This document shows, piece by piece, positions 1 to 50,622 of a stretch of 50,622 nucleotides of DNA; positions within the stretch are counted from its first letter, which is position 1; every line of letters begins with the position of its first letter. Under the pieces are notes generated by a model. It saw only the letters and a program-made list of their open reading frames with translations, ran no database searches and had not been told where the DNA came from. Source of the DNA: an uncultured Candidatus Saccharimonas sp. (GTDB lineage: Bacteria > Patescibacteriota > Saccharimonadia > Saccharimonadales > Saccharimonadaceae). The stretch is taken from assembly GCA_964575635.1 (NCBI GenBank), contig CAZNQY010000001.1, forward strand, positions 1 to 50,622, in the 5' to 3' direction. A program made the position numbers and the translations under genes.

Positions 1-470
1 ATTGTATATGCTTCTTGTGTAGAGCCAATTTTTGCATGTGATAGAGTTTCTTTTCCTTGTGGTGAAATTATCCAGTAAAAAAGCCATTTTGGACTAATAT
101 TTTTGTATTTACGAAACCAAGTTAAATTTCCATCTTTGAAATAAAACTTTAAATCTTTTTCTACCAAATATGGATTTCCAAGGGTTCCAACTGATGTTAG
201 TAAAATATCGTTTTCTTCTGGCACTCCAAAATTATTCTTGATTTCATTATATTTTTCTTCTGTGATAAATAATTCTGTTGAAATCTCATTTCCATTAAAT
301 TTTTCAGTTACTTCTTTTCCTCTAAAAAATGGAATACCTGAAGTCTGATATTCATTTGCAAAAATTCTCTTTGAAGAAGTTATCTCGCAAACCTCCCCCA
401 AAGTCGTCTCCACCCAATCACTCGGAGGGAAGCTTGAAGAACTTGCTGTATGTGAATTATTGTCAGTCAT
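1..470 (-). CDS. hsdS: Type I restriction-modification specificity subunit (HsdS), N-terminal part; the 3' end runs off the window
   Basis: My translation from the ATG at 470-468 gives MTDNNSHTASSSSFPPSDWVETTLGEVCEITSSKRIFANEYQTSGIPFFRGKEV...HAKIGSTQEAYT. This resembles the opening of an HsdS target-recognition domain. It starts 12 nt after the hsdM stop on the same strand. Confidence 0.7.
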   Translation of the reverse strand, partial: MTDNNSHTASSSSFPPSDWVETTLGEVCEITSSKRIFANEYQTSGIPFFRGKEVTEKFNGNEISTELFITEEKYNEIKNNFGVPEENDILLTSVGTLGNPYLVEKDLKFYFKDGNLTWFRKYKNISPKWLFYWIISPQGKETLSHAKIGSTQEAYT

Positions 471-482
471 ATTTTTTGTTCC

Positions 483-1994
483 TTACATATTAAAACCGAT
501 TTTTGCCAATTGTTTTTTGATCTCTGCATTCATCACTTCTTCTTTGGCAAATTGTTCTTTGAGAGTGCTTGTGAGTTTTTGCATTTTCTCTTCAAAAGGC
601 ACTCCGTCATCTATCGCATCGGTAATCCCCACATAACGACCAGGAGTCAGCACAAAACCATGTTTTTCTACTTCATCTCTTTGTGCAGATTTACAAAAAC
701 CTTTGATGTCCTCATATTGTTCAGGATGTTTTCTCCAGTTGTGATAAGTTTCAGAGATTTTATCCATATCATCATCAGTAAATTCTCTATGCACGCGGTC
801 TTTTAAAAAACCCATTTCTGAAGCGTCAATAAATAAAACTTCATTTTTTCTGGCTAGCCTCTCACGACGTAAAAACCAAATACAAGCCGGAATTCCCGTG
901 TTGTAAAAAAGTTGCTTTGGTAAAGCTACGATACATTCAACCAAGCCGTTCTCTATCAATTTTTTTCTAATATCGCCTTCTCCAGAAGCATTAGAGCTCA
1001 AACTGCCGTTTGCAAGAACTGTTGCCATCACTCCGTTAGGTGCGAGATGATAGAGCATATGTTGCATCCATCCAAAGTTAGCGTTGCCAGCAGGTGGCAC
1101 TCCATATTTCCATCTGGCGTCATCTTGCAAAATATCCCGTCCCCAATCAGATTGATTAAACGGAGGATTAGCAATAACAAAGTCCGCCTTTAAATCAGGG
1201 TGAGCATCTTTTAGGAAACTACCTTCGGTGTTCCAAGTCACAAACTTTGAATTAATATTGCGGATCGCCAAGTTCATTTTGGATAATTTCCAAGTAGTTT
1301 GATTAGACTCTTGTCCATAAATCGTTATGTCTTTTATATTGCCTTGATGCTCCTGAACGAATTTTTCGCTCATAACGAACATACCGCCAGACCCACAAGC
1401 GGGGTCATAGACACGACCTTTGTATGGTTCAATCATCTCGACCATCAGTTTTACGATAGATTTTGGTGTATAAAATTGCCCACCTTTTTTACCTTCGGCA
1501 TTGGCAAATTCACCCAAAAAATATTCATAGACACGACCAAAAAGATCTTTGGAATTTTCACTCGTCGCTTTTAGTTCTGTATTTGAGATTAAATCAATTA
1601 ACTGACCAAGTGATGTCTTGTCAAGGTTAGGCTTTCCAAAAACTTTAGGTAATACGTTGCGAAGATCAGGATTTTCTTTCTCGATTGATTCCATCGCATC
1701 ATCAAGTTCTTGTCCAATAGTTGGCAGCTTCGCTTTTTCTTGTATATTTTTCCACCTAGCTTTTTCGGGCACAAAAAAAATATTCTCTGCGACGTATTCA
1801 TCTCTATCTTCTGGATCTGAAAATTCATCTGCTGCTAGTTTGTCATAAAGTTCAGCAAAACTTTCAGAAATATACTTCAGAAAAATAAGTCCCAAAGCTA
1901 CGTTTTTATATTCTGCCGCATCAATGTTTTTGCGTAGTTTGTCGGCTGCTTTAAAAAGCTGTGCCTCAAAATTTCCATTCTGCTCTTTTGACAT
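483..1994 (-). CDS. hsdM: Type I restriction-modification N6-adenine DNA methyltransferase subunit (HsdM)
   Basis: 503-aa ORF with AdoMet motif 'DPACGSGGM', catalytic motif 'ANPPFN' and an HsdM-type N-terminal helical region. Confidence 0.93.
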
Positions 1995-2098
1995 ATTTTC
2001 ATCCTTATTGGCAATATTTACCTTAAGTATAGATCATTTGTACTCTTATTGCACATATGGTGTGATATACAGATAAATATGTTCACGATTTTGTTCAA

Positions 2099-2294
2099 GG
2101 AGAGAACATGGTGTCGCTTCGATTCTCCATTCGTTTGCAAAAAATGTAATTATAGAACAGGATATCGGCCTTCGGCCTTCTCCGTTCATTCACAAAAAAA
2201 TGTAAACACTTTTTCGTTTCATTCACTACACCGAACCCGCAGTTATTTTCGTCTTTGACGAAAAACCGCAGGTTCGAATTCTGTAATCGCAGAC
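2099..2294 (-). repeat. tRNA-linked repeat locus A: tRNA 3'-end fragment (2099-2108), partial module (2112-2150), full T-loop-position module (2155-2242), small hairpin (2246-2265), inverted copy of the tRNA-Ser(GGA) T-arm (2266-2294)
   Basis: Direct comparison with copies at 15.8-16.2, 25.8-26.0, 26.4-26.5 and 30.1-30.2 kb. 2266-2284 'ccgcaggttcgaattctgt' matches the reverse complement of the tRNA T-arm at 19 of 20 positions. Confidence 0.7.
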
Positions 2295-2330
2295 AAATAA
2301 AATAACGACCAAAAGGTCGTAATTTTATTT
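2295..2330 (-). terminator. Conserved hairpin immediately 3' of tRNA-Ser(GGA) (family AAATWAAAAWACGACC-loop-GGTCGTWWTTTWATTT)
   Basis: 'aaataaaataacgacc aaaa ggtcgtaattttattt'. Homologous hairpins are at 15762-15799, 26003-26038, 26197-26235 and 30235-30270. Confidence 0.6.
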
Positions 2331-2419
2331 GGCGGAGAGAACAGGATTCGAACCTGCGGTAACATTGCTGCCACACACGCTTTCCAAGCGTGCGCCTTCA
2401 ACCACTCGGCCATCTCTCC
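2330..2419 (-). tRNA. tRNA-Ser(GGA), type II with long variable arm, CCA encoded
   Basis: Reverse complement reads GGAGAGA-TG-GCC..GGC-CACGC-TTGGAAA-GCGTG-(variable arm)-GCAGG-TTCGAAT-CCTGT-TCTCTCC-G-CCA. Anticodon loop is ttGGAaa. Confidence 0.9.
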
Positions 2420-2460
2420 AATATTACTAGGTTAGTATAACCCAAAAGGTCTCAAATATA

Positions 2461-2592
2461 CACGCTAGGTCCAAGCGTGGTCACCTTTGGCGACCCCGAA
2501 ACTTCACGATTGAAAAAATAGTTTTCATCGGAAGGTTTCCTTGCGAATTGCCACTGGCAATTCTCACCTTCAACCACTCGGCCATCTCTCCA
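2461..2592 (-). pseudogene. Partial tRNA-Ser(GGA) duplicate: acceptor and D arm, a ~90-nt insert (X-family repeat), then a mutated anticodon arm; no T-arm
   Basis: 2567-2592 is identical to 2395-2420 (26 nt). 2461-2479 'cacgctaggtccaagcgtg' corresponds to the real anticodon arm 2376-2392 'cacgctttccaagcgtg'. There is no T-arm or 3' acceptor strand. Confidence 0.55.
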
Positions 2593-2752
2593 GGATATGG
2601 ATCCATTATAACATCCAAGTAAACAACGATGATGAATATCTTATGTTCTTTCTTTCCGTAAAGAACCAAAGACGTACTACTTTTTGAGCCGCAAAAAGTA
2701 GTCAAAAACTCTTGGGGCGGCTTCGAATACGCAGCTTAAAGCCATTCAATAT

Positions 2753-3059
2753 TCTCTTTGGTGTCTGCGTAACTCGACTTCGTCTCAAACATACTCGACA
2801 CGCAACGAGTATATTAAATGTCTTTATCTGGTATTCTGCAGATGCCCCAAACCCCCTAGACTGACTTGCATATAGATATTCGAGATTTAATAGTACTACC
2901 GAAACATAAAATAACTGTTTATCTAACGTCCACGCATAGGGTACCTGCGACCCCGGGTCTGGGTAATCTGCAAGAATCCGGTATTAAAAACTGAAGCGAA
3001 TTCCTGGTGAGTCGAGTATGTTTGAGCGGCGCGAGTTACGCAGGCTCCAAAGAATGAGA
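2753..3059. repeat. Nested long-range inverted repeats in a ~780-bp non-coding block (candidate structured RNA or decayed element)
   Basis: Outer arms 2753-2799 and 3011-3059 share blocks gtcgagtatgtttgag and cgagttacgcag. Inner arms are 2828-2843 and 2966-2981. No credible ORF. Confidence 0.45.
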
Positions 3060-3196
3060 TTTAGTTTTTAGACCGCGATTCTGAAGCCTACCCAGTGATT
3101 TTGTTTCTTTTGTCATCAAAAGAAAGACATAAGTTGTCATTTTAACTCCACCGCATAAGTTGCGAAAATAGAGCGGAAACACCATAATAAACCACG

Positions 3197-3991
3197 ATGA
3201 TAAAAGAAAGCGCCATCCCAGTAATCAAACTCGTAAATCTTCACAAGAGATATGGTGTTGGTGATGCCGAAACTTTTGCACTTAATAATATCAACCTGAC
3301 TATCGAAAAGGGCGAATTCGTCGCAATTATGGGCCCAAGTGGCTGTGGCAAAACTACTCTCTTGAATATCCTAGGAATACTCGACCATAACATCGACGGC
3401 GAATATGAGTTGGATGGCAAAGCGGTTTCGGCTATGTCCAGGCGCCGACAAGCTAGAATCCGCAGTCGTCAAATCGGCTTTATATTCCAGAACTTCAACC
3501 TAATTCCCCGACTTAGCGTTATCGAAAACGTTGCCTTGCCACTTATCTATAAAGGCATTCACAAAACCAAACGATTGATAATGGCTAGCGAAATGCTCAA
3601 AAACTTTCACCTGAACGAGCGCGAGTACTACATGCCCTATCAATTATCTGGCGGACAAGTTCAGCGCGTAGCTATCGCCAGAGCTTTAGTTAATCAACCA
3701 TCAATAATTTTGGCCGACGAGCCAACTGGCAACCTGGATTCGCACGCCAGCCATATCATTATGGAAGAATTATCCGATTTACACGAACGTGGCAATACGA
3801 TAATTATGGTTACTCATAACCCAGCGCTTACCACCTACGCCAGTCGTGTGATTACGATGATCGATGGTCAAATTGATACCGATACTAAATTTCCAGCAGT
3901 GCCAGAAGATGAACTTGCCAAAATACCACTTGGCGACATGCCGATAATTCACAAATCTAAAAAACGCAAATCAAAAAAGAGGAAGAAATAA
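3197..3991 (+). CDS. ABC transporter ATP-binding protein (MacB/LolD/FtsE-like) with a Lys-rich C-terminal tail
   Basis: Walker A 'GPSGCGKTT', signature 'LSGGQVQR', Walker B 'ILADEPTGNLD'. Stop overlaps the next start (TAATG). Confidence 0.92.
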   Translation: MIKESAIPVIKLVNLHKRYGVGDAETFALNNINLTIEKGEFVAIMGPSGCGKTTLLNILGILDHNIDGEYELDGKAVSAMSRRRQARIRSRQIGFIFQNFNLIPRLSVIENVALPLIYKGIHKTKRLIMASEMLKNFHLNEREYYMPYQLSGGQVQRVAIARALVNQPSIILADEPTGNLDSHASHIIMEELSDLHERGNTIIMVTHNPALTTYASRVITMIDGQIDTDTKFPAVPEDELAKIPLGDMPIIHKSKKRKSKKRKK

Positions 3992-5223
3992 TGCGGTTCT
4001 TATTAATAAATCACCTACAAAACGCCAGAGACTCACTACATAGTAGTCGAATTCGTAGCGCCCTTACGATGCTTGGCGTGACAATAGGTGTTGCAAGTGT
4101 CACAACGATACTTGCTCTCGGCTCTGGTGCTACGACAATAATCAGCTCGCAAATCAAAAAACTTGGCGACAATATGATCATCGTCAGACCAGGACAAGAT
4201 TCTGTGCTAATTAATGGCAATATTACCCAAATCCAACCCGGCCACGGCTATATGACCAGTACACTTACTGAATCAGACATCACTTATATAAAAAACACCG
4301 ATAATGTCAAAGAAATCGCTCCAATAATGCTCTTGAGCGGCTCAATTAAGGGTGACTCGACAGCACCAAAGTCATCAACGATCATCGCCACTACACCAGA
4401 ATTTTTTTCGATCAACCAATTAAAAATCAAAGATGGACAAGCCCTGGACGATAAAGTCGCAAAAAATACAGCTGTAATTGGCGTGCAGTTATCAATTAAT
4501 ATTTTTGGTACAGAAATCCCAATCGGTAGAACGATTAGCATCAAGGGCAAGCAATTCACCGTAATCGGCATCATGAATCACATTAATAGTCCAATTAACT
4601 ATAATGCCACCGACTTTAATAACAGCGTAGTCATTAACTACGAGAGTGGTAAAGAAATCAACAATAATTCACCGCAAATACAACAATTCAATATAGTTGT
4701 AAACAACACAACTAACCTATCCCAAACTGCGGAGTTGTTGAAAAAAGTTATCAAAACCAATCACAATGGCGAAGAAGATTTCTCGGTGTTAATAAAAGAT
4801 CAAATATCAAAACCAACAAATCAGATGCTCGAATTAATCACAGGATTATCAACATCAATAGCTGCCATATCGTTAATTGTCGGTGGCATAGGCATTATGA
4901 ATATTATGTTAGTAACAGTAGTCGAACGAACCAGAGAGATTGGCATTCGAAAAGCCCTAGGTGCTAGCAATTTTGATATCTTGTATCAGTTCTTGATTGA
5001 ATCACTTGCGATTAGTATTTGCGGTGGAATATTTGGATTCGCATTCGGTTGTTTGACAGCATTCATAATTGGCACAAACCTGGCATTCCTGCCAATAATA
5101 ACTTGGCAAAATGCTCTTGTTGCTTTTATTATATCGATATTAACAGGCCTTGTATCAGGAGTTTATCCAGCAGCTCGTGCCGCCAGAAAAGACCCTATCG
5201 AATCACTTTATCAATATCGTTAA
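3991..5223 (+). CDS. ABC transporter permease, MacB-type extracytoplasmic domain plus FtsX-like C-terminal TM domain
   Basis: 410 aa: N-terminal TM, large extracytoplasmic region, three C-terminal TMs with 'ERTREIGIRKALGA'. Translationally coupled to the ATPase. Confidence 0.9.
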   Translation: MRFLLINHLQNARDSLHSSRIRSALTMLGVTIGVASVTTILALGSGATTIISSQIKKLGDNMIIVRPGQDSVLINGNITQIQPGHGYMTSTLTESDITYIKNTDNVKEIAPIMLLSGSIKGDSTAPKSSTIIATTPEFFSINQLKIKDGQALDDKVAKNTAVIGVQLSINIFGTEIPIGRTISIKGKQFTVIGIMNHINSPINYNATDFNNSVVINYESGKEINNNSPQIQQFNIVVNNTTNLSQTAELLKKVIKTNHNGEEDFSVLIKDQISKPTNQMLELITGLSTSIAAISLIVGGIGIMNIMLVTVVERTREIGIRKALGASNFDILYQFLIESLAISICGGIFGFAFGCLTAFIIGTNLAFLPIITWQNALVAFIISILTGLVSGVYPAARAARKDPIESLYQYR

Positions 5224-5363
5224 ACTGTCGTCACATTTACAATAGATCAATATTGTGTTACAATAATATTATAAGCTATCGATAGCTTTGTACTTTATTA
5301 TTACAAAAAATAAGCTATCGAATCTAAAATCATAGCCAAGCGGGCTAAAAACGTGGTGATAAT

Positions 5364-6233
5364 ATGAACAGCGATATTAATAAGATCGCAAGCTATCTTG
5401 GCGTAAACCCACTCTTGGTGGCAAGAGAAATGGTCGAACCAAAAATTCTTGTTGGCAAAATTAGTACATTGAGCGCTGCATTAAATGTTTATGAAAATTC
5501 CGTCAAAGGAACGGAACTTGCTGAAGAGATTGAGCAAAAAATAACACAAATTGGTGAGCAATTGTTAAAAGTAGCAAATTTCGAAGAAGTTCACAGGATA
5601 TGGCACATAGCACCCGAAAATAGCCGATTGCAAGAATTGGCAGATGAGCGAATGGCTCAAATGTACAAAGCTAAATTGGAGATCTCCAATATCGAAGAAG
5701 CAGAAAAGATTTCAATATTAGCCCCAGAAGGTTGCAAACTCAAAAAACAAGCATGCCATAAGATCATTGAACTTAAAAAGCAAAGTCTTTTGAGTGCTGA
5801 TTATGAAACTGCTAGGATGATTTGGGAAGGTGAAACCGATAAGAAACTTCGCGAGATAGCCACAACAAGAATGACGGAGCTGAAAAACAAAGAGCTATCC
5901 AGTGCAACTTACGAAGAAGCAGCCGACATAAAGCGCGCAGCATTTTTCATGAAAAATAAGCCCCTCGAAAATCTTGCAATAGCAAAAATGATTGAACTTG
6001 TTAAACGGGATCAAAATGGTTTTACTTTCGAGGAAGCTAGGACAATTTGGGATGATGCGGTAAATAACGAGGAGTTGCGCACACTTGCTCTTGAGATAAT
6101 GAACACAGCTGGAGAACTTGCTCTCGAGTCCATAGTGATCAATAATATCAAAAACATCTGGAAATACGCGCCCTACCCGCAAGCTGCCGAGCTTCGCAAA
6201 AAAGCGCTTAACAGACTTCTTCAGCTTATTTAA
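5364..6233 (+). CDS. Hypothetical protein built from ~6 degenerate 36-39-aa helical repeats
   Basis: Recurring motif (F/Y)EE(A/V)..IW..AP....L...A..RM.E; no signal peptide or TM. Confidence 0.6.
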   Translation: MNSDINKIASYLGVNPLLVAREMVEPKILVGKISTLSAALNVYENSVKGTELAEEIEQKITQIGEQLLKVANFEEVHRIWHIAPENSRLQELADERMAQMYKAKLEISNIEEAEKISILAPEGCKLKKQACHKIIELKKQSLLSADYETARMIWEGETDKKLREIATTRMTELKNKELSSATYEEAADIKRAAFFMKNKPLENLAIAKMIELVKRDQNGFTFEEARTIWDDAVNNEELRTLALEIMNTAGELALESIVINNIKNIWKYAPYPQAAELRKKALNRLLQLI

Positions 6234-6359
6234 TTTGTAATTTACTTGTCGCTCTTTTGATAGGGCGACTTTTAATTTGCCAGATATAAATTTGCTTTAA
6301 TCAAAGTGTTTATGCTAAAGTATTATTAAATTACATAACAAATAATACAGGGGTGGGCT

Positions 6360-6836
6360 ATGGATATTCAATCTCAAACAACAAAACCAATCAACGACGA
6401 CCAAGAATTAGCACAAGTGCTTGCGGGCGTAACCGGCAACATGAGTTTCGAGCCAATTCCTGCGCCAAAACAATCTACTGTCGCACCAGATCCAAAACTA
6501 TCTTCTGATTTAGATAATATCTCTTTGCCTACTCCTACTATTGCTCCTATGCAAGAAGTTACGAATAAAACAACCAAACCTGAAATTAATGGCGACCTTG
6601 ATGACATAAAAAAAGAAGCTCTTTTAATGCTTCGACCGCTACTTGATAAGGTTAACACAACACCCGAAGAAAAGTTTGATATTTATCTGCTACTTCTTCG
6701 CAGTACCGACGATAAATCACTCATTGATCCTGCTTATAAATGTGCCCAAACTATCGCTGATGAGTCTAGGCGCGCCCAGGCTCTACTCGATATCGTTCGA
6801 GAAATCGACTTTTTATCCAATCAGGAAAAAATCTAA
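6360..6836 (+). CDS. Hypothetical acidic protein
   Basis: 158-aa ORF followed by a strong terminator; no family recognised. Confidence 0.5.
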   Translation: MDIQSQTTKPINDDQELAQVLAGVTGNMSFEPIPAPKQSTVAPDPKLSSDLDNISLPTPTIAPMQEVTNKTTKPEINGDLDDIKKEALLMLRPLLDKVNTTPEEKFDIYLLLLRSTDDKSLIDPAYKCAQTIADESRRAQALLDIVREIDFLSNQEKI

Positions 6837-6846
6837 CATATAAAAT

Positions 6847-6869
6847 CCCGCCAAACTAGGCGGGTTTTT
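6847..6869. terminator. Bidirectional rho-independent terminator between convergent genes
   Basis: 'cccgcc aaacta ggcggg' followed by ttttt; A-rich on the other side. Confidence 0.7.
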
Positions 6870-6870
6870 A

Positions 6871-7944
6871 TTAATATCGTCCAATTTTTCGACGTACAAA
6901 CACCTTTAAGCGCATAAAATACGCCTGTTTCATTGCAGCCATAATTATCATCAAAACCTTTTTTGATCGTAGCCGTTCAAAGAATAATTGGTGTTCTTTG
7001 CTTAGTCCATCGAGCAAAATTCTTGATGCCACCGCATTCACGTCATCACTATTAACAATTTCTTTTATGTATCGGAATTTTGCCAAAAAACTTTTTTTAA
7101 CACGGTAATAATATTCTTCGGTGATAATACTGCGAATATTGTACATAAAGTAATAATCAATCTGCGTCGATAAATCAAAAACGTCGAGTCTGGATTGATT
7201 CATAATCCTAAGGCTCTCGATCAAAAGTCGTGCGTTTTCAAATTGATTCTGATAATACGACCTAGTGATCGAGATATTATTATCCCGATAATGATACAAG
7301 AATTTTTCATCAAGCACATTCACAAGATCCGCATCCAAAAAACAAGCAAATGTCGTCAGGCCATCCTCGCCTATCCTGACTCTTTTATCGATATTCATAA
7401 TATTTGGAGTAATTAATTCACGGCGGAACAATTTATTCCACATTGCTGCATAGATACCGAAGTAAAAAAATCGACCGGAATATAACATTTTTGGATATAC
7501 ATTCTCGATCAAGCCTTTTTTGTCATAAGACCCAGCCTTTATCGACTGCCTGACTGGCGATTGATGATTTGTATAATTGAAATAACCGTCAAAAGTCACA
7601 ATATCGGCATTATTTGATTTTGCCGATTCGATCATAACTTGAAGTGCATTCAGCTCAAGCCAATCATCGCTATCAAAAACTAAAACATATTCACCGCTGG
7701 CCGCAGCAATTCCAGCTTGGCGTGCGGTTGTTTGACCACCATTTTCTTTGTGAATTACCTGAACGCGCGCATCTTTAAGCGCATAGTCATCACAGATTTT
7801 TGGACAATTATCTGGCGATCCGTCATTGACTAAAATCAATTCAAAATCGGCAAAAGTTTGGCTCAAAATACTATCGACACATTGATTTATATATTTTTCT
7901 GTTTTATAAACTGGAACAACAACACTTATCGCAGGATTTTTCAC
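6871..7944 (-). CDS. Family 2 glycosyltransferase
   Basis: N-terminal 'VVVPVYKTEKYINQCVDSILSQTFADFELILVNDGSPD' and a 'DSDDW' DxD-type motif. Confidence 0.85.
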   Translation of the reverse strand: MKNPAISVVVPVYKTEKYINQCVDSILSQTFADFELILVNDGSPDNCPKICDDYALKDARVQVIHKENGGQTTARQAGIAAASGEYVLVFDSDDWLELNALQVMIESAKSNNADIVTFDGYFNYTNHQSPVRQSIKAGSYDKKGLIENVYPKMLYSGRFFYFGIYAAMWNKLFRRELITPNIMNIDKRVRIGEDGLTTFACFLDADLVNVLDEKFLYHYRDNNISITRSYYQNQFENARLLIESLRIMNQSRLDVFDLSTQIDYYFMYNIRSIITEEYYYRVKKSFLAKFRYIKEIVNSDDVNAVASRILLDGLSKEHQLFFERLRSKKVLMIIMAAMKQAYFMRLKVFVRRKIGRY

Positions 7945-7986
7945 GCGTCGGCACTTTCATTTATTTATTAAAGTCAGTATAACACA

Positions 7987-8017
7987 AGAAAACTCGCTAC
8001 TATCGAGCGAGTTTTCT
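7987..8017 (-). terminator. Terminator downstream of groEL
   Basis: 12-bp stem agaaaactcgct/agcgagttttct, followed by a T-rich tract on the minus strand. Confidence 0.6.
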
Positions 8018-8025
8018 TATTCAAT

Positions 8026-9663
8026 TTAGTAATCCATGCCGCCCATACCAGGCATCGCTTTAACCTCTGGTTCTGGAATATCCACCACTAACGCCCCCAT
8101 TGTCGCAGCAGTTGATGCGATTGAAACAGCATTCATAACAGCTTCTTTGACGACCCGCGTTGGATCAATTACGCCAGCTTTTTTGACATCAACCAAGCCT
8201 TTTTCAGGACTATTTACGTTAATACCAAAACCAGGCTTAGCTGCTTCAACTTGAGCAAGTAAAGCTTCACTATTCAACCCAGCATTCGCTGTAACCTGCA
8301 AGAAAGGCTGTTTGAGCGCATTCTTTAATATCTGGCGTCCAGCATTGATCGAATCACTACCGTCAGCCTTGAGCCCTGCAGACAAGTTTACGAGTGTTAC
8401 GCCACCACCTGGCACAATTCCTTCATCAAGAGCAGCTTTAGTTGCAGCCACAGCATCGTCAACACGGAATTTCTTTTCCTCGATCTCAGTCTCGGTTGTT
8501 CCGCCTACTTTAATGACTGCGACTTTACCACTAAGTGACGCTGCGCGACCAATGTAATAATCTTTGTCGTAGTTATTTTTGGCATTTTCAGCGAAAGTTC
8601 TAATTTCATCAATACGATTTTTAATATCAGATACCCTACCTGCGCCTTCAATAATAGTTGTCGTGCTTTTACCAACGATAACCTTGCGTGCTGTGCCAAC
8701 TACGTCAATCTCGACATTTTCGAAATTCAAGCCTAAATCAGATGTAATTACGGTTGCGCCAGTCAAAATCGCAATATCGTTCAAGACTTCCTTGCGTCGA
8801 TCACCAAATGATGGAGCTTTGACAGCAACGGTATTGAATACTCCTTTTAGTTTATTCAAAACCAAAATGCTCAGCGCTTCTCCGTCAACTTCGTCGGCAA
8901 TCAAGACAACGTCTTTTTTGCCAGCCATCGCCAACTTTTCAAGTAACGGTAAGAATTCTTGGACGCTATTAATTTTTTTATCGGTAATAATAATTGCCGG
9001 TTTTTCATAAACCGCTTCTTGTCGATTAACATCAGTTACAAAGAACTGACTGACAAATCCGCGATCAAAGGTGTAACCTTCAACAACTTCAGATTCCAAA
9101 TCTAAACCTTGGCTAGCTTCGACTGTCACAACGCCATCTTTGCCAATTTTTGCGATTACATCAGCAATTAATTTACCGATTACAGAATCGCCAGCGCTAA
9201 TCGTAGCCACTTCCGCAACACGATCGGGCTTGCCTTCAATATTTTCACTCATCTTGTCCAGCGCAGTCACTAATTCAGCACCAGCCGCTTCAATACCTTT
9301 ACGAAGTTCCATTGGGTTATGACCTGCTGCAATCAAACGACTTGCTTCTTTTAGGATACTATAGGTCAAGATCGTAACGGTCGTCGTACCATCGCCCGCA
9401 ACTTTGTTTAATTTAGTTGCAGCTTGTTTTATCAACTCTGCGCCAACTTTATATCCCAATGTTTCGTCGTCAACTTCTGGCAAAGTAATTGACTCAGCCA
9501 CAGTAACACCGTCATGAGTAATTATTGGGCCGCCGTAACCTTTGGCGATCATTACATTGCGGCCTTTTGGACCATAAGTAACTTTTACTGCATCATAAAG
9601 AGCCTTTGCACCGCCCAAGATTCGAGCCCTTGCATCATCATCATAAAAAATCTTTTTAGTCAT
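8026..9663 (-). CDS. groL: Chaperonin GroEL (Cpn60)
   Basis: 545 aa, 'AGDGTTTVT', C-terminal 'MGGMDY', directly downstream of groES. Confidence 0.97.
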   Translation of the reverse strand: MTKKIFYDDDARARILGGAKALYDAVKVTYGPKGRNVMIAKGYGGPIITHDGVTVAESITLPEVDDETLGYKVGAELIKQAATKLNKVAGDGTTTVTILTYSILKEASRLIAAGHNPMELRKGIEAAGAELVTALDKMSENIEGKPDRVAEVATISAGDSVIGKLIADVIAKIGKDGVVTVEASQGLDLESEVVEGYTFDRGFVSQFFVTDVNRQEAVYEKPAIIITDKKINSVQEFLPLLEKLAMAGKKDVVLIADEVDGEALSILVLNKLKGVFNTVAVKAPSFGDRRKEVLNDIAILTGATVITSDLGLNFENVEIDVVGTARKVIVGKSTTTIIEGAGRVSDIKNRIDEIRTFAENAKNNYDKDYYIGRAASLSGKVAVIKVGGTTETEIEEKKFRVDDAVAATKAALDEGIVPGGGVTLVNLSAGLKADGSDSINAGRQILKNALKQPFLQVTANAGLNSEALLAQVEAAKPGFGINVNSPEKGLVDVKKAGVIDPTRVVKEAVMNAVSIASTAATMGALVVDIPEPEVKAMPGMGGMDY

Positions 9664-9675
9664 AAATTCTCCTAA

Positions 9676-9945
9676 CTAGGCAATTGTTGCCAATACGTCA
9701 TCTTCTTTTACGATTAAATATTCAGTTGCGTCAATTTTTAGATCGGTCGTTGTATATTCTTTATACACAATTCTATCGCCAACCTTAACATTTTTAACAC
9801 TATCGCCTACCGCTAACACCTTAGCGATTGTTGATTTTTCTTTTGCCGCACTTTCAGTCAAAAATAACCCAGAGGTGGTTTTGGTCTCGGCAACTTCGCG
9901 CACAGCCAATATCCTATCCGCTAGGGGTTTTATTGGTATACTCAT
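9676..9945 (-). CDS. groS: Co-chaperonin GroES (Cpn10)
   Basis: 89 aa, 'IKPLADRILAV...TSGLFLTESA...GDRIVY', 12 nt upstream of groEL. Confidence 0.95.
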   Translation of the reverse strand: MSIPIKPLADRILAVREVAETKTTSGLFLTESAAKEKSTIAKVLAVGDSVKNVKVGDRIVYKEYTTTDLKIDATEYLIVKEDDVLATIA

Positions 9946-9999
9946 TTAAGTTCTTCCTCCTTTAAATTATTTATACAAATACTATTTTAACCAAAAAAA

Positions 10000-10026
10000 T
10001 TAGCACTTGCAAGGCGCGAGTGCTAA
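10000..10026. promoter_or_regulatory. CIRCE operator (HrcA binding site) upstream of groES-groEL
   Basis: TTAGCACTT-N9-GAGTGCTAA, one mismatch to the consensus TTAGCACTC-N9-GAGTGCTAA, 55 nt upstream of the groES start. Confidence 0.85.
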
Positions 10027-10044
10027 TTTATATATCATAATCTG

Positions 10045-10968
10045 TTATTTTTTAATAATCTTTTTGACGGACGTTAGTGTTCTCTTAATATGATATTTTG
10101 GTTTAGAAATCGGAATCTCCCAAGCCCCAGCGTATTGAATCACTTCACCGCCAAAAGTCTTTTTAAAAGCCGTAAAACCACTTTTTTCGTCAATTTTATC
10201 GTCGCTCTCGGATATGCCGTACAGATCAAAGTATTTTCTACCCGATCGTTTAGCGTCAATTATCATATAGCTGATTAGCGGCGCATTCGCCTGAATACTC
10301 TTGTCACTCAAATCACGACCTACTTGCGCATAATAGCGAGTATCGTCATCGTCATAAGTCAGAGTTATTACTTCCACCTTGCCGTCGCGCCTAGCGGCAA
10401 ACAAGTTAGCATTGCCGTTTTTGATCAATTTTTCGAAAATATTATGAAAAAACTTCTTATCACGGACAAAAAAGCCTTTTTGCTGTGATGAAATCTTTAG
10501 AAAGTCATAAAAAATGTTCAAAGTTTCAAGTGTGTTACTTTTTTCCATAACCAAACCCTTGTTGGAATAATTACGGTATTCATTGCCGCGAGTTTTGTTC
10601 ATACCCTGAATAATTTCTTCTTCACTTGCACTCAAATCGATGCGAATTGTGCGATGCGCTTGGCGATGAAAACCTTTATATTTGAACATTTTTTTAGCTT
10701 CATCCAGACTAACAGCCAATGTTGGTTCAATATGAACAACGTAGGCGCCAATATTTTTAGCTTTTTTAACCAAATCGCTCACCGCCTGCTCAAGCGCTTT
10801 TTTATTCACCGCATGCGGCCCGTAAGGTGCATAAACATACTGACCAAACCTATCGCTCTCGACTAATCCAACATATGACCAGCCATCGCCATCACCTTCA
10901 ATTACTTTGCGGCCAATTTCTTTTTGAAACTGGCGCCAAGTATCAGATTGCAAGACATGAGTTTTCAT
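10045..10968 (-). CDS. FemAB-family peptidoglycan interpeptide-bridge aminoacyltransferase (FemX-like)
   Basis: 307 aa with overall Fem/MurM-like pattern (W..FQ...G..., 'YAPYGP', C-terminal 'F.LYGI', 'G...FK..FGG'). Lies 4 nt after the murE-like stop. Confidence 0.75.
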   Translation of the reverse strand: MKTHVLQSDTWRQFQKEIGRKVIEGDGDGWSYVGLVESDRFGQYVYAPYGPHAVNKKALEQAVSDLVKKAKNIGAYVVHIEPTLAVSLDEAKKMFKYKGFHRQAHRTIRIDLSASEEEIIQGMNKTRGNEYRNYSNKGLVMEKSNTLETLNIFYDFLKISSQQKGFFVRDKKFFHNIFEKLIKNGNANLFAARRDGKVEVITLTYDDDDTRYYAQVGRDLSDKSIQANAPLISYMIIDAKRSGRKYFDLYGISESDDKIDEKSGFTAFKKTFGGEVIQYAGAWEIPISKPKYHIKRTLTSVKKIIKK

Positions 10969-10972
10969 CGGA

Positions 10973-12274
10973 TTACTTCTTGAGCTTCCTTATTGCCGCT
11001 TTTGCTACTTCTGGTTCGTCCCAATCAATATCGCCGTTTGCTCGTTCAATGGTTTTTTCGTGACCTTTTCCGAGTAACACTACCGTATCATTTTTTGAAC
11101 TAACTCGACCGACCGCAAACTCGATTGCTTCAGTACGGTCTAGAATCAAGAACATATCTTTATCCTTCTTTTTTCCAGCTTTTTCAGCACCGCTTGCAAT
11201 TTGAGTCAATATCTCATTTCCATCACAGTCACGATCATCTTCTTCGGTCAAAATCACTTCGTCGCAATATCGTCCAGCAATCTCACCTTGCACAGCGCGC
11301 TTAGTTTCGTCGCGTCGTCCAGCCGAACCGAATACCGCAACCAATTTACCCTTAGTAATCGGGCGAACGTTAGAGAAGAACTTTTCAAAAGCATCTGGTG
11401 TCGATGCATGATCAACCATTACACGGAAATCCTGATCCGCATCAACTAAAGCCATGCGTCCTTCGACACTTTTTAGTGCCGCTACGCCTTTTTCGATCTG
11501 CTCAACTGTCAATCCAACTTCACGACCAACCGAAATTGCCGCCAGCGCATTACTGATATTAAAGTCGCCTGGCAAATTAACTGTCATATTATAGACATCT
11601 TTACCGACTTTTGCTTTGAAAGTTGAATGATCAACGAACATTTCGATATCAAATGCCGTCACGTCCCCATTTTTTAATCCATACGTCACAGATTTTGGCA
11701 TGATCTCTGTAAATTTTTTATACGATTTATCTTCGGCGTTTATTACGCCTAGTTTCATACCGTTTTTTGCCGCCAATTTGAATAATTTCTGTTTTGCCTT
11801 CAAGTAATTTTCAAAAGTTCCGTGGTAATCCAAGTGATCGCCAGTTACGTTTGTCATAACAGCAATTTCATAAGGCACCCCCCAAGCCCGATGCTGGATA
11901 AGTGCATGGCTTGATGTTTCAAGTACCAACCATTCAACACCAGCATTTTTAAAGTCCTTAATATACTTTTGCAAAACTCTCGAACCTGCCGTTGTTACGT
12001 GTGCGTGTTGGGGTATTATTTCGCCAAAAGTACCATGCGACACAGTACTCATCATCGCTGTTTTGTATCCAGCCGTACTCAACATCATATAGATCATCGA
12101 TGTTGTCGTAGTTTTGCCGTTAGTACCAGTTACGCCAATTACGTGCATATCCCGCGCTGGAAAACCGTTTTTAATATTAGCCAGTACTGCTTCAACTAAG
12201 TGTCCAGTTGGTTCAATTTTTCTAAAAACATTTGTTGGAACAATTTTCTTGATAAGTTTTCGAGTATTTTCCAT
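10973..12274 (-). CDS. murE: Mur ligase family, MurE-like UDP-MurNAc-dipeptide:diamino acid ligase
   Basis: P-loop 'GVTGTNGKTTT', 'DHLDYHG', 'VEGRM'. It is shorter than typical MurE, so substrate specificity is unknown. Confidence 0.75.
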   Translation of the reverse strand: MENTRKLIKKIVPTNVFRKIEPTGHLVEAVLANIKNGFPARDMHVIGVTGTNGKTTTTSMIYMMLSTAGYKTAMMSTVSHGTFGEIIPQHAHVTTAGSRVLQKYIKDFKNAGVEWLVLETSSHALIQHRAWGVPYEIAVMTNVTGDHLDYHGTFENYLKAKQKLFKLAAKNGMKLGVINAEDKSYKKFTEIMPKSVTYGLKNGDVTAFDIEMFVDHSTFKAKVGKDVYNMTVNLPGDFNISNALAAISVGREVGLTVEQIEKGVAALKSVEGRMALVDADQDFRVMVDHASTPDAFEKFFSNVRPITKGKLVAVFGSAGRRDETKRAVQGEIAGRYCDEVILTEEDDRDCDGNEILTQIASGAEKAGKKKDKDMFLILDRTEAIEFAVGRVSSKNDTVVLLGKGHEKTIERANGDIDWDEPEVAKAAIRKLKK

Positions 12275-12404
12275 ATATCAATTATAAACTATTATTTTTC
12301 ATAAATTTCATAAAACCCCTAGCCCCTGTAACTTTAGCTATGTTATAATAATCAAGTTCAACGCCACACATTAACAGACGTTAGTCGTTAATGTAATAAA
12401 AATA

Positions 12405-12485
12405 GTCAACCCAAGTGGCTGCTGCGTGAAACGCAAATTATCCGACGGTCAAACCGTCCCCGTAGTTCGCAATCACAACCAGCTT
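12405..12485 (+). pseudogene. Degenerate tRNA-Ser-like sequence just upstream of tRNA-Ser(GCU)
   Basis: 'acccaagtggctg' (12409-12421) is identical to the D-arm region of the real tRNA. 'gacggtcaaaccgtc' and 'gtagttcgcaatcac' echo the anticodon and T arms. No acceptor stem. Confidence 0.35.
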
Positions 12486-12511
12486 CACGATGAAGTCTAT
12501 TTTATCCCCAC

Positions 12512-12604
12512 GGAGGGGTACCCAAGTGGCTGAAGGGGACGGTTTGCTAAATCGTTAGTTCGGAGAGATCTGAAGCGGGAGTTCGAATCTCCCCTCCTCC
12601 GCCA
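12512..12604 (+). tRNA. tRNA-Ser(GCU), type II, CCA encoded; attachment site of the adjacent element
   Basis: GGAGGGG-TA-CCC..GGG-ACGGT-TTGCTAA-ATCGT-(variable arm)-GGGAG-TTCGAAT-CTCCC-CTCCTCC-G-CCA. Confidence 0.9.
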
Positions 12605-14205
12605 AGAGAAACAGTGGAGTTATTTGACACCAAAACAAGAGACCTAAACGGCTCTCGCAAGGTGTAAGACTCCACTTTTTCTTTTCCAAAATACAATTTC
12701 GAAAAGATTTCCCTAATAATACGTTCCTTTTGAAAAATACGCCCATTGCGAAATGCTGGCAGTGTTTTTTCGATAATCGAATTAAACTCTTCTGGCGTTA
12801 GTGGTTTATGCTTTACAGTTTGAACTCTAAGCTTATTATTATTTTCGTTGATTTTGTTTGTAACAATGTTGATTTCATTGAGATTATCAGAGATGTCGTC
12901 ATTGGCTTTTTTAATAGCTCTATCGTCTGTTAGTTTACCTAAAGAAGCTCTAATCTCATCATTTTTACCGTCCAAGTGACTAATAATACTTTTAAACCGT
13001 TCTATTTCGCTTCTGAGGCGTTGTCTTTCGCCAGACGATAACTCCTTCGTTTCTTTCAAGTATGCCTCGTATGCGTCTTCTGTGAGCATAGAAATGACAC
13101 TTTCTATGGCTGGCTCTATGGCTTTAATGACGTCTCTCATTCTTGGATTTGCAGGATTTGAACGAGAACATATTTTATTCTTACAACTTAGATAGATTGT
13201 TGGTCTTGTGCCGTTTTTTCTGTGCTTCTTTATATTGGGAATATTTGGCAACATTGCCGTATCCTCTCGCCCGCATATTGCACAGTAAATCAAATCTTGT
13301 AAGGGTCTTCGCTCTCGATTATCTTTTGTCTTGGCTCTGTTGCTGTGCTCTGATAGCAACGACACTGCGCCAAAAGTAGCCTCATCTATTATTGGTATAA
13401 ATCCCAATCCTAATTCTCTAAGGTCTGTTTTTTGATTAGCTTGTGTTAGAACGCCCATATAAAAGGAGTCTGCGAACATCTTGCCTAGTGTGCTGACCGT
13501 TACTTTCATAATGCGGTAATTGCCATCTTCGGTGTAATACTTCGAATAATGATTATCGTTAAGGTATTTGGCAATTTTAGATAACATATCGCCATTTGCC
13601 CTCATTCCCCACGCTCGTTTTATCAAGCCAAAGTTATCATTGTAATCATCTGGCGTATAAATACCCTGTTTTTGAATATAACCGTGTTTTGGGACTCCAC
13701 CAGATAGACCTTCTTTAACTCTTTTTCTAACACCTCGTTTAACCTTATCTGACAAGTCGTCTGAATAGTGTTTCGCAAACACGAACAACATTCCTAACAT
13801 CATCTTGCCATTAGATGAATTGTCGAATTGATGAGAATGAAAACGAAGGTCTTTCATCTGACCCTTATCAAGCATATCTATAATCTTGCCAGCTTCGACC
13901 ATATTACGTGCCAAGCGGTCAGGGTGCCACGCTATAATGCCGTCTATTTTGCCGTCTTTAACTTCTTTCAGCAACGCCTTAAATAAAGGGCGATTATTAG
14001 CGGTTTTGGCTGATTTTTCTTCTCTGACCTCGCCAATAACCTTTAATTTGAGTTTTAGTGCTAGCTTACGGCAATCGTCTATCTGGTCATTTATAGACCG
14101 TATTTGTCTCCCAGATTCTTCTGACGATTTACGAGCATAAATCTTATACCTGTAAGTTTTAATTAGCTCTTCAAAGGGTGCTTCTTCGTATATGTCGTTA
14201 TTCAT
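12547..14205 (-). CDS. Large serine recombinase (integrase); the last ~16 codons read through the antisense of the tRNA
   Basis: Resolvase-type catalytic domain 'YARKSSEESGRQ...DRLAR', recombinase domain, Cys-rich zinc-ribbon region (CAICGR...CKNKIC) and a coiled-coil tail. The ORF crosses the att core at 12597-12605. Confidence 0.9.
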   Translation of the reverse strand: MNNDIYEEAPFEELIKTYRYKIYARKSSEESGRQIRSINDQIDDCRKLALKLKLKVIGEVREEKSAKTANNRPLFKALLKEVKDGKIDGIIAWHPDRLARNMVEAGKIIDMLDKGQMKDLRFHSHQFDNSSNGKMMLGMLFVFAKHYSDDLSDKVKRGVRKRVKEGLSGGVPKHGYIQKQGIYTPDDYNDNFGLIKRAWGMRANGDMLSKIAKYLNDNHYSKYYTEDGNYRIMKVTVSTLGKMFADSFYMGVLTQANQKTDLRELGLGFIPIIDEATFGAVSLLSEHSNRAKTKDNRERRPLQDLIYCAICGREDTAMLPNIPNIKKHRKNGTRPTIYLSCKNKICSRSNPANPRMRDVIKAIEPAIESVISMLTEDAYEAYLKETKELSSGERQRLRSEIERFKSIISHLDGKNDEIRASLGKLTDDRAIKKANDDISDNLNEINIVTNKINENNNKLRVQTVKHKPLTPEEFNSIIEKTLPAFRNGRIFQKERIIREIFSKLYFGKEKVESYTLREPFRSLVLVSNNSTVSLGGGGEIRTPASDLSELTI

Positions 14206-14310
14206 TGTTTTTCGAACTTTGATAAAAATTACTTATATAAATATCTATGTAAATGATTATATGCTAGTTTTTCGAATTATAACAAATCAAGGTTCTGTTA
14301 TATAATTAAG

Positions 14311-14436
14311 GGGTTCTAAGCAATTCACAATAGTAACGCCAGTAATGGTGTGATTTCTCTCGAGAATGAGCACCGTATAAACAACTGGAGAAATCCTGCT
14401 GTGAATGGCTTAGAACACCCTACGGTGCTCTTTTTT
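14311..14436 (+). promoter_or_regulatory. Structured leader or regulatory region in the element's divergent intergenic space
   Basis: Arm 14311-14329 pairs with 14400-14420 (~18-19 bp). A 10-bp stem 14368-14377/14421-14430 is followed by TTTTTT, just before the SD and ATG at 14466. Confidence 0.4.
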
Positions 14437-14465
14437 GTTTGTGCCGTATTTATAAAGGAGATGAT

Positions 14466-14789
14466 ATGGCGCTAAGAACGCAAGACTCAATACAGATTGA
14501 ACAGTTGAAAAGAAATAAAGATGCTCAAGAATTGACGGCGATGGCTCAAATGACAGATGAGCAACGCAATAATTATTTGAGACAAAGAGATGTCGTTAAA
14601 CAATTGCAGAAATGTAATGCCGTGATGGTTGGTTGGTGCTTCTTGTGCACTATCCTTGTCTTTACGTCTTTTGTATTTCCACCGCTACTGATTGCGGTGA
14701 TTTTTATTATCGTAGCTATTGTAAGAACCTATAAAAATAAATACAAACCGCTCAGGATTGAGCAGAAGAAGTTTTACGAGATTAAATAA
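14466..14789 (+). CDS. Small membrane protein of the element (C-terminal TM hairpin)
   Basis: AAGGAG 6 nt upstream of the ATG at 14466; the track ORF from 14439 starts at TTG. Hydrophobic 'VMVGWCFLCTILVFTSFVFPPLLIAVIFIIVAIV'. Confidence 0.55.
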   Translation: MALRTQDSIQIEQLKRNKDAQELTAMAQMTDEQRNNYLRQRDVVKQLQKCNAVMVGWCFLCTILVFTSFVFPPLLIAVIFIIVAIVRTYKNKYKPLRIEQKKFYEIK

Positions 14790-14865
14790 TCTCACGCATT
14801 AAGATGTGTAGATATCAGTCTGCCGAGATGTTATATAAAGCTGGCAGTAAAAGAATAGTAAAATT

Positions 14866-15306
14866 TTAGGTTGTTGGCTGTATTTCTAATGGCGTCAATG
14901 CTTTGGCGAGTTTGATTTGGTCGTCTAGTGATAAGTTGCTAAAGTTATTTGTTGGCAGTGGTTTTAATACAGTCTCCATATTCACTAAGCCTTTTTGCAA
15001 CGACTGAACTATAGCCACCAGTTCTCGTGTGGTCATTTGCTCCATATCTCGTTTCATAAGCTCGCTATAGGCTCTCGATAATAGCATATTTGTGATGTTT
15101 TTATGTTTTGTTATTACGTCTACGCCACTTGTGTCTCGCTCTAATTCCCACGATTTCTGTTTTGTATTTTCAATATCTTTCTGTCTTTCGTTGCATATCT
15201 TAATAATCGTAGGTTTACTAACTCCTGTTGTTTTTGCGATATCATCAAACGAGCAAGCGCCAGCCCTTAATGCCACTACCTCATTTGATAGTTCGAGACT
15301 TACCAT
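14866..15306 (-). CDS. HTH-domain protein of the element (possible regulator or directionality factor)
   Basis: N-terminal 'FDDIAKTTGVSKPTIIKICNE' helix-turn-helix. Starts 10 nt after the upstream ORF stop. Confidence 0.55.
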   Translation of the reverse strand: MVSLELSNEVVALRAGACSFDDIAKTTGVSKPTIIKICNERQKDIENTKQKSWELERDTSGVDVITKHKNITNMLLSRAYSELMKRDMEQMTTRELVAIVQSLQKGLVNMETVLKPLPTNNFSNLSLDDQIKLAKALTPLEIQPTT

Positions 15307-15315
15307 AACTATCTC

Positions 15316-15612
15316 CTATAAGTTAAAGTGTTTGTCTATGGCTTTTTTTACCATAGCTTCTACTCGTTTTTCGGCTCCTGCCGTATCGTTGTTATCCTCT
15401 ATTATAGTATATTTCGAAGAACTCGTCCTTAGTGTAATAGTTGTTCGTGTAATGGTATCGAAATCAAGAGTCACCTCTGTGCCATCATCAAGCGTAAAGG
15501 TGCTCGTGTCTTGTGATTCAGATGGTATATCGCTTATAGCGTCAATCAAGCCAGTCAAGTCTTTTACGACCTTGCCAGACAACTCCGTAAGCTCCTTTTT
15601 GTTATAACTCAT
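15316..15612 (-). CDS. Small acidic hypothetical protein of the element
   Basis: 98-aa ORF. Its start overlaps the stop of the reconstructed circular-form recombinase reading frame. Confidence 0.5.
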   Translation of the reverse strand: MSYNKKELTELSGKVVKDLTGLIDAISDIPSESQDTSTFTLDDGTEVTLDFDTITRTTITLRTSSSKYTIIEDNNDTAGAEKRVEAMVKKAIDKHFNL

Positions 15613-15761
15613 ACCTACATTTTATATCAAAGGTTTCTTTATGACTAAAAAGGCTATCTAATATGTTCCCAAATCTACGAATACCAGATATGACCTCATC
15701 TAGTGGTGTATGGTCGTTTTCGTTCAATAGAGTTTCGAAAATAGTATCTACTGCTCCGCCA

Positions 15762-15799
15762 AAATAAAACAACGACCCTTGTGGTCGTTATTTTATTTT
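15762..15799 (+). terminator. Conserved post-tRNA hairpin, displaced ~3.1 kb from tRNA-Ser(GCU) by the element
   Basis: 'aaataaaacaacgaccc ttg tggtcgttattttatttt', the same family as 2295-2330, 26003-26038, 26197-26235 and 30235-30270. Confidence 0.6.
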
Positions 15800-16192
15800 A
15801 CCAGAGTCGGGTCATTCAAACTCCCGCGGTTTTGCCCACGGCAAAACGAGCGCGGAGTTCGGCGCTGTGCAGCGAAATGAAAATGTGTTTACATATTTTC
15901 ATAAGCAAACAAAGGAGCGAGATTTATCGAGCGATATCTCCCCTATTTTGCAAGGCAAAATCAGCGGGAGTTCGGTGTAGCGAACGAAACAAAAGAAAGC
16001 GCGAAGCATTTTCTTTTGTAAGTAAGCGGAAGAGCCCAAAGGGCGATATCTCCGCTAATCCAAAGGCAAAACGAGCGCCGAGCAGCGAAGAAGCGAGATT
16101 TATCGAGCAATATCTCCCCTCATTTCCAAGAAAACACGAAACATTTTCTACTTAAGTAAGCGAACGGAAAAACCCAAAGAGTGATATCTCCC
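15800..16192 (+). repeat. tRNA-linked repeat locus E: inverted tRNA-Ser(GCU) T-arm copy (15800-15827) followed by four tandem modules (15852-15944, 15964-16056, 16066-16121 partial, 16131-16192 partial)
   Basis: Units begin '(gc)gggagttcgg' and end 'gatatctcccc', which are the two halves of the Ser(GCU) T-arm. The cores match those at the other four tRNA loci. Confidence 0.7.
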
Positions 16193-16210
16193 CCATTTAA
16201 TTGTTCAACT

Positions 16211-16241
16211 AAAAATAAAACAAGCCCGCAAAAGCGGGCTT
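16211..16241 (-). terminator. Terminator of the 16245-16844 gene
   Basis: Stem aagcccgc/gcgggctt, followed by a T-run on the minus strand. Confidence 0.65.
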
Positions 16242-16244
16242 TAA

Positions 16245-16844
16245 CTACTGCAAAATTTCCTTAAAAATCTCAAACAGCTTACTTGAAAGGTCGTCGATAT
16301 AGGAAGCCTTTTTAACAACTGGTGGCGCCAATGAAGATAATAAAATAACTTCATTATTATATACTGGCTTCAGATAAATAGACTTGTTTACTAAATCACG
16401 TACCCTATCCAAGTATGTAAAATTTGGCGATACGTGTAGGTTACCATCCGCCGTACTAACGAGAAAAGAACGTTTAAAATACGATGCTCGTCTGATCGAC
16501 ATATTGGCATATTCTTTTAATGCATCGCTGTCAATCATCAGTTCGCTTTCATCGCACATTTGTACGAAAAGGTCCCTGTCAAACACTTCGGTTGTATATG
16601 ATTTACTTTTTTTCCCGATAGAAACTAACCATTTTTTGTTGATAACCAAAAAAGACTCATAAACAGAATAGCCTACTCTCGTGCGATGCCAATCAGAATC
16701 ATTGCTAATTTCAGCCCTCGCTTCATCGTTGCCAAGGCTAATCTCCTCGCCAAGTTGCTTCAAGGATTCGTACAGCTCGGTAATAACTGTTCCGCCATCA
16801 ATCCCAACAGAGTTAGTTGAACCTTCAACGTTCAATATCAACAC
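16245..16844 (-). CDS. Hypothetical protein
   Basis: 199-aa ORF with its own terminator; no family recognised. Confidence 0.55.
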   Translation of the reverse strand: MLILNVEGSTNSVGIDGGTVITELYESLKQLGEEISLGNDEARAEISNDSDWHRTRVGYSVYESFLVINKKWLVSIGKKSKSYTTEVFDRDLFVQMCDESELMIDSDALKEYANMSIRRASYFKRSFLVSTADGNLHVSPNFTYLDRVRDLVNKSIYLKPVYNNEVILLSSLAPPVVKKASYIDDLSSKLFEIFKEILQ

Positions 16845-16936
16845 TCCCTTTCTAATTTTCTACTAGTCAAATACTAGTTTGTATCAATATTAGAACATAT
16901 TTATTAATTTATAACAATAGTGATATAATATAACAG

Positions 16937-17971
16937 ATGAAAATACTTGGAATTGAAAGCAGTTGCGACGAAACAGCCGCATCGGTTGTCGAAGATGGCC
17001 GACGAATTCTTTCGAGTGTAGTAAATTCTCAAATCGACATCCACGCAGTTTACGGCGGAGTAGTCCCAGAAGTCGCTGCTCGCAGCCATATTGAAGTCAT
17101 TAATCCTGTTATCAATCAAGCATTAACTGATGCAAATTTAACTTGGTCGGATATCGACGCTATCGCTGTCAGTTATGCACCTGGTCTAGTTGGGTCACTC
17201 ATGGTTGGCACGCTCGCCGCTCGAACTCTTTCGATTATAAAAAACAAGCCACTCTACCCTATTCACCACGTCGAAGCCCATGTTTATTCGAATTTCTTGG
17301 GCGAAAAACAACCAGAATTCCCAATTCTATCGCTGATCGTTAGTGGTGGTCATAGCCAAATTGTTTTATTCCGCGGACACGGCGACTACGAATTAATCGG
17401 CCAAACCCAAGATGACGCAATTGGCGAAGCTTTTGATAAGGTAGCTAAAATCCTTGGACTTTCCTACCCTGGTGGACCATCAATCGCCAAAGCTGCGCTA
17501 AATGGTAATCCGAAAAAATACAAGCTTCCAAAGGCAAAAATGCAAGGCGCTTATGACTTTAGTTTTTCTGGTCTCAAAACAGCCGTTCTAAGGGCCGTTC
17601 AATCCGAAGTAGATGTCGATATTAATTACCCATCATCGGGGCTCTCAGGCCTTCTAAGCGACGTACAGCGCAATGATTTTGCGGCAAGTTTCCAACGGAC
17701 AGCCGTCGAAACTTTAGTCGACAAGATAGAAAAAGCTTTTTACGAATATTCGCCAAAATCAGTAGTAATTGCTGGTGGCGTTGCCGCTAACTCCGAGCTT
17801 CGGCGTGAATTATCAGACCGAATACCGCTTCACATCACCTACGCGCCGCCAGAATTATGTACAGATAACGCCGCCATGGTCGCATCACTCGCCTACTATC
17901 AGTCACAATATCAAAAACCTATCGATCCAAGAATACTCGAAATTATACCGAGTTTATCGATGAAAAAATAA
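16937..17971 (+). CDS. tsaD: tRNA N6-adenosine threonylcarbamoyltransferase TsaD (Kae1/YgjD family)
   Basis: 'LGIESSCDETAASVV', 'HHVEAHV', 'VSGGHS', 'GGVAAN'. Confidence 0.93.
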   Translation: MKILGIESSCDETAASVVEDGRRILSSVVNSQIDIHAVYGGVVPEVAARSHIEVINPVINQALTDANLTWSDIDAIAVSYAPGLVGSLMVGTLAARTLSIIKNKPLYPIHHVEAHVYSNFLGEKQPEFPILSLIVSGGHSQIVLFRGHGDYELIGQTQDDAIGEAFDKVAKILGLSYPGGPSIAKAALNGNPKKYKLPKAKMQGAYDFSFSGLKTAVLRAVQSEVDVDINYPSSGLSGLLSDVQRNDFAASFQRTAVETLVDKIEKAFYEYSPKSVVIAGGVAANSELRRELSDRIPLHITYAPPELCTDNAAMVASLAYYQSQYQKPIDPRILEIIPSLSMKK

Positions 17972-17972
17972 A

Positions 17973-17999
17973 AGACCGATCAATTCGGTCTATTATTTT
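17973..17999. terminator. Bidirectional terminator between tsaD and the convergent femX-like gene
   Basis: Stem agaccga/ttcggtct with T-rich and A-rich flanks. Confidence 0.55.
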
Positions 18000-18011
18000 A
18001 ATTTTCAAGTA

Positions 18012-18986
18012 TTAACGTATTTTGCGAATTACTTTTTTTGCCGTCGGTAGGCCCTTTGACCATAATCCATAGTAACTGGATAGTGGTTTATCGAAAGTAC
18101 CAGCCAGGTTGGTCTCTTGATCAGTCCAGCCCATTTTGAAAGTCGATACGCCACCTTCGATCAATCCACCGAAGTCATAACGCGACAATTCCCACTCTTT
18201 ACACTTGCGAATCACGTGCCATTTTAACGCATAATTCGCCCGTAATTCCTGACCATATCCGTTCATACCGCCATAAAGTTCAAATGCCGTATCAGCACTA
18301 ATTACGATCCACAAAAACGCAATTGGTTTTCCATCCAAATATGCGGCAAAAATAGATGAATACTCGCCCATTTTGTCAAAAATGTCGTAATAATATTGAT
18401 CTTTATGAAGTTTAAAGTTCGCACGTTTTGATGTCTCTTTATAAATGTCGAGACAAGCTGTTAATTCATGGTGCGTACGGACTTTTTTAATCTCAATACC
18501 TTCACTAGCTGACTTTCGAATGTATTGTCTAGTCTTTTTTGCCATCTTGCTTAACAGATCAGATTCTGACAAATTCAAGTCAAGTATTATAGTTTCTGCT
18601 GGCAAAATTCTGTTTTCTGACTTTATCCAGCCATCTATCAATTCAAATGATTCTTGATCAGGCTCGATCGATAACGCAACTGACTTATGTGTTTTTTTGA
18701 TAAAAACAGCTAAATCACTCAGGAACTCACCCCTGTTATTATCCCCTACTACTGGACCCCTTGGGACATACGAAATAGACTTAAGCGGCCACGGCAACTT
18801 CTTGATTAGAACTTGTACCGCACCGATAACTTCGTGGTCTTCATTACGGCCAAATAGTCGGTATGCCTGCCAACCGTTAGTAGTTTTTACGTCGCCCCAA
18901 CCCCAAAGTTGCAACGGATGCCCACCGTTTTCAAGGATATAATCATCCCATTCAAGTTTATTTTGGCAAATATAGAATGCTGTCAT
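18012..18986 (-). CDS. Second FemAB-family peptidoglycan bridge aminoacyltransferase
   Basis: Fem/MurM-like throughout ('LQLWGWGDVK', 'YVPRGPV', 'YGGM', 'FKMGW'). I prefer the ATG at 18986 (MTAFYICQ...); the 43-codon upstream extension to 19115 looks like AT-rich leader. Confidence 0.75.
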   Translation of the reverse strand: MTAFYICQNKLEWDDYILENGGHPLQLWGWGDVKTTNGWQAYRLFGRNEDHEVIGAVQVLIKKLPWPLKSISYVPRGPVVGDNNRGEFLSDLAVFIKKTHKSVALSIEPDQESFELIDGWIKSENRILPAETIILDLNLSESDLLSKMAKKTRQYIRKSASEGIEIKKVRTHHELTACLDIYKETSKRANFKLHKDQYYYDIFDKMGEYSSIFAAYLDGKPIAFLWIVISADTAFELYGGMNGYGQELRANYALKWHVIRKCKEWELSRYDFGGLIEGGVSTFKMGWTDQETNLAGTFDKPLSSYYGLWSKGLPTAKKVIRKIR

Positions 18987-19148
18987 ATTACTATTATACT
19001 TCACTAAGCTACCTATGTTATAATAGTAGGTGAAAACAAACACGTGGAAGAGTTTGGGTATGTATAAGTGGAGTTCACATGAAGCCACCTTTATATTCTT
19101 GATGCTAAATTTCACGTGAAAATATCAATAAATTGAGACTCTTAAGAT

Positions 19149-21701
19149 ATGAAACTTGCAAAAACCTACGATCCCAGTCAATCAGAACCTAATATTTACG
19201 CAATTTGGGAAAAAAGCCGAGCTTTTGAGCCAACTGGGGTAGGGGAGCCTTTTTGCGTTATCATGCCGCCGCCAAATGCTAACGGCAATCTTCATGTCGG
19301 ACACGCGCTTGCTGTATCTGTCGAAGATATCATGACACGCTACCACCGCATGAAGGGTAGGGACGCTATTTATATTCCTGGTGCAGATCACGCAGGTTTT
19401 GAAACTTGGGTAGTTTACGAACGAACACTTGAAGCAAAAGGTCAAAGTCGTTTCGATTTTTCTCGCGAACAGCTTTACAGTCAGGTCTGGAATTTCGTTG
19501 ATGAACAGCGCTCGAACATGGAACTCCAACTTCGCGCACTCGGCGTTAGCTGCAGCTGGAAAGATTTGGTCTTTACTCTCGATAAAAAGGTAATCCACAC
19601 CGTTTATGACACTTTTAAACGACTTTGGGATGAAGGTCTGATTTATCGTGGCGAACGTATCGTCAATTACAGTACTAAATATCAGACCAGTTATGCCGAT
19701 ATCGAAGTTGACCACAAAACAGAGAAGGGGAGCCTGTGGCAAATTGCCTATCCGTCAATGGATAAAATTCGCGAAATCGTAGTTTCAACTACTCGTCCAG
19801 AAACAATCTTTGGTGACGTTGCCGTTGCAGTTCACCCTAACGATGAACGTTACAAGGATATGATTGGTACAACCGTAGTCTTACCGCTTACAGGACGAGA
19901 AATTCCCGTCATCGCTGATGATTATGTCGACATGGCTTTTGGTACTGGTGCTCTCAAGATCACTCCAGCCCACGACCCAAATGACTTTGAAGTAGGGAAG
20001 CGTCACAATCTTGATCGAATTCAAGTCGTTGGTTTTGATGGAAAAATGATCAACGTACCAGATCAAATCGAAGGATTAACGGTCGCCGAGGCTCGTAAAA
20101 AAACCGTTGCTTTACTTCAAGCAGAAGAGCTTTTAAGAGGCGAAACTATCATCGAACACGCTGTTGGATACGACTACAAGAGCGGTTTGCCAATTGAACC
20201 TATGATCAAAGACCAGTGGTTTTTGAACGTCAAACCACTTGCTGAGCGCGCAAAACAAGCAATTGAAAACGGTGATGTAAAATTCACACCAGAAAACAGC
20301 AAGCGTAACATTATTCAATATCTTGATAATATCCGCGACTGGAACTTATCACGTCAAATTCCATGGGGCATCCCAATTCCAGCTTTCCAAAACATCGCCG
20401 ATGTCGATGACTGGATTTTTGACGAACGAATCGACCAACCAACCATCGAAGTTGACGGCAAAACTTATCGCCGCGAAGAAGATACACTCGACACTTGGTT
20501 TAGTAGCGGCCAGTGGCCATTTATAACAACCGATATGCTTACAAACGGTGATCTTAGTCGTTTTTATCCAAATTCCGTCATGGAAACTGGCGCAGACATA
20601 TTAAATTGTTGGGTTGCCCGCATGATCATGCTTGGACTATACGCAACAGATCAAGTTCCGTTTAAGGACGTCTACTTGCATGGTCTAGTCCTTGATAGTA
20701 AAGGTAAAAAGATGAGCAAGAGCAAAGGCAATGTCATTAACCCAATGGAAGCTATCGCTGAATTTGGCTCTGACGCACTTCGCCTTGGACTTGTCGCCAG
20801 CCGTAGTGCTGGACAAAATCAAGCTTTCAGTACCGATAAGGTAATCGCTGGACGAAACTTCTGCAACAAACTTTGGAATATTGCTCGTTTTATCGAAAAC
20901 AAACTTGGTGATGACTTCACATATTCCACGCCAAAACCTGAATCACTAGCCGACCACTGGATTGTTCGTGAGCTTAGCGAAGCAGCATCAGAAATAGGCA
21001 AGGGGATCGAAACCTTCCGTTTTGCCGAAGCTAGCGAAACTATGTATCACGCCATCTGGGACGAAGTAGCCGACTGGTACGTCGAAGCTTCCAAAGCTCA
21101 AGACAACCCGCAGCTTCTTGCTTGGGTTCTTGATACCAGCCTAAAGATCGCCCATCCTTTTGCACCATTCGTAACAGAGACGATTTGGCAGTCACTACCA
21201 TGGCACAAAGACGAGCTATTAGTATCGTCGTCTTGGCCAGAAGCTATCGAGTTTAACCAAATATCTGCTGGCGAATTTGCACAGCTAATGAAACTTGTCG
21301 AAGAAGCGCGCTTTGTCATGATGGAACTTCCAGGCAACAATAAGTATGCAATGGTTTATCACAACGACAGCTTAATCGCCGATAACGCTGAGCTAATCAA
21401 AAAACTAGCTCGCCTAAAGGCTGTCGAAGACGTCGAATTAGCTCGCGGACTACGACTTGCTGTAAGCGGTCGTGAAGCTTGGCTTGATGTGCCAGAAGAC
21501 GTCCTATACGAGCACAGATCTAATCTAGAAGTTCGACTCGCTCAAACTCATGCTGATATTAAAAGCCTGTCTGCTCGACTTGATAATGAATCCTACGTCA
21601 AAAAAGCCCCTGCACATCTGGTTGAAGAGTCCCAAGCACTCCTTGAACAAAAAAAGACGCTCGTCGAGCGCCTTCAGCTTGAACTTAACGTCATTAAGTA
21701 A
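19149..21701 (+). CDS. valS: Valyl-tRNA synthetase
   Basis: 850 aa, class I 'HVGH' ('GNLHVGHA') and 'KMSKS' motifs, C-terminal coiled coil. Confidence 0.97.
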   Translation: MKLAKTYDPSQSEPNIYAIWEKSRAFEPTGVGEPFCVIMPPPNANGNLHVGHALAVSVEDIMTRYHRMKGRDAIYIPGADHAGFETWVVYERTLEAKGQSRFDFSREQLYSQVWNFVDEQRSNMELQLRALGVSCSWKDLVFTLDKKVIHTVYDTFKRLWDEGLIYRGERIVNYSTKYQTSYADIEVDHKTEKGSLWQIAYPSMDKIREIVVSTTRPETIFGDVAVAVHPNDERYKDMIGTTVVLPLTGREIPVIADDYVDMAFGTGALKITPAHDPNDFEVGKRHNLDRIQVVGFDGKMINVPDQIEGLTVAEARKKTVALLQAEELLRGETIIEHAVGYDYKSGLPIEPMIKDQWFLNVKPLAERAKQAIENGDVKFTPENSKRNIIQYLDNIRDWNLSRQIPWGIPIPAFQNIADVDDWIFDERIDQPTIEVDGKTYRREEDTLDTWFSSGQWPFITTDMLTNGDLSRFYPNSVMETGADILNCWVARMIMLGLYATDQVPFKDVYLHGLVLDSKGKKMSKSKGNVINPMEAIAEFGSDALRLGLVASRSAGQNQAFSTDKVIAGRNFCNKLWNIARFIENKLGDDFTYSTPKPESLADHWIVRELSEAASEIGKGIETFRFAEASETMYHAIWDEVADWYVEASKAQDNPQLLAWVLDTSLKIAHPFAPFVTETIWQSLPWHKDELLVSSSWPEAIEFNQISAGEFAQLMKLVEEARFVMMELPGNNKYAMVYHNDSLIADNAELIKKLARLKAVEDVELARGLRLAVSGREAWLDVPEDVLYEHRSNLEVRLAQTHADIKSLSARLDNESYVKKAPAHLVEESQALLEQKKTLVERLQLELNVIK

Positions 21702-22032
21702 TCGGTACGAAATACTCACTGTCGTTATTCTTGCCTAATATCTTTTTGGACAAATACTTTTTGTCGCCTTCATTTTTTGGTTGAGCAGAAGGAGTTTGCG
21801 AACCACTACTGACAAAGTGCGTCAAAACCGTCGTGTTTTCACTATGAACGTGATGCATTGAATGTAAATATTCCGTCGCACGATGATCTTCGGCTTTTGC
21901 AACAATACTCGACTCTTTTGTAGAGTTTTTAACAGCCGTCGCGCTATAAATCTTGCTATCGTGTATAAATACACCGAAAGCTAGCGGTATTGTGGCAAGG
22001 AGTAGTGTATTAGTGTTTGATATATTTGACAT
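21694..22032 (-). CDS. Small hypothetical protein with an N-terminal TM or signal segment and a His-rich stretch
   Basis: 112-aa ORF; its 3' end overlaps the valS stop by 8 nt (convergent). Confidence 0.4.
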   Translation of the reverse strand: MSNISNTNTLLLATIPLAFGVFIHDSKIYSATAVKNSTKESSIVAKAEDHRATEYLHSMHHVHSENTTVLTHFVSSGSQTPSAQPKNEGDKKYLSKKILGKNNDSEYFVPIT

Positions 22033-22105
22033 ATTTTTGTTTTTATAATGTTATGCATTGACTTTAGCATAAACTTTATTAATTGTCAACTGTATGATTC
22101 AAGAC

Positions 22106-22137
22106 AAGAAAATACCAGCCAATTTCTTGGCTGGTAT
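22106..22137 (-). terminator. Terminator downstream of the 22143-22532 gene
   Basis: Stem ataccagcc/ggctggtat, then a T-rich tract on the minus strand. Confidence 0.6.
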
Positions 22138-22142
22138 GAGAG

Positions 22143-22532
22143 CTACATTCCTGCAGCGTTCGTAAATTGATGGTGGCCTTCACCGCCATTGATATGCAAA
22201 ACACCCTTTTGTGTACGAGCATTATAATAAATACTCGCGTTGATATTTTGCGACTCGAGATTCACGGTCGCGTTATTAATCCATTCTGGTGCCTGAATTT
22301 TTCTCTTTCTATTAACGAAACATACCGTTCCGTTAATATTGAAAGAGAATCCACTACCGTCTTCGTGCGCAAGTCCTTCAACTCGCACGGCGAATGTCAC
22401 GCCATTATCAAGCGTGAAGCATGACAAATGACGATTTTCTTTGTCGTACGCATATTTCAATGCGTCAACAATATTAGATTTTGACGGTCCGCCGACGATT
22501 GCTGAATCTACTTTGCATTTAAATGTGGTCAT
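22143..22532 (-). CDS. Hypothetical protein (129 aa)
   Basis: The ATG at 22532 is preceded by GGAGGTG; the track start at 22592 is probably an upstream extension. Confidence 0.55.
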   Translation of the reverse strand: MTTFKCKVDSAIVGGPSKSNIVDALKYAYDKENRHLSCFTLDNGVTFAVRVEGLAHEDGSGFSFNINGTVCFVNRKRKIQAPEWINNATVNLESQNINASIYYNARTQKGVLHINGGEGHHQFTNAAGM

Positions 22533-22632
22533 AAAGGCCACCTCCGCCTTAAGCTCTACTCGAACGAGTAGGCACATCCTTGGATAAACCAAAGAATATC
22601 TCTATTATACAACAAGGTTATGTATTTGTCAA

Positions 22633-23091
22633 CTATTCGTGGTGGTAAGGATTACCGTTGGCGATTTCTTGGGCACGGTAGAGTTGTTCGGTCAAAATCA
22701 AACGAACTAATTGATGCGGGAAAACTAAAGATGACAAAGACCAGATAAAGTTGGCGCGCCTATGAATAGTTTCATCGACACCGTAAGCGCCGCCAATAAT
22801 AATTACTATATTTTTCGATATTGCAATTTGGTCATACAACAAATCAGCCAAAGCAGGAGATGAAATATTTTTTCCTCTTTCATCCAATAGAATAACGTAG
22901 TCGCTGTCGTTCAGGCGGTTTAATATGCGCCCTGATTCTTCCTGGCGCACTCTATCATCAGAGTAATTAGAATGTGGTAAAAGTACCCATTCGACATCAA
23001 AGGGCTTCCTGAGACGCTTTTGATAGCGCAGGATACCTTCATCGACCCACGATTCGTGTTTTTTACCAATTGCTAGAATTTTTATAGACAT
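22633..23091 (-). CDS. rlmH: 23S rRNA (pseudouridine1915-N3)-methyltransferase RlmH (SPOUT family)
   Basis: ~150 aa, 'ILAIGKK...Y.KRL', C-terminal 'GGAYG...S.S..VFPHQLVR'. Confidence 0.85.
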   Translation of the reverse strand: MSIKILAIGKKHESWVDEGILRYQKRLRKPFDVEWVLLPHSNYSDDRVRQEESGRILNRLNDSDYVILLDERGKNISSPALADLLYDQIAISKNIVIIIGGAYGVDETIHRRANFIWSLSSLVFPHQLVRLILTEQLYRAQEIANGNPYHHE

Positions 23092-23490
23092 TTAAAACTT
23101 AAGTTTTTGCGCTAATGCCGCAAGTTCTTCATTATTCGCCATAGCTGGTTCTGGGTATGGGTCAAAATTAACGGTATGAGCGTGAGCAACCGGGATTAGG
23201 TGAATGTGCGTATGTGGAACTTCAAAACCCTTAACAACAATGCCAACTCTTTCAGAGCCCATCACTTCCTTAAGGTGTTTTGCAATTTTTTTTGCAGTAT
23301 TCCAAAGATAGTCGTAATCAGAACTATCCAAATCCCAGATTTGATCAATTTGTTTTTTTGGAACAACAAGAGTGTGCCCAGTACTAAATGGTTGAATAGT
23401 TAAAAACGCCAAAACTTGATCGTCTTCGTAAATTTTGTGAGACGGAATTTCACCGTTAATGATTCGAGTAAAAATTGATGGTTCTTGCAT
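23092..23490 (-). CDS. HIT-family (histidine triad) nucleotide hydrolase/transferase
   Basis: 'FTRIINGEIPS', histidine triad 'HTHIHLIP'. Confidence 0.85.
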   Translation of the reverse strand: MQEPSIFTRIINGEIPSHKIYEDDQVLAFLTIQPFSTGHTLVVPKKQIDQIWDLDSSDYDYLWNTAKKIAKHLKEVMGSERVGIVVKGFEVPHTHIHLIPVAHAHTVNFDPYPEPAMANNEELAALAQKLKF

Positions 23491-23529
23491 ACTAATAATT
23501 GTAGCAAAGATTGATGTACAATATTAGTA

Positions 23530-24144
23530 ATGGCAAAAGCAACAGACATACAAAGTTTGATAGATAGAATCGTAGATAAGGTGTTTTTATGGGTTATTCC
23601 GCATTCGATTACACCAAATCAAATGACCGTAGTGCGTTTTATTTTGGTGCCAGTCGTCTATTGGCTATTGATTAGCGGGAATTTTGGACCAGCGTTAATT
23701 GTATTTATCATTGCTGCTTCAACGGATTTTATTGACGGCGCGATGGCTAGAACTCGCAACCAAATAACCGACATTGGCAAGGTGATTGATCCACTTGCTG
23801 ATAAGATGTTGATTTTGTCTGTTTTGCTCTATTTTGGTTTCAAATATTTAATAATCGATATTTTTATTATAGTAATTATTCTCGAAATATTAGCCGTATT
23901 ATTATCCGTATTTTTTAATACAACCACTGGCAATAAACCAATAGGGGCAAATGTTTTTGGTAAAATAAAGATGATTTTTCAAAGTTTTAGCGTCGGGTTT
24001 TTTATCCTTGGGATTTTTATCAAATCGACATTCTTTACTAACTTATCAAACTACTTGTTGGCCGCTGCGCTAGTATTTGCAATAATCTCCGCTATCGTTC
24101 AGGTGTATCGAAACATTATTACTGTAAAGACAGCAAAAAAATAA
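23530..24144 (+). CDS. CDP-alcohol phosphatidyltransferase family membrane protein
   Basis: Motif 'DFIDGAMAR...G...DPLADK' and multiple TM segments. Confidence 0.8.
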   Translation: MAKATDIQSLIDRIVDKVFLWVIPHSITPNQMTVVRFILVPVVYWLLISGNFGPALIVFIIAASTDFIDGAMARTRNQITDIGKVIDPLADKMLILSVLLYFGFKYLIIDIFIIVIILEILAVLLSVFFNTTTGNKPIGANVFGKIKMIFQSFSVGFFILGIFIKSTFFTNLSNYLLAAALVFAIISAIVQVYRNIITVKTAKK

Positions 24145-24168
24145 GCCCCGGGGTATCCGGGGCTTTTA
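24143..24168. terminator. Bidirectional terminator
   Basis: Stem aagccccgg/ccggggctt between convergent genes. Confidence 0.65.
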
Positions 24169-24813
24169 CTAATGTCGGCGATAACTTCTTTGTAAGAGTT
24201 TCGCCAGATATTTGGCGTGGAATTCAACAGCGCCAGGCTTATACTGTTTTTGCCATTCGCTCAACATCGATTCATGATCGTGACGCTTTGACGCCACAAC
24301 CAGATCTCTTTGAACATGAAAAACATCTTCGTCTTCTGGTTTTGCATATCTTCCGCCAGAGTTTAATGAAATAACCCCAGGATGTTCCAACGAAAAAACA
24401 ACAAATTCAGCAGCATTGGCGGTTTTTTCGAACCGTTCAATAGTACGCTTAATTTCTTTTTCGCGTAGCTTTTCTGCATCAACATCTTTTTCGCGTATTG
24501 CTTTCAAGGGAAGCGCTATCAAATTCATAACCGTATCCCCGGAAGAGTCTCCAACCATTTTGCCCTCAGAAACCAACCAATGTCGGCCACCGGGTTTAAT
24601 TACGTGAAACGTTTCATACAACAAAAGACTTTCTTCTTTTTCGCCATGCTGAATCCGTGCAAGAATGGGAAGAATCGGATCTGTTTCTTTAACGCATTCG
24701 ATCTCCGTCCCGTATTCCTTAACGACATGTCCAATCAGACCTTCAAAAACACTTTTTGGGTGAATCAAATCTGTTAAAATGTGCTCCTGATCATTCGCGT
24801 TCATTGAACTCAA
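24169..24813 (-). CDS. Hypothetical protein (214 aa)
   Basis: Long ORF, no family recognised. Confidence 0.55.
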   Translation of the reverse strand: MSSMNANDQEHILTDLIHPKSVFEGLIGHVVKEYGTEIECVKETDPILPILARIQHGEKEESLLLYETFHVIKPGGRHWLVSEGKMVGDSSGDTVMNLIALPLKAIREKDVDAEKLREKEIKRTIERFEKTANAAEFVVFSLEHPGVISLNSGGRYAKPEDEDVFHVQRDLVVASKRHDHESMLSEWQKQYKPGAVEFHAKYLAKLLQRSYRRH

Positions 24814-24904
24814 ATAAAATCACCTCTTTTTATAAGATTCCTTTTCAGGTGATAAATATTATACCACTTTTTTAGATAGCGTCAAACAAATTTGATTTAT
24901 CAGG

Positions 24905-25633
24905 CTACAATCTAACAACACTACTTAAATTATCCCAGACTTTTGTGGTATTGTTGAAAACTTTCGGATTATTTTCATCATACTTAAATTCTCGTAGTCC
25001 ATATTGCATGCCAGTTATTGCATATTCGTCTTTTTTACCATCATCTGATTTTTTGGGGATTAGAAAAACAAGATATTCTTTGCCGACTTCGATATCAATA
25101 TCATCAATATACTTTTCTTTTACATATGCTTTGTGTTTTGGTTTTTGGTTATTATTTAGCGATAATATTTTTTCTTTCTCGGCAGCAGATAGCCCATCCC
25201 AGTATTGACCATATGTAATTATTCCGCCCAAGCGATAATAATCTAATACATCATCATTTTTAATATCACCTTTATAGACTTTCTTGACCGTCATTTTGCC
25301 AAATGTCTGAGTGGATATATATTGATTATCGGTAGGGCTGAAATTGCGACCACCTTTTATTGAATCGATATTTACAATAGCGGCAATAGGGGATGTATCA
25401 AAAAAATAATAGGGATCCATTAAGTCCCAGTTTGTTTCGATGACGCTACCATGTTCTTCGATGTTATTTTTAGGTATTTTTAGATACGCGTCGTTTTCGA
25501 TATTCACAGCTCTGCTGCCAGTAAAATTCGATATCGACCGCGAGGCTATAGTGCTAATTAATATGCAATCCATTAATAAAAATAAGGAAAAAAGAATTAC
25601 AAGAAGGATAAATTTAATTTTTTTGATGTTCAT
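24905..25633 (-). CDS. Hypothetical exported or membrane-anchored protein
   Basis: N-terminal TM 'FILLVILFSLFLLMDCILISTI' followed by a soluble domain. Confidence 0.6.
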   Translation of the reverse strand: MNIKKIKFILLVILFSLFLLMDCILISTIASRSISNFTGSRAVNIENDAYLKIPKNNIEEHGSVIETNWDLMDPYYFFDTSPIAAIVNIDSIKGGRNFSPTDNQYISTQTFGKMTVKKVYKGDIKNDDVLDYYRLGGIITYGQYWDGLSAAEKEKILSLNNNQKPKHKAYVKEKYIDDIDIEVGKEYLVFLIPKKSDDGKKDEYAITGMQYGLREFKYDENNPKVFNNTTKVWDNLSSVVRL

Positions 25634-25774
25634 TGTTTAATTTAAGCATAATAGTGTTTATGTTTCGAGGTTTTTGGATTATATATAGGAGTTAAGTCGG
25701 AGAGTGTTACGATTCTTTCTCATTTATGCAATTACCAAAAGTGATTTTCATCAAAAACGCTATTGTGGGCTTTA

Positions 25775-26196
25775 GGAGAGAAAGGGATTCGGTCACGTTC
25801 AGCGAACCCGGACTTCGACAATTAAGTGTATGTTTTTGTCAGAAATTTCACAGCAGAATAAAAGAAAGAAAGGGATATCGCCTTCGGCTCTTCCGCTCAT
25901 ACGTAAAAATATGTAGACACATTTTTTCTTAATTCGCTTCACCGAACCCTTGATTGCGCTAATAAATTAGCGCTCAAGGGTTAGAATCCCTTTCGAACAG
26001 TCAAATTAAAAAACGACCAGATGGTCGTCTTTTAATTTGGCGGAGAGAAAGGGATTCGGTCACAGATAATTTGCTCTGCAAATTTCCGCGACCCCGTCTC
26101 AACTTACTGCAAGCATAGCTTGCAATCAGTTTCCGACCTTGAGAACTGCCACAGGCAGTTCTCACCCTACCGGGTTCGAATCCATTTCTCGAAGAT
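25775..26196 (-). repeat. tRNA-linked repeat locus B downstream of tRNA-Ser(CGA): two displaced T-loop-to-3'-end fragments (25775-25796, 26038-26063), T-loop-position module (25869-25951), inverted T-arm copies (25975-26002, 26168-26196), hairpin (26003-26038), X-family segment (26064-26167)
   Basis: 'ggagagaaagggattcggtcac' occurs twice and matches the tRNA 3' end from the T-loop onward. The other pieces align to loci A, C, D and E. Confidence 0.7.
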
Positions 26197-26235
26197 AAAT
26201 TAAAATAACGACCACACGGGTCGTAATTTTAATTT
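26197..26235 (-). terminator. Conserved post-tRNA hairpin 3' of tRNA-Ser(CGA)
   Basis: 'aaattaaaataacgacc acac gggtcgtaattttaattt'. Confidence 0.6.
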
Positions 26236-26322
26236 GGCGGAGAGAAAGGGATTCGAACCCTTGATGGGTTGCCCCATACCGCTTTTCGAGAGCGGCCAGT
26301 TCAACCACTCCTGCATCTCTCC
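26235..26322 (-). tRNA. tRNA-Ser(CGA), type II, CCA encoded
   Basis: Reverse complement reads GGAGAGA-TG-CAGG..CTGG-CCGCT-CTCGAAA-AGCGG-(variable arm)-AAGGG-TTCGAAT-CCCTT-TCTCTCC-G-CCA. Confidence 0.88.
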
Positions 26323-26404
26323 AGATATTAGATATTTTAACAGATGGATTGTAAATTAAATAGGCGGTAGTGAAAATCCTCATCATCTATTTTAATAATG
26401 GATT

Positions 26405-26569
26405 CCGACAGGATATCGCCTACGGCTCTTCCGTTTGCTTGAAAAAAATGTTTCGCTGGACAGCGAACACTTTTTTCTTCGCATCGCTACACCGAATCTT
26501 ACGGTTCGGATTCGCTACGCGAATCTACCATAGAAAAAAGACCAGTTTTCACTGGTCTTTTTTCTATGG
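26405..26569 (-). repeat. tRNA-linked repeat locus C downstream of tRNA-Arg: module (26405-26498), inverted 3'-half copy (26498-26530), 20-bp-stem hairpin (26528-26569)
   Basis: Module flank 'ccgacaggatatc' matches the tRNA-Arg 'ccgacaggattcgaa'. The core aligns with the other copies and carries an extra internal hairpin. Confidence 0.65.
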
Positions 26570-26643
26570 TACACCCGACAGGATTCGAACCTATGACCTT
26601 CGGCTCCGCAAGCCGACGCTCTATCCATCTGAGCTACGGGTGC
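26567..26643 (-). tRNA. tRNA-Arg(GCG), CCA encoded
   Basis: Reverse complement reads GCACCCG-TA-GCTC..GAGC-G-TCGGC-TTGCGGA-GCCGA-AGGTC-ATAGG-TTCGAAT-CCTGT-CGGGTGT-A-CCA, with a G1-U72 wobble. Confidence 0.85.
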
Positions 26644-26777
26644 AAAATCAGGGATTATTTGCGACGAATCGCGCATAACCGCCTGTTTCATGTAACTAGA
26701 AGGTGCCTTCATGCAATAAATTGCAGAACAAATGACATTGTATCATAAAAAATAATCTGATGGTAGGTGAATTTCGA

Positions 26778-27377
26778 CTAAAGTCGTATTTTTTGTACAA
26801 TAATATCAATAAAATCTAACTTTAACTGTTCCATAGGTAAGCGATTGCCTAAAATATCAACAATTTTTTCACCAACTTCTTCTGGAAAGTATACAGAAAC
26901 ACCAGGAGAAAAACGCTTGGTAGGTATTAACATTATCGAATGCTGGCCATGATCTTTTAATAAACCAAAGGCTTTAAAATCACCAAAATGATACAACTTA
27001 TCATCAATATATAAACCTTGATTACCCGTAAGTGTATAGTTGATCATTCGCGGTGGCCGTTTTGATAAAATCATTATAGCAATCGCCATCACTACAACAA
27101 GAATAGAAAAGGTGAATTCTTTCAAAACGAATATATCAAAAGCGATAAACAGAGCAACGATTACGCCGAACGACAAAAACCAAAGCCAGTCTTTTTCTTG
27201 ATTAACGTATTCGCTCGCAGCCCAGTGGACTGAAATATTATTAACAGAATCTTCAATTATTTGCTCTTGCGAACCATCTGTAATTTGAGTTTCCTGATCA
27301 TTATCTGGTTGATAAACTTCGGTTATTTCATCGAGCTCTTTATCTTTTTGCCAGTAGTTATTTTGATCATTTTGCAT
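26778..27377 (-). CDS. Membrane protein: acidic N-terminus, two TM helices, C-terminal domain reminiscent of bacterial PH (YdbS/YdbT-like)
   Basis: 199 aa; TM pair 'WLWFLSFGVIVALFIAFDIFVL' and 'FTFSILVVVMAIAIMIL'. Confidence 0.5.
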   Translation of the reverse strand: MQNDQNNYWQKDKELDEITEVYQPDNDQETQITDGSQEQIIEDSVNNISVHWAASEYVNQEKDWLWFLSFGVIVALFIAFDIFVLKEFTFSILVVVMAIAIMILSKRPPRMINYTLTGNQGLYIDDKLYHFGDFKAFGLLKDHGQHSIMLIPTKRFSPGVSVYFPEEVGEKIVDILGNRLPMEQLKLDFIDIIVQKIRL

Positions 27378-27481
27378 AAATCAATTATAGCACGAGAGAA
27401 AATTAGTTTTTTCAAAACGCTATTGTTTAATTTTTTATTAAGTATTAGAATTACCTTAATCATATTTATGGAGGGTGTTTT

Positions 27482-30094
27482 GTGAAGCGCTTTAGTTGTG
27501 TGAATATTAAGCTATTATTTATCATATTAAATGCAATGATTTTTGCAATACCGTCGAGCATCGTAAAAGCCGAACCTGCTTTAAGTTGGTCGGATGGAGC
27601 AAAAATCGTATCAAAGTTTGAAGTTGGCGACATAATAACAGATAAATGCCCGTATACTCATCAAGTAATACAACTTCCAAACAGTAGTGTGCGTAGAATT
27701 GCTTGCGTATACACAAGCAATAAAATTCAAATCGCTCAATACTTCGGTGTAAATTCTTTTGAAATATCAATAAAGTCAATATTTGATGATAAGTTTCATA
27801 AAATAAACTACTCATGCGCGTCTAGTTCCCCTTGCATTTACATAGAAAGTTCAGATACTCTAATTTCTCAGGAGCACCATGGTTCGTCATCACGCACATT
27901 AGTGTTTTATGATAATTTTACAAAAAGACTAAGTCATAACTTAAGCGACTTTAGTACTTTTGATTTTAATACAAATAATCCGAGTTTCGTAATCAACAGA
28001 GATTCGTCATATATAGGTGATGTTGGAGCTTTTGGTGTTTCGGAAAATGGCAAGTATGCTGCTTTTGAAATGACTAGTAGGGGATACGCGTTTATCGACA
28101 TAACCTCAAAAAGCATTAAACGAATGTCTAGAACTTCTCCGCAATATAATAATGGATCGAATCCCAGTATGGAATTTTCCGTTTCAAATGATGGGCAATT
28201 TATAGCCATAGCGGGAACAAATGCAGATTTTTCTATAATAAACAACGCAAATAACTGCGGAGATTGGCCGTCCTTTAATGATATTATAGCCGGATTAGTT
28301 CTCGAAAATCAATGCAGTACCCTACCGGTGACAGCTAATGACTACGTGGAACGATCAAGATTTATTCATAACCCAAAATTCAACAAAACGAGTAATCAAT
28401 TAAGCATAGATATATATACTTATACAAATAAATATTACAAGCTAACCATATCTACCCTAGACTACACCCAAAAACAAATAGATTACATCGCCATGGGCGA
28501 TTCATTCTCGAGCGGTGAAGGTGATTTGTCGGACTATTTCTACAGAGAAAATACTAATGCCGGGGTAGATAAATGTCATACAAGCTTAAATGCTTACTCA
28601 TATAAACTATTAAACCCGTCAATTCTGGATAGAACAAGGATAGTGAATATTGCTTGTTCTGGAGCTGTTACCGGCGACATTATAGGTAATGATAATTATC
28701 TAGGTCAAAATAATCGACTTTCGTCTTTTATTAACCAGGACATAGAAATTCTCAAAACAAACGCAATTGATAACTTTACGCCCGGCAGAATACCTCAGAA
28801 AGAATTTATAAAAAAATATCAGCCATCTATCGCAACTATCGGAATTGGCGGCAACGACGTGGATTTAGTCGGTAAACTAATAGCCTGTTTGTCTACTCAA
28901 TATTGCGCTCAAGCAAACACGGCCGACGGTAAAGCAAAAACAGCCAAAGAAATTCAAAACCTTTTCTACTCATTAACAAATACATATAGCTCGATTATTA
29001 ACGAATCTCCAAATACAAAATTATATGCTGTTGGATATCCAAAAATTATTAAAACCGGCACATGTAATTTTACTTTCAATAGCTTTCTTGATTCATATGA
29101 GCGTGAATATGCCGACGAATCTATCGAATATATAAATCAAGTTATAGAAGCAGCCGCAAAATACGTTGGGATTAAATATATAGACATATCAGAATCCCTA
29201 AATGGATACAGATTATGTGACGAAGATCCATTGGCGGTGAACGCTTTACGATCTGGCGAAGAAGCCGTATCAGTCCCAACTATTTTAGGCTACGTTAATA
29301 TTATCGGCAGTGAGAGTTTTCACCCAACTCCATACGGACATCAATTAATCGCCGACACCATAAACTCCGAGATTGGTGATCTTGCAACATATCAATATTG
29401 TGCGAACGGAGAAATAACCTGCCCAGACAGGACGGTAATTGCACCAAACCCATCAGGGTATTGGGGTGTGGCTGACATGAATTCAATCACAAACGTTAGG
29501 TCAATCGGATACGTGCTTTTCGACGGCAAGACGTTTACTATCAACACTCCTGAAGGATTATTGTTACCGTCCACTAAAATCAATATTAAAATACATTCAG
29601 ATCCAATCAATGTCGGCGAATTTATGACTAACGATACAGGTAGTTTAAATATTTCATTTCAAAAACCAGAAAATCTTGAATATGGCGTACATACTATTAT
29701 TTTAAGCGGCAAAACATTCACTGGCGAAAACATAGAACTCCAACAGATTTTTCAATACATCAAGCCCAAACCACAAACAATACCAACAGCAGTATCGCAA
29801 ACACTTGAAAACACAACAACGCCAACAAATACAATAAGCAGCACGGAATTGAAATTGAATTCTTCAATAAACAGAGTAGCAACTCCCGTAGTCGAGTCCG
29901 AGCCAGCAGTACTTTCTGAAACATCAACAATCCCAGAAGCTACATCGACGAACGTAGATAATACAATAGAATCAGTTGAGCAGGCAGATAAATTTAACGA
30001 CATATCTATAGTTGCTATTGTTATTGCTGTTTTCTCTCTGTTTATTTTTATACGCTACGTGTTTTTTGATAGTAAGTTGAGTAATAAAAAATAA
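27482..30094 (+). CDS. Large surface-anchored protein with a central SGNH/GDSL hydrolase domain, N-terminal signal peptide and C-terminal TM anchor
   Basis: GTG start with GGAGGG upstream. Block I 'YIAMGDSFSSGEG', 'GIGGNDV', block V-like 'SFHPTPYGH'. A Thr/Ser-rich linker is followed by 'ISIVAIVIAVFSLFIFI'. Confidence 0.8.
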   Translation: MKRFSCVNIKLLFIILNAMIFAIPSSIVKAEPALSWSDGAKIVSKFEVGDIITDKCPYTHQVIQLPNSSVRRIACVYTSNKIQIAQYFGVNSFEISIKSIFDDKFHKINYSCASSSPCIYIESSDTLISQEHHGSSSRTLVFYDNFTKRLSHNLSDFSTFDFNTNNPSFVINRDSSYIGDVGAFGVSENGKYAAFEMTSRGYAFIDITSKSIKRMSRTSPQYNNGSNPSMEFSVSNDGQFIAIAGTNADFSIINNANNCGDWPSFNDIIAGLVLENQCSTLPVTANDYVERSRFIHNPKFNKTSNQLSIDIYTYTNKYYKLTISTLDYTQKQIDYIAMGDSFSSGEGDLSDYFYRENTNAGVDKCHTSLNAYSYKLLNPSILDRTRIVNIACSGAVTGDIIGNDNYLGQNNRLSSFINQDIEILKTNAIDNFTPGRIPQKEFIKKYQPSIATIGIGGNDVDLVGKLIACLSTQYCAQANTADGKAKTAKEIQNLFYSLTNTYSSIINESPNTKLYAVGYPKIIKTGTCNFTFNSFLDSYEREYADESIEYINQVIEAAAKYVGIKYIDISESLNGYRLCDEDPLAVNALRSGEEAVSVPTILGYVNIIGSESFHPTPYGHQLIADTINSEIGDLATYQYCANGEITCPDRTVIAPNPSGYWGVADMNSITNVRSIGYVLFDGKTFTINTPEGLLLPSTKINIKIHSDPINVGEFMTNDTGSLNISFQKPENLEYGVHTIILSGKTFTGENIELQQIFQYIKPKPQTIPTAVSQTLENTTTPTNTISSTELKLNSSINRVATPVVESEPAVLSETSTIPEATSTNVDNTIESVEQADKFNDISIVAIVIAVFSLFIFIRYVFFDSKLSNKK

Positions 30095-30103
30095 CAGCAT
30101 AGT

Positions 30104-30235
30104 GCGAGATATCGCTGCGCTCCTTCGCTCACTTATGAAAAAATGTAAACACTTTTTCATTCCGTTCGCTGCGCCGAAATCGCGGTTGCGTTGATTTCAT
30201 CAAAACCCGCGAGCTCGGACCTTGCCCTCTTGGCA
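30104..30235 (-). repeat. tRNA-linked repeat locus D downstream of tRNA-Ser(UGA): module (30104-30185), small hairpin (30191-30203), inverted 3'-half copy (30206-30235)
   Basis: Flanks 'gcgagatatc' and 'ccgaaatcgcg' mirror the Ser(UGA) T-stem 'cgcgag/ctcgc'. 30206-30235 is ~80% identical to the reverse complement of the tRNA 3' 30 nt. Confidence 0.7.
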
Positions 30236-30270
30236 AATTAAAAAATGACCAAAAGGTCATTTTTTAATTT
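30235..30270 (-). terminator. Conserved post-tRNA hairpin 3' of tRNA-Ser(UGA)
   Basis: 'aaattaaaaaatgacc aaaa ggtcattttttaattt'. Confidence 0.6.
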
Positions 30271-30359
30271 GGCGGAGAGGGCGAGATTCGAACTCGCGGT
30301 GCCTTTTACAGCACGACGGTTTTCAAGACCGTTACCATAAACCGCTCGGCCACCTCTCC
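30270..30359 (-). tRNA. tRNA-Ser(UGA), type II, CCA encoded
   Basis: Reverse complement reads GGAGAGG-TG-GCCG...-ACGGT-CTTGAAA-ACCGT-(variable arm)-GCGAG-TTCGAAT-CTCGC-CCTCTCC-G-CCA. Confidence 0.88.
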
Positions 30360-30411
30360 GTACCTTAGTGTGTACCAAAAAATTATACCACAAGATATAA
30401 AATAGCCAAAA

Positions 30412-30837
30412 TTAATCCGTAAAAACAACACCTTGCTTGGCGAAATGTTCTCGCGCCTCAATATCAAACATACATTTATCAAAAGTAGAAGGTACATCTG
30501 ATTTATCGTTACAATTAGCCAAAACGGTATTATCGTCATATCTCAAGCCAGTAAAATCAGTGTTTTTTGCGTTGATTATCGCGGTGATGTCACATATATT
30601 CAAATTTCTAGCAGAACAATTCTCAATCCTAATTGGCTGCCCAGGAGGCAAAACAACATCATCTAAAACACAATCAATAAACACATTCATGCTTGATGGA
30701 AATTTTCGCCAATCAACTCCACTAAAATTCTCACCAACAAAAATCAATTCCTCGTAATCGGCGATTTCAGGGTAGCGAAATTTAAGGTATCTTTCTCTGT
30801 CGTTGTTTTTTATAGCTATTGATATTTTTTCATTCAT
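30412..30837 (-). CDS. Hypothetical protein, possibly pentapeptide-repeat/beta-helix-like
   Basis: 141-aa ORF with a weak RBS; the repeat call rests only on loose periodicity of hydrophobic, Asn, Asp and Cys residues. Confidence 0.4.
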   Translation of the reverse strand: MNEKISIAIKNNDRERYLKFRYPEIADYEELIFVGENFSGVDWRKFPSSMNVFIDCVLDDVVLPPGQPIRIENCSARNLNICDITAIINAKNTDFTGLRYDDNTVLANCNDKSDVPSTFDKCMFDIEAREHFAKQGVVFTD

Positions 30838-30903
30838 ATAAATAATTCGAGCAGTTTAAAGTTGTTAATTAAAACAACAAGACATACTCAGGTCTGTTAA
30901 TAG

Positions 30904-31119
30904 TTAATCCTGTCGAGAGCTGTCTGAAAGCGAGCTGTTATCTCCGCTTTTCGACCCTCCATAGAGTCCGTCGTCACTTGTATGAACCGATGTAGACTTA
31001 CTTCCATCAGATCCTACTTGACAATGGTAGTACCCGCCGGGATTACCGGGGTTGTCACACGAATTTACAGTGTGAACAGCGCCATCTCCACTTACCCAAC
31101 GAGATCCGTCGTTGCTCAT
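30904..31119 (-). CDS. Small Gly/Ser/Asp-rich protein (71 aa)
   Basis: Strong AAGGAGG 6 nt upstream of the ATG; low-complexity composition with two Cys. Confidence 0.5.
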   Translation of the reverse strand: MSNDGSRWVSGDGAVHTVNSCDNPGNPGGYYHCQVGSDGSKSTSVHTSDDGLYGGSKSGDNSSLSDSSRQD

Positions 31120-31237
31120 AGCAACCTCCTTAAAGTACGATTAGCTATTGCCGCTAAAGCTCATCGAATACAAACATTCGATTATTAATATAATAAACAT
31201 ATTATATTAAATAAGTCAATATTTATATAGTTGATCG

Positions 31238-31897
31238 TCACATTTGCCGCGCCAAAGCCGCAACATAGATATGCTTCGCGCCTGACTTCTTTAGAGCCCT
31301 TACAGCGTACTTTATCGTCGCACCAGTCGTAATTACATCATCAATCAACAAATAGGTGATTTCGGGGTCTAGCGCCACCAAACACTTAAATGCCTTCTTT
31401 GCCTGTTTTATTCTCGTTTTTGAATCCGCCTGTCGCTGTTTCGTATCCGTAACACGCACTAATACATGTTTATAATCCAACTTCATCCGCCGCGAAACAT
31501 ATCGCGCAATCAACGCCATATGATCATATCCACGCTCCCTAATATGACTAGATGCTGTCGGAACTGGTATGACAACTGTATTTTTGGGTAAATCCGGAAG
31601 AATTCCAATCAGTAAATCGCCCAAATCCTTATACGCACCGTACGCTCGTTCGAATTTATACAACCCAATAACTCTTTGAATCAAACCTTCTCTTATCCCA
31701 ACAACATAAGCTTTTTCAATACTCCCGACACAATCTTGACATAATGACATAGAATAAGTAGGCCTACGACATTCAATACAAAACAGCTCTCGGTCGCTAA
31801 TGATGTTATATTTACAATTGTCACACAATAAGCACCCGATTTTATCGCATCCGCAACAGTAGTGGGGAGCGACTATCGATATAAGCTTGTCTAGCAT
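31238..31897 (-). CDS. comF: ComF-family protein (N-terminal Cys4 zinc finger plus phosphoribosyltransferase domain)
   Basis: 'CCGCDK...CDNC...CIEC...CQDC' and PRT motif 'LLIDDVITTGAT'. The ATG at 31897 is preferred over the track start at 31969. Confidence 0.8.
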   Translation of the reverse strand: MLDKLISIVAPHYCCGCDKIGCLLCDNCKYNIISDRELFCIECRRPTYSMSLCQDCVGSIEKAYVVGIREGLIQRVIGLYKFERAYGAYKDLGDLLIGILPDLPKNTVVIPVPTASSHIRERGYDHMALIARYVSRRMKLDYKHVLVRVTDTKQRQADSKTRIKQAKKAFKCLVALDPEITYLLIDDVITTGATIKYAVRALKKSGAKHIYVAALARQM

Positions 31898-32003
31898 TGT
31901 ATTTTTTACGTTTAAAACCCTTCTATGGTTGATTATACCGTATATGTTAGTTATAATGTGATAGACCATTTGTCAATAGTGCCTAGAGAAAGTGGAGGAT
32001 ATC

Positions 32004-32474
32004 ATGGCTCGCAAACAGCAAAATGACGATTTTATAATCGAAGACGAATTAACTGCAGCGTTTTTGAACGACGATATGATGGGGATGACAGAAACAACAA
32101 CCATCTCAGCACCAGAAGAACAACCTTGGGACGATTCAGAAGAAGAATTCCCTGGTCAACTAGCTGTTGATGTGTACGAAACAGAAGACCGCCTTGTCAT
32201 CAAAGCTCGCACAGCAGGCGTAAACAAAGAAGAACTAGATGTTAGTATCAGTGACGGCATTCTAACAATCAGCGGTACTCTAAGTAGCGGTGACGAAGCA
32301 GAAGCAACTAACTGGCACATCCAGGAATGTTACTGGGGTGAATTCAGCCGTACATTAGCACTTCCTGTCAGCGTTCGTGAAGATGAAGTAGAAGCAGTTC
32401 TAAAAGACGGCGTTCTAACAATCAGCTTTGCAAAGATCCGCCAAGAAGCAGCAAAAAAGATTCAAGTTCAATAA
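32004..32474 (+). CDS. Hsp20/alpha-crystallin small heat-shock protein
   Basis: 'QLAVDVYETEDRLVIKA...GV..E.LDVSI.DG.LTISG', C-terminal 'DGVLTISF'. GGAGG lies 5 nt before the ATG at 32004. Confidence 0.85.
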   Translation: MARKQQNDDFIIEDELTAAFLNDDMMGMTETTTISAPEEQPWDDSEEEFPGQLAVDVYETEDRLVIKARTAGVNKEELDVSISDGILTISGTLSSGDEAEATNWHIQECYWGEFSRTLALPVSVREDEVEAVLKDGVLTISFAKIRQEAAKKIQVQ

Positions 32475-32490
32475 TCTTGAAATAATAAAT

Positions 32491-32524
32491 AAAATAACCC
32501 CCTGCAGTAGGGGTTATTTTATTC
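32491..32524 (+). terminator. Terminator after hsp20
   Basis: Stem aaaataacccc/ggggttatttt. Confidence 0.6.
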
Positions 32525-32563
32525 CTAAAAAATCACTAATAAACTTGCAGCTTTAAAAAACAT

Positions 32564-32592
32564 AAAAAATACCCCGCCAAATCAGCGGGGTA
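32564..32592 (-). terminator. Terminator after the last pilin-like gene
   Basis: Stem taccccgc/gcggggta followed by TTTTTT on the minus strand. Confidence 0.65.
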
Positions 32593-32611
32593 TTAATCTA
32601 TAAACGAATGT

Positions 32612-33007
32612 TTATTTAGCTAATGCAGTAACTACGAAGTTAGAGATAGCAAATGCAAGCATAGCTACAACAAGACCGATAACTGCGTAAAGAATAGTAT
32701 TCTTTGCTGCAGTAACAGATGAGCTGTCACCACCAGATAGTGTATAGCGGATACCGCCGTAAACAATCATTACTACGCTAGCAGCACCTAGTACGAACAA
32801 GATAGTGTTAATAACGTTTGTAAACATACCGTTAGCACCGAAAAGCTCTGTTTTCTTACCGTCACCAATACAATCTACTCCTTGTTCCATACCGCCTGTT
32901 CCATCACATGCTGCAAAAGTTGCTGTTGGCATAAAGAATGCGCTGCTTAGAGCCATAACTGGAACTAATAGTAAACCGGTCATTAGCTTTTGAATTGTTT
33001 TTTTCAT
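32612..33007 (-). CDS. VirB2/TrbC-like T4SS pilin paralogue 4
   Basis: Signal peptide, Cys pair, then a two-TM hairpin 'ILFVLGAASVVMIVYGGIRYTLSGGDSS..AAKNTILYAVIGLVVAMLAF'. Confidence 0.7.
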   Translation of the reverse strand: MKKTIQKLMTGLLLVPVMALSSAFFMPTATFAACDGTGGMEQGVDCIGDGKKTELFGANGMFTNVINTILFVLGAASVVMIVYGGIRYTLSGGDSSSVTAAKNTILYAVIGLVVAMLAFAISNFVVTALAK

Positions 33008-33070
33008 TTGATTCCTTTCATTAATACCTTATTTATAACATAAATTACAGTATTTGTTAATATTTTTAAT

Positions 33071-33445
33071 CTATTTGATCACACCAACTACGAAATTCGC
33101 AATTGCGAAAGCCGACATCGCTACAACCATACCGACAACTGAATAAATAATTATATTTTTCGCCTTTGTTATTTTTGAGCTGTCGCCAGCCGATGTAGTA
33201 TAAACCATGCCGCCATAAATCATCATAACAACAGATACGATGCCTAAGACAAACAACAAAGTATTTACAAGGTTTTTAATTATTCCAGACGCATTACTGC
33301 CGTCATCATTACATAACTTATTACTACTGTCAGAAGAACAAGAAGGGAATAGATCAAGGGCGCTAACGTTCGTAGATGGTATTAAAACCAATCCCAATCC
33401 CATAACCAAAGCAATAGAAACGATAATATTTTTAATTTTACTCAT
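33071..33445 (-). CDS. VirB2/TrbC-like T4SS pilin paralogue 3
   Basis: Same architecture: 'LLFVLGIVSVVMMIYGGMVYTTSAGDSSKITKAKNIIIYSVVGMVVAM'. Its start overlaps the upstream stop (TAATG). Confidence 0.7.
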   Translation of the reverse strand: MSKIKNIIVSIALVMGLGLVLIPSTNVSALDLFPSCSSDSSNKLCNDDGSNASGIIKNLVNTLLFVLGIVSVVMMIYGGMVYTTSAGDSSKITKAKNIIIYSVVGMVVAMSAFAIANFVVGVIK

Positions 33446-34113
33446 TAGAATCTCCCTAATACAAAATTTGTTATAACGAACGCCACAGAAACAATAATAA
33501 GGCCAGCGACAGCATATAATATAGCCATCTTTGCTTTTGCAATCTCGCCGACATCACCTCTTGATATAGCATACATAAAGCCTGCTGTAATTATTGCTAT
33601 AACTGCAATGATACCCGCCGCAAAATAAACGAGACTTAGTGTATTCGCCAAAGCAGTATTGGCATCAATATCCGGAATACTTTCATTAACACCCAAACCA
33701 AGCCCATTAATTATTAAACCAACAACAGCGATCGCCATCAATGCAATAACTAACCCAATAACAGCGTTAAGTATAGCGTTTTTGCCCTTTTTCATACCAT
33801 CCGATGATCCACGACTCAATAAATATTGAAAACCACCATAGATAATGTAAAAAGCGGATAAATACGCAACCGCCGTAATTGCGATCTGTAATATATTCAA
33901 CGCAATTCGCCAAACAAAGTTACTCATCGCTTTTCCGTCCGAACTATTCGGAACATCAATCGTACAATCACTATTAGTTACACCATCATACCAAGCAGGG
34001 AAGCCCAAAAAGCCACTATTACAGCTTGCGTAGGTGTCAGTAGGAATAGCAACAGCCATCAAAGATCCGCCTGCAAAGATGGCCAACATTATCGCTTGAA
34101 AATATTTCTTCAT
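33445..34113 (-). CDS. Tandem (fused) double VirB2/TrbC-like pilin, paralogue 2
   Basis: Two consecutive TM-hairpin units: 'YIIYGGFQYLLSRGSSDGMKKGKNAILNAVIGLVIAL' and 'GFMYAISRGDVGEIAKAKMAILYAVAGLIIV'. Confidence 0.7.
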   Translation of the reverse strand: MKKYFQAIMLAIFAGGSLMAVAIPTDTYASCNSGFLGFPAWYDGVTNSDCTIDVPNSSDGKAMSNFVWRIALNILQIAITAVAYLSAFYIIYGGFQYLLSRGSSDGMKKGKNAILNAVIGLVIALMAIAVVGLIINGLGLGVNESIPDIDANTALANTLSLVYFAAGIIAVIAIITAGFMYAISRGDVGEIAKAKMAILYAVAGLIIVSVAFVITNFVLGRF

Positions 34114-34115
34114 TA

Positions 34116-34652
34116 CTAAAACAATCCTCCTGGTATTACATAATTCAAGAATGAATACATAAATGCATACGCAACCAATCCAATGATCACATTCTGTATA
34201 ATTTTGATCGCTTGTTTTGTTTGATCCATTGATCCGCCAGCAGTAGTATACAAAATACTTCCATAAATCACGCCACCAACCGCTAGTAGTCCAATCCCAG
34301 CTGTCATTATATTAATAACCTGAGTTAATAACGACCAAACACAAGAATCTTCTATATCGCCACTACCGTTTGAATCACATTTAATAACAGATGTAACAAT
34401 ACCGTCTACACAGGTTTGGCCATCTTGAAGATTTACGTCGTCGCATGGATCTTTTTCGCTTGATGAAGAGTTTTTGTTTTCATCATTACTACCTGCGTTT
34501 TCTCTATCCACAGTTTCATCAGTTGTTACTGGAGTTGGATCTGCTATTATGACTCTCTTTGAGCTAGTTTCTGCAAAAACTGCTGTAGGCGCACAAAACA
34601 CACCCAAAAGCATGCCCGCTATAATAACCATTGTATTTATTTTATTCTTCAT
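34116..34652 (-). CDS. VirB2/TrbC-like T4SS pilin paralogue 1 with a longer Cys-rich acidic ectodomain
   Basis: The ATG at 34652 (MKNKINTMVIIAGMLL...) gives a signal peptide. C-terminal 'GGVIYGSILYTTAGGSMDQTKQAIKIIQNVIIGLVAYAF'. Confidence 0.65.
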   Translation of the reverse strand: MKNKINTMVIIAGMLLGVFCAPTAVFAETSSKRVIIADPTPVTTDETVDRENAGSNDENKNSSSSEKDPCDDVNLQDGQTCVDGIVTSVIKCDSNGSGDIEDSCVWSLLTQVINIMTAGIGLLAVGGVIYGSILYTTAGGSMDQTKQAIKIIQNVIIGLVAYAFMYSFLNYVIPGGLF

Positions 34653-34796
34653 ATATATCCATAAGATACAATAAAACTGTTGATTTAACAATATATAAAA
34701 CCAAAAAGGTATTGCTTTTTTTCAAAAATAGTGTATTATATAAATAACATAAAAAGACAGACCACGTAACCATATAAGCATACAAGGAAAGTTATA

Positions 34797-35822
34797 ATGT
34801 CAAAACACGACAATCTTGAACAAATTACACTAATTGATAAGAAGAACTCGAAAGAGAAAAAGAATTCAAATAAATTAAATAATGCGGTTATTACTGGTAT
34901 CGTAGCAGTCTCTTTATTTATGACAGGATGCGACAATGGTGAAGCTAGCGCTACTCAACCAGAGATAACACCTCCACCAACCGAATCTTCGGAAATGGTA
35001 AATAATACAAATTCATCCGAAGCAGAACAAGCTGAAGTTAATCCGATCATCATGAAAGAACTTGGCCCAAAAACCGAGATGAATATCACTACCGAATTTT
35101 CAAATGGCGAAACTGTTGATTATTCAAAAGCGCCAGTAAATCTTGTAGAAAGTTATAATTTTGAATATTTAACAGCAGAGCAACAAGCTAAACTCAAAGA
35201 ATACGAAGCAATGGAACTTTCGGAATTCCGCAAACTCTCTAATGAAGAGCAGTCGGTATTCTCGAGCTGGGTACTTAAAAATAACCAACCAAGGTTTGAA
35301 AAAATGTTGTCGGCGTATGGAATTGACAAACAATATTCATATTATGTTAACAAACATAGTGAAATTGTCGAAAACTTTGAATACATTAATATATTTCTAG
35401 CTAGCCTATATATTCAGGACCCTGAAAGTAAAACAGGTAGCTTAAAGTATGATGCCGATACTGCATATAAACTCGAGACAATACATCAAACACCAAGTAT
35501 CGACGAAAATGTTTATAGCACAACTACAAGATATGATGAAAAAATAGATTTTTTCAAGGACTATATTGGTTTAAATATATCTGATTTTGAAACCGAGATA
35601 TTAAAAACTGGTAATATGGAAATAAGAGAACCTGGACATACCTACGCAGGCATAATAGCAAACTTGAAATTTATTGGATCAAAATCTATTACGTTTTCTA
35701 AACCAGATCAACAAGTAATCTTTCAAATAACACCAATTACAGCGATAGACGGTCAAAAAATAGAGCTTACGCAACTTGGATCAATTAATGATATGGAACA
35801 CGCTGCAGAATTTGGAAATTAA
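34797..35822 (+). CDS. Lipoprotein of unknown function, first gene of the plus-strand T4SS side
   Basis: Lipobox-like 'LFMTGC' after a TM segment. Has its own terminator at 35843-35867. Confidence 0.6.
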   Translation: MSKHDNLEQITLIDKKNSKEKKNSNKLNNAVITGIVAVSLFMTGCDNGEASATQPEITPPPTESSEMVNNTNSSEAEQAEVNPIIMKELGPKTEMNITTEFSNGETVDYSKAPVNLVESYNFEYLTAEQQAKLKEYEAMELSEFRKLSNEEQSVFSSWVLKNNQPRFEKMLSAYGIDKQYSYYVNKHSEIVENFEYINIFLASLYIQDPESKTGSLKYDADTAYKLETIHQTPSIDENVYSTTTRYDEKIDFFKDYIGLNISDFETEILKTGNMEIREPGHTYAGIIANLKFIGSKSITFSKPDQQVIFQITPITAIDGQKIELTQLGSINDMEHAAEFGN

Positions 35823-35842
35823 AATAATCTTTTATATAAAAA

Positions 35843-35867
35843 GCACCCTGCAATAAGGGTGTTTTTT
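35843..35867 (+). terminator. Terminator after the lipoprotein gene
   Basis: Stem caccct/agggtg followed by TTTTTT. Confidence 0.6.
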
Positions 35868-35886
35868 ATGTTATATTTATTACATA

Positions 35887-38025
35887 ATGTTTAAGCTATT
35901 TCGTAATAAATATATTACAAACATAATACTGTTTGTTTTTGTCGCAAGTTTTTTTTGTTCTTTATTTGTCGTAAAAACCGCCAATGCATGCTCTTACAGT
36001 CAAAAAGACAATACGTACATTAGTTGTACGGACGCAGAAAAAAAAGAATATGAAGCAAAAGGGGAAGTAGCGGCAGCGCAGCAAACATTAGACCAAGCAA
36101 ACCCACCCGAAAAAAGTGACTGTATGCCAAAGGGAATTGGTTGGATATTGTGCCCTGTAATGAATTTTACTGCTGAAATCGTTGACGGAGCATATAGTGC
36201 TATTAGTAGGATGCTAACCACTCCAGCGCTTGGAACAAATACTGACTCATCTAATGGTATGTATACTACCTGGTCGGTTATGCGAACGCTTGCTAATATT
36301 ATTTTTGTTATTGCGTTTATAATTATAATTTTTTCTCAAATCACAAGTGTAGGTATTAATAATTACGGGATCAAAAAATTACTACCCAAATTAATAATAG
36401 CCGCAATTCTAGTAAATATATCTTATTTTATTTGTGCTATTGCCGTAGACATATCTAATATTTTAGGTATTGGGTTTAAGGGAATTTTTGATAGCGTGTT
36501 AGATAAAGTAAACAGCGGTAAGATGATGAGTACAGAAGATATAACATCTCTAATTCTTGCAAATAACACCGAGAAAATGGCCATATTAACTGGCGTCACA
36601 GCCGGAGTTGCTTTATCAGGAACAGAGTTTCTTGCCGCCCTTTCATTATTAGTTCCTGGATTAATTGCAGCTTTTCTTGCAATAGCAACAGTATTTATTG
36701 TATTGACATTGCGACAGGCATTGATTGTATTGTTGGTAGTGGTTTCGCCGATCGCTTTTGTATTATACTTATTACCAAACACTGAAAACTGGTTCAAAAA
36801 ATGGCGAGACATGTTTACGACAATGTTAATGATGTTTCCGATTATTGCTGGTATATTTGGAGCTTCACAACTTGCGGCATATACGATTGTAAATAGTAGT
36901 AACTATTTCATGGTTCAATTAATGGGCGTATTGATTCAATTTATTCCTCTTGCGATTACACCATTAGTAATGAAATCCGCAGGTGGAGTGTTGAATAAGG
37001 TTGGTGGATTTGTTAATAATCCAAACCGTGGACCTTTCGACAGAATGAAAAAGAGTGCAAAAAGCTACTATGATCGCGCTGATCTACGTTCAAATAACCG
37101 CGCTATGAATTTAGGAGAAAAACCAAATGCTGGACAGCTATTACGATATGGCATGAGACGAGGGTTATTAAAAAGAGATGCATATAATAATGTGGTCGAT
37201 GAAAATTTAAAGAAAGAATACGGCCGATCAGCAACAGATTTTGTTACTGATTCTATAGAAAAAAATAAACAACGCACAAGCCAACAATTAATGTCTTATG
37301 TCACGGGCAATAAAATAGGTATTCGTGACGAAATGACAAAAGGGGCAGGTGCTGGGGCTGGAGATAGGGCATATGCATCAGCTCTCGGTACACAAGGCAA
37401 GATATGGGATGACAACGTAAAAACAGCTGGTGCAATGTTTTCAAGAGAAGGTTATAGCGGCCAAGAATTACATGCAATTGCTACTGGCGGCACCCTTAGA
37501 GAAAATAAAGAAGCGAGCGGAGAACAAGTTGAAGCATCAGTCGCCGATGGAGTCCAGTCTAATTATTATCCAAATATTCACGGTATGCTTGATTACGCTA
37601 CAAAAATACAGGATCCAGAAAAGCGCGCATCATACCAAAAAACTCTTATATCTAAGCTTGCCACAAGCCCAAATAAGCCAAAATATCTATCGGGCCAAGA
37701 TATTGACGAGCTAAAGCAAGGCACATTCAAAAATACTATCGATGACATGATAGTTAATACAATTGGAAAAAATAAATTATCTCAAGAATCATTTAAATCG
37801 ATGAGCCCTGAAGAAATGGCTCAATTCACCAATGTGTTGACAGAAAATAAAGATGGAAAACTTAATGTATTAAATAAGCAATTAAATGACTTCCAAAGTA
37901 CAATCATTGCAGCTATAAATAACCCTAGGTTGAATTTTAGTCCTGCTGAAATAGAAGCTATGAATAAAATGGCAAACGCCGCAAGGTTACAAGGATCCGC
38001 TCATAGTAGTGGACAATTCGAATAA
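35887..38025 (+). CDS. VirB6/TrbL-like polytopic T4SS membrane protein with a long hydrophilic C-terminal domain
   Basis: 712 aa: N-terminal TM, Cys-containing loop, at least 6 TM segments between aa ~130 and 380, then a ~330-aa soluble tail. Confidence 0.65.
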   Translation: MFKLFRNKYITNIILFVFVASFFCSLFVVKTANACSYSQKDNTYISCTDAEKKEYEAKGEVAAAQQTLDQANPPEKSDCMPKGIGWILCPVMNFTAEIVDGAYSAISRMLTTPALGTNTDSSNGMYTTWSVMRTLANIIFVIAFIIIIFSQITSVGINNYGIKKLLPKLIIAAILVNISYFICAIAVDISNILGIGFKGIFDSVLDKVNSGKMMSTEDITSLILANNTEKMAILTGVTAGVALSGTEFLAALSLLVPGLIAAFLAIATVFIVLTLRQALIVLLVVVSPIAFVLYLLPNTENWFKKWRDMFTTMLMMFPIIAGIFGASQLAAYTIVNSSNYFMVQLMGVLIQFIPLAITPLVMKSAGGVLNKVGGFVNNPNRGPFDRMKKSAKSYYDRADLRSNNRAMNLGEKPNAGQLLRYGMRRGLLKRDAYNNVVDENLKKEYGRSATDFVTDSIEKNKQRTSQQLMSYVTGNKIGIRDEMTKGAGAGAGDRAYASALGTQGKIWDDNVKTAGAMFSREGYSGQELHAIATGGTLRENKEASGEQVEASVADGVQSNYYPNIHGMLDYATKIQDPEKRASYQKTLISKLATSPNKPKYLSGQDIDELKQGTFKNTIDDMIVNTIGKNKLSQESFKSMSPEEMAQFTNVLTENKDGKLNVLNKQLNDFQSTIIAAINNPRLNFSPAEIEAMNKMANAARLQGSAHSSGQFE

Positions 38026-38094
38026 AAAGATGCAAGTAATCAATATTGCTCATAAAAAACAGGCATTTAACAACATTTTGCTATAATATAACCA

Positions 38095-39000
38095 ATGGCA
38101 GTTTATAAAGTACCTCAGGATGTGGAAGCTGACGATAAGTTGATCGGTCCGTTTAACTTTCGCCAATTTATATATCTGTTAATAGTCTCGGCATCATTTG
38201 GAATAGCGTGGTTATTCTTTAATATATTGCCCATTATGGCAGTAATTCCTTTGCCTGTGATTTTGTTTTTTGGGGCGCTTGCGTTGCCGCTTCGTAAAGA
38301 CCAGCCAATGGAAATTTATATGGCAGCCTTAGTATCATTTTATTTGAAACCAAGGCGTCGTATCTGGGAACCAGACGGACTAGATAATTTGATCGAAATC
38401 ATCGCCCCAAAAATTGTCGAAGTTCAACGAACAAAGAATTTATCAGTCAATGAAGCTGAGCGCAGACTTAGTTACTTGGCAGAGATTGTCGATAGCCGTG
38501 GTTGGGCAGTACGAAGCCCAGGTGGCGTTCAATTACCGAATAGTGCAATGAACAGCGATGTTTATTTTGAAGCTCAACAAGTCGATGACGTACTTGATAA
38601 TGACAGTGCTATGGTACGTCAAATATCAAACAAATTAGCCGAAAGTGATAATAAACGTCACCAAGACGCAATAAATATAATGCAAAACAAAGCGCCTGCC
38701 GCGCCGATACCAATTCCAATTCCTATACCAAAACCACTTTCTGCCGAAGAACGAATCAAACTTGAGTATAATCCTTATCCAAGTGAAATCCATCAAACGG
38801 TTGTTCAGCCTTTATTTAACAATCAAGCGCCAGTCGAACAGATAAAACCTGAACCAAACACTAGTAAAGACACTGTTTCTGCTGATATAATGAATCTTGC
38901 AAATAATACTAGCTTGTCAATTGAAACAATCGCACACGAAGCAGAGCGTATCAAGAAAAGGCAAGAAGCTAGCGAAGAAGTGGTGATTTCTTTGCGCTAA
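38095..39000 (+). CDS. PrgI-family (VirB3-like) T4SS membrane protein with a Pro-rich linker
   Basis: Opening 'YKVPQDVEADDKLIGPFNFRQFIYL' followed by a TM pair; 'PIPIPIPIPKP' linker. Confidence 0.7.
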   Translation: MAVYKVPQDVEADDKLIGPFNFRQFIYLLIVSASFGIAWLFFNILPIMAVIPLPVILFFGALALPLRKDQPMEIYMAALVSFYLKPRRRIWEPDGLDNLIEIIAPKIVEVQRTKNLSVNEAERRLSYLAEIVDSRGWAVRSPGGVQLPNSAMNSDVYFEAQQVDDVLDNDSAMVRQISNKLAESDNKRHQDAINIMQNKAPAAPIPIPIPIPKPLSAEERIKLEYNPYPSEIHQTVVQPLFNNQAPVEQIKPEPNTSKDTVSADIMNLANNTSLSIETIAHEAERIKKRQEASEEVVISLR

Positions 39001-39041
39001 AATGAATAATAAAAGAGGACGAGAGTGGGGAATAGGCAATT

Positions 39042-39848
39042 ATGCCACCAATTAATCAAATTCAAAATCCAGGTCAACCAGTTCCAGCGCCAAATGGAGC
39101 TCCCTTAGCGCAGTCTCAAAAACCACGTAATCCAAACTCGACACAGAACACGTTATTATTATCAGAACTTCGTGACAATATGGTTATTATGGCTGACGGA
39201 TCATTTAGAGCCGTTGTTGCCTGTAAATCAATCAACTTTGATTTGATGAGTAGCCGTGAACGTGAAGGTGTTGAATATAGTTATCAAAACTTCTTGAATG
39301 CATTAAACCATCCAGTTCAAATTTTGATCAGGTCACAACGAATTGATATTGGCCCATATATTGATAAACTTGTTCAAATCCGTCGCAATCAAGACAATAT
39401 GTTATTAAACGTATTAATGGATGATTATATTAACTTTATCGATATTCTATCTCAAGAAGCAAACATTATGGACAAATCATTCTTTATTGTTGTACCTTAT
39501 TATCCGCAGGGAGATTTGAATAATCTTATTGAACAAGGAAAAGGTTTCTTTGGAAAGATCGTTTCAAAACCAAAAAACGCCGTGACAAAAATTGATTCAT
39601 TTACTTACGAAAAAGCCAAAACTGAAGTTAAAAACAGAGTTGATGGTGTTATTGCTGGACTATTTCAAATGGGAATTCAAAGTATTCAATTAAATACAAA
39701 AGAGTTGGGCGAGTTATATTATAACTTTTATAATCCAGACACCGCAGTTCGTGAACCATTAGGTAATTTCGAAGACGTTACTTCGATTTATGTTAAAAAA
39801 GGTACAAACAACCAACAACCCCCAGCTATGAATGGAGGAATAAAATAA
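39042..39848 (+). CDS. T4SS-associated protein, translationally coupled to VirB4; resembles the non-ATPase N-terminal region of monoderm VirB4 proteins
   Basis: 'MADGSFRAVVACKSINFDLMSSREREGVEYSYQNFLNALNHPVQILIRSQRID'. No Walker motifs. TAATG overlap with the next gene. Confidence 0.5.
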   Translation: MPPINQIQNPGQPVPAPNGAPLAQSQKPRNPNSTQNTLLLSELRDNMVIMADGSFRAVVACKSINFDLMSSREREGVEYSYQNFLNALNHPVQILIRSQRIDIGPYIDKLVQIRRNQDNMLLNVLMDDYINFIDILSQEANIMDKSFFIVVPYYPQGDLNNLIEQGKGFFGKIVSKPKNAVTKIDSFTYEKAKTEVKNRVDGVIAGLFQMGIQSIQLNTKELGELYYNFYNPDTAVREPLGNFEDVTSIYVKKGTNNQQPPAMNGGIK

Positions 39849-41692
39849 TGGCACGAAAAAATCGCAGCGCAGTTGATATTGCCGCCGAACAACGAGCAAG
39901 AGAACAAGCCGAAGTTGAACAAGTATTTTTGAAGGGTGTTACGACATTACGCGATCTAATCGCGCCAAGTAGCCTTGAAATTCACTCATCTTACTTCCGA
40001 TTAGGTACAAAATACGGCCGAACAATGTATATTTATGGCTATCCACGTCAAATTTACACTGGTTGGTTAAGTTCACTAATTAATATTGACGAAGTTTTAG
40101 ACGTCAGTATGTTTATTTATCCAGTCGAAAGCCAAGTTGTGTTAAATAATTTGCGCAAGAAAGTTTCACAGCTCGAGGCTACTGCATCACTAACCAGTGA
40201 ACGCGGAAAAGTACGTGATCCAGGTATCGAAGCGGCTATTAACGACGCAGAGGAACTTCGTGACCAATTACAAGTTGGCGCCGAACGGTTCTTCCGCTAT
40301 GGACTTTATGTGACTTTATATGCCGACAGTTTAGATGAACTTGGTTACATTCAACACAAAATCGAAACATTATTTGGCCAACAAATGGTCTTTAGTAAAG
40401 TAGCCAGCAGTCAACAAGAACAAGGTTTGAATAGTACAATCCCTCAAATGAGCGATCAATTGCAAATTCGCCGCAATATGAACACAGGAGCAATTAGTAC
40501 CAGCTTCCCATTCACGAGTGCCGACCTGACTCAAGAAAACGGCGTTTTGTATGGTATTAATATGCACAATAACGGATTGGTTATTTTTGACCGCTTTAGC
40601 CTTGAAAACGCTAACATGGTTGTCTTTGCCAAATCTGGTGCAGGTAAGTCATTTACCGTAAAACTTGAAGCATTACGCAGTATGATGATGGGTAGTGAAG
40701 TGTTAATCATTGACCCAGAAAATGAATATCAGAAATTATCTGATGCTGTAGGCGGTGCTTATATTCGTCTCAGTTTAAGTTCGACAACTCGCATTAATCC
40801 TTTTGATCTACCCCGAGTTATTGACACTGATGACGCCGATAATGCACTTCGTGCAAATCTAATCACTCTTCACGGATTATTGAAACTAATGTTAGGCGGA
40901 ACAACTATTAGTAATGGTGTGCCGCTTGCAGCACTTAGCCCAATCGAAGAAGCTGACCTGGATCAAGCCTTGATTGATACATATGCACGTGTTGGTATTA
41001 CTAGTGATCCATTAACACACAATTCAACTCCGCCAACTATTTCTGACCTTTACGACACGCTACTACACATGGGAAATAGCGGTCCACAACTTGCCCAGCG
41101 CTTGCGTAAATATACCTCAGGAACTTTTGCTGGTATTTTCAGTCAACAATCTAATATTGATATCAATAACCCAATGGTTGTATTTAATATCCGTGACCTC
41201 GAAGACGAACTTCGTCCAGTTGCGATGTATATTATCCTTAGTCACATCTGGAATGTGATTCGTAGCGAAAAGAAAAAGCGCATGCTAATTGTTGACGAAG
41301 CTTGGCAATTAATGAAGTACGACGATTCGGCTAACTTCTTGTTTAGTCTTGCAAAACGTGCCCGCAAATATTACCTTGGACTTACCACAATCACTCAGGA
41401 CGTCGAAGACTTTATGGGTAGTAAAATGGGTCGTGCAATTGTTGCCAATAGTTCTATGCAAATTTTATTAAAACAATCTTCAAGTGCTGTCGATGTATTA
41501 TCAGACGTATTTAAATTAACCGAAGAAGAAAAAAAGCGTCTTTCAAACTTCCCAGTAGGGCAGGGCTTGTTCTTTGCTGGTCAAAGCCACGTTCATATTC
41601 AAATTGAAGCCAGCCCAACTGAAAAACAATTCATCTCTACAAATCCACGACAAACTCAAAACGATAATTCATATGGAAATAATCAAGTTTAG
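39848..41692 (+). CDS. virB4: VirB4-family T4SS ATPase
   Basis: Walker A 'AKSGAGKSF', Walker B 'MLIVDEAWQL', N-terminal 'YGRTMYIYGYPRQIYTGWL' typical of VirB4/TcpF/PrgJ. Confidence 0.88.
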   Translation: MARKNRSAVDIAAEQRAREQAEVEQVFLKGVTTLRDLIAPSSLEIHSSYFRLGTKYGRTMYIYGYPRQIYTGWLSSLINIDEVLDVSMFIYPVESQVVLNNLRKKVSQLEATASLTSERGKVRDPGIEAAINDAEELRDQLQVGAERFFRYGLYVTLYADSLDELGYIQHKIETLFGQQMVFSKVASSQQEQGLNSTIPQMSDQLQIRRNMNTGAISTSFPFTSADLTQENGVLYGINMHNNGLVIFDRFSLENANMVVFAKSGAGKSFTVKLEALRSMMMGSEVLIIDPENEYQKLSDAVGGAYIRLSLSSTTRINPFDLPRVIDTDDADNALRANLITLHGLLKLMLGGTTISNGVPLAALSPIEEADLDQALIDTYARVGITSDPLTHNSTPPTISDLYDTLLHMGNSGPQLAQRLRKYTSGTFAGIFSQQSNIDINNPMVVFNIRDLEDELRPVAMYIILSHIWNVIRSEKKKRMLIVDEAWQLMKYDDSANFLFSLAKRARKYYLGLTTITQDVEDFMGSKMGRAIVANSSMQILLKQSSSAVDVLSDVFKLTEEEKKRLSNFPVGQGLFFAGQSHVHIQIEASPTEKQFISTNPRQTQNDNSYGNNQV

Positions 41693-41702
41693 GTAATTAA
41701 TT

Positions 41703-44099
41703 ATGAATAGTGACGACCATCTAAATCCCGGACAAAGACATATCGATGACACGACGGATTTTTTGAAGCGCGCTGAAAACAACAAAAACAAAGGACAATC
41801 AGATCAATTAGACAATTCAAGTGATTTAAAAAACGCCGAAGAAAATTCAAATTCGAGTTGGAAAAATAACGTTTCTTCAAAAAACATAGCAACTAACATA
41901 GGTGGTGGTGTATTTAAATCATTTATAAAAAAACGCGGCCCTGCAGCTACAATTATGCTTACTTTGTTGTTTGGCGGTATGGGCATTAGTACGTTATTGT
42001 CACCATCATTACTTTTAATGCAAATGCGTGAAGTTTTTACTGATAAATTCAATAATCAACTGACAAGTTTAGAAAAACGCAAAGTATCTTTCTATACAAA
42101 TAAAACCACTAGTGGTAGCTGTTCTGGTATTAAAATTGCCTGTAAATTTTCAACCTTTTCAGAAAAGCAAATCGAAAACTTTAAAAAAGCAGGCATCGAT
42201 ATTGAAGTAGACGCAGATGCGTCAAAAACAATGACTGGCCGTTCAAGAGCAACTAGCTTTAGTTTTGAAGGAAATAAAATATCAGCATCAGAATTTAACA
42301 GTAAATTAAAAAATGATGTAAAATTCCGATCCGCCGTAAAAGTTGCCTATAATCCAAAATTATCTTCTTTTTCTGACACCGTTTACAACAAAATCGCCAG
42401 ACTTTTCAAAGTATCAAAAACCACCAAGACAATAACTGGCGATACTGATGAAGCAAGACTTAAAAGCCTACAAGAAGATATGAATTCAAAAAACAACAAC
42501 ATCAAAAGAGTTGGTGTTGGCGATATTGATGAAAATGGAAATGTATTAACAGACTCCGAAGAGGATCTCAAAAAAATAGACGAAATGAATAGTAAGATTG
42601 ACGACCTCGTTAAAGAAGCTGACAGTTTAGCTGACAGTGGAGATAAACTTGCATCCGAAATACTTGATGGGATTGATGGTGGGGGCGACCTAAATATTAC
42701 AAAAGGTGTGGCGCTCGGGGCATTAGATGGTGTCGCAACATCTTTAAAGGTTACGGATACTCCCGATATGGCATGTTCAATCAAACAAAGCTTCGCAGCA
42801 CTCACTTTTGCTGCTAAAACCGTTCGTTCTGCTCAATTAGCAAGATTTGCAATGTTCTTTTTAACATCAGCAGATCAAATAAAGGCAGGTAAAGCTGATC
42901 CAAACACTATATCTTTCCTTGGTAAAATATTAACTTCAACCAAAAACGGTAAATCAGCTACAGATTCATTTGGTTTTAAATACGCAGCCTACGGTGATAC
43001 TGGAAAATTACCGTCCTCAGCATCTCAATATATGACTGGTGGTGGTTTAACTGGAGTATTATCAAAAATTAATTCAATCGCAGATGACGTTATAAATTCT
43101 TTTGGTGGAAATAAAGTCTGTAAATTCTTAGGCAATCCTTTCGTAAGTGCAGCCTCATTAATCGTTGGTGTTGGCTTATTTCTCGTACCCGGTATAAACG
43201 TAGTCTGGACAGCAAAAGAAATTGCTGAAGCTGGTAAAACTGCTGTATTTACATTAGCCATGATAGCACTACCATCTATGTTAAAAGATATAGTAGCTGG
43301 AAATTTAATTGATAGTTCAACAATTGGCGAATCTGCTGGAAATGCGATTACATCAGGCGCATCATCTATGATGGGATCGGTAGCTCATGCTGGTGGTAAT
43401 GCACCACTAACACCATCTCAGGCTGTCGCATATAACAACGCAACAAAAGATGTTATTGCGCAATACGCCGAAGAAGATAGATTAGCTTATGGTCAATTTG
43501 ATATTACAAATAGTAATACATTCCTTGGTAAATTAGCCTTGAATTTAACTCCGTTTATTAGTAATTTATCATCGTTATCTGGAGTATTTAATTCAATAAC
43601 TTCGATGCCAATAAAATCATTTGCTTCAATTACAGCTCCTATATCTTATGCAACCAGTACTGACGAATATACAATGTGTGAAGATCCAGAGTATAGAAGT
43701 TTAGGTGTTGCGACTGATCCATTTTGTAACGTTTATTATGGTATTCCAGTCGAAGATCTAGATATATCTCCAATAGATGTTGTAGAAAAACTATATGATT
43801 TACACAGAATAGAATCTATTAAAGGAGTAGACCGAGAGGATTTTCCACAGATTTCTGAAGAAGGTAGTCCAATAGATAAATACCAAAGTTTTGTAAACAA
43901 ATGTATTAATAACACAGAACCATTAACTGATAGCGAATGTATGTACGGTACATCGATATTAATTGCAAAAAGCTACCAAGTAATCGATGAAGTAACTAAA
44001 GAAGTGTTAGAATCATGGCCGGAAGTAAGCATTAGTAATAAGTATTTCTATATTAGCTCAATGGATCAACGAATAGAAAATATGATGGATAATATTTAA
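41703..44099 (+). CDS. Large (798 aa) membrane protein of unknown function within the T4SS operon
   Basis: TM near aa 85-110 and a TM pair near aa 480-540; no family recognised. Confidence 0.6.
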   Translation: MNSDDHLNPGQRHIDDTTDFLKRAENNKNKGQSDQLDNSSDLKNAEENSNSSWKNNVSSKNIATNIGGGVFKSFIKKRGPAATIMLTLLFGGMGISTLLSPSLLLMQMREVFTDKFNNQLTSLEKRKVSFYTNKTTSGSCSGIKIACKFSTFSEKQIENFKKAGIDIEVDADASKTMTGRSRATSFSFEGNKISASEFNSKLKNDVKFRSAVKVAYNPKLSSFSDTVYNKIARLFKVSKTTKTITGDTDEARLKSLQEDMNSKNNNIKRVGVGDIDENGNVLTDSEEDLKKIDEMNSKIDDLVKEADSLADSGDKLASEILDGIDGGGDLNITKGVALGALDGVATSLKVTDTPDMACSIKQSFAALTFAAKTVRSAQLARFAMFFLTSADQIKAGKADPNTISFLGKILTSTKNGKSATDSFGFKYAAYGDTGKLPSSASQYMTGGGLTGVLSKINSIADDVINSFGGNKVCKFLGNPFVSAASLIVGVGLFLVPGINVVWTAKEIAEAGKTAVFTLAMIALPSMLKDIVAGNLIDSSTIGESAGNAITSGASSMMGSVAHAGGNAPLTPSQAVAYNNATKDVIAQYAEEDRLAYGQFDITNSNTFLGKLALNLTPFISNLSSLSGVFNSITSMPIKSFASITAPISYATSTDEYTMCEDPEYRSLGVATDPFCNVYYGIPVEDLDISPIDVVEKLYDLHRIESIKGVDREDFPQISEEGSPIDKYQSFVNKCINNTEPLTDSECMYGTSILIAKSYQVIDEVTKEVLESWPEVSISNKYFYISSMDQRIENMMDNI

Positions 44100-44100
44100 T

Positions 44101-45309
44101 ATGAAAAAGATTATTATATTTGCAATTACATTAATAATTACTTTAAATCCAGTAAAAGTATTTGCTTTTGATAATAATTATTTTTATAACGTAAATGATA
44201 TTATATTTTTTGATGAAAACAGTAGTTGTGATTATGTAACCAGTTCATTTGGGTCAGCTAGTCAGACTCCAACACTTACAGATTTCGTAGATAGATACGG
44301 CGAAGGTGCTTATAATGTCGGTAAAAAATATGGAATTCCATACGAAGCAATTTTGGCGCAAGGAATTTTGGAATCTGGTTACGGGCAATCATCGCTTGCT
44401 TATCAATACTTTAATTTCTTTGGTATGAAAGCTGGTAGTAGTTGGACTGGCGGAACAGTTGTTATGAGTACAAGCGAAGAGTATACACCAGGCGTAAATA
44501 CTCAAATTGAAGCTGCTTTTAGAACATATCCAACCGTTGAAGCTGGATGGGAAGGTTATGCCTTATTTATCACAAACAATGGCAATCCAGCCAGATATAA
44601 AGATGCTTTAAATTATTACAATGATTACGCTGGTTATATTAAAGCCGTAAAAGATGCTGGGTATGCCACCGACAGTACTTATACTGAAAAAGTTACTAAT
44701 CTTGCAAATGGTATAGCCGATTATATTAAAGAAAATAATAAATGGCCACCTTCATCACAATCCGAAAAACCATCCATTGATTATGGACAAATAGCTTCGG
44801 AATCAACTTCATCAATAGATTCTTGTAGTAACGGAATAGTTGCTGGTGATATCGTTCAAACAGCCTTAAGTTTTGCAAAAAGTGAGCCTGTTGAAAACGG
44901 CGTAAATCAAATTAGTGACGCAATACCTGAATATGTAAGTGCAATAAATCAATACAATCCAGGAGCAAGCGTTGCGGATTGCGGAATGTTTGTAGGTACT
45001 GTAATGATCGCAAGTGGTGTTGACTCGAATTATCCAAAAAGTGGCACAAGTATTCAATTAGATTACGTAAAAAGTAATCCAGATAAATATCTGGTAATAG
45101 ATAATCCCCAAAGAAATAACCTTGAAGCAGGTGATATATTAATCGTAAATAATGGCGAAGATCACCACACAATGATATACACAGGCAACAGTCCTTATCC
45201 AGCCGTAGATGCATCCCAGGATGAGCGAGTACCAAGTGTTCGAACCGAAGCAAGCCTGGCTTCAATATTAAGTAAATCTGGCGTTGTTATCGCAAGGGTT
45301 ATTAAATAA
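44101..45309 (+). CDS. Secreted bifunctional peptidoglycan hydrolase (GH73 glucosaminidase plus NlpC/P60- or CHAP-like Cys peptidase), a VirB1/PrgK/TcpG analogue
   Basis: 'YGIPYEAILAQGILESGYGQS...FNFFGMKA' (glucosaminidase). C-terminal 'ADCGMFVGTVM' and 'HHTMIYTG' (Cys/His). Signal peptide present. Confidence 0.8.
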   Translation: MKKIIIFAITLIITLNPVKVFAFDNNYFYNVNDIIFFDENSSCDYVTSSFGSASQTPTLTDFVDRYGEGAYNVGKKYGIPYEAILAQGILESGYGQSSLAYQYFNFFGMKAGSSWTGGTVVMSTSEEYTPGVNTQIEAAFRTYPTVEAGWEGYALFITNNGNPARYKDALNYYNDYAGYIKAVKDAGYATDSTYTEKVTNLANGIADYIKENNKWPPSSQSEKPSIDYGQIASESTSSIDSCSNGIVAGDIVQTALSFAKSEPVENGVNQISDAIPEYVSAINQYNPGASVADCGMFVGTVMIASGVDSNYPKSGTSIQLDYVKSNPDKYLVIDNPQRNNLEAGDILIVNNGEDHHTMIYTGNSPYPAVDASQDERVPSVRTEASLASILSKSGVVIARVIK

Positions 45310-45908
45310 TGAATAAAAAAATAATATCATTATTGATATTTATCGTAATTTTTATATCAATCGTTTTTGCAGTGTATTATTACATCACGCCTAAATCATA
45401 TTTAAAAATCGAAGTAGCACCCGAACAGGTTTCTTTAAAAATCGATAACGAAAATAGTATAAATATTACAAACGGTAATAAAATTACAATCAAACCTGGT
45501 GATCATAAATTAGTTTTTTCAAGAGATGAATTCGATTCATATACTATTAATATATCCATCAAAAAAGACGAATCCAAATCTGTTATCGCTGTATTAAAAG
45601 CTTTAACCGAGAACGCAAAAAAACTACTCAATAATAGTAAATCAAATAAAGTTATCGAGAAATTTACAGGTTTAAAACTAAATATTCAAGATAATAAATT
45701 ATTATCAGATTTTCCAATTTTAAAAATATTGCCAATAAATAATCCTTATTACAGAGTTATGGCTTGTAATTCAAAACAATTTCCAAACGACTCCGAAAAG
45801 ATCGCTATTTGTGTAATTATGGATGATTTAGGTTATAAAAATGATCTAAAAAACGAAATTATTAATCGCGGATATAATCTGGATAGTTACGAAGTTATTT
45901 GGAACTAG
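45309..45908 (+). CDS. Membrane-anchored protein with a PEGA-like beta-sandwich domain, last gene of the T4SS operon
   Basis: N-terminal TM; 'LKIEVAPEQVSLKIDN...ITIKPGDHKLVFSRDEFDSYTINISIKKDESKSV'. TAATG overlap with the hydrolase gene. Confidence 0.55.
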   Translation: MNKKIISLLIFIVIFISIVFAVYYYITPKSYLKIEVAPEQVSLKIDNENSINITNGNKITIKPGDHKLVFSRDEFDSYTINISIKKDESKSVIAVLKALTENAKKLLNNSKSNKVIEKFTGLKLNIQDNKLLSDFPILKILPINNPYYRVMACNSKQFPNDSEKIAICVIMDDLGYKNDLKNEIINRGYNLDSYEVIWN

Positions 45909-46947
45909 ATAAATTAATATTTTTAATATCCGTATCAATATTATCTGGTAATTTAGTCGAAGTAATAATAACTTGTTTATCGCTCAAAAATAATCTTTTT
46001 TGACGTTCGTCATCAAGTTCGCCAAATACATCATCTAATAATATAATTGGTTTTTCACCAACTATATTTTCTATGATATTTATTTCTAAAAATTTCAATG
46101 CCAAAATTATACTACGGACTTCACCACGCGATGCTATATCAAGAGCAGGGGAATTATTAAAATTAAATATCACATCATGTCGATGTAATCCAGTACTGGT
46201 ATATCCAAGCGCAATATCTTTTTCGGTGTGATAATAAAGATCGTTTAATATTTTTTGTTTAATATCGCCTATATAAGTATTTGAATAGTGTATTGAAACA
46301 ATATCATTATTATTAGCAATAATTTTATAGGCGTCATTTAAATTACTATTAATTTGTTCAATAAAAGCAATTCGCTTCTCGATAATATATGATCCATATT
46401 CACTTAATGTCATATCCCAAACAAATAACTCATCTCGCTTCATATAAGGCTGTTTCAGGAGATTATTCCGTTGTTTTAGGGCTCTATCATATTTATGTAG
46501 ATATGACGAATATAAAGGGTCTAATTGACTGACAAATCGGTCAATAAATTGTCGGCGGCGATTTGGTGATCCATGAAGTAATCGTAAATCATCAGGCTCG
46601 AATAAAACAACCGGAGATTTATATTTCGGCGTCATTCGATACATTTCTTTATTATCGATAGTAATTTTTTTGCGCTTGGCTTGAATTTCGGAATTAAAAG
46701 ATATTATTCTTTTATCACTGTTATTTAATTCTAGATTAATAGACCACCAAAGTTTATCTTTTTTTAAAATATCCGCATCGGTTCCCTTGAAAGAAGATCC
46801 CTGTAATGATAAATAAATAGCCTCTAATATTGAAGTCTTACCAGACCCATTAATACCTGTAATTACAGTAGTATTAGGTGAAATAATCGCATTAAATTCA
46901 TTATGTGATCGAAAGTTTTTGAGTGATATTTTTTTAATCACTGGCAT
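45895..46947 (-). CDS. recF: DNA replication and repair protein RecF
   Basis: 'FRSH...GINGSGKTSILEAI', C-terminal 'LLDDVFGELD'. Synteny dnaA-dnaN-recF. Confidence 0.93.
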   Translation of the reverse strand: MPVIKKISLKNFRSHNEFNAIISPNTTVITGINGSGKTSILEAIYLSLQGSSFKGTDADILKKDKLWWSINLELNNSDKRIISFNSEIQAKRKKITIDNKEMYRMTPKYKSPVVLFEPDDLRLLHGSPNRRRQFIDRFVSQLDPLYSSYLHKYDRALKQRNNLLKQPYMKRDELFVWDMTLSEYGSYIIEKRIAFIEQINSNLNDAYKIIANNNDIVSIHYSNTYIGDIKQKILNDLYYHTEKDIALGYTSTGLHRHDVIFNFNNSPALDIASRGEVRSIILALKFLEINIIENIVGEKPIILLDDVFGELDDERQKRLFLSDKQVIITSTKLPDNIDTDIKNINLSSSK

Positions 46948-46953
46948 TTATAA

Positions 46954-48054
46954 TTAACTCTTTAAAGGCATTATTATATGGAAATAATCTGTATCTTTTT
47001 TAGTTGATTTAATAATACATGGTGATAATTTACCACTAAAACTAAAGATTATTTCATCGCCGTCAACAACCGAAAGAGCTTCTTTTAAATATCTAGAATT
47101 TAAAGTAATTTGGCCATCTTCACTTACAGTTGCTTTTGCTTCTGATGTATTTTCACCAAGTTGTGATGCAATAGAGTGAATAGAAAGATTATTTTTTTCT
47201 TTATTAGCCGTTAATATTACACTGCCACCAGATTCGCGGGCAAATAATCCAGCAATTTTTGTTATACCAACAAAGTCGCTTTTATTTAATACAACTTCAG
47301 TTTCAGATTGTTTTGGAATTAATTGTCTGTAATCTGGGAATTTACCGTCAATTAAACGACTAATAATTTCTGTGTCATTAATTCTAAAACGCACTTGAGT
47401 TTCGTCGAATAAAATATTTATTTCTTCACTATCTTCGGTAATATTACGCATTACTTCTTGTAAAGTTTGAGTTGGAATAATTGCTGACACATCACTTTTA
47501 GTATCAACTAATTTACGTTCTGATAATCTATAACCATCTGTTGCAGCTAAATATAATTTACCATCAAGAGAGTGCCAATAAACACCAGTTAATACTGGGC
47601 GAGTAGTATCACTACTGGTTGTAATAATTGTTTGAGAAACAGATTGTTTAAAATCTTCGATCTTTATACTATATTGAATTGATGAAGATTCATTAATAGT
47701 TGGCAGTTCTGGAAATTCATCAGCAATAAAACCATTAATAATGGAATTATAACTGCCACATTTAATATGTAAATTATTATTAACAACTTTTAATTCAACT
47801 GAATCTTTTGGTAGGTTAGAAACAAACTCTGCCATTAGTTTTGCTGGAATTGTAATTGAACCAGGTTTAATGATTTTTACATTTATATATTGAGTAACTG
47901 CAATCTCTAGATTAGTAGCTGCTATTAATAAACGATTATTATCAGTACGAAGAAGTATGTTTCCAAGTATTGGTAATTGTGTCTTTGTACTTGCTACTCT
48001 ACTTACTGCGTTAATAGCTTTGGCTAGTTTTTCTTGTGTAACAATGAGTTCCAT
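46954..48054 (-). CDS. dnaN: DNA polymerase III beta sliding clamp
   Basis: 366 aa, 'LPILGNILL', 'ATDGYRL', C-terminal 'IIMPLKS'. Confidence 0.95.
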   Translation of the reverse strand: MELIVTQEKLAKAINAVSRVASTKTQLPILGNILLRTDNNRLLIAATNLEIAVTQYINVKIIKPGSITIPAKLMAEFVSNLPKDSVELKVVNNNLHIKCGSYNSIINGFIADEFPELPTINESSSIQYSIKIEDFKQSVSQTIITTSSDTTRPVLTGVYWHSLDGKLYLAATDGYRLSERKLVDTKSDVSAIIPTQTLQEVMRNITEDSEEINILFDETQVRFRINDTEIISRLIDGKFPDYRQLIPKQSETEVVLNKSDFVGITKIAGLFARESGGSVILTANKEKNNLSIHSIASQLGENTSEAKATVSEDGQITLNSRYLKEALSVVDGDEIIFSFSGKLSPCIIKSTKKDTDYFHIIMPLKS

Positions 48055-48107
48055 TATTATGTATTACCTTTCTTTAAATTCTTTTTAGGGGTTCTAATAA
48101 TAGGTAC

Positions 48108-48319
48108 TGTGGAAAGTGAGTAAAACTCTTATTCAACAGATGTAAAATTGTAAATTTGGTTGTGGAAAAAGCCTTGGATAAAACTTGTAAGAAATAGTTG
48201 ATAAGTAGAGTTTTTACCCATAGTTTATTAATTAGGTTATTAATTATATTCACAACTGTGCAAGGATATTCACTGTTTGAATAACTATTATTCCTAGTAT
48301 TATCCAGAGTTTTTACACA
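48108..48319. promoter_or_regulatory. DnaA-box cluster in the dnaA-dnaN intergenic region (oriC part 2)
   Basis: Matches to TTWTNCACA at 48161-48169 (reverse complement TTTTCCACA) and 48311-48319 (TTTTACACA). One-mismatch boxes at 48108-48116 and 48300-48308. Confidence 0.6.
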
Positions 48320-48335
48320 GGTATTTTGTATAGTT

Positions 48336-49724
48336 TTAGGCATATAATTTCTCGCGGATAAACGAAACTTGTTCACGAATCATATAATCTAATTTTATAG
48401 CTTTTTCAATTTTTTCAACTGAATGAATTGCTGTAGTATGATCTTTGCGACCTAATTCTTCGGCAATTTTAGGGAAACTAAGGTGTAATTCACTGCGAAG
48501 TAAATACATCGCAATCTGGCGTGGAACAACAATATGTTTATCGCGTTTTGCACTACAAATTTCTGTTACATCAATTTGGAAATGTTTAGCAGTTTTATCA
48601 ATAATTTGCTTACTCGATATATGTTGTGGTCGAGAATGTCTGATATTTCCAAGTAACCCTTCGGCAGTTGATAAATCAGGTTCGATACCACGCATTTCGG
48701 CATAAGCAAGTAATTGGTTTAAAGCGCCTTCAAGTTCCCTAATATTAGTTTTTATATTAGTTGCTAAATATTCAGTAGTTTCACGGTTTAGATTAACACC
48801 TGATTGAGATGCTTTAATATTCAAAATTGCACATCTGGTTTCAAAATCAGGCATTTGAATATCAATTGTCATTCCCATTTCAAAACGACTACGTAGACGT
48901 TCTGTTAATGTTGGAATACTCTTTGGTGGTTTATCACTACTGATAATAATTTGTTTATTATTCTGATGAAGGTGATTGAAGGTATGAAAGAACTCTTCTT
49001 GAGTTTTTTCTTTACCAGCAATAAATTGCATATCATCAACAATTAATACGTCGATATTACGATATTTATCTGAAAAACCTTTTTTCTTGAATCTAATATG
49101 TTCCAAAAATTCATTTACGAAAGTTTCGGAGCTGATATATAAAATTCTAGCTTTTGGATTATTCTTCATAATTTCATTTCCAATTGCTTGCATTAAGTGA
49201 GTTTTACCTAAACCAACGCCACCATAAAAATATATTGGGTTATATTTAACACCAGGACTAGTCGCGACAGCCCGACTAGCTGTATAAGCAAGGTCATTAC
49301 TTGACCCAACTATAAAATTATCAAAAGTATAACGCGGATTAAGTCCATTTGAATTTACGACATTGCCACTGATCTGAGATTGGTTAGATGTATTATTTTG
49401 TGGTAATAAACTATCAGCTGTTTGTTGATTTGTAGTTGTGTTTTCTTTAGTTATTTCACGACTTAATTTAGTTTTTTTATTTGCCGTATCTATTACATAA
49501 GAAATTTGTAGGGGATTCACACCATTTTTTACCAAGACATTTTTTATTTGATCGTTAAATTTAACTTCAAATTGTTTTTTAGCAAAGATATTTGGAACTG
49601 ATATAACTACGCCAGCGTCACTATGATCAACTAACTCAGTATTTTTAAACCAAGTTGTGAATGTTGCGTGTGAAACTGATAATTCAATTTCACTAAGCAC
49701 ACTCTGCCATAACGCATTATGCAT
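48336..49724 (-). CDS. dnaA: Chromosomal replication initiator DnaA
   Basis: 462 aa, AAA+ 'GGVGLGKTHL', 'LIVDDMQF', C-terminal DNA-binding 'HTTAIHSVEKI'. Confidence 0.97.
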   Translation of the reverse strand: MHNALWQSVLSEIELSVSHATFTTWFKNTELVDHSDAGVVISVPNIFAKKQFEVKFNDQIKNVLVKNGVNPLQISYVIDTANKKTKLSREITKENTTTNQQTADSLLPQNNTSNQSQISGNVVNSNGLNPRYTFDNFIVGSSNDLAYTASRAVATSPGVKYNPIYFYGGVGLGKTHLMQAIGNEIMKNNPKARILYISSETFVNEFLEHIRFKKKGFSDKYRNIDVLIVDDMQFIAGKEKTQEEFFHTFNHLHQNNKQIIISSDKPPKSIPTLTERLRSRFEMGMTIDIQMPDFETRCAILNIKASQSGVNLNRETTEYLATNIKTNIRELEGALNQLLAYAEMRGIEPDLSTAEGLLGNIRHSRPQHISSKQIIDKTAKHFQIDVTEICSAKRDKHIVVPRQIAMYLLRSELHLSFPKIAEELGRKDHTTAIHSVEKIEKAIKLDYMIREQVSFIREKLYA

Positions 49725-49779
49725 AGTAAACCCCTCTTAAAAAACTGTTTTATTGTTTATAACTATACTTTAGGAATTA

Positions 49780-49980
49780 GTTTTCCACAACCCATAATAT
49801 GTAGTAAAAAAATACAGTAAATAGGGGTATCAGTTATACACAATTATATTCTTTATCTATAAATGTGTGGAAAAGTAGGGTAGTAATGTGTATAACTTTT
49901 ATATATAAAGAAATAGATTTGATAAAAATTCAAATATTACCTTGCAAATATTAGGTATTTTAAGGTAAAATATTATAGAT
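49780..49980. promoter_or_regulatory. oriC part 1: four perfect DnaA boxes plus an AT-rich tract, overlapping the rpmH promoter region
   Basis: TTTTCCACA at 49780-49788, TTATACACA at 49833-49841, and reverse-complement boxes at 49865-49873 and 49886-49894. Very AT-rich from 49895 to 49980. Possible -35 ttgcaa (49942-49947) and -10 taaaat (49966-49971). Confidence 0.7.
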
Positions 49981-50118
49981 ATGCCAAAGAGAACATTTCA
50001 ACCACACACACGTCAACGTGCTCGTACTCACGGGTTCCGTGCTCGTATGTCCACAAAAGTAGGACGTGCTGTTTTAAAGCGTCGCCGAATTAAAGGCCGC
50101 GCAAGATTAACAGTCTAG
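49981..50118 (+). CDS. rpmH: 50S ribosomal protein L34
   Basis: My translation gives [45 protein letters not shown]. The ORF is below the track's size cutoff. A terminator-like hairpin follows at ~50120-50155. Confidence 0.95.
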
Positions 50119-50186
50119 ATAAAATAACTGCAGTAAAATGCAGTTATTTTTTATCTTTAATATAATTTTAGGTATAATCAATACAG

Positions 50187-50540
50187 ATGATTCCTTTTAA
50201 TAATAGATTTCACGGTCATAGTAGTCTTGGGTTTGTATATAAAAACGGCCTGAGTTTTAGGTCGCGGTTTTTTGTATTAAAGGTAGTCGAGAATAAAAAA
50301 CGCAAAAAAACCCGTACAGCCGTAGTTGTAAGTAAGAAAGTTTTAAAAAGCGCGGTCAGACGTAATAGAATTAGGCGCCGAGTATATGAATATATCAGAC
50401 AAGATATTAATAATTATGCCAAAAGTTATGATATTGTGATGATCATTTCATCGGCCGAGATTTACGCAATGCCAGCTAACGAATTAAAAGAGCAGCTTGA
50501 TCAAATATTTTATCAAGCTAATCTGGAAAAAATTTCGTAA
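50187..50540 (+). CDS. rnpA: Ribonuclease P protein component
   Basis: 117 aa, basic, 'RNRIRRR' RNR motif, directly downstream of rpmH. Confidence 0.88.
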   Translation: MIPFNNRFHGHSSLGFVYKNGLSFRSRFFVLKVVENKKRKKTRTAVVVSKKVLKSAVRRNRIRRRVYEYIRQDINNYAKSYDIVMIISSAEIYAMPANELKEQLDQIFYQANLEKIS

Positions 50541-50597
50541 TAATTTACAAAAACTGGTATAATATATAATAATTAATTGCTTTTTTGGAGTGAATAG

Positions 50598-50622
50598 GTG
50601 AATTTATTTGATACGATTGTAG
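50598..50622 (+). CDS. Start of a downstream gene, possibly the membrane insertase YidC (only 8 codons in the window)
   Basis: GTG with GGAG 7 nt upstream; reads VNLFDTIV. The call rests mainly on the conserved rpmH-rnpA-yidC order. Confidence 0.3.

Follow-up and report, generated by a model that had tools for sequence, protein, structure and literature searches.

Most characterised serine integrases insert into protein-coding genes. Large serine recombinases (LSRs) also move small non-phage elements of clostridia, namely Tn4451/Tn4453 (TnpX) and Tn5397 (TndX), via a non-replicating circle, Tn4451 being about 6.3 kb in size. These elements have many GA-containing insertion sites and include genes for resistance and mobilisation, and in Tn4451 the circle junction creates a promoter for the recombinase and so changes its expression.

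Small cargo elements at tRNA genes are known from Prochlorococcus, where the tycheposons inhabit streamlined genomes without classical transfer systems (10.1101/2020.12.28.424599). Most tycheposons use tyrosine recombinases, with a large serine recombinase in 27 of 937, and a primase, helicase or polymerase module is present in many of them (10.1101/2020.12.28.424599). In the ‘suicidal’ tyrosine integrases of the SSV type, att lies inside the integrase's own gene, which is split into inactive parts on integration, and a review calls these integrases exclusive to Archaea (PMC8371274). As described in PMC9635641, with reference to Broussard et al. 2013, mycobacteriophages of clusters G, I, N and P have attP in the 3′ part of the repressor gene, giving a state switch by a C-terminal degradation tag, and their integrase is a tyrosine recombinase.

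From CPR bacteria (Patescibacteria), whose genomes are tiny, few mobile elements have been described. Here we analyzed an insert downstream of a tRNA-Ser(GCU) gene in a 50,622-nucleotide stretch of DNA (the window) from an uncultured Candidatus Saccharimonas sp. The features of the locus are listed in Table 1.

Table 1. Features of the element and its insertion site, in window coordinates.
Feature	Position	Strand	Basis
tRNA-Ser(GCU), integration target	12512..12604	+	ARAGORN; Rfam tRNA model 51.3 bits
Large serine recombinase (int), integrated form, 552 aa	12547..14205	-	PF00239, PF07508 and phrog_95 matches
attL core CTCCGCCAA	12597..12605	.	Exact repeat; tRNA nt 69-76 including CCA, plus 1 base
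Element-borne hairpin and U-run directly 3′ of CCA	12604..12689	+	MFE -31.6 kcal/mol, z -6.4
Overlapping divergent promoter-like sites, int/TM107 intergenic region	14256..14306	.	Consensus scan, 10/12 on each strand
Structured 5′ leader of the TM107 gene	14309..14440	+	MFE -56.6 kcal/mol, z -4.4 for 14290-14470
TM107, 107-aa basic predicted membrane protein, cargo slot	14466..14789	+	Kyte-Doolittle, pI
HTH146, 146-aa HTH protein	14866..15306	-	Weak HTH matches
orf98, 98-aa acidic protein	15316..15612	-	pI 4.6
Split-off 3′ part of int (tail)	15602..15753	-	In frame with int across the core
attR core CTCCGCCAA	15754..15762	.	Exact repeat; identical junction in L126
Native tRNA terminator hairpin	15763..15799	+	Terminator-like site, stem 15771-15789

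Insertion Site and Boundaries of the Element

The insert is very probably a non-replicative integrative element of Saccharibacteria, 3,157 bp long, that its large serine recombinase inserts at, and removes from, the very 3′ end of tRNA-Ser(GCU). Empty sites, a sister copy (L126) and the att junctions support this reading, in agreement with the preliminary description of the window, which had proposed a minimal serine-recombinase element at this tRNA end. The length, earlier put at about 3.15 kb, is that of the insert with one copy of the core, measured between the tRNA gene, which is still intact after integration, and its native terminator hairpin, from which the insertion has separated it by 3.16 kb. 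Position 15762 is followed by AATAAAACAACGACCCTTGTGGTCGTTATTTTATTTT, a hairpin of the kind found directly 3′ of the CCA at four other tRNA loci, as had been noted before, and attB consists of the tRNA 3′ end and this native hairpin. The integrase gene adjoins the tRNA, and the 9-bp direct repeat of the tRNA 3′ end was present at both element ends exactly as claimed.

Empty sites, suggested earlier as a check in related genomes, were recovered on 34 metagenome contigs in which the CCA of tRNA-Ser(GCU) is followed directly by a hairpin of the same kind; these represent related organisms and not the same strain, and MurE or TsaD lies near some of them, matching the neighborhood in the window. Occupation is thus not universal among relatives, and the sister copy L126, which is the same element at about 95% identity, adjoins a different tRNA sequence (T-arm and flank differ). 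The two copies were 94.8% identical from int to the 5′ part of TM107, intergenic region included, and 87% identical across the HTH gene, orf98 and the tail, and the junction sequences of L126 are identical to those of the window element. All genes were under purifying selection between the two copies, with dN/dS values of 0.09 for int, 0.17 for HTH146 and 0.21 for orf98, and of 0.34 for the tail segment, which has a single open frame. L126 was also considered as a possible circle and rejected as such: the copy is integrated, its contig beginning within the tRNA and stopping just beyond attR. It carries 1.4 kb of extra cargo, with TM107 heading an operon that includes a PDC-S11-like nuclease; the window copy is without this nuclease cargo.

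Integration has placed an element-borne hairpin, which lies inside the 3′ coding region of int, at the native terminator's usual place, and its predicted fold suggests that it is likely a replacement terminator for tRNA-Ser(GCU). The same hairpin occurs in the relative L006, the corresponding element end of L126 is about 95% identical, and comparable hairpins were seen in many relatives. We infer a crossover at tRNA nt 71-74 (12599-12602), because the 4-9-bp in-frame cores of relatives (GTCG, TGGTCG, ATTGGTGG) overlap there. The recombination footprint is visible as cores of 4-12 bp common to attL and attR. The reconstructed attP and attB were also analyzed for dyad symmetry; it was weak, and in attB the hairpins were the dominant signal.

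A Recombinase Gene Spanning Its Own Attachment Site

The int product matched PF00239 (Resolvase; E 3.9e-26, residues 22-166), PF07508 (Recombinase; 25.5 bits, cut-off 21.1) and the phrog_95 integrases (E 2e-53). In an alignment of 27 family members, residues Y23, R25, S27, R72, D96, R97 and R100 were invariant, as were the zinc-binding cysteines C308, C311, C341 and C346. In an AF2 model of the relative P0048, residues 384-454 form long helices, and the best Foldseek matches of this model were the integrases of SPbeta (9dxd, E 5e-16), phiC31 (9rah) and LI (4kis). These matches point to a large serine recombinase with a catalytic domain, a Recombinase domain and a zinc ribbon with an inserted coiled coil, and all recognized LSR domains are kept in the integrated form. 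Annotated phage and plasmid recombinases had at most 26% identity to int where coverage was at least 63%, and about 30% over short N-terminal stretches; no annotated phage integrase match covered 80% of the protein.

The int gene overlaps the tRNA gene at 12547-12604, and its codons past the core lie inside the tRNA, so that its last ~19 residues are antisense-tRNA sequence. Joining the element ends gives an int ORF of 586 aa that aligns end to end with P0048 (580 aa), tail included. P0048 is encoded on L003, a contig whose terminal overlap implies a circle, and the attP of L003 and the attL of L008 are near-identical to each other as far as the tRNA-Gln 3′ end, beyond which they diverge. When the P0048 tail was searched with phmmer against all 1,387 window segments, the top match was the split-off segment of Table 1 (E 6.8e-6), which becomes part of the Int product only in the circular form. 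On these reading frames, attP lies inside the int ORF. The integrated gene encodes 552 aa, whereas joining of the ends lengthens the product to 586 aa, with a conserved tail of about 50 residues; integration thus swaps this C-terminal tail and uncouples orf98 and the HTH gene from int. The stop of circular-form int overlaps the start of orf98 by 11 nt, an overlap also present in L003, L126 and L005, and in that form int, orf98 and HTH146 make up one co-oriented gene string. In the P0048 model the tail has pLDDT below 50 except for one helix and takes no docking position. The crossing of the attachment site by the int ORF is the most unusual feature of the locus and did not figure in the preliminary description.

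Other Genes, Leader and Cargo Slot

Domain searches recovered the gene content as first described (a 552-aa recombinase, a TM protein, an HTH protein and a 98-aa acidic protein), and bore out the reported absence of phage-like and transfer functions: the four ORFs had no matches to capsid, terminase, replication or transfer families in Pfam and PHROGs. Identification as a prophage was ruled out, as neither capsid and terminase nor portal and tail genes were found among the four ORFs with these databases, and identification as an ICE or IME was rejected on the absence of relaxase, coupling protein and type IV secretion families from the element and the relatives examined.

In TM107, whose pI is 9.7, about 40 residues form a hydrophobic stretch (maximum Kyte-Doolittle score over 19 residues 2.89), and a search of 5.8 billion clusters yielded only three homologs. 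Cargo is carried in the variable slot that separates int from the HTH gene, in which a small predicted membrane protein alone remains here. The promoter-like sites upstream of TM107 are pattern matches only, and Rfam searches with its structured leader and with the whole element matched only the tRNA. HTH146 shows weak N-terminal likeness to resolvase/invertase-type HTH domains, making it a candidate regulator or directionality factor, and has orthologs in L126 and L006. BLASTP detected no similarity between HTH146 and the HTH protein of L003, the two being positional analogs only. Orthologs of orf98 lie 3′ of the int tail in L126, L006, L009 and L003/L004.

A Family of Small Elements in CPR Bacteria

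The family comprises at least 599 matches in species-representative genomes. Of 58 evaluable relatives from such genomes, most of them Patescibacteria, 42 have an int ORF that stops inside an antisense tRNA (20 isoacceptors), and eight more have one that overlaps such a tRNA (50/58). Their split-off tail is located upstream, on the same strand, and the frame is kept across cores of 4-9 bp. The attR core of L006, TCCTCCGCCAAG, was found via its tail ORF; a k-mer search for attR in relatives was discarded as too noisy, the 13-mer that it returned for L006 belonging to a tRNA-adjacent repeat module. Relatives also have a second tail type (motif LELL..WD..YNQxYEY). A leave-one-out HMM of mainly this second type left the window tail undetected (E 2.2), and homology of the two tail types is therefore not claimed.

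Delimited elements measured 3.2-6.5 kb. The description of the window element as unusually small is correct in that it is the smallest copy measured, but small size is typical of the family. Replication, capsid and transfer genes were absent from the relatives examined, and the cargo is often anti-phage defense, with recognized systems in several relatives (Pycsar, RT-SMODS-SLATT, Panacea and a candidate defense nuclease). Literature searches, with most subscription-journal papers outside their coverage, returned no prior description, and this large family of tiny cargo-carrying elements in ultra-small bacteria is apparently undescribed.

Proposed Life Cycle and Alternative Explanations

While integrated, the element can encode only tail-less Int, which would perform the excisive attL x attR reaction, probably with orf98 or HTH146 acting as directionality factor. 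The circle would yield tail-bearing Int, together with orf98 and HTH146, from the int promoter, and Int would then bring about attP x attB recombination around tRNA nt 71-74. Having no replication genes, the circle would be expected to reintegrate or be lost. Spread from cell to cell would be passive, with natural transformation, vesicles or hitch-hiking among the conceivable routes. The label ‘autonomous’, applied to the element earlier, fits its integration and excision but not replication or transfer, neither of which is encoded.

It is possible, though on balance doubtful, that the tail swap serves as a state sensor and directionality control, with tail-bearing Int competent for integration or regulated and tail-less Int competent for excision. 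Tail-bearing Int would come only from the circle and tail-less Int only from the integrated copy, and integration would also cut off orf98 and HTH146 from the promoter of int. If this is true, a 3-kb element sets the direction of recombination by gene topology, and not solely by a separately regulated directionality factor.

A helper-dependent hitch-hiker, that is, a satellite or mobilizable cassette that excises itself and is moved by a phage or other element of the same host, seems rather unlikely. It would suit the very small size of the element, which encodes no transfer route, and the near-identical copy next to a different tRNA sequence, from which it follows that the element moves between genomes. 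Tycheposons, the closest analogs, have moreover been reported in vesicles and phage particles (10.1101/2020.12.28.424599). However, packaging, terS, capsid and relaxase genes were absent from the element and the relatives examined, and no helper was identified. This alternative concerns transfer alone and does not conflict with the integrative element proposed here.

That the element is primarily a small episome, replicating as a circle via host functions and integrating only occasionally, is improbable. In one metagenome the contig L003, which carries P0048 followed by an orf98 homolog and an HTH gene, assembled with a 122-nt terminal overlap, implying a circle of 4,547 bp, and the same attP-type junction was found again in a second sample (L004). 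The circular appearance of L003 could also stem from collapsed tandem copies, since tandem units exist (L005). Against an episome, neither L003 nor the window element has a Rep-like protein or a recognizable origin, and among the 120 homologs listed only three are attP-intact, one of which (P0106) sits in a chromosomal tandem array, while most of the others end in tRNA-antisense peptides.

Even less credit is due to the idea that a larger prophage or island, once integrated by the LSR, has been reduced to an immobile remnant with its recombinase end and a few genes. Replication, packaging and transfer genes are all absent, and the missing 1.4-kb cargo of L126 could reflect decay rather than a minimal functional state. 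The circular junction that had been proposed as a check was also not observed for this element: exact-match scans for its attP junction gave no matches in JGI metagenomes and IMG/VR, and two Logan contigs of the same genome showed only the integrated state, the circle-like form being that of L003. Nevertheless, both att junctions are exact, the tail is in frame and under purifying selection, and the four genes are intact (dN/dS 0.09-0.21). Small size and the absence of phage genes are family traits, a circle-like contig of 4.5 kb shows the same order of genes, and the family is nearly missing from viral contigs (five distant relatives in 2.9 million).

By itself the 9-mer is weak boundary evidence, with seven occurrences in the window because all four tRNA-Ser genes end with it; the hairpin, the empty sites, L126 and the int frame are stronger. 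There is hardly any chance that the repeat is coincidental or a generic tRNA-Ser 3′ end with the true boundaries elsewhere, as L126 has the same junction sequences, the native hairpin begins right after the second copy, and frame and homology run on across the joined ends.

Significance and Comparison With Known Systems

The integrative elements proposed here ferry small cargoes, including recognized anti-phage systems, into the tRNA genes of CPR bacteria, and their topology poses a testable question about direction control in a minimal element. They also provide many naturally paired LSR/attP/attB sets for different tRNA 3′ ends on 3-6-kb carriers, which could be used as vectors for integration in Saccharibacteria and further CPR bacteria that are hard to manipulate, and could widen the LSR toolbox.

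The window integrase shares enzyme class and domain order with phiC31, Bxb1, A118/LI and SPbeta SprA, and in both cases attP and attB have only a short identity. In contrast to these phage-type integrases, it targets a tRNA 3′ end, has attP inside its own ORF and is carried by a 3-kb element without phage genes. Compared with Tn4451 and Tn5397, the window element has a single tRNA-specific site and no mobilization gene, and its junction, unlike that of Tn4451, alters coding sequence and operon structure and not a promoter. Tycheposons are likewise small, cargo-carrying and integrated at tRNA genes, but the window element belongs to a different host phylum; its serine recombinase and the lack of a replication module in it and in the relatives examined rule out a tycheposon.

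The SSV-type integrases resemble int in that att lies inside the integrase ORF and integration alters the gene. Int is, however, a bacterial serine recombinase that loses only its C-terminal tail and keeps the recognized domains; it departs from a ‘suicidal’ integrase in being no tyrosine recombinase and in that its gene is not split into non-functional parts. The family thus represents a non-destructive, bacterial version of the att-in-integrase arrangement, built on a serine recombinase, where the review considers such integrases Archaea-exclusive (PMC8371274). As in the cluster G, I, N and P mycobacteriophages, the integrated and free forms encode different C-termini, although the split gene is the repressor in those phages and the serine integrase itself in the window element. 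Should the tail swap indeed act as a state sensor, the family would be a bacterial serine-recombinase counterpart, widespread in CPR bacteria, of both the archaeal att-in-int integrases and the integration-dependent immunity of mycobacteriophages.

An integrative element inserted precisely at tRNA-Ser(GCU)

The tRNA-Ser(GCU) gene, called by ARAGORN with Rfam in agreement, lies in a locus bounded by a Mur ligase gene and tsaD (coordinates of all features are collected in the table), and the preliminary description had read the sequence following it as an integrative element, a reading that our analysis supports. The 9-bp direct repeat that it placed at both ends (CTCCGCCAA) is present; alone it is weak proof, because this 9-mer occurs seven times in the window and terminates all four tRNA-Ser genes there. 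A hairpin (AATAAAACAACGACCCTTGTGGTCGTTATTTTATTTT) follows the second copy, and hairpins of the same type stand directly 3' of the CCA at tRNA-Ser(GGA), Ser(CGA), Ser(UGA) and Arg(GCG), bearing out the displacement of about 3.15 kb proposed earlier; this match sets the insert plus one core copy at 3,157 bp.

Empty sites in relatives, suggested at that stage as a check, were sought in JGI metagenomes with a query joining the tRNA 3' end straight to the hairpin start (TCTCCCCTCCTCCGCCAAAWTAAAA). Of 35 matching contigs, 34 carry tRNA-Ser(GCU) with a terminator hairpin of matching design immediately behind it, in related organisms of a different strain from the window genome. As in the window order, a MurE homolog is found upstream at some of these sites (L120, 64%; L119; L110) and TsaD downstream at others (L111, 81%; L108; L100). 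These contigs show the tRNA followed directly by its hairpin to be the normal state. The insertion was precise and left the tRNA intact. The circular junction of the window element itself had no exact matches in JGI metagenomes or IMG/VR. Two Logan contigs from run ERR3839025 (L001 and L002) carry the same sequence as the window; they break inside the recombinase gene near its 5' end, overlapping by about nine codons, a break that a polymorphism, or another related copy present in the sample, could explain.

The gene content is as first described: a 552-aa ORF that contains Resolvase and Recombinase domains and matches a PHROG integrase family (int, a large serine recombinase, LSR), a basic 107-aa product containing a hydrophobic segment some 40 residues long (TM107), a 146-aa product with weak HTH matches (HTH146) and an acidic 98-aa product (orf98). 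Between int and TM107, two promoter-like sites at 14256-14306 overlap and point in opposite directions. Upstream of TM107, about 130 nt of leader are strongly structured (z -4.4), match no Rfam family and could offer a terminator/antiterminator choice. At 12604-12689, the first 85 nt after the CCA form a strong hairpin with a U-run (-31.6 kcal/mol, z -6.4); it is also found in the related element L006, and comparable hairpins occupy the same position in many relatives. The element therefore seems to bring a replacement terminator, encoded antisense to the int 3' end, for a tRNA parted from its own.

Positions of the features discussed, on the window and on related contigs
Feature	Contig	Position	Strand
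Mur ligase gene	window	10973-12274	
tRNA-Ser(GCU)	window	12512-12604	
int	window	12547-14205	-
attL core	window	12597-12605	
Putative crossover, if its position is conserved	window	12599-12602	
Leader of TM107	window	14309-14440	+
TM107	window	14466-14789	+
HTH146	window	14866-15306	-
orf98	window	15316-15612	-
int tail	window	15602-15753	-
ORF crossing attR in int frame	window	15772-15602	-
attR core	window	15754-15762	
tsaD	window	16937-17971	
Homology to L126 (int, intergenic, first half of TM107 gene)	window	12576-14632	
Homology to L126 (HTH146, orf98, tail)	window	14847-15768	
Homology breakpoint within TM107 gene	window	~14632-14847	
Homology breakpoint within TM107 gene	L126	2057-3647	
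Repeat-module site	window	15800-16190	
Repeat-module site	window	2150-2290	-
Repeat-module site	window	26400-26530	-
Repeat-module site	window	25860-26190	-
Repeat-module site	window	30100-30230	-
Interval bounded by 22-nt repeat	window	26037-26256	-
Tandem LSR units at tRNA-Pro(CGG)	L005 (GCA_034680565.1)	7109-15106	
P0112 recombinase, long form	L127	9033-10736	
Pycsar-like cyclase and PycTM effector	L021	4211-5740	
Reverse transcriptase, SMODS, SLATT	L022	3478-6121	

An int reading frame that crosses the attachment site

The int ORF passes the element boundary and runs 58 nt into the tRNA, ending in ...SLGGGGEIRTPASDLSELTI, and at the far end a minus-strand ORF crosses attR in the int frame. 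Joining 15753|core|12606 yields a 586-aa ORF, whose product aligns end to end, last 50 residues included, with P0048 (580 aa; 41% identity, E 9e-140), a homolog encoded on the circle-like JGI contig L003. In an independent phmmer check, the tail of P0048 alone was compared with the window's 1,387 stop-to-stop segments and the window tail ranked top (E 6.8e-6). The int frame is the sole open frame in the tail region, with a dN/dS of 0.34 against the sister element L126.

Contig L003 has a 122-nt terminal direct overlap, which implies a circle of 4,547 bp. Its genes run int, an orf98 homolog overlapping the int stop by 11 nt (E 2e-6) and an HTH gene, exactly the arrangement that the window element would have once circularized, and its junction was found again in a second sample (L004). 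The L003 attP is nearly identical to the attL of L008, an element integrated at tRNA-Gln, up to ...CTCTTGGCTGGG, past which one sequence enters the tail and the other antisense tRNA. The int gene has two coding states: integrated, it encodes 552 aa, and circular, 586 aa. Circularization also unites int, orf98 and HTH146 in a single string of co-oriented, overlapping genes, and integration moves the tail, orf98 and HTH146 3 kb off to the far end of the element.

A sister copy with different cargo

TM107 has only three homologs in a collection of 5.8 billion clusters, one of them on L126, a Logan contig of 4,588 nt (ERR14173571) that starts inside a tRNA T-arm and ends just beyond an attR. Identity to the window is 94.8% from int into the TM107 gene and 87% from HTH146 to the tail. 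Both junctions (CTCCGCCAA|GAGAAACAGTGGAG and GTATCTACTG|CTCCGCCAA) are common to the two copies, whereas the T-arm of L126 (GAGAGTTCGAATCTCTC) and its flank past attR differ from those of the window. L126 also has two extra genes in the stretch from TM107 to the HTH gene: one encodes a NucS-like nuclease of 375 aa with a match to the PADLOC candidate defense family PDC-S11 (E 3e-17), and the other is a 101-aa ORF. With dN/dS values of 0.09 (int), 0.17 (HTH146) and 0.21 (orf98), the comparison shows two genomic backgrounds, genes maintained by selection and a middle region that serves as a variable cargo slot. The homology breakpoint falls within the TM107 gene: the N-terminal half has about 95% DNA identity, whereas the C-terminal membrane half gave no blastn match between the two, a pattern suggestive of cargo swapping through recombination inside TM107.

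A widespread recombinase family

The enzyme belongs to the large serine recombinases. Neither its catalytic Ser/Arg set nor its four zinc-binding cysteines vary across the family alignment, and the AF2 model of P0048, confident in its body, has the SPbeta integrase, the phiC31 integrase and the LI integrase C-terminal domains as best structural matches; model confidence is low in the tail except for one helix. The window derives from a Saccharibacteria-like genome. A homolog search returned 349 proteins, the named ones from Candidatus Saccharimonadales or Saccharibacteria, and most of the 120 homologs listed have C-termini typical of antisense tRNA (for example EIRTPAPG, GRGDRTRT and GGWNRTNYQVVMSRLL). 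Scanning one genome per GTDB species gave at least 599 relatives, mostly Patescibacteria, from which 80 loci were kept and 58 could be evaluated. The int ORF stops inside an oppositely oriented tRNA at 42 of the 58, involving 20 isoacceptors, and overlaps such a tRNA without stopping inside it at a further eight.

At nine integrated loci (L005, L019, L020, L021, L022, L030, L034, L049 and L065), a profile of known tails detected the split-off tail on the int strand, upstream of the gene; that of L006 was placed by direct inspection. At six loci with both ends comparable, the in-frame cores shared by attL and attR are only 4-9 bp. Cores are GTCG or TGGTCG at tRNA-Pro, ATTGGTGG at tRNA-Leu, TTGGCGGAG in the window and 12 bp long in L006. 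If the position is conserved, the overlap of the 4-9-bp cores would place the crossover at tRNA nt 71-74; the conserved body of the enzyme stops about 10 residues ahead of it. The finding extends beyond the window element: the family is widespread, and its att-in-gene layout is unusual.

Besides the window element, sizes are 3,861 bp (L006), about 4.5 kb (L126 and L003) and 5.1-6.5 kb (L020, L030, L021, L049 and L022). In L005 two related LSR units, of 3.6 and 4.4 kb, lie in tandem. Where the two units meet, int has the intact, attP-type long form (P0106), and the outer int is cut short by the tRNA, with its tail 8 kb away; this layout implies that either a dimer circle integrated or attP recombined with a hybrid site. 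P0112, a long-form (attP-intact) member, is found on a 24-kb contig (L127) with NB-ARC and NACHT NTPases, a RecD2-like helicase, DNA methyltransferases and IS elements, so the family may also travel on larger elements.

CPR defense systems ride on the LSR cassettes L021 and L022, which measure 5.7 and 6.5 kb, respectively, and lie in Patescibacteria genomes. Elsewhere the cargo comprises a SocA/Panacea protein (L006), an HNH endonuclease (L020), DUF3644 (L030) or a methyltransferase and a SHOCT protein (L003), and none of these six elements showed replication, capsid, terminase or conjugation families. Among 2.9 million IMG/VR contigs only five, distant recombinase relatives were found. Annotated phages and plasmids gave no match covering 80% of the recombinase, and their best matches reach at most 26% identity.

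Repeat modules downstream of tRNAs

A module of about 150-200 nt lies 3' of each tRNA's terminator hairpin in the window, with several copies in tandem after tRNA-Ser(GCU), where the same design recurs in many metagenome contigs (L086-L120). It contains an antisense copy of the adjoining tRNA's own T-arm, continues with a sense copy of the T-stem 5' strand running into TTCGG-TGTAGCGAA, a conserved hairpin (AAAAAGTGTTTACATTTTTT) and AGCAAACGGAAGAGCC...GCGATATC, and ends with a copy of the same tRNA's T-stem 3' strand and acceptor. The module resembles a tRNA 3' fragment whose T-loop has taken up a conserved insert, and may be a miniature T-loop-targeting integrative element. Downstream of tRNA-Ser(CGA), a stretch of about 190 nt is bounded by a 22-nt direct repeat (CGAATCCCTTTCTCTCCGCCAA) corresponding to the tRNA 3' end; every copy has its own terminator hairpin, and a further partial copy lies near 25790. 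Another integration system probably left these repeats, as scars or miniature insertions.

Proposed mechanism and comparison with known systems

The integrated copy encodes only the tail-less Int, so excision would fall to this form, presumably helped by a directionality factor, for which orf98 and HTH146 are the sole candidates. The resulting circle, proposed to be non-replicating, would express the tail-bearing Int and reintegrate at attB, and transfer between cells would be passive. The tail could be a degradation or regulatory signal, or could influence direction.

The full-text literature, a scope with many subscription-journal papers outside it, gave no account of this family or of an LSR gene spanning attP. 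Defining features of prophages, ICE/IMEs and tycheposons were not found in the window element; tycheposons work in a similar way, as do Tn4451 and Tn5397, which are likewise small LSR elements. Archaeal SSV-type tyrosine integrases share with the window int an att site inside the integrase gene, a layout that has been called exclusive to Archaea (PMC8371274). Mycobacteriophage repressors, as described in PMC9635641, likewise have attP inside the gene 3' end, where it serves as a state switch.

Follow-up and report, generated by a model that had tools for sequence, protein, structure and literature searches.

An integrative element within a tRNA-Ser gene

The window, meaning the whole 50,622-nucleotide stretch of DNA that was analysed, probably comes from a Saccharimonadia bacterium of the candidate phyla radiation (CPR), and carries a 3,157-bp integrative element (positions 12606-15762) inserted in the 3′ end of a tRNA-Ser(GCT) gene. 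The features of the element and its borders are listed below, with promoter and terminator assignments resting only on consensus matches and thus inferred from sequence alone.

12512-12604, + strand: tRNA-Ser(GCT), the integration target, intact after insertion (ARAGORN; Rfam tRNA, 51.3 bits)
12597-12605, no strand: attL core CTCCGCCAA, made up of the tRNA's final 8 nt (CCA among them) and the nucleotide that follows
14205 to 12547, − strand: integrated-state recombinase gene (Int-S, 552 aa), a large serine recombinase (LSR) ORF crossing the left core into antisense tRNA
12604-12685, + strand: long hairpin then a U-run, in the int 3′ coding region adjoining the core (inverted repeat I12)
14206-14465, no strand: divergent control region between int and orf116, with promoter-like sites on both strands and a hairpin of ~115 nt at 14309-14421
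14466-14789, + strand: cargo ORF, a predicted small membrane protein, 107 aa from ATG or 116 aa from an upstream TTG
14866-15306, − strand: HTH protein, 146 aa, with weak N-terminal HTH matches, third gene of the circular-form operon
15316-15612, − strand: orf98, the start of which shares 11 nt (ATGAGTTATAA) with the end of full-length int
15602-15754, − strand: orphan int 3′ end, 50 codons (AVDTIF...KCRYEL) and a stop, in frame with int only in the circular element
15754-15762, no strand: attR core CTCCGCCAA, a direct repeat of the attL core
15763-15806, + strand: displaced native tRNA-Ser(GCT) terminator (hairpin 15771-15789 then a T-run), the B′ side of attB and outer element boundary

The core CTCCGCCAA is the only exact repeat of at least 9 nt common to both ends of the element, and it likewise bounds related elements at two other loci (L175 and L176). 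It occurs seven times in the window against 0.17 expected, because it forms the 3′ end of all four tRNA-Ser genes. Joining the tRNA end to the terminator flank in silico gives an attB that reads CTCCGCCAA followed by an AAWTAAAA-hairpin, as at the three unoccupied tRNA-Ser genes in the window. Insertion at a tRNA 3′ end, with the 9-bp tRNA-end repeat at 15754-15762 and the native terminator beyond it, meets the criterion for an Islander-type island, and the att flanks are unrelated outside the 9-bp core, which meets the serine-integrase criterion of a short shared core with dissimilar arms. The reconstructed attP shows only weak dyad symmetry (12 of 24 positions, centred in the core), which was not used as evidence. 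An exact search of JGI metagenome contigs with the 22-nt attP junction gave no matches, no circular form of this exact element was found, and no empty attB was retrieved from any relative. Rfam gave no match within the element except the tRNA.

The recombinase contains a catalytic domain (Pfam Resolvase PF00239, E=5e-26, residues 22-166), the only part matched in a PDB sequence search (3g13, the N-terminal domain of a conjugative transposon recombinase, E=3.9e-6), followed by a Recombinase domain (PF07508, E=1.9e-5, 25.3 bits against a cut-off of 21.1, residues 194-281). The zinc-ribbon family PF13408 scores only 15.9 bits, under its cut-off of 25.3. Four cysteines (C308, C311, C341 and C346) are invariant in our family alignment (A1), and the AlphaFold model of a homologue, P0029, contains a beta-ribbon, long antiparallel coiled-coil helices (384-455) and a return to beta-strands (492-507), and on these grounds the enzyme has the zinc ribbon with inserted coiled coil typical of LSRs. 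Its recombinase domains are solely of the serine type, and the criterion for a tyrosine recombinase is not met.

In the integrated state, residues 1-536 are encoded by the element and residues 537-552 (GGEIRTPASDLSELTI) by the antisense strand of the tRNA, giving the C-terminus ...NSTVSLGG-GGEIRTPASDLSELTI before the stop. When the right end is joined to the left through the core, the same frame continues into a 586-aa ORF (Int-L) that ends ...SLGG-AVDTIFETLLNENDHTPLDEVISGIRRFGNILDSLFSHKETFDIKCRYEL, with its stop at 15602-15604, and a crossover anywhere inside the 9-bp core preserves the frame. A first-pass annotation had claimed both that the frame crosses the core and ends after 16 antisense-tRNA codons, and that joining the ends opens 50 stop-free codons (15753-15605); both claims held when the coordinates and translation were reproduced and the in-silico junction was re-translated. 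The attP core falls in a flexible linker, 11-13 residues past the last conserved motif (EPFxxL, 518-523) and with 50 codons still to go to the stop. The crossover comes after all conserved domains, and Int-S keeps every canonical LSR domain; that it is active is an inference. The further claim that integration truncates the enzyme and disconnects the genes downstream is supported as a structural inference, with the qualification that all canonical domains remain.

The first of these downstream genes, orf98, belongs to a small orphan family (85-97 aa in an exhaustive phmmer search) and is homologous to orf109 of a related element, L001 (E=2e-6). It matched no Pfam or PHROG family, its AlphaFold model has a pLDDT of 66, and Foldseek against the PDB returned nothing below E=0.5. 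The overlap of int with the start of the next gene is conserved in relatives, and may point to translational coupling. The annotation had the int stop overlapping the orf98 ATG (15610-15612), which held only in part: the ORFs overlap by 11 nt and the two codons do not touch. The gap from orf98 to the HTH gene, given as 10 nt, is 9 nt. The HTH gene has weak matches to HTH_Tnp_ISL3, HTH_7 and TetR_N and to a PHROG DNA-invertase HTH, and is syntenic with HTH136 in L005 and HTH141 in L001; it is intact in both states, int being the gene that is split. A weak promoter-like site inside the tail (15647 to 15619) could conceivably drive orf98 and the HTH gene independently.

The hairpin at 12604-12685 (MFE -31.6 kcal/mol, z = -5.6, none of 200 shuffles as stable) also spans the attP arm; perhaps it replaces the terminator for the tRNA transcript in the integrated state, a function we only infer. 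The divergent control region, with promoter-like sites TTGTTA-18-TATAAT on the − strand (14285 to 14256) and ATAACA-16-TATAAT on the + strand, is ~100% identical among the window, L175 and L176, and its fold is more stable than expected (z = -4.8 and -4.1). The cargo ORF, for which neither Pfam nor PHROG gave a significant family, is the element's variable module, being replaced or joined by other cargo in L175 and L176. No replication gene was recognisable in the element with Pfam or PHROG.

The 50-residue tail and the layout in relatives

An open frame of this length is in itself weak evidence for a coding tail, because although a 50-codon stop-free run arises in only 1.3% of shuffles of the tail, at least 50 open codons follow 18% of all window positions. 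The case is nevertheless solid because homology, substitution pattern and synteny coincide. The natural full-length protein P0029 (580 aa) covers 100% of the 586-aa query, and the tail alone aligns collinearly with its C-terminus (residues 528-573, 37% identity, E=3e-8); a tail without similarity to any homologue, which would have counted against the first-pass reading, was therefore not the outcome. Ten tails, natural and reconstructed, share an invariant Glu ~7 residues past the crossover Gly and a Y-E-[LY] end, and are conserved among subfamilies with different tRNA targets. Compared with an 86%-identical copy (L174), the tail shows five synonymous and one non-synonymous substitutions in the predicted frame, against 1:5 in the other two frames, and the tails of four distinct integrated copies, which contain neither stops nor frameshifts, differ chiefly at third positions (5/2/12 variable sites over the three codon positions). 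For many distant loci attR could not be rebuilt from repeats, or only ambiguously, where the core was under 8 bp or the far end lay off the contig, and a junction was counted only if a match to it turned up later, in a natural contiguous protein or through tail homology; for instance, natural proteins running uninterrupted from the zinc-ribbon end into the tail (P0121, P0123-P0128) agree with the junctions rebuilt in silico for three other subfamilies (L010, L016 and L028). The 50-residue tail is therefore conserved coding sequence. In the AlphaFold model of P0029, disorder sets in at residue 519 and is followed by one helix (542-560); the tail is modelled with low confidence (pLDDT 35-58) and is not docked on the rest of the protein, leaving no structural hint of what the tail does.

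That the tail lacks an internal Met had been taken to exclude an independent ORF. The absence of Met held, though an in-frame TTG is present, and a mechanically called 56-aa ORF started by TTG (15602-15772) begins outside the element. We rejected the possibility of an independent small gene started from the flank, as the candidate starts lie outside the element and differ among copies.

The circular form exists in a relative. L001, a metagenome contig without a tRNA, has an exact 122-bp terminal repeat that closes it into a 4,547-bp circle, encodes P0029, and has the operon int580, orf109 (MSYNK...) and HTH141, with the same 11-nt ATGAGTTATAA overlap. This supports the earlier proposal that a recombinase of ~586 aa heads an int-orf98-HTH operon in the excised form, and the equivalent int-orf-HTH operon was also reconstructed for L005, L175 and L176. 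The restored 586-aa ORFs of L175 and L176 are 95% and 91% identical to that of the window, despite different cargo.

When C-termini of homologues were compared, as had been suggested, P0029 matched the circular form, and most of the others, whose stop comes a few codons into antisense tRNA, proved to have the same arrangement in its integrated form and not a naturally short end. Such read-through is seen in 31/39 and 43/64 full-length relatives, with many acceptor types. Within the close clade (the window and L174-L178) every instance reaching an element end is integrated, and one copy occupies the same locus in a strain with just 72% identity in the flank. Integrated copies keep intact int ORFs across a large and diverse family, with the close clade full-length at 91-95% identity. 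Tandem arrays with an intact inner int also occur (L004, with P0106; a remnant in L171-L173). A scan of IMG/VR with the family alignment gave only five distant relatives, none informative, and a metagenome scan gave relatives of at most 35% identity and no further circles. Four loci considered as genomic copies with long tails were rejected: L009 and L011 turned out to be normal insertions in tRNA-Met, the tail of L013 is of this kind as well (with no tRNA called), and the ORF of L057 is broken.

A possible integration-state switch and its rivals

Our overall explanation, which we favour with moderate confidence, is an LSR element with attP inside its own int gene, in which the C-terminal swap and the break in the operon act as an integration-state switch. 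The anatomy, the tail as conserved coding sequence, the circle in a relative and the prevalence among relatives are shown; the switch is inferred. In this view the element's own LSR would have inserted it into tRNA-Ser(GCT), and because the attP core lies inside the recombinase coding sequence, two state-specific proteins are possible. Int-L would need either the circular form or an inner copy within a tandem array as its template; its translation would be coupled to that of orf98, and the int promoter would drive transcription through to the HTH gene. The integrated form would make Int-S, with the catalytic, recombinase, zinc-ribbon and coiled-coil domains, and with 16 tRNA-antisense residues in place of the tail, while orf98 and the HTH gene would lie 3 kb off, behind a bidirectional tRNA terminator. 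As a naive recipient has only the circle, we infer that Int-L must perform attP x attB integration; as a single integrated copy makes only Int-S, this would be the enzyme available for attL x attR excision. Taken together these inferences make the C-terminal swap and operon break an integration-state switch, most likely one that would bias or regulate directionality. Such a functional isoform switch fits the logic of the element's life cycle and is likely on that reasoning alone, in the absence of activity data for Int-L versus Int-S, and the earlier suggestion of a switch comparable to that of mycobacteriophages remains plausible on the same terms.

The extreme C-terminus of SPbeta integrase, beside the zinc-ribbon/coiled-coil hinge, has been implicated in directionality control (bioRxiv 10.1101/2025.01.03.631226; Abe et al. 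2021) and contacts the recombination directionality factor, or RDF (bioRxiv 10.1101/2025.01.03.631226). The 'molecular toggle switch' paper of Abe et al. 2021 supports a role of the C-terminus in directionality, and fusions of an RDF to the integrase C-terminus are functional (PMC5737554). A bolder and more tentative reading is that the tail is a built-in directionality determinant, such that Int-L would integrate and Int-S would excise without a regulated separate RDF. The tail might then be a tethered helix, amphipathic in nature, that works on the zinc-ribbon/coiled-coil hinge in the way an RDF or anti-RDF would in trans, possibly together with the coupled orf98; a tandem insertion would 'heal' the int gene of the older copy, and direction would be set by integration-state isoform switching across a large family of tRNA-targeting serine integrases.

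The most serious rival is that the overlap of attP and int is a by-product of compaction, reflecting only pressure for a compact, inseparable int-attP module in tiny elements. The tail would then give Int-L something generic, such as stability or coupling to orf98, both isoforms would have the same directionality, and control would rest with a separate factor (the HTH protein, orf98 or a host protein). The elements are indeed very small (3.2-4.5 kb), a review of archaeal integrases treats an att site inside int as a compact, exchangeable module (PMC8371274), and a crossover in a disordered linker perhaps makes the swap of ends structurally harmless. Against this stand the conservation of the tail across subfamilies with different tRNA targets, including its invariant Glu and aromatic C-terminal end, the coding constraint on its evolution, the conserved overlap with the start of the next gene, and the directionality role ascribed to the extreme C-terminus of SPbeta Int; compaction nevertheless remains possible.

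Suicidal lock-in, resembling that of archaeal SSV-type elements, seems unlikely. Here Int-S would be inactive and a single integrated copy unable to excise, excision requiring that a co-resident circle, or a healed inner gene in a tandem array, supply intact Int-L in trans. All close-clade members reaching an element end are integrated, the copy beside a 72%-identical flank fits long residence, and tandem arrays with an intact inner int exist (that of L004, with P0106, and the L171-L173 remnant). However, Int-S keeps all canonical LSR domains, unlike SSV-type splits, the window element has no recognisable replication gene to maintain a helper circle, and int ORFs are intact in integrated copies across the family, full-length at 91-95% identity in the close clade, which argues for selection on the integrated gene. 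Coincidence, with a repeat and open frame due to chance, a recombinase whose natural end is in tRNA antisense and no coding function for 15605-15753, is all but excluded. It can appeal to the 9-mer being simply the tRNA-Ser 3′ end, present in seven copies, and to the frequency of open frames (18% of window positions), but not to the homology of the tail with P0029, the circular relative with the same operon, the synonymous-biased substitutions, the native terminator directly after attR, or the three elements with different cargo and the same bounding cores that all restore 586-aa ORFs.

Known systems and implications

The preferred reading, an integration-state switch, has its closest precedents in tyrosine integrases (Mx8 IntP/IntX and the archaeal SSV type), and within the literature searched the serine-integrase case appears undescribed. 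Phage Mx8 integrates into a tRNA gene. In Mx8 (and Mx9), attP lies inside the int coding sequence, and in Mx8 the recombinant gene formed on integration has a new 3′ end, which gives the prophage integrase a different C-terminus, a change that has been read as a means of controlling integrase activity and excision (PMC6070905, citing Tojo 1996 and Magrini 1999). The window element meets this criterion, its 50-aa tail being replaced by 16 antisense-tRNA-encoded residues. However, Mx8 has the tyrosine recombinase of a ~50-kb phage whereas ours is an LSR on a 3-kb element without phage genes, the swap here additionally breaks a translationally coupled operon, and the layout is common to a large family across CPR bacteria. 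Int thus resembles the Mx8 type in architecture without being a member, any difference in activity between its isoforms being inferred only. The SSV-type 'suicidal' integrases (SSV1, pTN3, pT26-2) are also tyrosine recombinases, and their split fragments the enzyme, which is thought to preclude excision without an intact copy; the bacterial serine recombinase described here loses only the 50-aa tail and keeps all domains, so the fragmentation criterion is not met.

A similar picture emerges for mycobacteriophage integration-dependent immunity (BPs, Brujita and others), where attP also lies in a gene and integration alters both a C-terminus and a regulatory state. In those phages the split gene is the repressor, the integrase is of the tyrosine type, and the mechanism is removal of a degradation tag. 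Here the recombinase itself is split, the attP-in-repressor criterion is not met, and no tag-like end was recognised, with no test run. Canonical LSRs (phiC31, Bxb1, A118 and SPbeta SprA, with separate RDFs) share the domain architecture, a short core common to attP and attB, and a C-terminal end adjoining the zinc-ribbon/coiled-coil hinge where directionality is set. So far as is known, their attP is intergenic and integration leaves the enzyme unchanged; the LSR survey and serine-integrase literature searched gave no account of an LSR whose gene is interrupted by its own attP. Their targets, in contrast, are usually protein-coding genes and not tRNA 3′ ends. The large serine recombinase TnpX of Tn4451/Tn4453 is expressed according to circular or integrated state. 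There the circle junction assembles a promoter, whereas here it assembles coding sequence and operon. Islands in tRNA genes have been described as catalysed by tyrosine integrases (PMC4383910), and the window element differs from the usual Islander type in having a serine recombinase.

Serine integrases are major tools for genome engineering, and the control of their directionality is an active structural question, for which a natural family with a C-terminus that varies by integration state would offer a simple genetic way to test what the extreme C-terminus does. Such a family might also yield pairs of integrases, one for each direction, that need no separate RDF. Most database entries are the truncated integrated isoform, whose tRNA-antisense tail has no meaning, and anyone surveying these LSRs or building designs on them would therefore start from the wrong protein. 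Gene splitting of this sort, which a recent review called exclusively archaeal, here has a bacterial counterpart that relies on a serine recombinase, and the family brings to light in candidate-phyla bacteria, whose mobilome is poorly known, a common and compact class of mobile elements with variable cargo and tRNA targets.

Anatomy of the element and its two coding states

The element has two coding states, with a 586-aa recombinase (Int-L) encoded by its circular form and a 552-aa recombinase (Int-S) by its integrated form. The features that define them are:

12512-12604, + strand: tRNA-Ser(GCT), found by ARAGORN
14205 to 12547, - strand: int ORF in the integrated state, 552 aa, overlapping the 3′ part of tRNA-Ser(GCT)
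12597-12605 and 15754-15762: core repeat CTCCGCCAA, the sole exact repeat of at least 9 nt common to both region ends

Through the left core the int frame reads ...SLGG-GGEIRTPASDLSELTI, whereas joining 15762 to 12606 in silico via the core gives ...SLGG-AVDTIFETLLNENDHTPLDEVISGIRRFGNILDSLFSHKETFDIKCRYEL and a protein of 586 aa. The first-pass annotation had claimed that integration splits the recombinase ORF at the core, and that the circle restores a 50-codon C-terminus (hereafter the tail, orphaned at 15602-15754 in the integrated element) at the head of an operon with two further genes, orf98 and an HTH gene. Re-translation of the junction upheld the 586-aa ORF, and a crossover at any point within the 9-bp core keeps the frame. 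The full-length int stop (15602-15604) falls inside the first orf98 codons (ATG 15612-15610), so the two genes overlap by 11 nt (ATGAGTTATAA). The description failed only in detail: the gap from orf98 to the HTH gene is 9 nt rather than 10, and the tail, said to have no internal Met, has an in-frame TTG and is covered by a mechanical 56-aa ORF beginning at a TTG in the flank.

The tRNA end and right flank together (GAATCTCCCCTCCTCCGCCAAAATAAAACAACGACC...GGTCGTTATTTTA) have the layout common to the window's three unoccupied tRNA-Ser genes, which identifies the intervening 3,157 bp, from core to core, as an insertion. A hairpin followed by a T-run lies directly right of the right-hand core (15771-15789; consensus match only), and the displaced tRNA terminator forms the outer edge of the element. 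For this exact element we found neither attP (expected junction CTACTGCTCCGCCAAGAGAAAC) nor an empty attB (expected site CCTCCTCCGCCAAAATAAAACAACG). Each of the window's four tRNA-Ser genes ends in the core 9-mer (2329-2337, 26234-26242, 30269-30277 and 12597-12605) and is followed by a similar AAWTAAAA-hairpin terminator, so that the three unoccupied ones could serve this element family as secondary attB sites.

Several observations concern the surroundings. Directly after attL, within the int 3′ coding sequence, 12604-12685 on the tRNA strand folds into a strong hairpin with a U-run behind it (dG -31.6, z -5.6). In the integrated state it might stand in for the tRNA terminator that has been displaced, and in that case the segment would be protein-coding sequence, attP arm and transcription terminator at once. 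At 26037-26057 (-), 197 bp downstream of tRNA-Ser(CGA) (26235-26322), lies a copy of the last ~22 nt of that tRNA with its own terminator hairpin; it resembles a scar of the attL/attR type or what is left of an element since lost. Repeats of ~16-45 nt in dispersed arrangement (families D2-D8) occupy 15800-16200, between attR and the next gene, and also about 26370-26560; by eye, similar sequences occur near the tRNA-Ser(CGA)/tRNA-Arg cluster and in the flank of L174, a related locus. Tandem Repeats Finder reported no array. A 503-aa ORF (483-1994, -) that begins a short way past the 3′ end of tRNA-Ser(GGA) (2330-2419) looks, by eye alone, like an HsdM-type methyltransferase of type I restriction-modification, and the region may be another tRNA-associated island.

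The recombinase and its tail

The int product is a large serine recombinase (LSR), with a Resolvase domain (E=5e-26) and a Recombinase domain (25.3 bits; cut-off 21.1). Its zinc-ribbon match is below threshold but supported by four Cys invariant in the family alignment. The AlphaFold model of the homologue P0029 (mean pLDDT 83.8) has the expected beta-ribbon and long coiled coil, and is disordered past residue 519 save for one low-confidence helix (542-560), so that the tail structure is of low confidence. Conserved recombinase sequence stops at EPFxxL (518-523), before the crossover Gly-Gly (535-536), and Int-S therefore retains all canonical LSR domains.

The open frame by itself is weak evidence for a coding tail: just 1.3% of tail shuffles lack a stop, yet at least 50 open codons follow 18% of all window positions. 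We compared C-termini in the 120 best homologues out of 320. Most cover just ~87-92% of the 586-aa query, and by eye nearly all stop a few residues past the conserved motif (GGGWEIRTPAPG, GRGDRT, GGGGWT, SLGWG), short ends of this kind being antisense tRNA 3′ ends. Long non-tRNA tails occur in three. It is the circular form that aligns: P0029 (580 aa) covers 100% of the query, and the window's 50-aa tail alone, in collinear order with the remaining alignment, matches its residues 528-573 (37% identity, E=3e-8).

Closer copies permit a test of the frame. L174 carries the right end of the element, 86% identical, at the equivalent locus, with merely 72% identity in the outside flank; its tail is 96% identical to that of the window, compared to 89.5% for orf98 and 84.7% for the HTH gene. 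Of the six tail differences, five are synonymous and one is non-synonymous when read in the predicted frame; in both other frames the ratio is 1:5 (binomial p ~0.005, assuming that ~25% of random changes are synonymous). Across four distinct integrated copies (window, L174, L175 and L176/L177) variable tail sites are distributed 5/2/12 by codon position, and no tail contains a stop or frameshift. L175 (a 4,537-bp element) and L176 (3,735 bp) have the same bounding cores as the window and different cargo, and their in-silico circles encode 586-aa ORFs 95% and 91% identical to the window's. The tail has evolved roughly like the rest of the recombinase. A profile of ten tails shows an invariant Glu ~7 residues past the crossover Gly (E543 in Int-L) and an aromatic Y-E-[LY] end.

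Circular, tandem and dispersed relatives

The gene for P0029 lies on L001, a JGI contig of 4,669 bp whose exact 122-bp terminal direct repeat makes it a circle of 4,547 bp; no tRNA is present on it. Its gene order is int580, orf109 (MSYNK...) and a 141-aa HTH_7-like protein, with orf109 homologous to orf98 (E=2e-6) and overlapping int by the same 11 nt. The compact int-orf98-HTH operon of the first-pass annotation is thus present naturally in a relative. Neither orf98 nor the HTH protein has an assignable function. The L001 HTH protein (4087-4512) matches the PHROG 'terminase small subunit' family phrog_4102 (E=6e-16), a match absent from the window's HTH146, and on this terminase-type match some of these mini-elements might be phage satellites.

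The arrangement is widespread. In 31 of 39 and 43 of 64 full-length relatives (loci from genome and metagenome collections) the 3′ end runs into an antisense tRNA, the acceptors being tRNAs for Pro, Ser, Leu, Gly, Asp, Met, His, Gln, Lys, Val, Glu, Trp, Tyr, Asn and Ala, and the hosts mostly CPR/Patescibacteria, although some MAGs bear the label Omnitrophota or Planctomycetia. Host identity is an inference from such homologue labels. Repeat-guided circles give tails of 39-50 aa in seven loci (L005, L010, L016, L020, L028, L046 and L052). The closest genome representative, L005, likewise occupies tRNA-Ser(GCT), its core being 12 bp long, has the window's tail motif (EEVMQGLRQFKAMLSTI) and an ATGA overlap with orf82, and encodes an HTH136 that resembles HTH146 by eye. 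Searching with the tail profile recovered natural proteins in which zinc-ribbon end and tail are contiguous: P0123, P0124, P0125, P0127 and P0128 match in-silico junctions of the L010, L016 and L028 types, and the P0106-type tail is found on P0121 and P0126.

Some of these come from tandem arrays. In L004 (9959-15178) the order is an intact, tailed int (P0106), orf90, a 129-aa ORF, cargo and a second LSR reading into tRNA-Pro, with a 7-bp core, CTAGTCG, common to the P0106 and tRNA junctions; in L171-L173 a 139-aa int C-terminal remnant with tail (P0128) precedes another element. It appears that on a second insertion at an occupied tRNA the truncated int of the older copy gains, in frame, the tail end that the newcomer brings.

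L175 (1-4588) and L176 (1570-5313) share an int/tail/orf97/HTH146 backbone and a conserved control region. Cargo ORFs are of 107, 375 and 101 aa in L175, 254 aa in L176 and 107 aa in the window, the last probably the counterpart of the L175 ORF, judged by size and position without direct comparison; this family has a modular slot for cargo. Over the ~230 nt upstream of int (14206-14435) identity among the window, L175 and L176 is close to 100%, compared to ~80-90% for the orf98 and HTH coding parts of the copies compared. This region holds a ~115-nt hairpin (23-nt arms 14307-14329 and 14400-14422; dG -45.8, z -4.8, + strand), followed by a terminator-like stem (GAGCACCG...CGGTGCTC + T6) just ahead of the orf116 ribosome-binding site. 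It has no Rfam match, and might act as a leader, a small RNA or an operator, or else as an origin for transfer or replication.

A proposed integration-state switch

Int-L is encoded by the circle, or by the inner copy of a tandem array, and coupled to orf98, with the HTH gene next in line and a promoter-like site upstream of the operon (14285 to 14256; consensus match only). The integrated copy encodes Int-S and leaves orf98-HTH at the opposite end, where the bidirectional tRNA terminator and another terminator at 16241-16222 precede it (consensus matches only). A weak candidate promoter within the tail (15647-15619; consensus match only) might drive orf98-HTH independently. A naive recipient holds the circle alone, and Int-L would perform integration; a lone integrated copy can make Int-S alone, which would then be the enzyme available for excision. 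An effect of the tail on directionality is plausible, by analogy, from its position: in structures of SPbeta integrase the C-terminus repositions and contacts the RDF beside the coiled-coil hinge (bioRxiv 10.1101/2025.01.03.631226). Abe et al. 2021 described the element at the very C-terminal end as belonging to a 'molecular toggle switch', and RDFs remain functional when fused to the C-terminus of Int (PMC5737554).

The closest precedents are Mx8 and Mx9, in which attP also lies inside int and the gene created by integration has a different 3′ end (PMC6070905), but their enzyme is a tyrosine integrase and that of the window a serine recombinase. The 'suicidal' SSV-type integrases, exclusive to archaea according to a review (PMC8371274), likewise carry att within their own gene, the enzyme being fragmented upon integration. 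In integration-dependent immunity it is the repressor gene that is split, whereas this element splits int. The largest LSR survey in the literature searched, based on isolate genomes (PMC10083194), mentions neither tRNA nor LSR genes split by their own attP, and we found no such gene for serine integrases or Patescibacteria in that literature, though coverage was incomplete. Gene-splitting att sites are known for tyrosine integrases; with the reservation on coverage, the serine-integrase version is probably new.

We hold the architecture with high confidence. A real functional difference between Int-L and Int-S, activity being inferred, is at best evenly poised and perhaps falls a little short of that. 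The overlap of attP and int might simply be a by-product of compaction, with no effect on direction, and this remains possible. An SSV-like lock-in, with Int-S dead, is unlikely; Int-S keeps every canonical domain. Coincidence, for which the open frame alone would leave room, is all but excluded. In the switch reading, since the circle makes Int-L and a single integrated copy makes only Int-S, the C-terminal swap would act as a switch between states.

Follow-up and report, generated by a model that had tools for sequence, protein, structure and literature searches.

Behind all five tRNA genes of the 50,622-nt stretch of Candidatus Saccharimonas DNA analysed here (the window), and at about 115 loci outside it, a conserved module that we call module A interrupts a downstream partial tRNA repeat at T-loop positions 57/59. 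On balance, this module is probably the conserved, hairpin-structured cis core of tiny non-autonomous elements, specific to Saccharibacteria, that occupy tRNA T-loops and move or recombine there. The junctions lie at set positions, the tRNA end is duplicated, the orientation is nearly uniform, and copies form arrays, occur in cargo-bearing versions, are polymorphic between tRNA genes of the same type and share a covarying core fold. The elements are best read as non-autonomous, T-loop-specific integrative or insertion elements, the flanks being target duplications. The module A family is previously undescribed.

The window holds nine copies, six of them full and three partial; every one of its five tRNA genes is followed by a set on its own strand, that of tRNA-Ser(GCU) lying beyond a 3.1-kb insert. 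The nine copies reported in a first-pass annotation of this DNA were borne out in position. A covariance model trained on 16 copies and then run over the window recognised six of them as full modules (every E <= 6e-9), while the other three (2112-2150, 16066-16121 and 16131-16192) are 3' halves ending in GAT(A/C)(T/C)C plus the T-stem 3' strand. Module motif searches of the window gave 9 matches versus 3.35 expected and 4 versus 0.29, above all shuffles. The layout described earlier, in which a 5' T-stem strand and TTCGG open the unit and GATATC and a 3' T-stem strand close it, is correct. The window features are as follows.

2112..2150, minus strand: degenerate 3'-half remnant of an older module, then catgttctctcc, which resembles a tRNA 3' end.
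2156..2241, minus strand: module A unit behind tRNA-Ser(GGA) (covariance model 83.1 bits; fold), in the order 5' T-stem-like strand, TTCGG, structured core, GATATC, 3' T-stem strand (cctgttct).
2243..2265, minus strand: small variable hairpin (P2) behind tRNA-Ser(GGA), assigned from sequence; its position recurs in other genomes.
2266..2294, minus strand: diverged inverted (antisense) copy of the T-arm and 3' half of tRNA-Ser(GGA), 85% complementary; with the tRNA 3' half it makes a 46-nt inverted repeat around the terminator.
2295..2329, minus strand: bidirectional terminator hairpin immediately 3' of the tRNA-Ser(GGA) CCA.
2330..2419, minus strand: complete tRNA-Ser(GGA), CCA encoded (ARAGORN; Rfam tRNA 60.9 bits).
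12512..12604, plus strand: tRNA-Ser(GCU) (ARAGORN).
15754..15799, plus strand: repeat of the final 8 nt of tRNA-Ser(GCU) (CTCCGCCA) with its terminator, parted from the tRNA by the 3.1-kb serine-recombinase insert.
15800..15851, plus strand: inverted T-arm copy (attcaaactcccgcgg), P2 hairpin (ttttgcc cac ggcaaaa) and linker (cgagc) to the unit.
15852..15943, plus strand: module A unit, array member 1 (covariance model 85.8 bits).
15965..16055, plus strand: module A unit, array member 2, with another P3 subtype (covariance model 67.9 bits).
16066..16192, plus strand: two partial modules (16066-16121, 16131-16192), each with an (A/G)ATATC-TCCCC end.
25775..25860, minus strand: type B module remnant with a GTGAC end, then the repeated tRNA 3' part CGAATCCCTTTCTCTCC.
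25869..25952, minus strand: module A unit behind tRNA-Ser(CGA), the copy within the originally noted interval (85.0 bits; fold).
25956..26037, minus strand: second terminator, inverted T-arm copy (aaagggattctaacccttga) and P2 hairpin behind tRNA-Ser(CGA).
26038..26234, minus strand: first unit behind tRNA-Ser(CGA), of type B and not A, comprising terminator, inverted T-arm copy, a module of ~105 nt (GGTGAGAACTGCC...GTGAC) and the tRNA 3' end again, whose repeat begins at T-loop position 56 (CGAATCCCTTTCTCTCCGCCA).
26235..26322, minus strand: tRNA-Ser(CGA) (ARAGORN).
26407..26502, minus strand: module A unit behind tRNA-Arg(GCG) (covariance model 48.4 bits); the 3' flank cctgtcgg matches tRNA-Arg, the 5' flank (taaga) does not.
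26503..26566, minus strand: terminator with 21-nt perfect arms and degenerate inverted T-arm region behind tRNA-Arg(GCG).
26567..26643, minus strand: tRNA-Arg(GCG) (ARAGORN).
30103..30184, minus strand: module A unit behind tRNA-Ser(UGA) (covariance model 86.1 bits).
30185..30269, minus strand: terminator, diverged inverted T-arm copy and P2 hairpin behind tRNA-Ser(UGA).
30270..30359, minus strand: tRNA-Ser(UGA) (ARAGORN).

An occupied locus runs from an intact tRNA gene with CCA through a terminator, a decaying inverted T-arm copy and a small hairpin to a loosely tRNA-like 5' T-stem strand with TTCG and the module. The module is followed, from T-loop position 59 onward, by the two final loop bases, the 3' strand of the T-stem and the acceptor strand, to which CCA and another terminator are often attached. 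The tRNA end behind the module would be a displaced, attR-like copy, that is, a target duplication, and the 3' flank would co-vary with the neighbouring tRNA for this reason. The earlier claim that both flanks match the local tRNA held for the 3' flank, whose T-stem strand is that of the local tRNA in 61 of 84 non-redundant units (acceptor strand 7/7 identical in 32/84), but hardly for the 5' strand, which is identical in 18/84 and agrees on average at 3.8/5 positions, compared with 2.7/5 for random pairs. Pairing between the flanking strands reaches only 3.7/5 positions in these 84 units (real tRNAs 5.0/5, random partners 3.1/5). With a 5' strand only loosely tRNA-like and such poor pairing, a maintained T-arm mimic was rejected; the stem, which had been proposed to mimic a T-arm, is not conserved as a helix.

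Both junctions follow the local T-loop. The left one (junctions marked by a slash) normally reads TTCG/G, and TTCA/G where the loop is TTCAAAT (L059); the right one normally reads GCGAT/AT-CC, and GCGAT/CT where the loop is TTCGACT (L105). The conserved module ends are TTCGGYGNAGYGAA and GCGATATC; these ends (GYGNAGYGAA... and ...GCGAT) show neither inverted repeats nor duplicated flanking bases, and one T-loop base is absent at the junction. Other right-end modules adjoin the repeated 3' end elsewhere in the T-loop: B at GTGAC/CGAATCC, D at GCGC/ATCC and E at CAGTC/TTCAAATCC. No short repeat common to both junctions was found in the junction sequences, so that they reveal no overlap of the classical tyrosine-recombinase kind; a classical tyrosine or serine recombinase signature was rejected, as these sequences hold no fitting shared overlap. 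Judged by its letters, the junction may resemble IS91-like GTTC targeting and BstBI-like TT^CGAA ends.

Outside the window, about 150 module A copies were collected in about 115 loci, which were sampled by pattern, so that every locus was preselected as module-bearing; the named carrier loci are Saccharibacteria genomes, and the metagenome contigs are of unassigned origin. The copies lie behind at least 17 tRNA species, all in GGTTCG...ATCC T-loop contexts, and the module starts 32 to 126 nt past the CCA (median 87 nt). With redundant loci excluded, 107 of 146 profile matches lie behind a tRNA in its orientation and at most 500 nt downstream, and one is inverted; each of the other 38 sits at a contig edge or beyond cargo.

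Several observations point to mobility. Between genomes, tRNA genes of the same type carry different module subtypes or none; at Ser-UGA, for instance, the window, L030, L059, L114 and L037 stand against L013, L079, L095, L097 and L119. At the sequence level, module similarity is independent of tRNA identity: the modules of L059 behind Ser-UGA and Arg-GCG are 96% identical, those of L015 (Ser) and L047 (Gln), from different assembled genomes, 93%, and those of L039 (Ser) and L084 (Arg) 94%. In the arrays read in this analysis, the partial copies are found on the distal side of a full one (window 2112-2150 and 16066-16192; L102, L119, L030). Cargo of 1-6 kb, with NUDIX, HAD, Abi_C, RDD and hydrolase genes, separates tRNA and module at L206, L169, L185, L157 and L141. 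The displaced tRNA end differs from the current tRNA at L206 and L009, and the hybrid unit L158 joins a tRNA-Gln to a module followed by a tRNA-Asn 3' end and terminator. New copies may enter at or beside the live tRNA, older ones being pushed outward. Among the three candidates offered at first pass (a miniature element, attL-attR remnants and a functional tRNA-trailer RNA), the direct 3' repeat, arrays, polymorphism, cargo and tRNA-independent similarity favour a mix of the first two.

The module A core folds into a three-way junction with variable hairpins, and this fold covaries. In an alignment fitted to the model's structure, 90.9% of cells are paired, compared with 69.9% in shuffles, and double changes occur at 20 of 24 core pairs; the covariation score is 0.546 versus 0.204 in shuffles and at most 0.12 in slid controls. 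At several core pairs C and U vary opposite a fixed G (CG 81, UG 38, unpaired cells 0; AU 59, GU 30, GC 22), a variation that is tolerated on the tRNA-sense strand alone. In 37 of 39 modules the sense strand gives the better fold of the two strands, a bias confounded by purine-rich composition. Folding z-scores are modest (0.7 to -3.3), and a transition-neutral mismatch count in the main hairpin (P3), which in the commonest subtype resembles a bidirectional terminator, gave no excess of G-T over A-C (25 versus 23). Indels in two hairpins give module lengths between 68 and 107 nt, and base pairs are conserved, not codons; a coding reading was rejected on these grounds, in agreement with the first-pass annotation. 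For new copies to enter, the fold would be required in cis, as single-stranded DNA or as RNA structure on the tRNA-sense strand.

Flanks of 2.5 kb at genome loci and 5 kb at metagenome loci were surveyed at about 115 loci. Pfam censuses of the 279 (137 + 142) neighbouring ORFs revealed no recurring integrase, transposase or reverse transcriptase and no recombinase family with at least two members, and no partner enzyme was found among cargo ORFs (Pfam, PHROGs) or window ORFs (Pfam). The sole window recombinase (12547-14205) belongs to the separate insert at the CCA end; the 521-aa cargo protein of L206 is unrelated to it, and two 199-aa ORFs adjoining module regions are mutually unrelated. Scans of viral contigs and BLAST against phage records and plasmids gave no true module A match, so that no attP-bearing free form is known, and the related full-length element with a T-loop integrase that had been envisaged was not found in the flanks of these loci or on viral contigs. 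L176, with a 123-nt terminal repeat, could be either a 1603-bp circle or a repeat-bounded segment. When the window was scanned with Rfam, tRNAs alone passed (gathering score, E-value); at E <= 0.01 nothing appeared over 2000-3200 or 15700-16300, and 25700-26700 gave sub-threshold chance matches only. In agreement with the first-pass impression that no described family has this architecture, Rfam did not match the module and our literature search found no description of it. Movement might require an enzyme encoded elsewhere, natural transformation followed by homologous recombination, or both; transformation and recombination of this kind are reportedly what genetic studies of a cultivated member of the Saccharibacteria rely on.

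Two versions of the mobile-element reading can be drawn. The whole unit of ~170-250 nt could be a collapsed integrative element whose attP would run module/ATCC-T-stem-acceptor-CCA-terminator, or the 70-100-nt module could be a tiny insertion element without inverted ends and without target duplication. We lean slightly towards the collapsed integrative element. This version does not account for the 5' T-stem-like strand and TTCG left of the module, the insertion version requires empty tRNA-end repeats beforehand, of which L079 is the single case, and the missing T-loop base fits neither in simple form.

There is also a small chance that the units are a new kind of structure-specific recombination site, akin to integron attC sites or to the single-stranded, folded attP of CTX phage, or, in a variant, that module and tRNA tail form a guide RNA. 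As single-stranded DNA, the tRNA 3' half, terminator and inverted T-arm copy would form a long hairpin imitating a duplex tRNA gene, a three-way junction formed by the module would mark the crossover point, and an unlinked enzyme would insert units, alone or with small cassettes, into many tRNA T-loops, which would give Saccharibacteria a tRNA-anchored cassette system. The real covariation of the core is the reason for keeping the functional-RNA idea, unlikely as we judge it. The module would be a structured tRNA-trailer or small RNA made in tRNA sense through terminator read-through or an unrecognised promoter, its three-way junction being the active part and the tRNA 3' tail serving for pairing or for recognition by tRNA enzymes. 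The variation tolerated on the sense strand alone, the better folding of that strand, the orientation of 107:1 and the CCA and terminator that end many units would suit such an RNA. However, a terminator stands between tRNA and unit, no sigma-70-like promoter was found for the unit, and the commonest subtype's main hairpin itself looks like a bidirectional terminator. Many copies are truncated, tRNAs of the same type often lack one, the flanks decay (acceptor strand intact in 32/84, T-stem not kept), and the modest z-scores, the absent G-T excess in P3 and the compositional confounding of the sense-strand advantage likewise argue against it.

It is quite unlikely that the units are a passive by-product, in which template switching would extend the terminator palindrome and copy the tRNA 3' half inverted and then direct, hairpin-templated correction and gene conversion with the tRNA would keep the flanks similar, and the module would derive by decay from an earlier copy of tRNA end, terminator and antisense. 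Long inverted repeats do centre on terminators and the sense-antisense-sense zigzag is present; the module motif GCGGAGGAG is antisense to the tRNA-Ser(GCU) 3' end, TGGCGGAGGAG lies directly 3' of the terminator in L084 and runs on to ...GCGATATC-TCCCC, and the main module hairpin is terminator-like. Yet invariant ends with subtype-specific compensatory changes over more than 100 loci and at least 17 tRNA species, 90-97% identity between modules of different tRNAs and assembled genomes, cargo-bearing versions and a fixed T-loop junction are not expected from independent replication errors. Highly improbable, in our estimate, is a right-end guide-RNA scaffold in the manner of TnpB right-end RNA or IS110 bridge RNA, in which an unlinked nuclease or recombinase would find cognate intact T-loops by means of the ~18 nt of adjoining tRNA 3' end, a form of homing. 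After a structured element end, apparently on the sense strand, there are indeed 16-20 nt that match the sequence past the insertion site exactly, and then a terminator, and TTCG on the opposite side could serve as adjacent motif. But the neighbour censuses showed no TnpB, IscB, IS110 or other candidate effector near any copy, most copies have a truncated or diverged guide-like tail, and each unit would permanently target the intact tRNA gene beside it. A guide-like pairing between the inverted copy and the 5' strand was rejected, complementarity being marginal (9.46 of 12 versus 9.05 in the control).

The favoured mobile elements can be set beside known systems. Integrative elements target the T-loop or 3' end of tRNA genes, and their gene-less derivatives are CIMEs (cis-mobilisable elements); tycheposons are said to leave remnant arrays at tRNA genes. 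Like tRNA-targeting integrative elements, module loci keep the tRNA intact, have an insert bounded by a direct repeat starting in the T-loop, accrete in tandem, vary in cargo and differ in presence at tRNAs of the same type. Of the attL/attR hallmarks, a direct tRNA 3' repeat with regenerated tRNA is present, and an integrase beside the att site is absent. Unlike these elements, module copies have no integrase in or near them, most units measure 170-250 nt, a folded 70-100-nt module sits exactly at T-loop 57/59 with a second weak 5' T-stem copy before it and an inverted T-arm copy after the terminator, and one module family uses at least 17 tRNA species.

A MITE was rejected, as the module ends show no terminal inverted repeats and no target-site duplication. 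These features are likewise missing from IS200/IS605 derivatives (palindrome-associated transposable elements, PATE) and REP/RAYT, with which the module also shares subterminal hairpins, a single orientation to the target, an apparently strand-specific structure and a constant short left flank, TTCG within GGTTCG. It differs from these elements in that no Y1 (HUH) transposase occurred in the neighbour censuses, T-loop contexts and not every TTCG are occupied, one target base is lost and a duplicated tRNA end always accompanies it. Like integron attC sites (60-140 nt), the module has conserved ends and a sequence-variable, structure-conserved middle, and module sites end small gene cassettes in arrays (L141, L157, L185), with a possible single-cassette circle in L176. 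An attC identity was rejected, since R''/L''-L'/R' boxes, a GTTRRRY core, an IntI-type integrase and attI are lacking at module loci; unlike integrons, the arrays are anchored on tRNA genes and most units are gene-less. As in TnpB omega RNA (reRNA) and IS110 bridge RNA, an RNA-like structured end adjoins target-identical sequence, but those scaffolds are far longer than the module, whose guide-like tail is often decayed; TnpB/IscB omega RNA and IS110 bridge RNA were rejected because no effector lies near modules and the tail is intact in 32/84 units. Archaeal non-canonical tRNA introns interrupt the T-loop at about the same position. A T-loop intron was nevertheless rejected, as the interrupted copy has no acceptor 5' strand, D-arm or anticodon arm and a complete uninterrupted tRNA lies upstream; to our knowledge, bacteria lack a tRNA splicing endonuclease.

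In practical terms, the partial tRNA copies made by the units can mislead tRNA annotation and cause breaks in assemblies. The module family would offer a handle for finding the responsible enzyme. If the fold is read as structure, it would be a tRNA-anchored counterpart of integron attC sites, and if it is transcribed, the module would be a new RNA class. Little is known of how Saccharibacteria, which are reduced and depend on hosts, exchange genes. If mobile, a family that marks the genes of at least 17 tRNA species, carries cassettes (NUDIX, HAD, abortive-infection) and recombines would be a main shaper of these small genomes.

A covariance model built on 16 copies of the module detected six full copies in the window (E <= 6e-9), and motif counts in the window exceeded those of every shuffle. 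The module seen in the first-pass annotation is therefore real; three further stretches named there are module-derived as well, but proved to be 3'-half remnants rather than full copies. This folded core of about 70-100 nt behind tRNA genes is referred to here as module A, and together with its flanking tRNA-like strands as a unit. ARAGORN and Rfam identified five tRNA genes in the window:

2330-2419, minus strand, tRNA-Ser-GGA
12512-12604, plus strand, tRNA-Ser-GCU
26235-26322, minus strand, tRNA-Ser-CGA
26567-26643, minus strand, tRNA-Arg-GCG
30270-30359, minus strand, tRNA-Ser-UGA

Read in the tRNA sense, each tRNA region shows the identical order of parts: the entire tRNA with CCA, a bidirectional terminator hairpin, a diverged inverted copy of the T-arm, a small variable hairpin, a short strand resembling the 5' T-stem, TTCGG followed by a 60-95-nt core and GATATC, and finally the T-stem 3' strand. 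The inverted T-arm copy and the tRNA 3' half form a 36-46-nt inverted repeat centred on the terminator. The terminators at 2295-2329, 15762-15799, 26003-26037, 26198-26234 and 30235-30269 belong to one sequence family, present behind all four tRNA-Ser genes of the window, with the consensus AAwTAAAA..ACGACC nnnn GGTCGT..TTTTAwTT. They score as terminators on either strand and resemble the terminator cores behind tRNA-Ser genes of other Saccharibacteria genomes, whether a unit is present or absent.

The GC content of the window, ~38%, is in keeping with Saccharibacteria. The neighbouring genes, including those for GroEL, a Mur ligase, FemAB, ValRS, TsaD and DnaA and a type IV secretion-like cluster, are ordinary chromosomal ones. 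The intervals 33071-45309 and 48336-49724 hold the secretion-like cluster (a pilin, a PrgI-family protein, a TraG/VirB4-like ATPase, a glucosaminidase and large proteins of unknown kind), followed by dnaA in a stretch of ~30% GC, and the window is therefore near the presumed replication origin. At the left edge, hsdM, encoding the methylase subunit of a type I restriction-modification system (483-1994), adjoins the tRNA-Ser(GGA) unit. Upstream of the same tRNA region, two nested long-range inverted repeats of 25 and 22 nt (2755-2808 and 3002-3053; 84-91% complementary) enclose ~190 nt. No Rfam match at E <= 0.01 was found in 2755-3053, which may be a structured RNA missing from the annotation or the end of an element.

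Outside the window, scanning one genome per species with an exact pattern returned 119 loci. Thirty-six of these hold true copies, mostly labelled Candidatus Saccharibacteria or Saccharimonadales and in four cases only "bacterium" or "Patescibacteria group", while the remaining loci are chance matches in unrelated, mostly GC-rich genomes. A stricter pattern yielded 81 metagenomic loci, 80 of which were analysed, and the sequence profile recovered 53 copies from the genome set and 97 from the metagenome set. Among 146 profile copies outside redundant loci, 107 follow a co-oriented tRNA at a distance of at most 500 nt, and the others are at contig edges or behind cargo (accessory genes between tRNA and module), except for one that is inverted relative to its tRNA. 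In this sole inverted copy (locus L037, 5456-5538) the TTCGG end reads CCGAA and merges into the right-hand half of the T-loop palindrome. CCA and module start are separated by 32-126 nt (median 87). The tRNAs involved are four isoacceptors each for Ser and Arg and two for Gln, further Tyr, Asp, Met, Ala, Asn, Val and Lys, and Gly and Thr once each. The module family is widespread in one phylum and, as far as these tools show, undescribed; covariance scans matched no Rfam family, in line with the earlier impression, and full-text literature searching found no published description.

The claim that the flanks co-vary with the neighbouring tRNA holds strongly for one side only. Across 84 non-redundant units, the T-stem 3' strand is identical to that of the local tRNA in 61 and the acceptor strand is wholly identical in 32, whereas the 5' strand is identical in just 18 (mean 3.8/5, compared to 2.7/5 for random pairs). 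Strong co-variation thus belongs to the 3' side and has the look of a duplicated target. The flanking strands pair with each other at 3.7/5, compared to 5.0/5 in real tRNAs and 3.1/5 with random partners, and complementarity of the inverted copy to the 5' strand barely exceeds the control. The 5' strand and the inverted copy both look like sequence in decay. The unit is not a maintained T-arm mimic.

Loop variants of the host tRNAs pin the junctions of module A. Its left flank corresponds to T-loop bases 1-4, usually TTCG and, with a tRNA loop of TTCAAAT, TTCA; its right flank opens with the last two loop bases, usually AT and, with a loop of TTCGACT, CT. One T-loop base is absent at the junction. 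Other module types join the repeated tRNA tail (a downstream partial copy of the tRNA 3' end) elsewhere: type B at GTGAC|CGAATCC, i.e. T-loop position 55/56, type D at GCGC|ATCC and type E at CAGTC|TTCAAATCC. Type B occurs on both sides of tRNAs:

26038-26234 and 25775-25860, minus strand, type B units on the 3' side of tRNA-Ser(CGA)
2430-2592, minus strand, type B on the 5' side, with an exact 26-nt copy of the tRNA-Ser(GGA) 5' end followed by the module

On the 5' side, type B interrupts a duplicate of the tRNA's 5' part at position 25/26. At 2430-2592 the ~95-nt module (TGAGAAyTGCC.GTGGCArTTC...GGGGTCGC...GTGAC) is separated from the real tRNA by a hairpin resembling an anticodon arm and then a promoter-like stretch; at a tRNA-Lys of another genome the split falls at the same tRNA position (L057). 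Such 5' duplicates were present at 7 of 79 tRNAs examined.

RNAalifold predicted a three-way junction for the commonest module subtype. It consists of a UCG:CGA helix continuing from the T-stem position, a G-C/Y-G pair, a GY...RC helix that contains tandem G.A pairs and opens into a long hairpin, and a second variable hairpin ahead of GCGATATC. When 120 distinct copies were aligned to the covariance model, a fitted alignment that favours the structure, 90.9% of cells were paired compared to 69.9% in shuffles, the covariation score was 0.546 compared to 0.204 in shuffles and at most 0.12 with partners slid, and 20 of 24 pairs showed double changes (in one pair CG 70, UA 35, UG 10 and unpaired 5). 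Despite this bias of the alignment, one architecture is retained by four module subtypes whose hairpin sequences are unrelated. At several positions C or U stands opposite a fixed G with zero unpaired cells, which points to folding on the tRNA-sense strand, as RNA or single-stranded DNA. This conclusion is weakened by an unbiased count of main-hairpin mismatches (25 G-T versus 23 A-C), purine-rich composition and modest folding z-scores.

Several features suggest mobility or recombination. Same-type tRNAs carry differing module subtypes or none, and a module is usually most similar to one at a different tRNA type, in many cases within its own genome (L059, 96%; L009/L032 and L089/L106, ~90%) but also in separate assembled genomes (93-97%). 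Partial remnant copies are distal to a full copy in the arrays that were read. In five loci (L206, L169, L185, L157 and L141), 1-6 kb of accessory genes separate tRNA and module, and the units come after a degenerate tRNA tail and terminator. In L206, the left part of type B starts the 3.1-kb cargo region and module A closes it; the displaced tail derives from another tRNA-Ser allele, and the whole T-arm was therefore replaced. In L141 (491-2613), L157 (2186-3140) and L185 (1214-7447) the arrangement is cassette-like, units alternating with single accessory genes or small groups of them; examples are three units spaced 0.8-1.2 kb from one another, two units flanking an RDD-family gene, and two units with 6 kb of small unknown genes and an alpha/beta hydrolase between them. 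In L158, the module behind tRNA-Gln is joined to the tail and terminator of a tRNA-Asn, a block that also bounds the L176 contig, as expected if modules recombine with each other. The metagenome contig L176 (Ga0169931_10196716, 1-1726) has a 123-nt terminal direct repeat of module A, tRNA-Asn-like 3' end and terminator, which flanks ORFs for a NUDIX hydrolase, a product of 127 aa and a small membrane-like protein. The contig represents either a circle of 1603 bp or a piece of chromosome with a unit at each end.

Neither an integrase, of the T-loop-targeting kind envisaged in the first-pass annotation or any other, nor a transposase, HUH enzyme or reverse transcriptase recurred among 279 neighbouring ORFs or in cargo, and no module copies were found on viral contigs, phage records or plasmids. 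The only recombinase of the window is part of a separate insert:

12605-15753, 3.1-kb insert separating the CCA of tRNA-Ser(GCU) from the tRNA's terminator and flanked by the 8-nt repeat CTCCGCCA
12547-14205, minus strand, 552-aa large serine recombinase whose 3' end runs into the tRNA

The insert also contains small ORFs, one encoding an HTH protein, and is a separate small integrative element using the extreme 3' end of the tRNA.

The data are best read as a family of tiny, non-autonomous, T-loop-specific elements, in which the repeated tRNA tail would be the target duplication and the module a conserved cis-acting end. One version takes the whole unit for a collapsed integrative element, the other takes the module alone for a minute insertion element; in both, movement would require homologous recombination or a factor encoded elsewhere. 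The family works like a tRNA-targeting integrative element but differs in that no integrase could be assigned to it. When membership was tested, the module did not qualify as a MITE, an integron attC site, a known guide RNA or a tRNA intron.

A functional trailer RNA, a guide-RNA system and passive palindrome extension are all weaker readings of the units. No promoter-like site was found ahead of the units, and the main hairpin of the commonest subtype is terminator-like. We consider it unlikely that these T-loop-specific elements represent a structure-specific or RNA-guided system; if they did, the family would be of much higher interest.

Follow-up and report, generated by a model that had tools for sequence, protein, structure and literature searches.

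A probable vertically inherited, origin-proximal T4SS locus in an environmental Saccharibacterium

We identify the cluster at positions 32612-45908 of an environmental Saccharibacterium contig as a vertically inherited, origin-proximal Saccharibacteria T4SS that corresponds in gene order and annotation to SEML1_0005-0019 of Southlakia epibionticum, a reading to which we assign a probability of roughly 0.85. The window, i.e., the whole stretch of DNA analysed, is the entire 50.6-kb contig; Saccharibacteria (class Saccharimonadia, Patescibacteria) are minute bacteria whose hosts are other bacteria. The cluster is shown to have descended from monoderm conjugation machinery (MPF-FATA, with a CD1110-type VirB4), and its interpretation as a core, domesticated and non-conjugative chromosomal machine rather than an ICE is supported. 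All 13 ORFs that the initial annotation placed in the cluster are present at their coordinates. The minus strand of the segment carries four VirB2-type pilin genes, and the plus strand encodes a lipoprotein, a TrbL_3/VirB6-like protein, PrgI/VirB3, a TrsD/TraC-like protein, VirB4, a 798-aa protein, a GH73 hydrolase and a weakly PEGA-like protein. The VirB6, PEGA, cysteine peptidase and fourth pilin assignments rest on sub-threshold or precomputed matches.

The system itself is not new. The essential locus is known from S. epibionticum, in which SEML1_0005-0011 and 0013-0019 were scored essential by Tn-seq (Wang et al. 2023, Cell; PMC10633639), and a Patescibacteria VirB4 clade sister to MPF-FATA, with no relaxase, pilin arrays of 2-11 genes and a position near dnaA, has also been described (Quinonero-Coronel et al. 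2025, Microb Genom; PMC12102498). Because the system is already described, and essential in a cultured relative, the present copy is an ordinary member. The match to S. epibionticum is one of gene order and annotation, with orthology inferred from synteny rather than from direct sequence comparison. Strain ML1 shares dnaA-dnaN-recF, the PEGA-like protein, a GH73/lysozyme with cysteine proteinase, a large membrane protein, VirB4, TrsD-like, PrgI, VirB6-like and small NTF2-like proteins, pilins, Hsp20, ComF and tRNA-Ser (PMC10633639), and its T4SS locus is without a coupling protein or relaxase, as is the cluster here. The differences are in detail: one VirB6-like gene here versus two in ML1 (0011 and 0013), four pilin genes with five pilin domains versus six genes, a wall hydrolase of 402 versus 644 aa, and a large membrane protein of 798 aa without a C-terminal DD-peptidase domain versus the peptidase-bearing SEML1_0007, of 1114 aa, with one. 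SEML1_0004 has no counterpart here.

Conservation across related genomes indicates that the cluster is core rather than patchy, a point that the initial annotation had proposed to test by synteny. Species-level relatives of VirB4 number at least 589; the best 80 of these (82-91% identical, with titles nearly all naming Saccharibacteria or Saccharimonadales) provided the loci compared by tblastn. In each of the 52 loci whose downstream sequence extends for 9.9 kb or more, dnaN/dnaA lie 5.4-9.2 kb downstream of VirB4, and the order and strand of the cluster genes are kept in 489 of 489 matches. The complete genome of TM7i has the same layout, with a syntenic valS-to-dnaA block. The core-gene flanks proposed earlier were likewise confirmed. 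On the left, profile matches identify a comF-like PRTase (31238-31969, minus strand) and hsp20 (31992-32474, plus strand), neighbours that recur in 21-23 related loci, in TM7i and in S. epibionticum; on the right are the conserved neighbours recF, dnaN and dnaA with DnaA-box-like clusters (45895-49895, minus strand). The DnaA-box-like 9-mers cluster on either side of dnaA (48161-48308 and 49781-49895) and mark a probable oriC.

The pilin operon on the minus strand consists of genes for VirB2-type pilins of 131 aa (32612-33007; Pfam T4SS_pilin PF18895, E = 1.5e-10) and 124 aa (33071-33445; E = 6.7e-11), a tandem double pilin of 222 aa (33445-34113; PF18895 on two stretches, E = 1.3e-12) and a divergent pilin of 191 aa as listed (34116-34691; E = 9e-5). 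Thus three of the four VirB2/TrbC-like pilins recognized earlier score above the gathering cut-off and the fourth falls just below it (22.9 versus 26.6 bits). Each of the four has a signal peptide, a Cys pair and a two-helix hairpin. The single ORF of the 222-aa protein spans two VirB2-like hairpin domains, and each half aligns with the other pilins; the protein has four TM-like segments beyond the signal peptide and also a weak TrbC match, and 9 of 39 related loci have this fusion too. Matches to the 131-aa and 191-aa pilins were found in 36 and 40 of the 80 related loci, respectively. The divergent pilin probably starts at Met14 (nt 34652), which would give it a normal signal peptide. The operon is closed by an intrinsic-terminator-like hairpin (32568-32594, minus strand; 12-bp stem, 6 GC pairs, T-run). 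An AT-rich intergenic region of 105 bp (34692-34796) separates it from the plus-strand genes and presumably holds the promoters for both, and a consensus scan listed no promoter-like sites within it.

The channel and ATPase core is encoded on the plus strand. The extended, polytopic VirB6/TrbL-like membrane protein (35887-38025, 712 aa) is assigned through a precomputed match to Pfam PF19590 (TrbL_3), and a direct Pfam scan of its own sequence gave no match; among its more than 2000 homologues, 20 of 50 show weak TrbL PF04610 matches, in keeping with the earlier assignment. Its layout is a signal/TM segment, a Cys-rich loop, about six TM segments and a 330-aa hydrophilic C-terminal domain (~7 TM segments overall). 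The PrgI/VirB3-like protein (38095-39000, 301 aa), named as such from the outset, matches Pfam PrgI above the cut-off (E = 2.1e-10), has a long C-terminal extension including a (PI)n stretch and is matched in 73 of 80 loci. VirB4 (39848-41692, 614 aa) passes the cut-off of the CD1110 family (NCBIfam conju_CD1110, 377.5 bits; cut-off 325), matches Pfam P-loop_TraG, AAA_10 and DUF87 as well as PDB entry 4ag5 (E = 2e-52), and is present in every one of the 80 loci (82-91% identity); both motifs reported earlier were located, Walker A GAGKS at residues 264-268 and IVDEAW at residues 481-486. Its alignment covers positions 174-734 of the conju_CD1110 profile, so the usual N-terminal ~170 residues are missing. 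Directly upstream, the 268-aa TrsD/TraC-like protein (39042-39848) has two sub-threshold NCBIfam matches, to positions 99-247 of the VirB4_plasma profile (E = 3.9e-7) and to TrsD (E = 7e-5), and a precomputed match to PF26593 (TraC-like). It represents the detached N-terminal domain of VirB4, and matches with 56-82% identity were obtained in 79 of the 80 loci. The 268-aa protein and the 614-aa VirB4 are not paralogues. The ORF of the 268-aa protein overlaps virB4 by 1 nt, which suggests translational coupling.

The 798-aa protein (41703-44099, plus strand), previously called an orphan membrane protein, has no Pfam or NCBIfam match and neither a fold nor a sequence match in the PDB, though it does have 103 homologues, and on the basis of this set and an AF2 model (pLDDT 76, pTM 0.76) we describe it as a Saccharibacteria-specific T4SS membrane scaffold. 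A cytoplasmic N-tail leads to a TM segment around residue 90; a pair of TM segments lies at about residues 480-530, and the extracytoplasmic domains are Cys-bonded. Matches occur in 65 of 80 related loci, and the protein aligns along its whole length with a 935-aa M23-fused protein of TM7i at 33% identity. A C-terminal wall hydrolase is often fused in orthologues, and about 28 of the homologues carry VanY, M23, Amidase_3 or GH73 domains. One orthologue bears an endonuclease/exonuclease/phosphatase domain.

Three plus-strand proteins remain. The lipoprotein (34797-35822, 341 aa) has the lipobox LFMTGC ending at Cys45, in agreement with its earlier designation, and occupies the position of SEML1_0012. 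It evolves fast: tblastn gave no match among the 80 related loci, a word-index search found one homologue and exhaustive phmmer found 54. The best PDB folds for its AF2 model (pLDDT 79, pTM 0.74) belong to the NTF2 superfamily, at non-significant values (E at least 0.033), and the C-terminal domain leans toward an NTF2-like fold in this model. A terminator-like hairpin lies 3' of the gene (35834-35871, plus strand; 16-pair stem and T-run), and the gene is therefore probably monocistronic. The secreted wall hydrolase (44101-45309, 402 aa; matches in 14 of 80 loci) had been annotated as GH73 plus cysteine peptidase. The first part matches Pfam Glucosaminidase (E = 1e-30) and an NCBIfam FlgJ-type muramidase domain; the C-terminal NlpC/P60 match is weak (E = 0.009, below cut-off), and a bifunctional enzyme with a C-terminal cysteine peptidase and a VirB1/CwlT-like role is probable. 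For the proposed PEGA-like anchor, an exported, single-pass protein of 199 aa (45309-45908; matches in 9 of 80 loci), the Pfam PEGA match is also weak and below cut-off (E = 0.05), and its position counterpart in S. epibionticum, SEML1_0005, is annotated PEGA via predicted structure. The 3' end of this gene overlaps recF convergently by 14 nt. True TAATG overlaps of 1 nt, reported earlier as numerous, occur at three junctions only (222-aa/124-aa pilin, TrsD/VirB4 and GH73/PEGA), with the other gaps between cluster genes being 1-105 nt.

Using established T4SS biology as a guide, we propose how the cluster may work. The pilins would be exported by Sec and then reside in the membrane, and VirB4 would dock on the TrbL_3/VirB6 channel via PrgI/VirB3 and the detached TrsD-like N-domain, pull pilins from the membrane and polymerise them into a tube. 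The GH73/cysteine-peptidase enzyme, together with the 798-aa scaffold, may open the cell wall locally, and possibly the host wall as well; in relatives the scaffold itself bears VanY, M23 or amidase domains. The lipoprotein and PEGA-like protein would be wall-spanning accessories, and the conduit would touch the host bacterium and carry macromolecules, though not conjugative DNA. Tube-like structures that may be T4SS pili have been seen at a parasite-host interface. We favour a conduit that would export host-conditioning proteins, with import of host material as the main alternative.

An import conduit, or feeding tube, would run the same machine inward to bring host nucleic acids or other macromolecules to an organism that has no nucleotide synthesis of its own; the DNA importers ComB of Helicobacter and Ced of archaea offer a loose parallel. 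The absence of a T4CP and relaxase from the contig, the conserved comF neighbour and the scaffold orthologue with the endonuclease/exonuclease/phosphatase domain are in line with this; a PNAS 2024 perspective lists T4SS as a candidate nucleotide-acquisition route, and a 2026 preprint describes a related parasite that feeds on host RNA, with possible T4SS pili at the interface. VirB4 also weakly matches the CedB and CedD DNA-import ATPases, but these are generic P-loop matches far below cut-off, and the cluster has no conserved import substrate-binding or nuclease component. DNA uptake for transformation, one of the functions initially suggested, is disfavoured by published genetics: deletion of comEC abolishes competence and leaves cells viable, and the T4SS is essential independently of ComEC. 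With a viable comEC deletion, a non-essential comF (SEML1_0021) and an essential T4SS, the competence route is excluded as the reason for essentiality. We regard import as possible but unlikely. Like the cluster here, the DNA-uptake system ComB of Helicobacter and the protein exporters Ptl of Bordetella and VirB of Brucella lack a VirD4-type coupling protein and have VirB2, VirB3, VirB4 and VirB6 homologues; they are, however, diderm systems with a VirB7/9/10 outer-membrane core that is absent here, and ComB needs ComEC downstream, unlike the essential Saccharibacterial T4SS.

A structure for adhesion or assembly only, in which the VirB4/VirB6/VirB3 core merely builds a host-anchoring VirB2-type pilus through which nothing passes, is improbable. 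S. epibionticum has a large, divergent pilin array that is essential, divergent pilin paralogues are tied to host-surface variation in other T4SSs, and a substrate receptor (T4CP) is absent from the contig. Nevertheless, two type IV pili already serve adhesion and motility in Saccharibacteria, and both the extended VirB6 and the conserved wall hydrolases point to a channel.

All ORFs of at least 500 aa were identified across the 50.6-kb contig, and no T4CP or relaxase is among its genes, as first noted. T4CP homologues distant from virB4 are common in Patescibacteria (PMC12102498), and one could be encoded elsewhere in this genome. No direct (att) repeats were found bounding the cluster, in line with the initial annotation, and GC3 declines gradually toward dnaN with no island-type break, low dnaN/dnaA GC relative to VirB4 being seen in 49 of 50 relatives. 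The earlier statement that a recombinase is lacking holds for the cluster and its surroundings, with no integrase in or adjoining it, but not for the whole window, in which a large serine recombinase (12547-14205), 18 kb from the cluster, adjoins a tRNA-Ser gene. An ordinary ICE or conjugative module that keeps its integrase, relaxase and coupling protein beyond the contig or within the recombinase-bearing segment at 12.5-16.2 kb could draw on this recombinase, on the typing of the VirB4 family on conjugative transposons (CD1110) and on the coverage of one contig, but it is highly improbable given that tsaD, femAB, valS, rlmH, a HIT protein and pgsA stand between recombinase and cluster, that the valS-to-dnaA block is syntenic with TM7i, that every related locus with sufficient flanking sequence has the cluster set between hsp20 and recF-dnaN-dnaA, that att repeats and an island-type compositional break are absent, and that relaxases occur in only 103 Patescibacteria genomes, rarely near virB4 (PMC12102498). 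The findings on T4CP and relaxase, repeats and patchiness all favoured a domesticated chromosomal machine, as originally proposed, and the same non-mobile reading was reached in published work (PMC10633639; PMC12102498).

The Firmicutes MPF-FATA systems (pCF10 PrgH/I/J/K/L; Tn916/CTn2 of CD1110 type; pGO1 TrsD) share the CD1110-type VirB4, PrgI, a TrsD-like protein, a VirB6-like channel and a muramidase plus cysteine peptidase hydrolase. In contrast to them, the locus here has no T4CP, relaxase, oriT or integrase and is chromosomal, core and vertically inherited, with VirB2-type pilins that Gram-positive systems lack. The Patescibacteria-clade T4SSs agree in all essentials, with an MPF-FATA-related VirB4, TrsD, PrgI/VirB3 and VirB6 beside virB4, VirB2-like arrays, an unlinked T4CP and a location near dnaA/dnaN; tandem-fused pilins and the 798-aa scaffold family are unmentioned in that survey (PMC12102498). 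The present analysis makes small additions: the tandem double pilin, the scaffold family of the 798-aa protein and a fast-evolving lipoprotein that leans NTF2-like.

The 50,622-base window spans an entire contig of an uncultured Saccharibacterium (TM7; class Saccharimonadia, Patescibacteria). Besides the core of a monoderm, conjugation-type T4SS (VirB4, VirB3, VirB6 and TrsD), the cluster encodes VirB2-type pilins and wall hydrolases. Its place in the chromosome is fixed, and the contig encodes no partners for DNA processing. The thirteen ORFs described in the initial annotation were all recovered in place. Three of the many TAATG junctions reported there are genuine overlaps; the remaining junctions are gaps of 1–105 nt.

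For VirB4 (39848–41692, plus strand) the GTDB genome set contains at least 589 species-level relatives. The top 80 share 82–91% identity with it, and almost all of these are titled Candidatus Saccharibacteria or Saccharimonadales. The 614-aa protein scores 377.5 bits against the NCBIfam model conju_CD1110 (cut-off 325), which makes it a VirB4 of the MPF-FATA/CD1110 type, and from its sequence it appears to belong to the Patescibacteria VirB4 clade. Its C-domain matches PDB entry 4ag5 (E = 2e-52), and the Walker motifs read earlier in this ORF are present. The alignment to the CD1110-family profile begins only at position 174. The 268-aa TrsD-like protein (39042–39848), whose ORF shares a 1-nt overlap with that of VirB4, aligns with the N-terminal part of full-length VirB4 (profile positions 99–247; NCBIfam, below cut-off); it also matches TrsD, again below cut-off, and carries the precomputed assignment PF26593 (TraC-like). 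Because the 268-aa and 614-aa proteins cover consecutive parts of full-length VirB4, VirB4 is in effect split over two ORFs. A duplication of the VirB4 N-region was considered as the source of the 268-aa ORF and rejected: BLASTP found no similarity and the NCBIfam coordinates are consecutive, so the two proteins are not paralogues.

The genes for the TrsD-like protein and for a 301-aa PrgI/VirB3 protein (38095–39000; Pfam score above the cut-off) lie directly upstream of virB4, an order kept in 73–79 of 80 related loci. Further upstream, a 712-aa protein (35887–38025) has approximately seven TM segments. This protein and most of its homologues carry the precomputed assignment PF19590 (TrbL_3), and weak TrbL matches were obtained for 20 of 50 homologues. 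Since a Pfam hmmscan of the 712-aa protein alone gave no match, we identify it with moderate confidence as a VirB6/TrbL-like polytopic protein. The literature yielded nothing on PF19590 or PF26593. PDB sequence searches with the 268-aa protein, with the VirB6-like protein and its family profile, and with the profile of the 798-aa family described below returned chance-level matches only.

The four minus-strand genes had been read as VirB2-type pilins, and every product indeed has a signal peptide, a two-helix hairpin and a pair of cysteines. Against the Pfam T4SS_pilin model three score above the cut-off of 26.6 bits, and the fourth, at 22.9 bits, is slightly below it. Together the four genes encode five pilin domains, with cores 26–56% identical to that of the 131-aa pilin (32612–33007, minus strand). 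The fifth domain arises from the 222-aa gene (33445–34113, minus strand), in which two VirB2-like hairpins are fused in tandem. The same fusion is found in 9 of 39 related loci, and the published surveys cited here make no mention of fused VirB2 pilins.

The 798-aa protein (41703–44099) has no match in Pfam or NCBIfam. It has 103 homologues (P0002–P0104), is matched in 65 of the 80 related loci, and aligns along its full length, at 33% identity, with a 935-aa protein of strain TM7i, for which a complete genome is available. A peptidoglycan hydrolase domain is present at the C-terminus of about 28 of the 103 homologues (VanY, 19; M23, 8; Amidase_3, 1; GH73, 1; two proteins have two each), and one member (P0100, 1234 aa) adds a domain of the endonuclease/exonuclease/phosphatase type. 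In the window the hydrolase is not fused to the 798-aa protein but is encoded by the next gene, one nucleotide downstream (44101–45309): the 402-aa product belongs to the GH73 hydrolases (E = 1e-30) and also matches NlpC/P60 weakly. The final plus-strand gene (45309–45908) encodes a 199-aa, weakly PEGA-like protein (E = 0.05). An AF2 model of the 798-aa protein is confident (pLDDT 76, pTM 0.76). A PDB fold search with this model gave no structural match (best E = 1.0), so the protein cannot be equated with PrgK, TraG, VirB8 or any other solved T4SS part. We infer that it is a membrane scaffold that would place wall-cutting enzymes at the machine.

The 341-aa lipoprotein (34797–35822, plus strand; lipobox ending at Cys45) occupies a very fast-evolving position. 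A tblastn search found no match to it in the 80 related loci. An exhaustive search recovered 54 distant relatives, and in four related loci a relative of the lipoprotein lies in this position, with the pilins on one side and VirB6 on the other. TM7i encodes a protein of about 340 aa in this slot (L082 8702–9736) with no detectable similarity to the lipoprotein (BLASTP E = 0.07). The position thus seems to be fixed while its occupant has diverged very rapidly or been replaced. The AF2 model of the lipoprotein (pLDDT 79) has helices and, after them, four long antiparallel strands. It leans toward an NTF2-like fold, but its top PDB matches, although they belong to the NTF2 superfamily, are not significant (E = 0.03–0.4, TM 0.3–0.4), and VirB8 is not among the top 50 fold matches; a VirB8/PrgL-like T4SS component, which would combine an NTF2-like alpha+beta cone with an N-terminal membrane anchor, is a possible identity. 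SEML1_0012, the Southlakia epibionticum protein in the same position, has been assigned an NTF2-like fold (PMC10633639).

The cluster is a further orthologue of a system that is already known. Wang et al. 2023 (PMC10633639) described an “apparent T4SS (SEML1_0006-0019)” in S. epibionticum that resembles Gram-positive conjugative systems, has an unusual series of pilins, lacks coupling and relaxase proteins and is tabulated right after dnaA-dnaN-recF. The gene order in the window is the same. Tn-seq in that organism found every T4SS component essential except the NTF2-like SEML1_0012, and it is for S. epibionticum only that a requirement of the T4SS for epibiotic growth is known (PMC10633639). 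In their survey of Patescibacteria, Quinonero-Coronel et al. 2025 (PMC12102498) found that the VirB4 proteins form a monophyletic clade sister to MPF-FATA, with TrsD, PrgI/VirB3 and VirB6 linked. The VirB2 arrays had 2–11 genes, relaxases were almost absent, T4CP homologues were unlinked, and the T4SSs lay close to dnaA/dnaN. A 2025 review regards the system as the first T4SS found essential to the bacterium encoding it. The system is also unusual among monoderm T4SSs in having VirB2-type pilins, and is a leading candidate for how ultrasmall Patescibacteria exploit bacterial hosts. The present copy adds another environmental orthologue, two pilins fused in one gene, a family of scaffold proteins that carry hydrolases and have no known fold, and a lipoprotein slot that evolves fast. 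It opens no new question, and its cargo and direction of transport are no more testable than in cultured strains.

From these parts a working mechanism can be proposed. VirB4 would dock onto the VirB6 channel via PrgI and the detached N-domain, pull Sec-inserted pilins out of the membrane and polymerise them into a tube, which would pass the wall through an opening cut by the hydrolases and touch the host bacterium. A 2026 preprint describes tubular structures, possibly T4SS pili, at the parasite–host interface in a related lineage. A 2024 perspective called the role of the T4SS “completely unknown” and put forward effector delivery or nucleotide acquisition. Among the readings of function we favour protein export, which we rank first. 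Import of host macromolecules ranks second and is a tentative possibility. We consider it unlikely that the machine is a host-piercing feeding conduit, in which hydrolase modules of the 798-aa family would breach the host envelope and the VirB2-type tube would import macromolecules of the host, for instance RNA or nucleotides; the interchangeable C-terminal modules of the family would then be fitted to host cell-wall chemistry, and the importer would be unable to make these molecules itself. If true, it would be the first case of a T4SS serving nutrition. A purely adhesive pilus, ranked third, is quite improbable.

The initial annotation had also allowed for DNA uptake, as in Helicobacter ComB. 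Uptake for transformation is disfavoured because deletion of comEC abolishes competence with no loss of viability, according to the same 2025 review. ComB combines an outer-membrane core of VirB7, VirB9 and VirB10 with VirB2–4, VirB6 and VirB8 and feeds ComEC. In contrast, published genetics separate the essentiality of the Saccharibacterial T4SS from ComEC. Profile searches of the cluster gave no VirB7-, VirB9- or VirB10-like matches; these are components that monoderm T4SSs lack (PMC12102498).

Whichever function applies, all of the proposed tests that were run favour the earlier view of the cluster as a domesticated core machine rather than an ICE: (i) Order and strand are conserved in the 80 related loci, which run comF, hsp20, pilins, VirB6-like, PrgI, TrsD-like, VirB4, 798-aa protein, recF, dnaN, dnaA, rnpA; in the window the cluster has the flanks first reported for it, with comF and hsp20 to its left and recF, dnaN and dnaA to its right. 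(ii) The dnaN/dnaA genes lie 5.4–9.2 kb after VirB4 in every locus having at least 9.9 kb downstream (52 of 52), pilin matches occur in 40 of the 52 loci having at least 9 kb upstream, and the strand calls agree in 489 of 489 cases. (iii) TM7i, whose complete genome measures 780 kb, shows this layout as well, with synteny reaching back to valS-rlmH-HIT. (iv) Inspection of the ORFs on the 50.6-kb contig revealed no relaxase and no VirD4/TcpA-type coupling protein, which together with an oriT mark a conjugative element; every ORF of at least 500 aa could be named, and besides the T4SS proteins these are HsdM, GroEL, ValRS, a serine recombinase and a GDSL-family surface protein. (v) The cluster has no flanking direct repeats, as had been noted; a search for att-site repeats gave only short AT-rich chance pairs and tRNA-Ser 3′-end/terminator repeats outside the cluster. 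The reported lack of a coupling ATPase, relaxase and integrase holds in and beside the cluster; the only recombinase in the window lies 18 kb away, beyond core genes. An ordinary ICE ranks last and is very improbable: the VirB4 is of the MPF-FATA/CD1110 type, a feature of conjugative elements, but the missing DNA-processing genes and att repeats and the fixed location in all 52 informative loci and TM7i speak against it.

Composition gives no island signal, in agreement with the first reading. The mean GC of the T4SS genes is 0.361 versus 0.381 for the rest, a difference that is not significant, and GC3 declines gradually towards dnaN, where it is 0.12. Between 44000 and 50622 the GC content drops from ~0.38 to ~0.30, which could indicate a chimeric contig or an island. 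Both were rejected because dnaN/dnaA GC is below virB4 GC in 49 of 50 relatives; the low GC is thus a lineage-wide trait of the origin region rather than an assembly chimera.

The description of the cluster as origin-proximal is reasonable, since six DnaA-box-like 9-mers are concentrated in two intergenic regions (48161–48308 and 49781–49895) beside dnaA (48336–49724, minus strand), which is 6.6 kb from the end of virB4. If oriC is located beside dnaA, the 11-kb plus-strand T4SS operon (34797–45908) would be transcribed head-on to the replication fork and the pilin operon co-directionally. The orientations of both operons relative to dnaA are conserved in all related loci.

The serine recombinase (552 aa, 12547–14205, minus strand) overlaps the 3′ end of tRNA-Ser(gct) (12512–12604). 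It was rejected as an ICE boundary because core genes (tsaD, femAB, valS, rlmH, a HIT protein gene and pgsA) intervene between it and the T4SS, and the valS–dnaA block is syntenic with TM7i. Beyond the recombinase are small unassigned ORFs and a 20-nt iteron-like sequence, GAGCGATATCTCCCCTATTT, present as four direct repeats (15929, 16041, 16105 and 16179). The segment at 12512–16250 probably represents a small integrated element that has no relation to the T4SS.

A 57-nt unit comprising a terminator-like hairpin and a tRNA-Ser 3′ end is present in three copies (26002–26058, 26199–26255 and 30234–30290). Just two of these belong to called tRNA-Ser genes (26235–26322 and 30270–30359), so the copy at 26002–26058 may be a tRNA remnant. 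The intervening segment, which encodes a membrane protein of 199 aa and a GDSL-family surface protein of 870 aa, is all but missing from the 80 related loci (0 and 1 matches). At the left end of the contig, 483–1994 (minus strand) encodes HsdM, a type I restriction-modification methylase (Pfam N6_Mtase, E = 1.6e-112).
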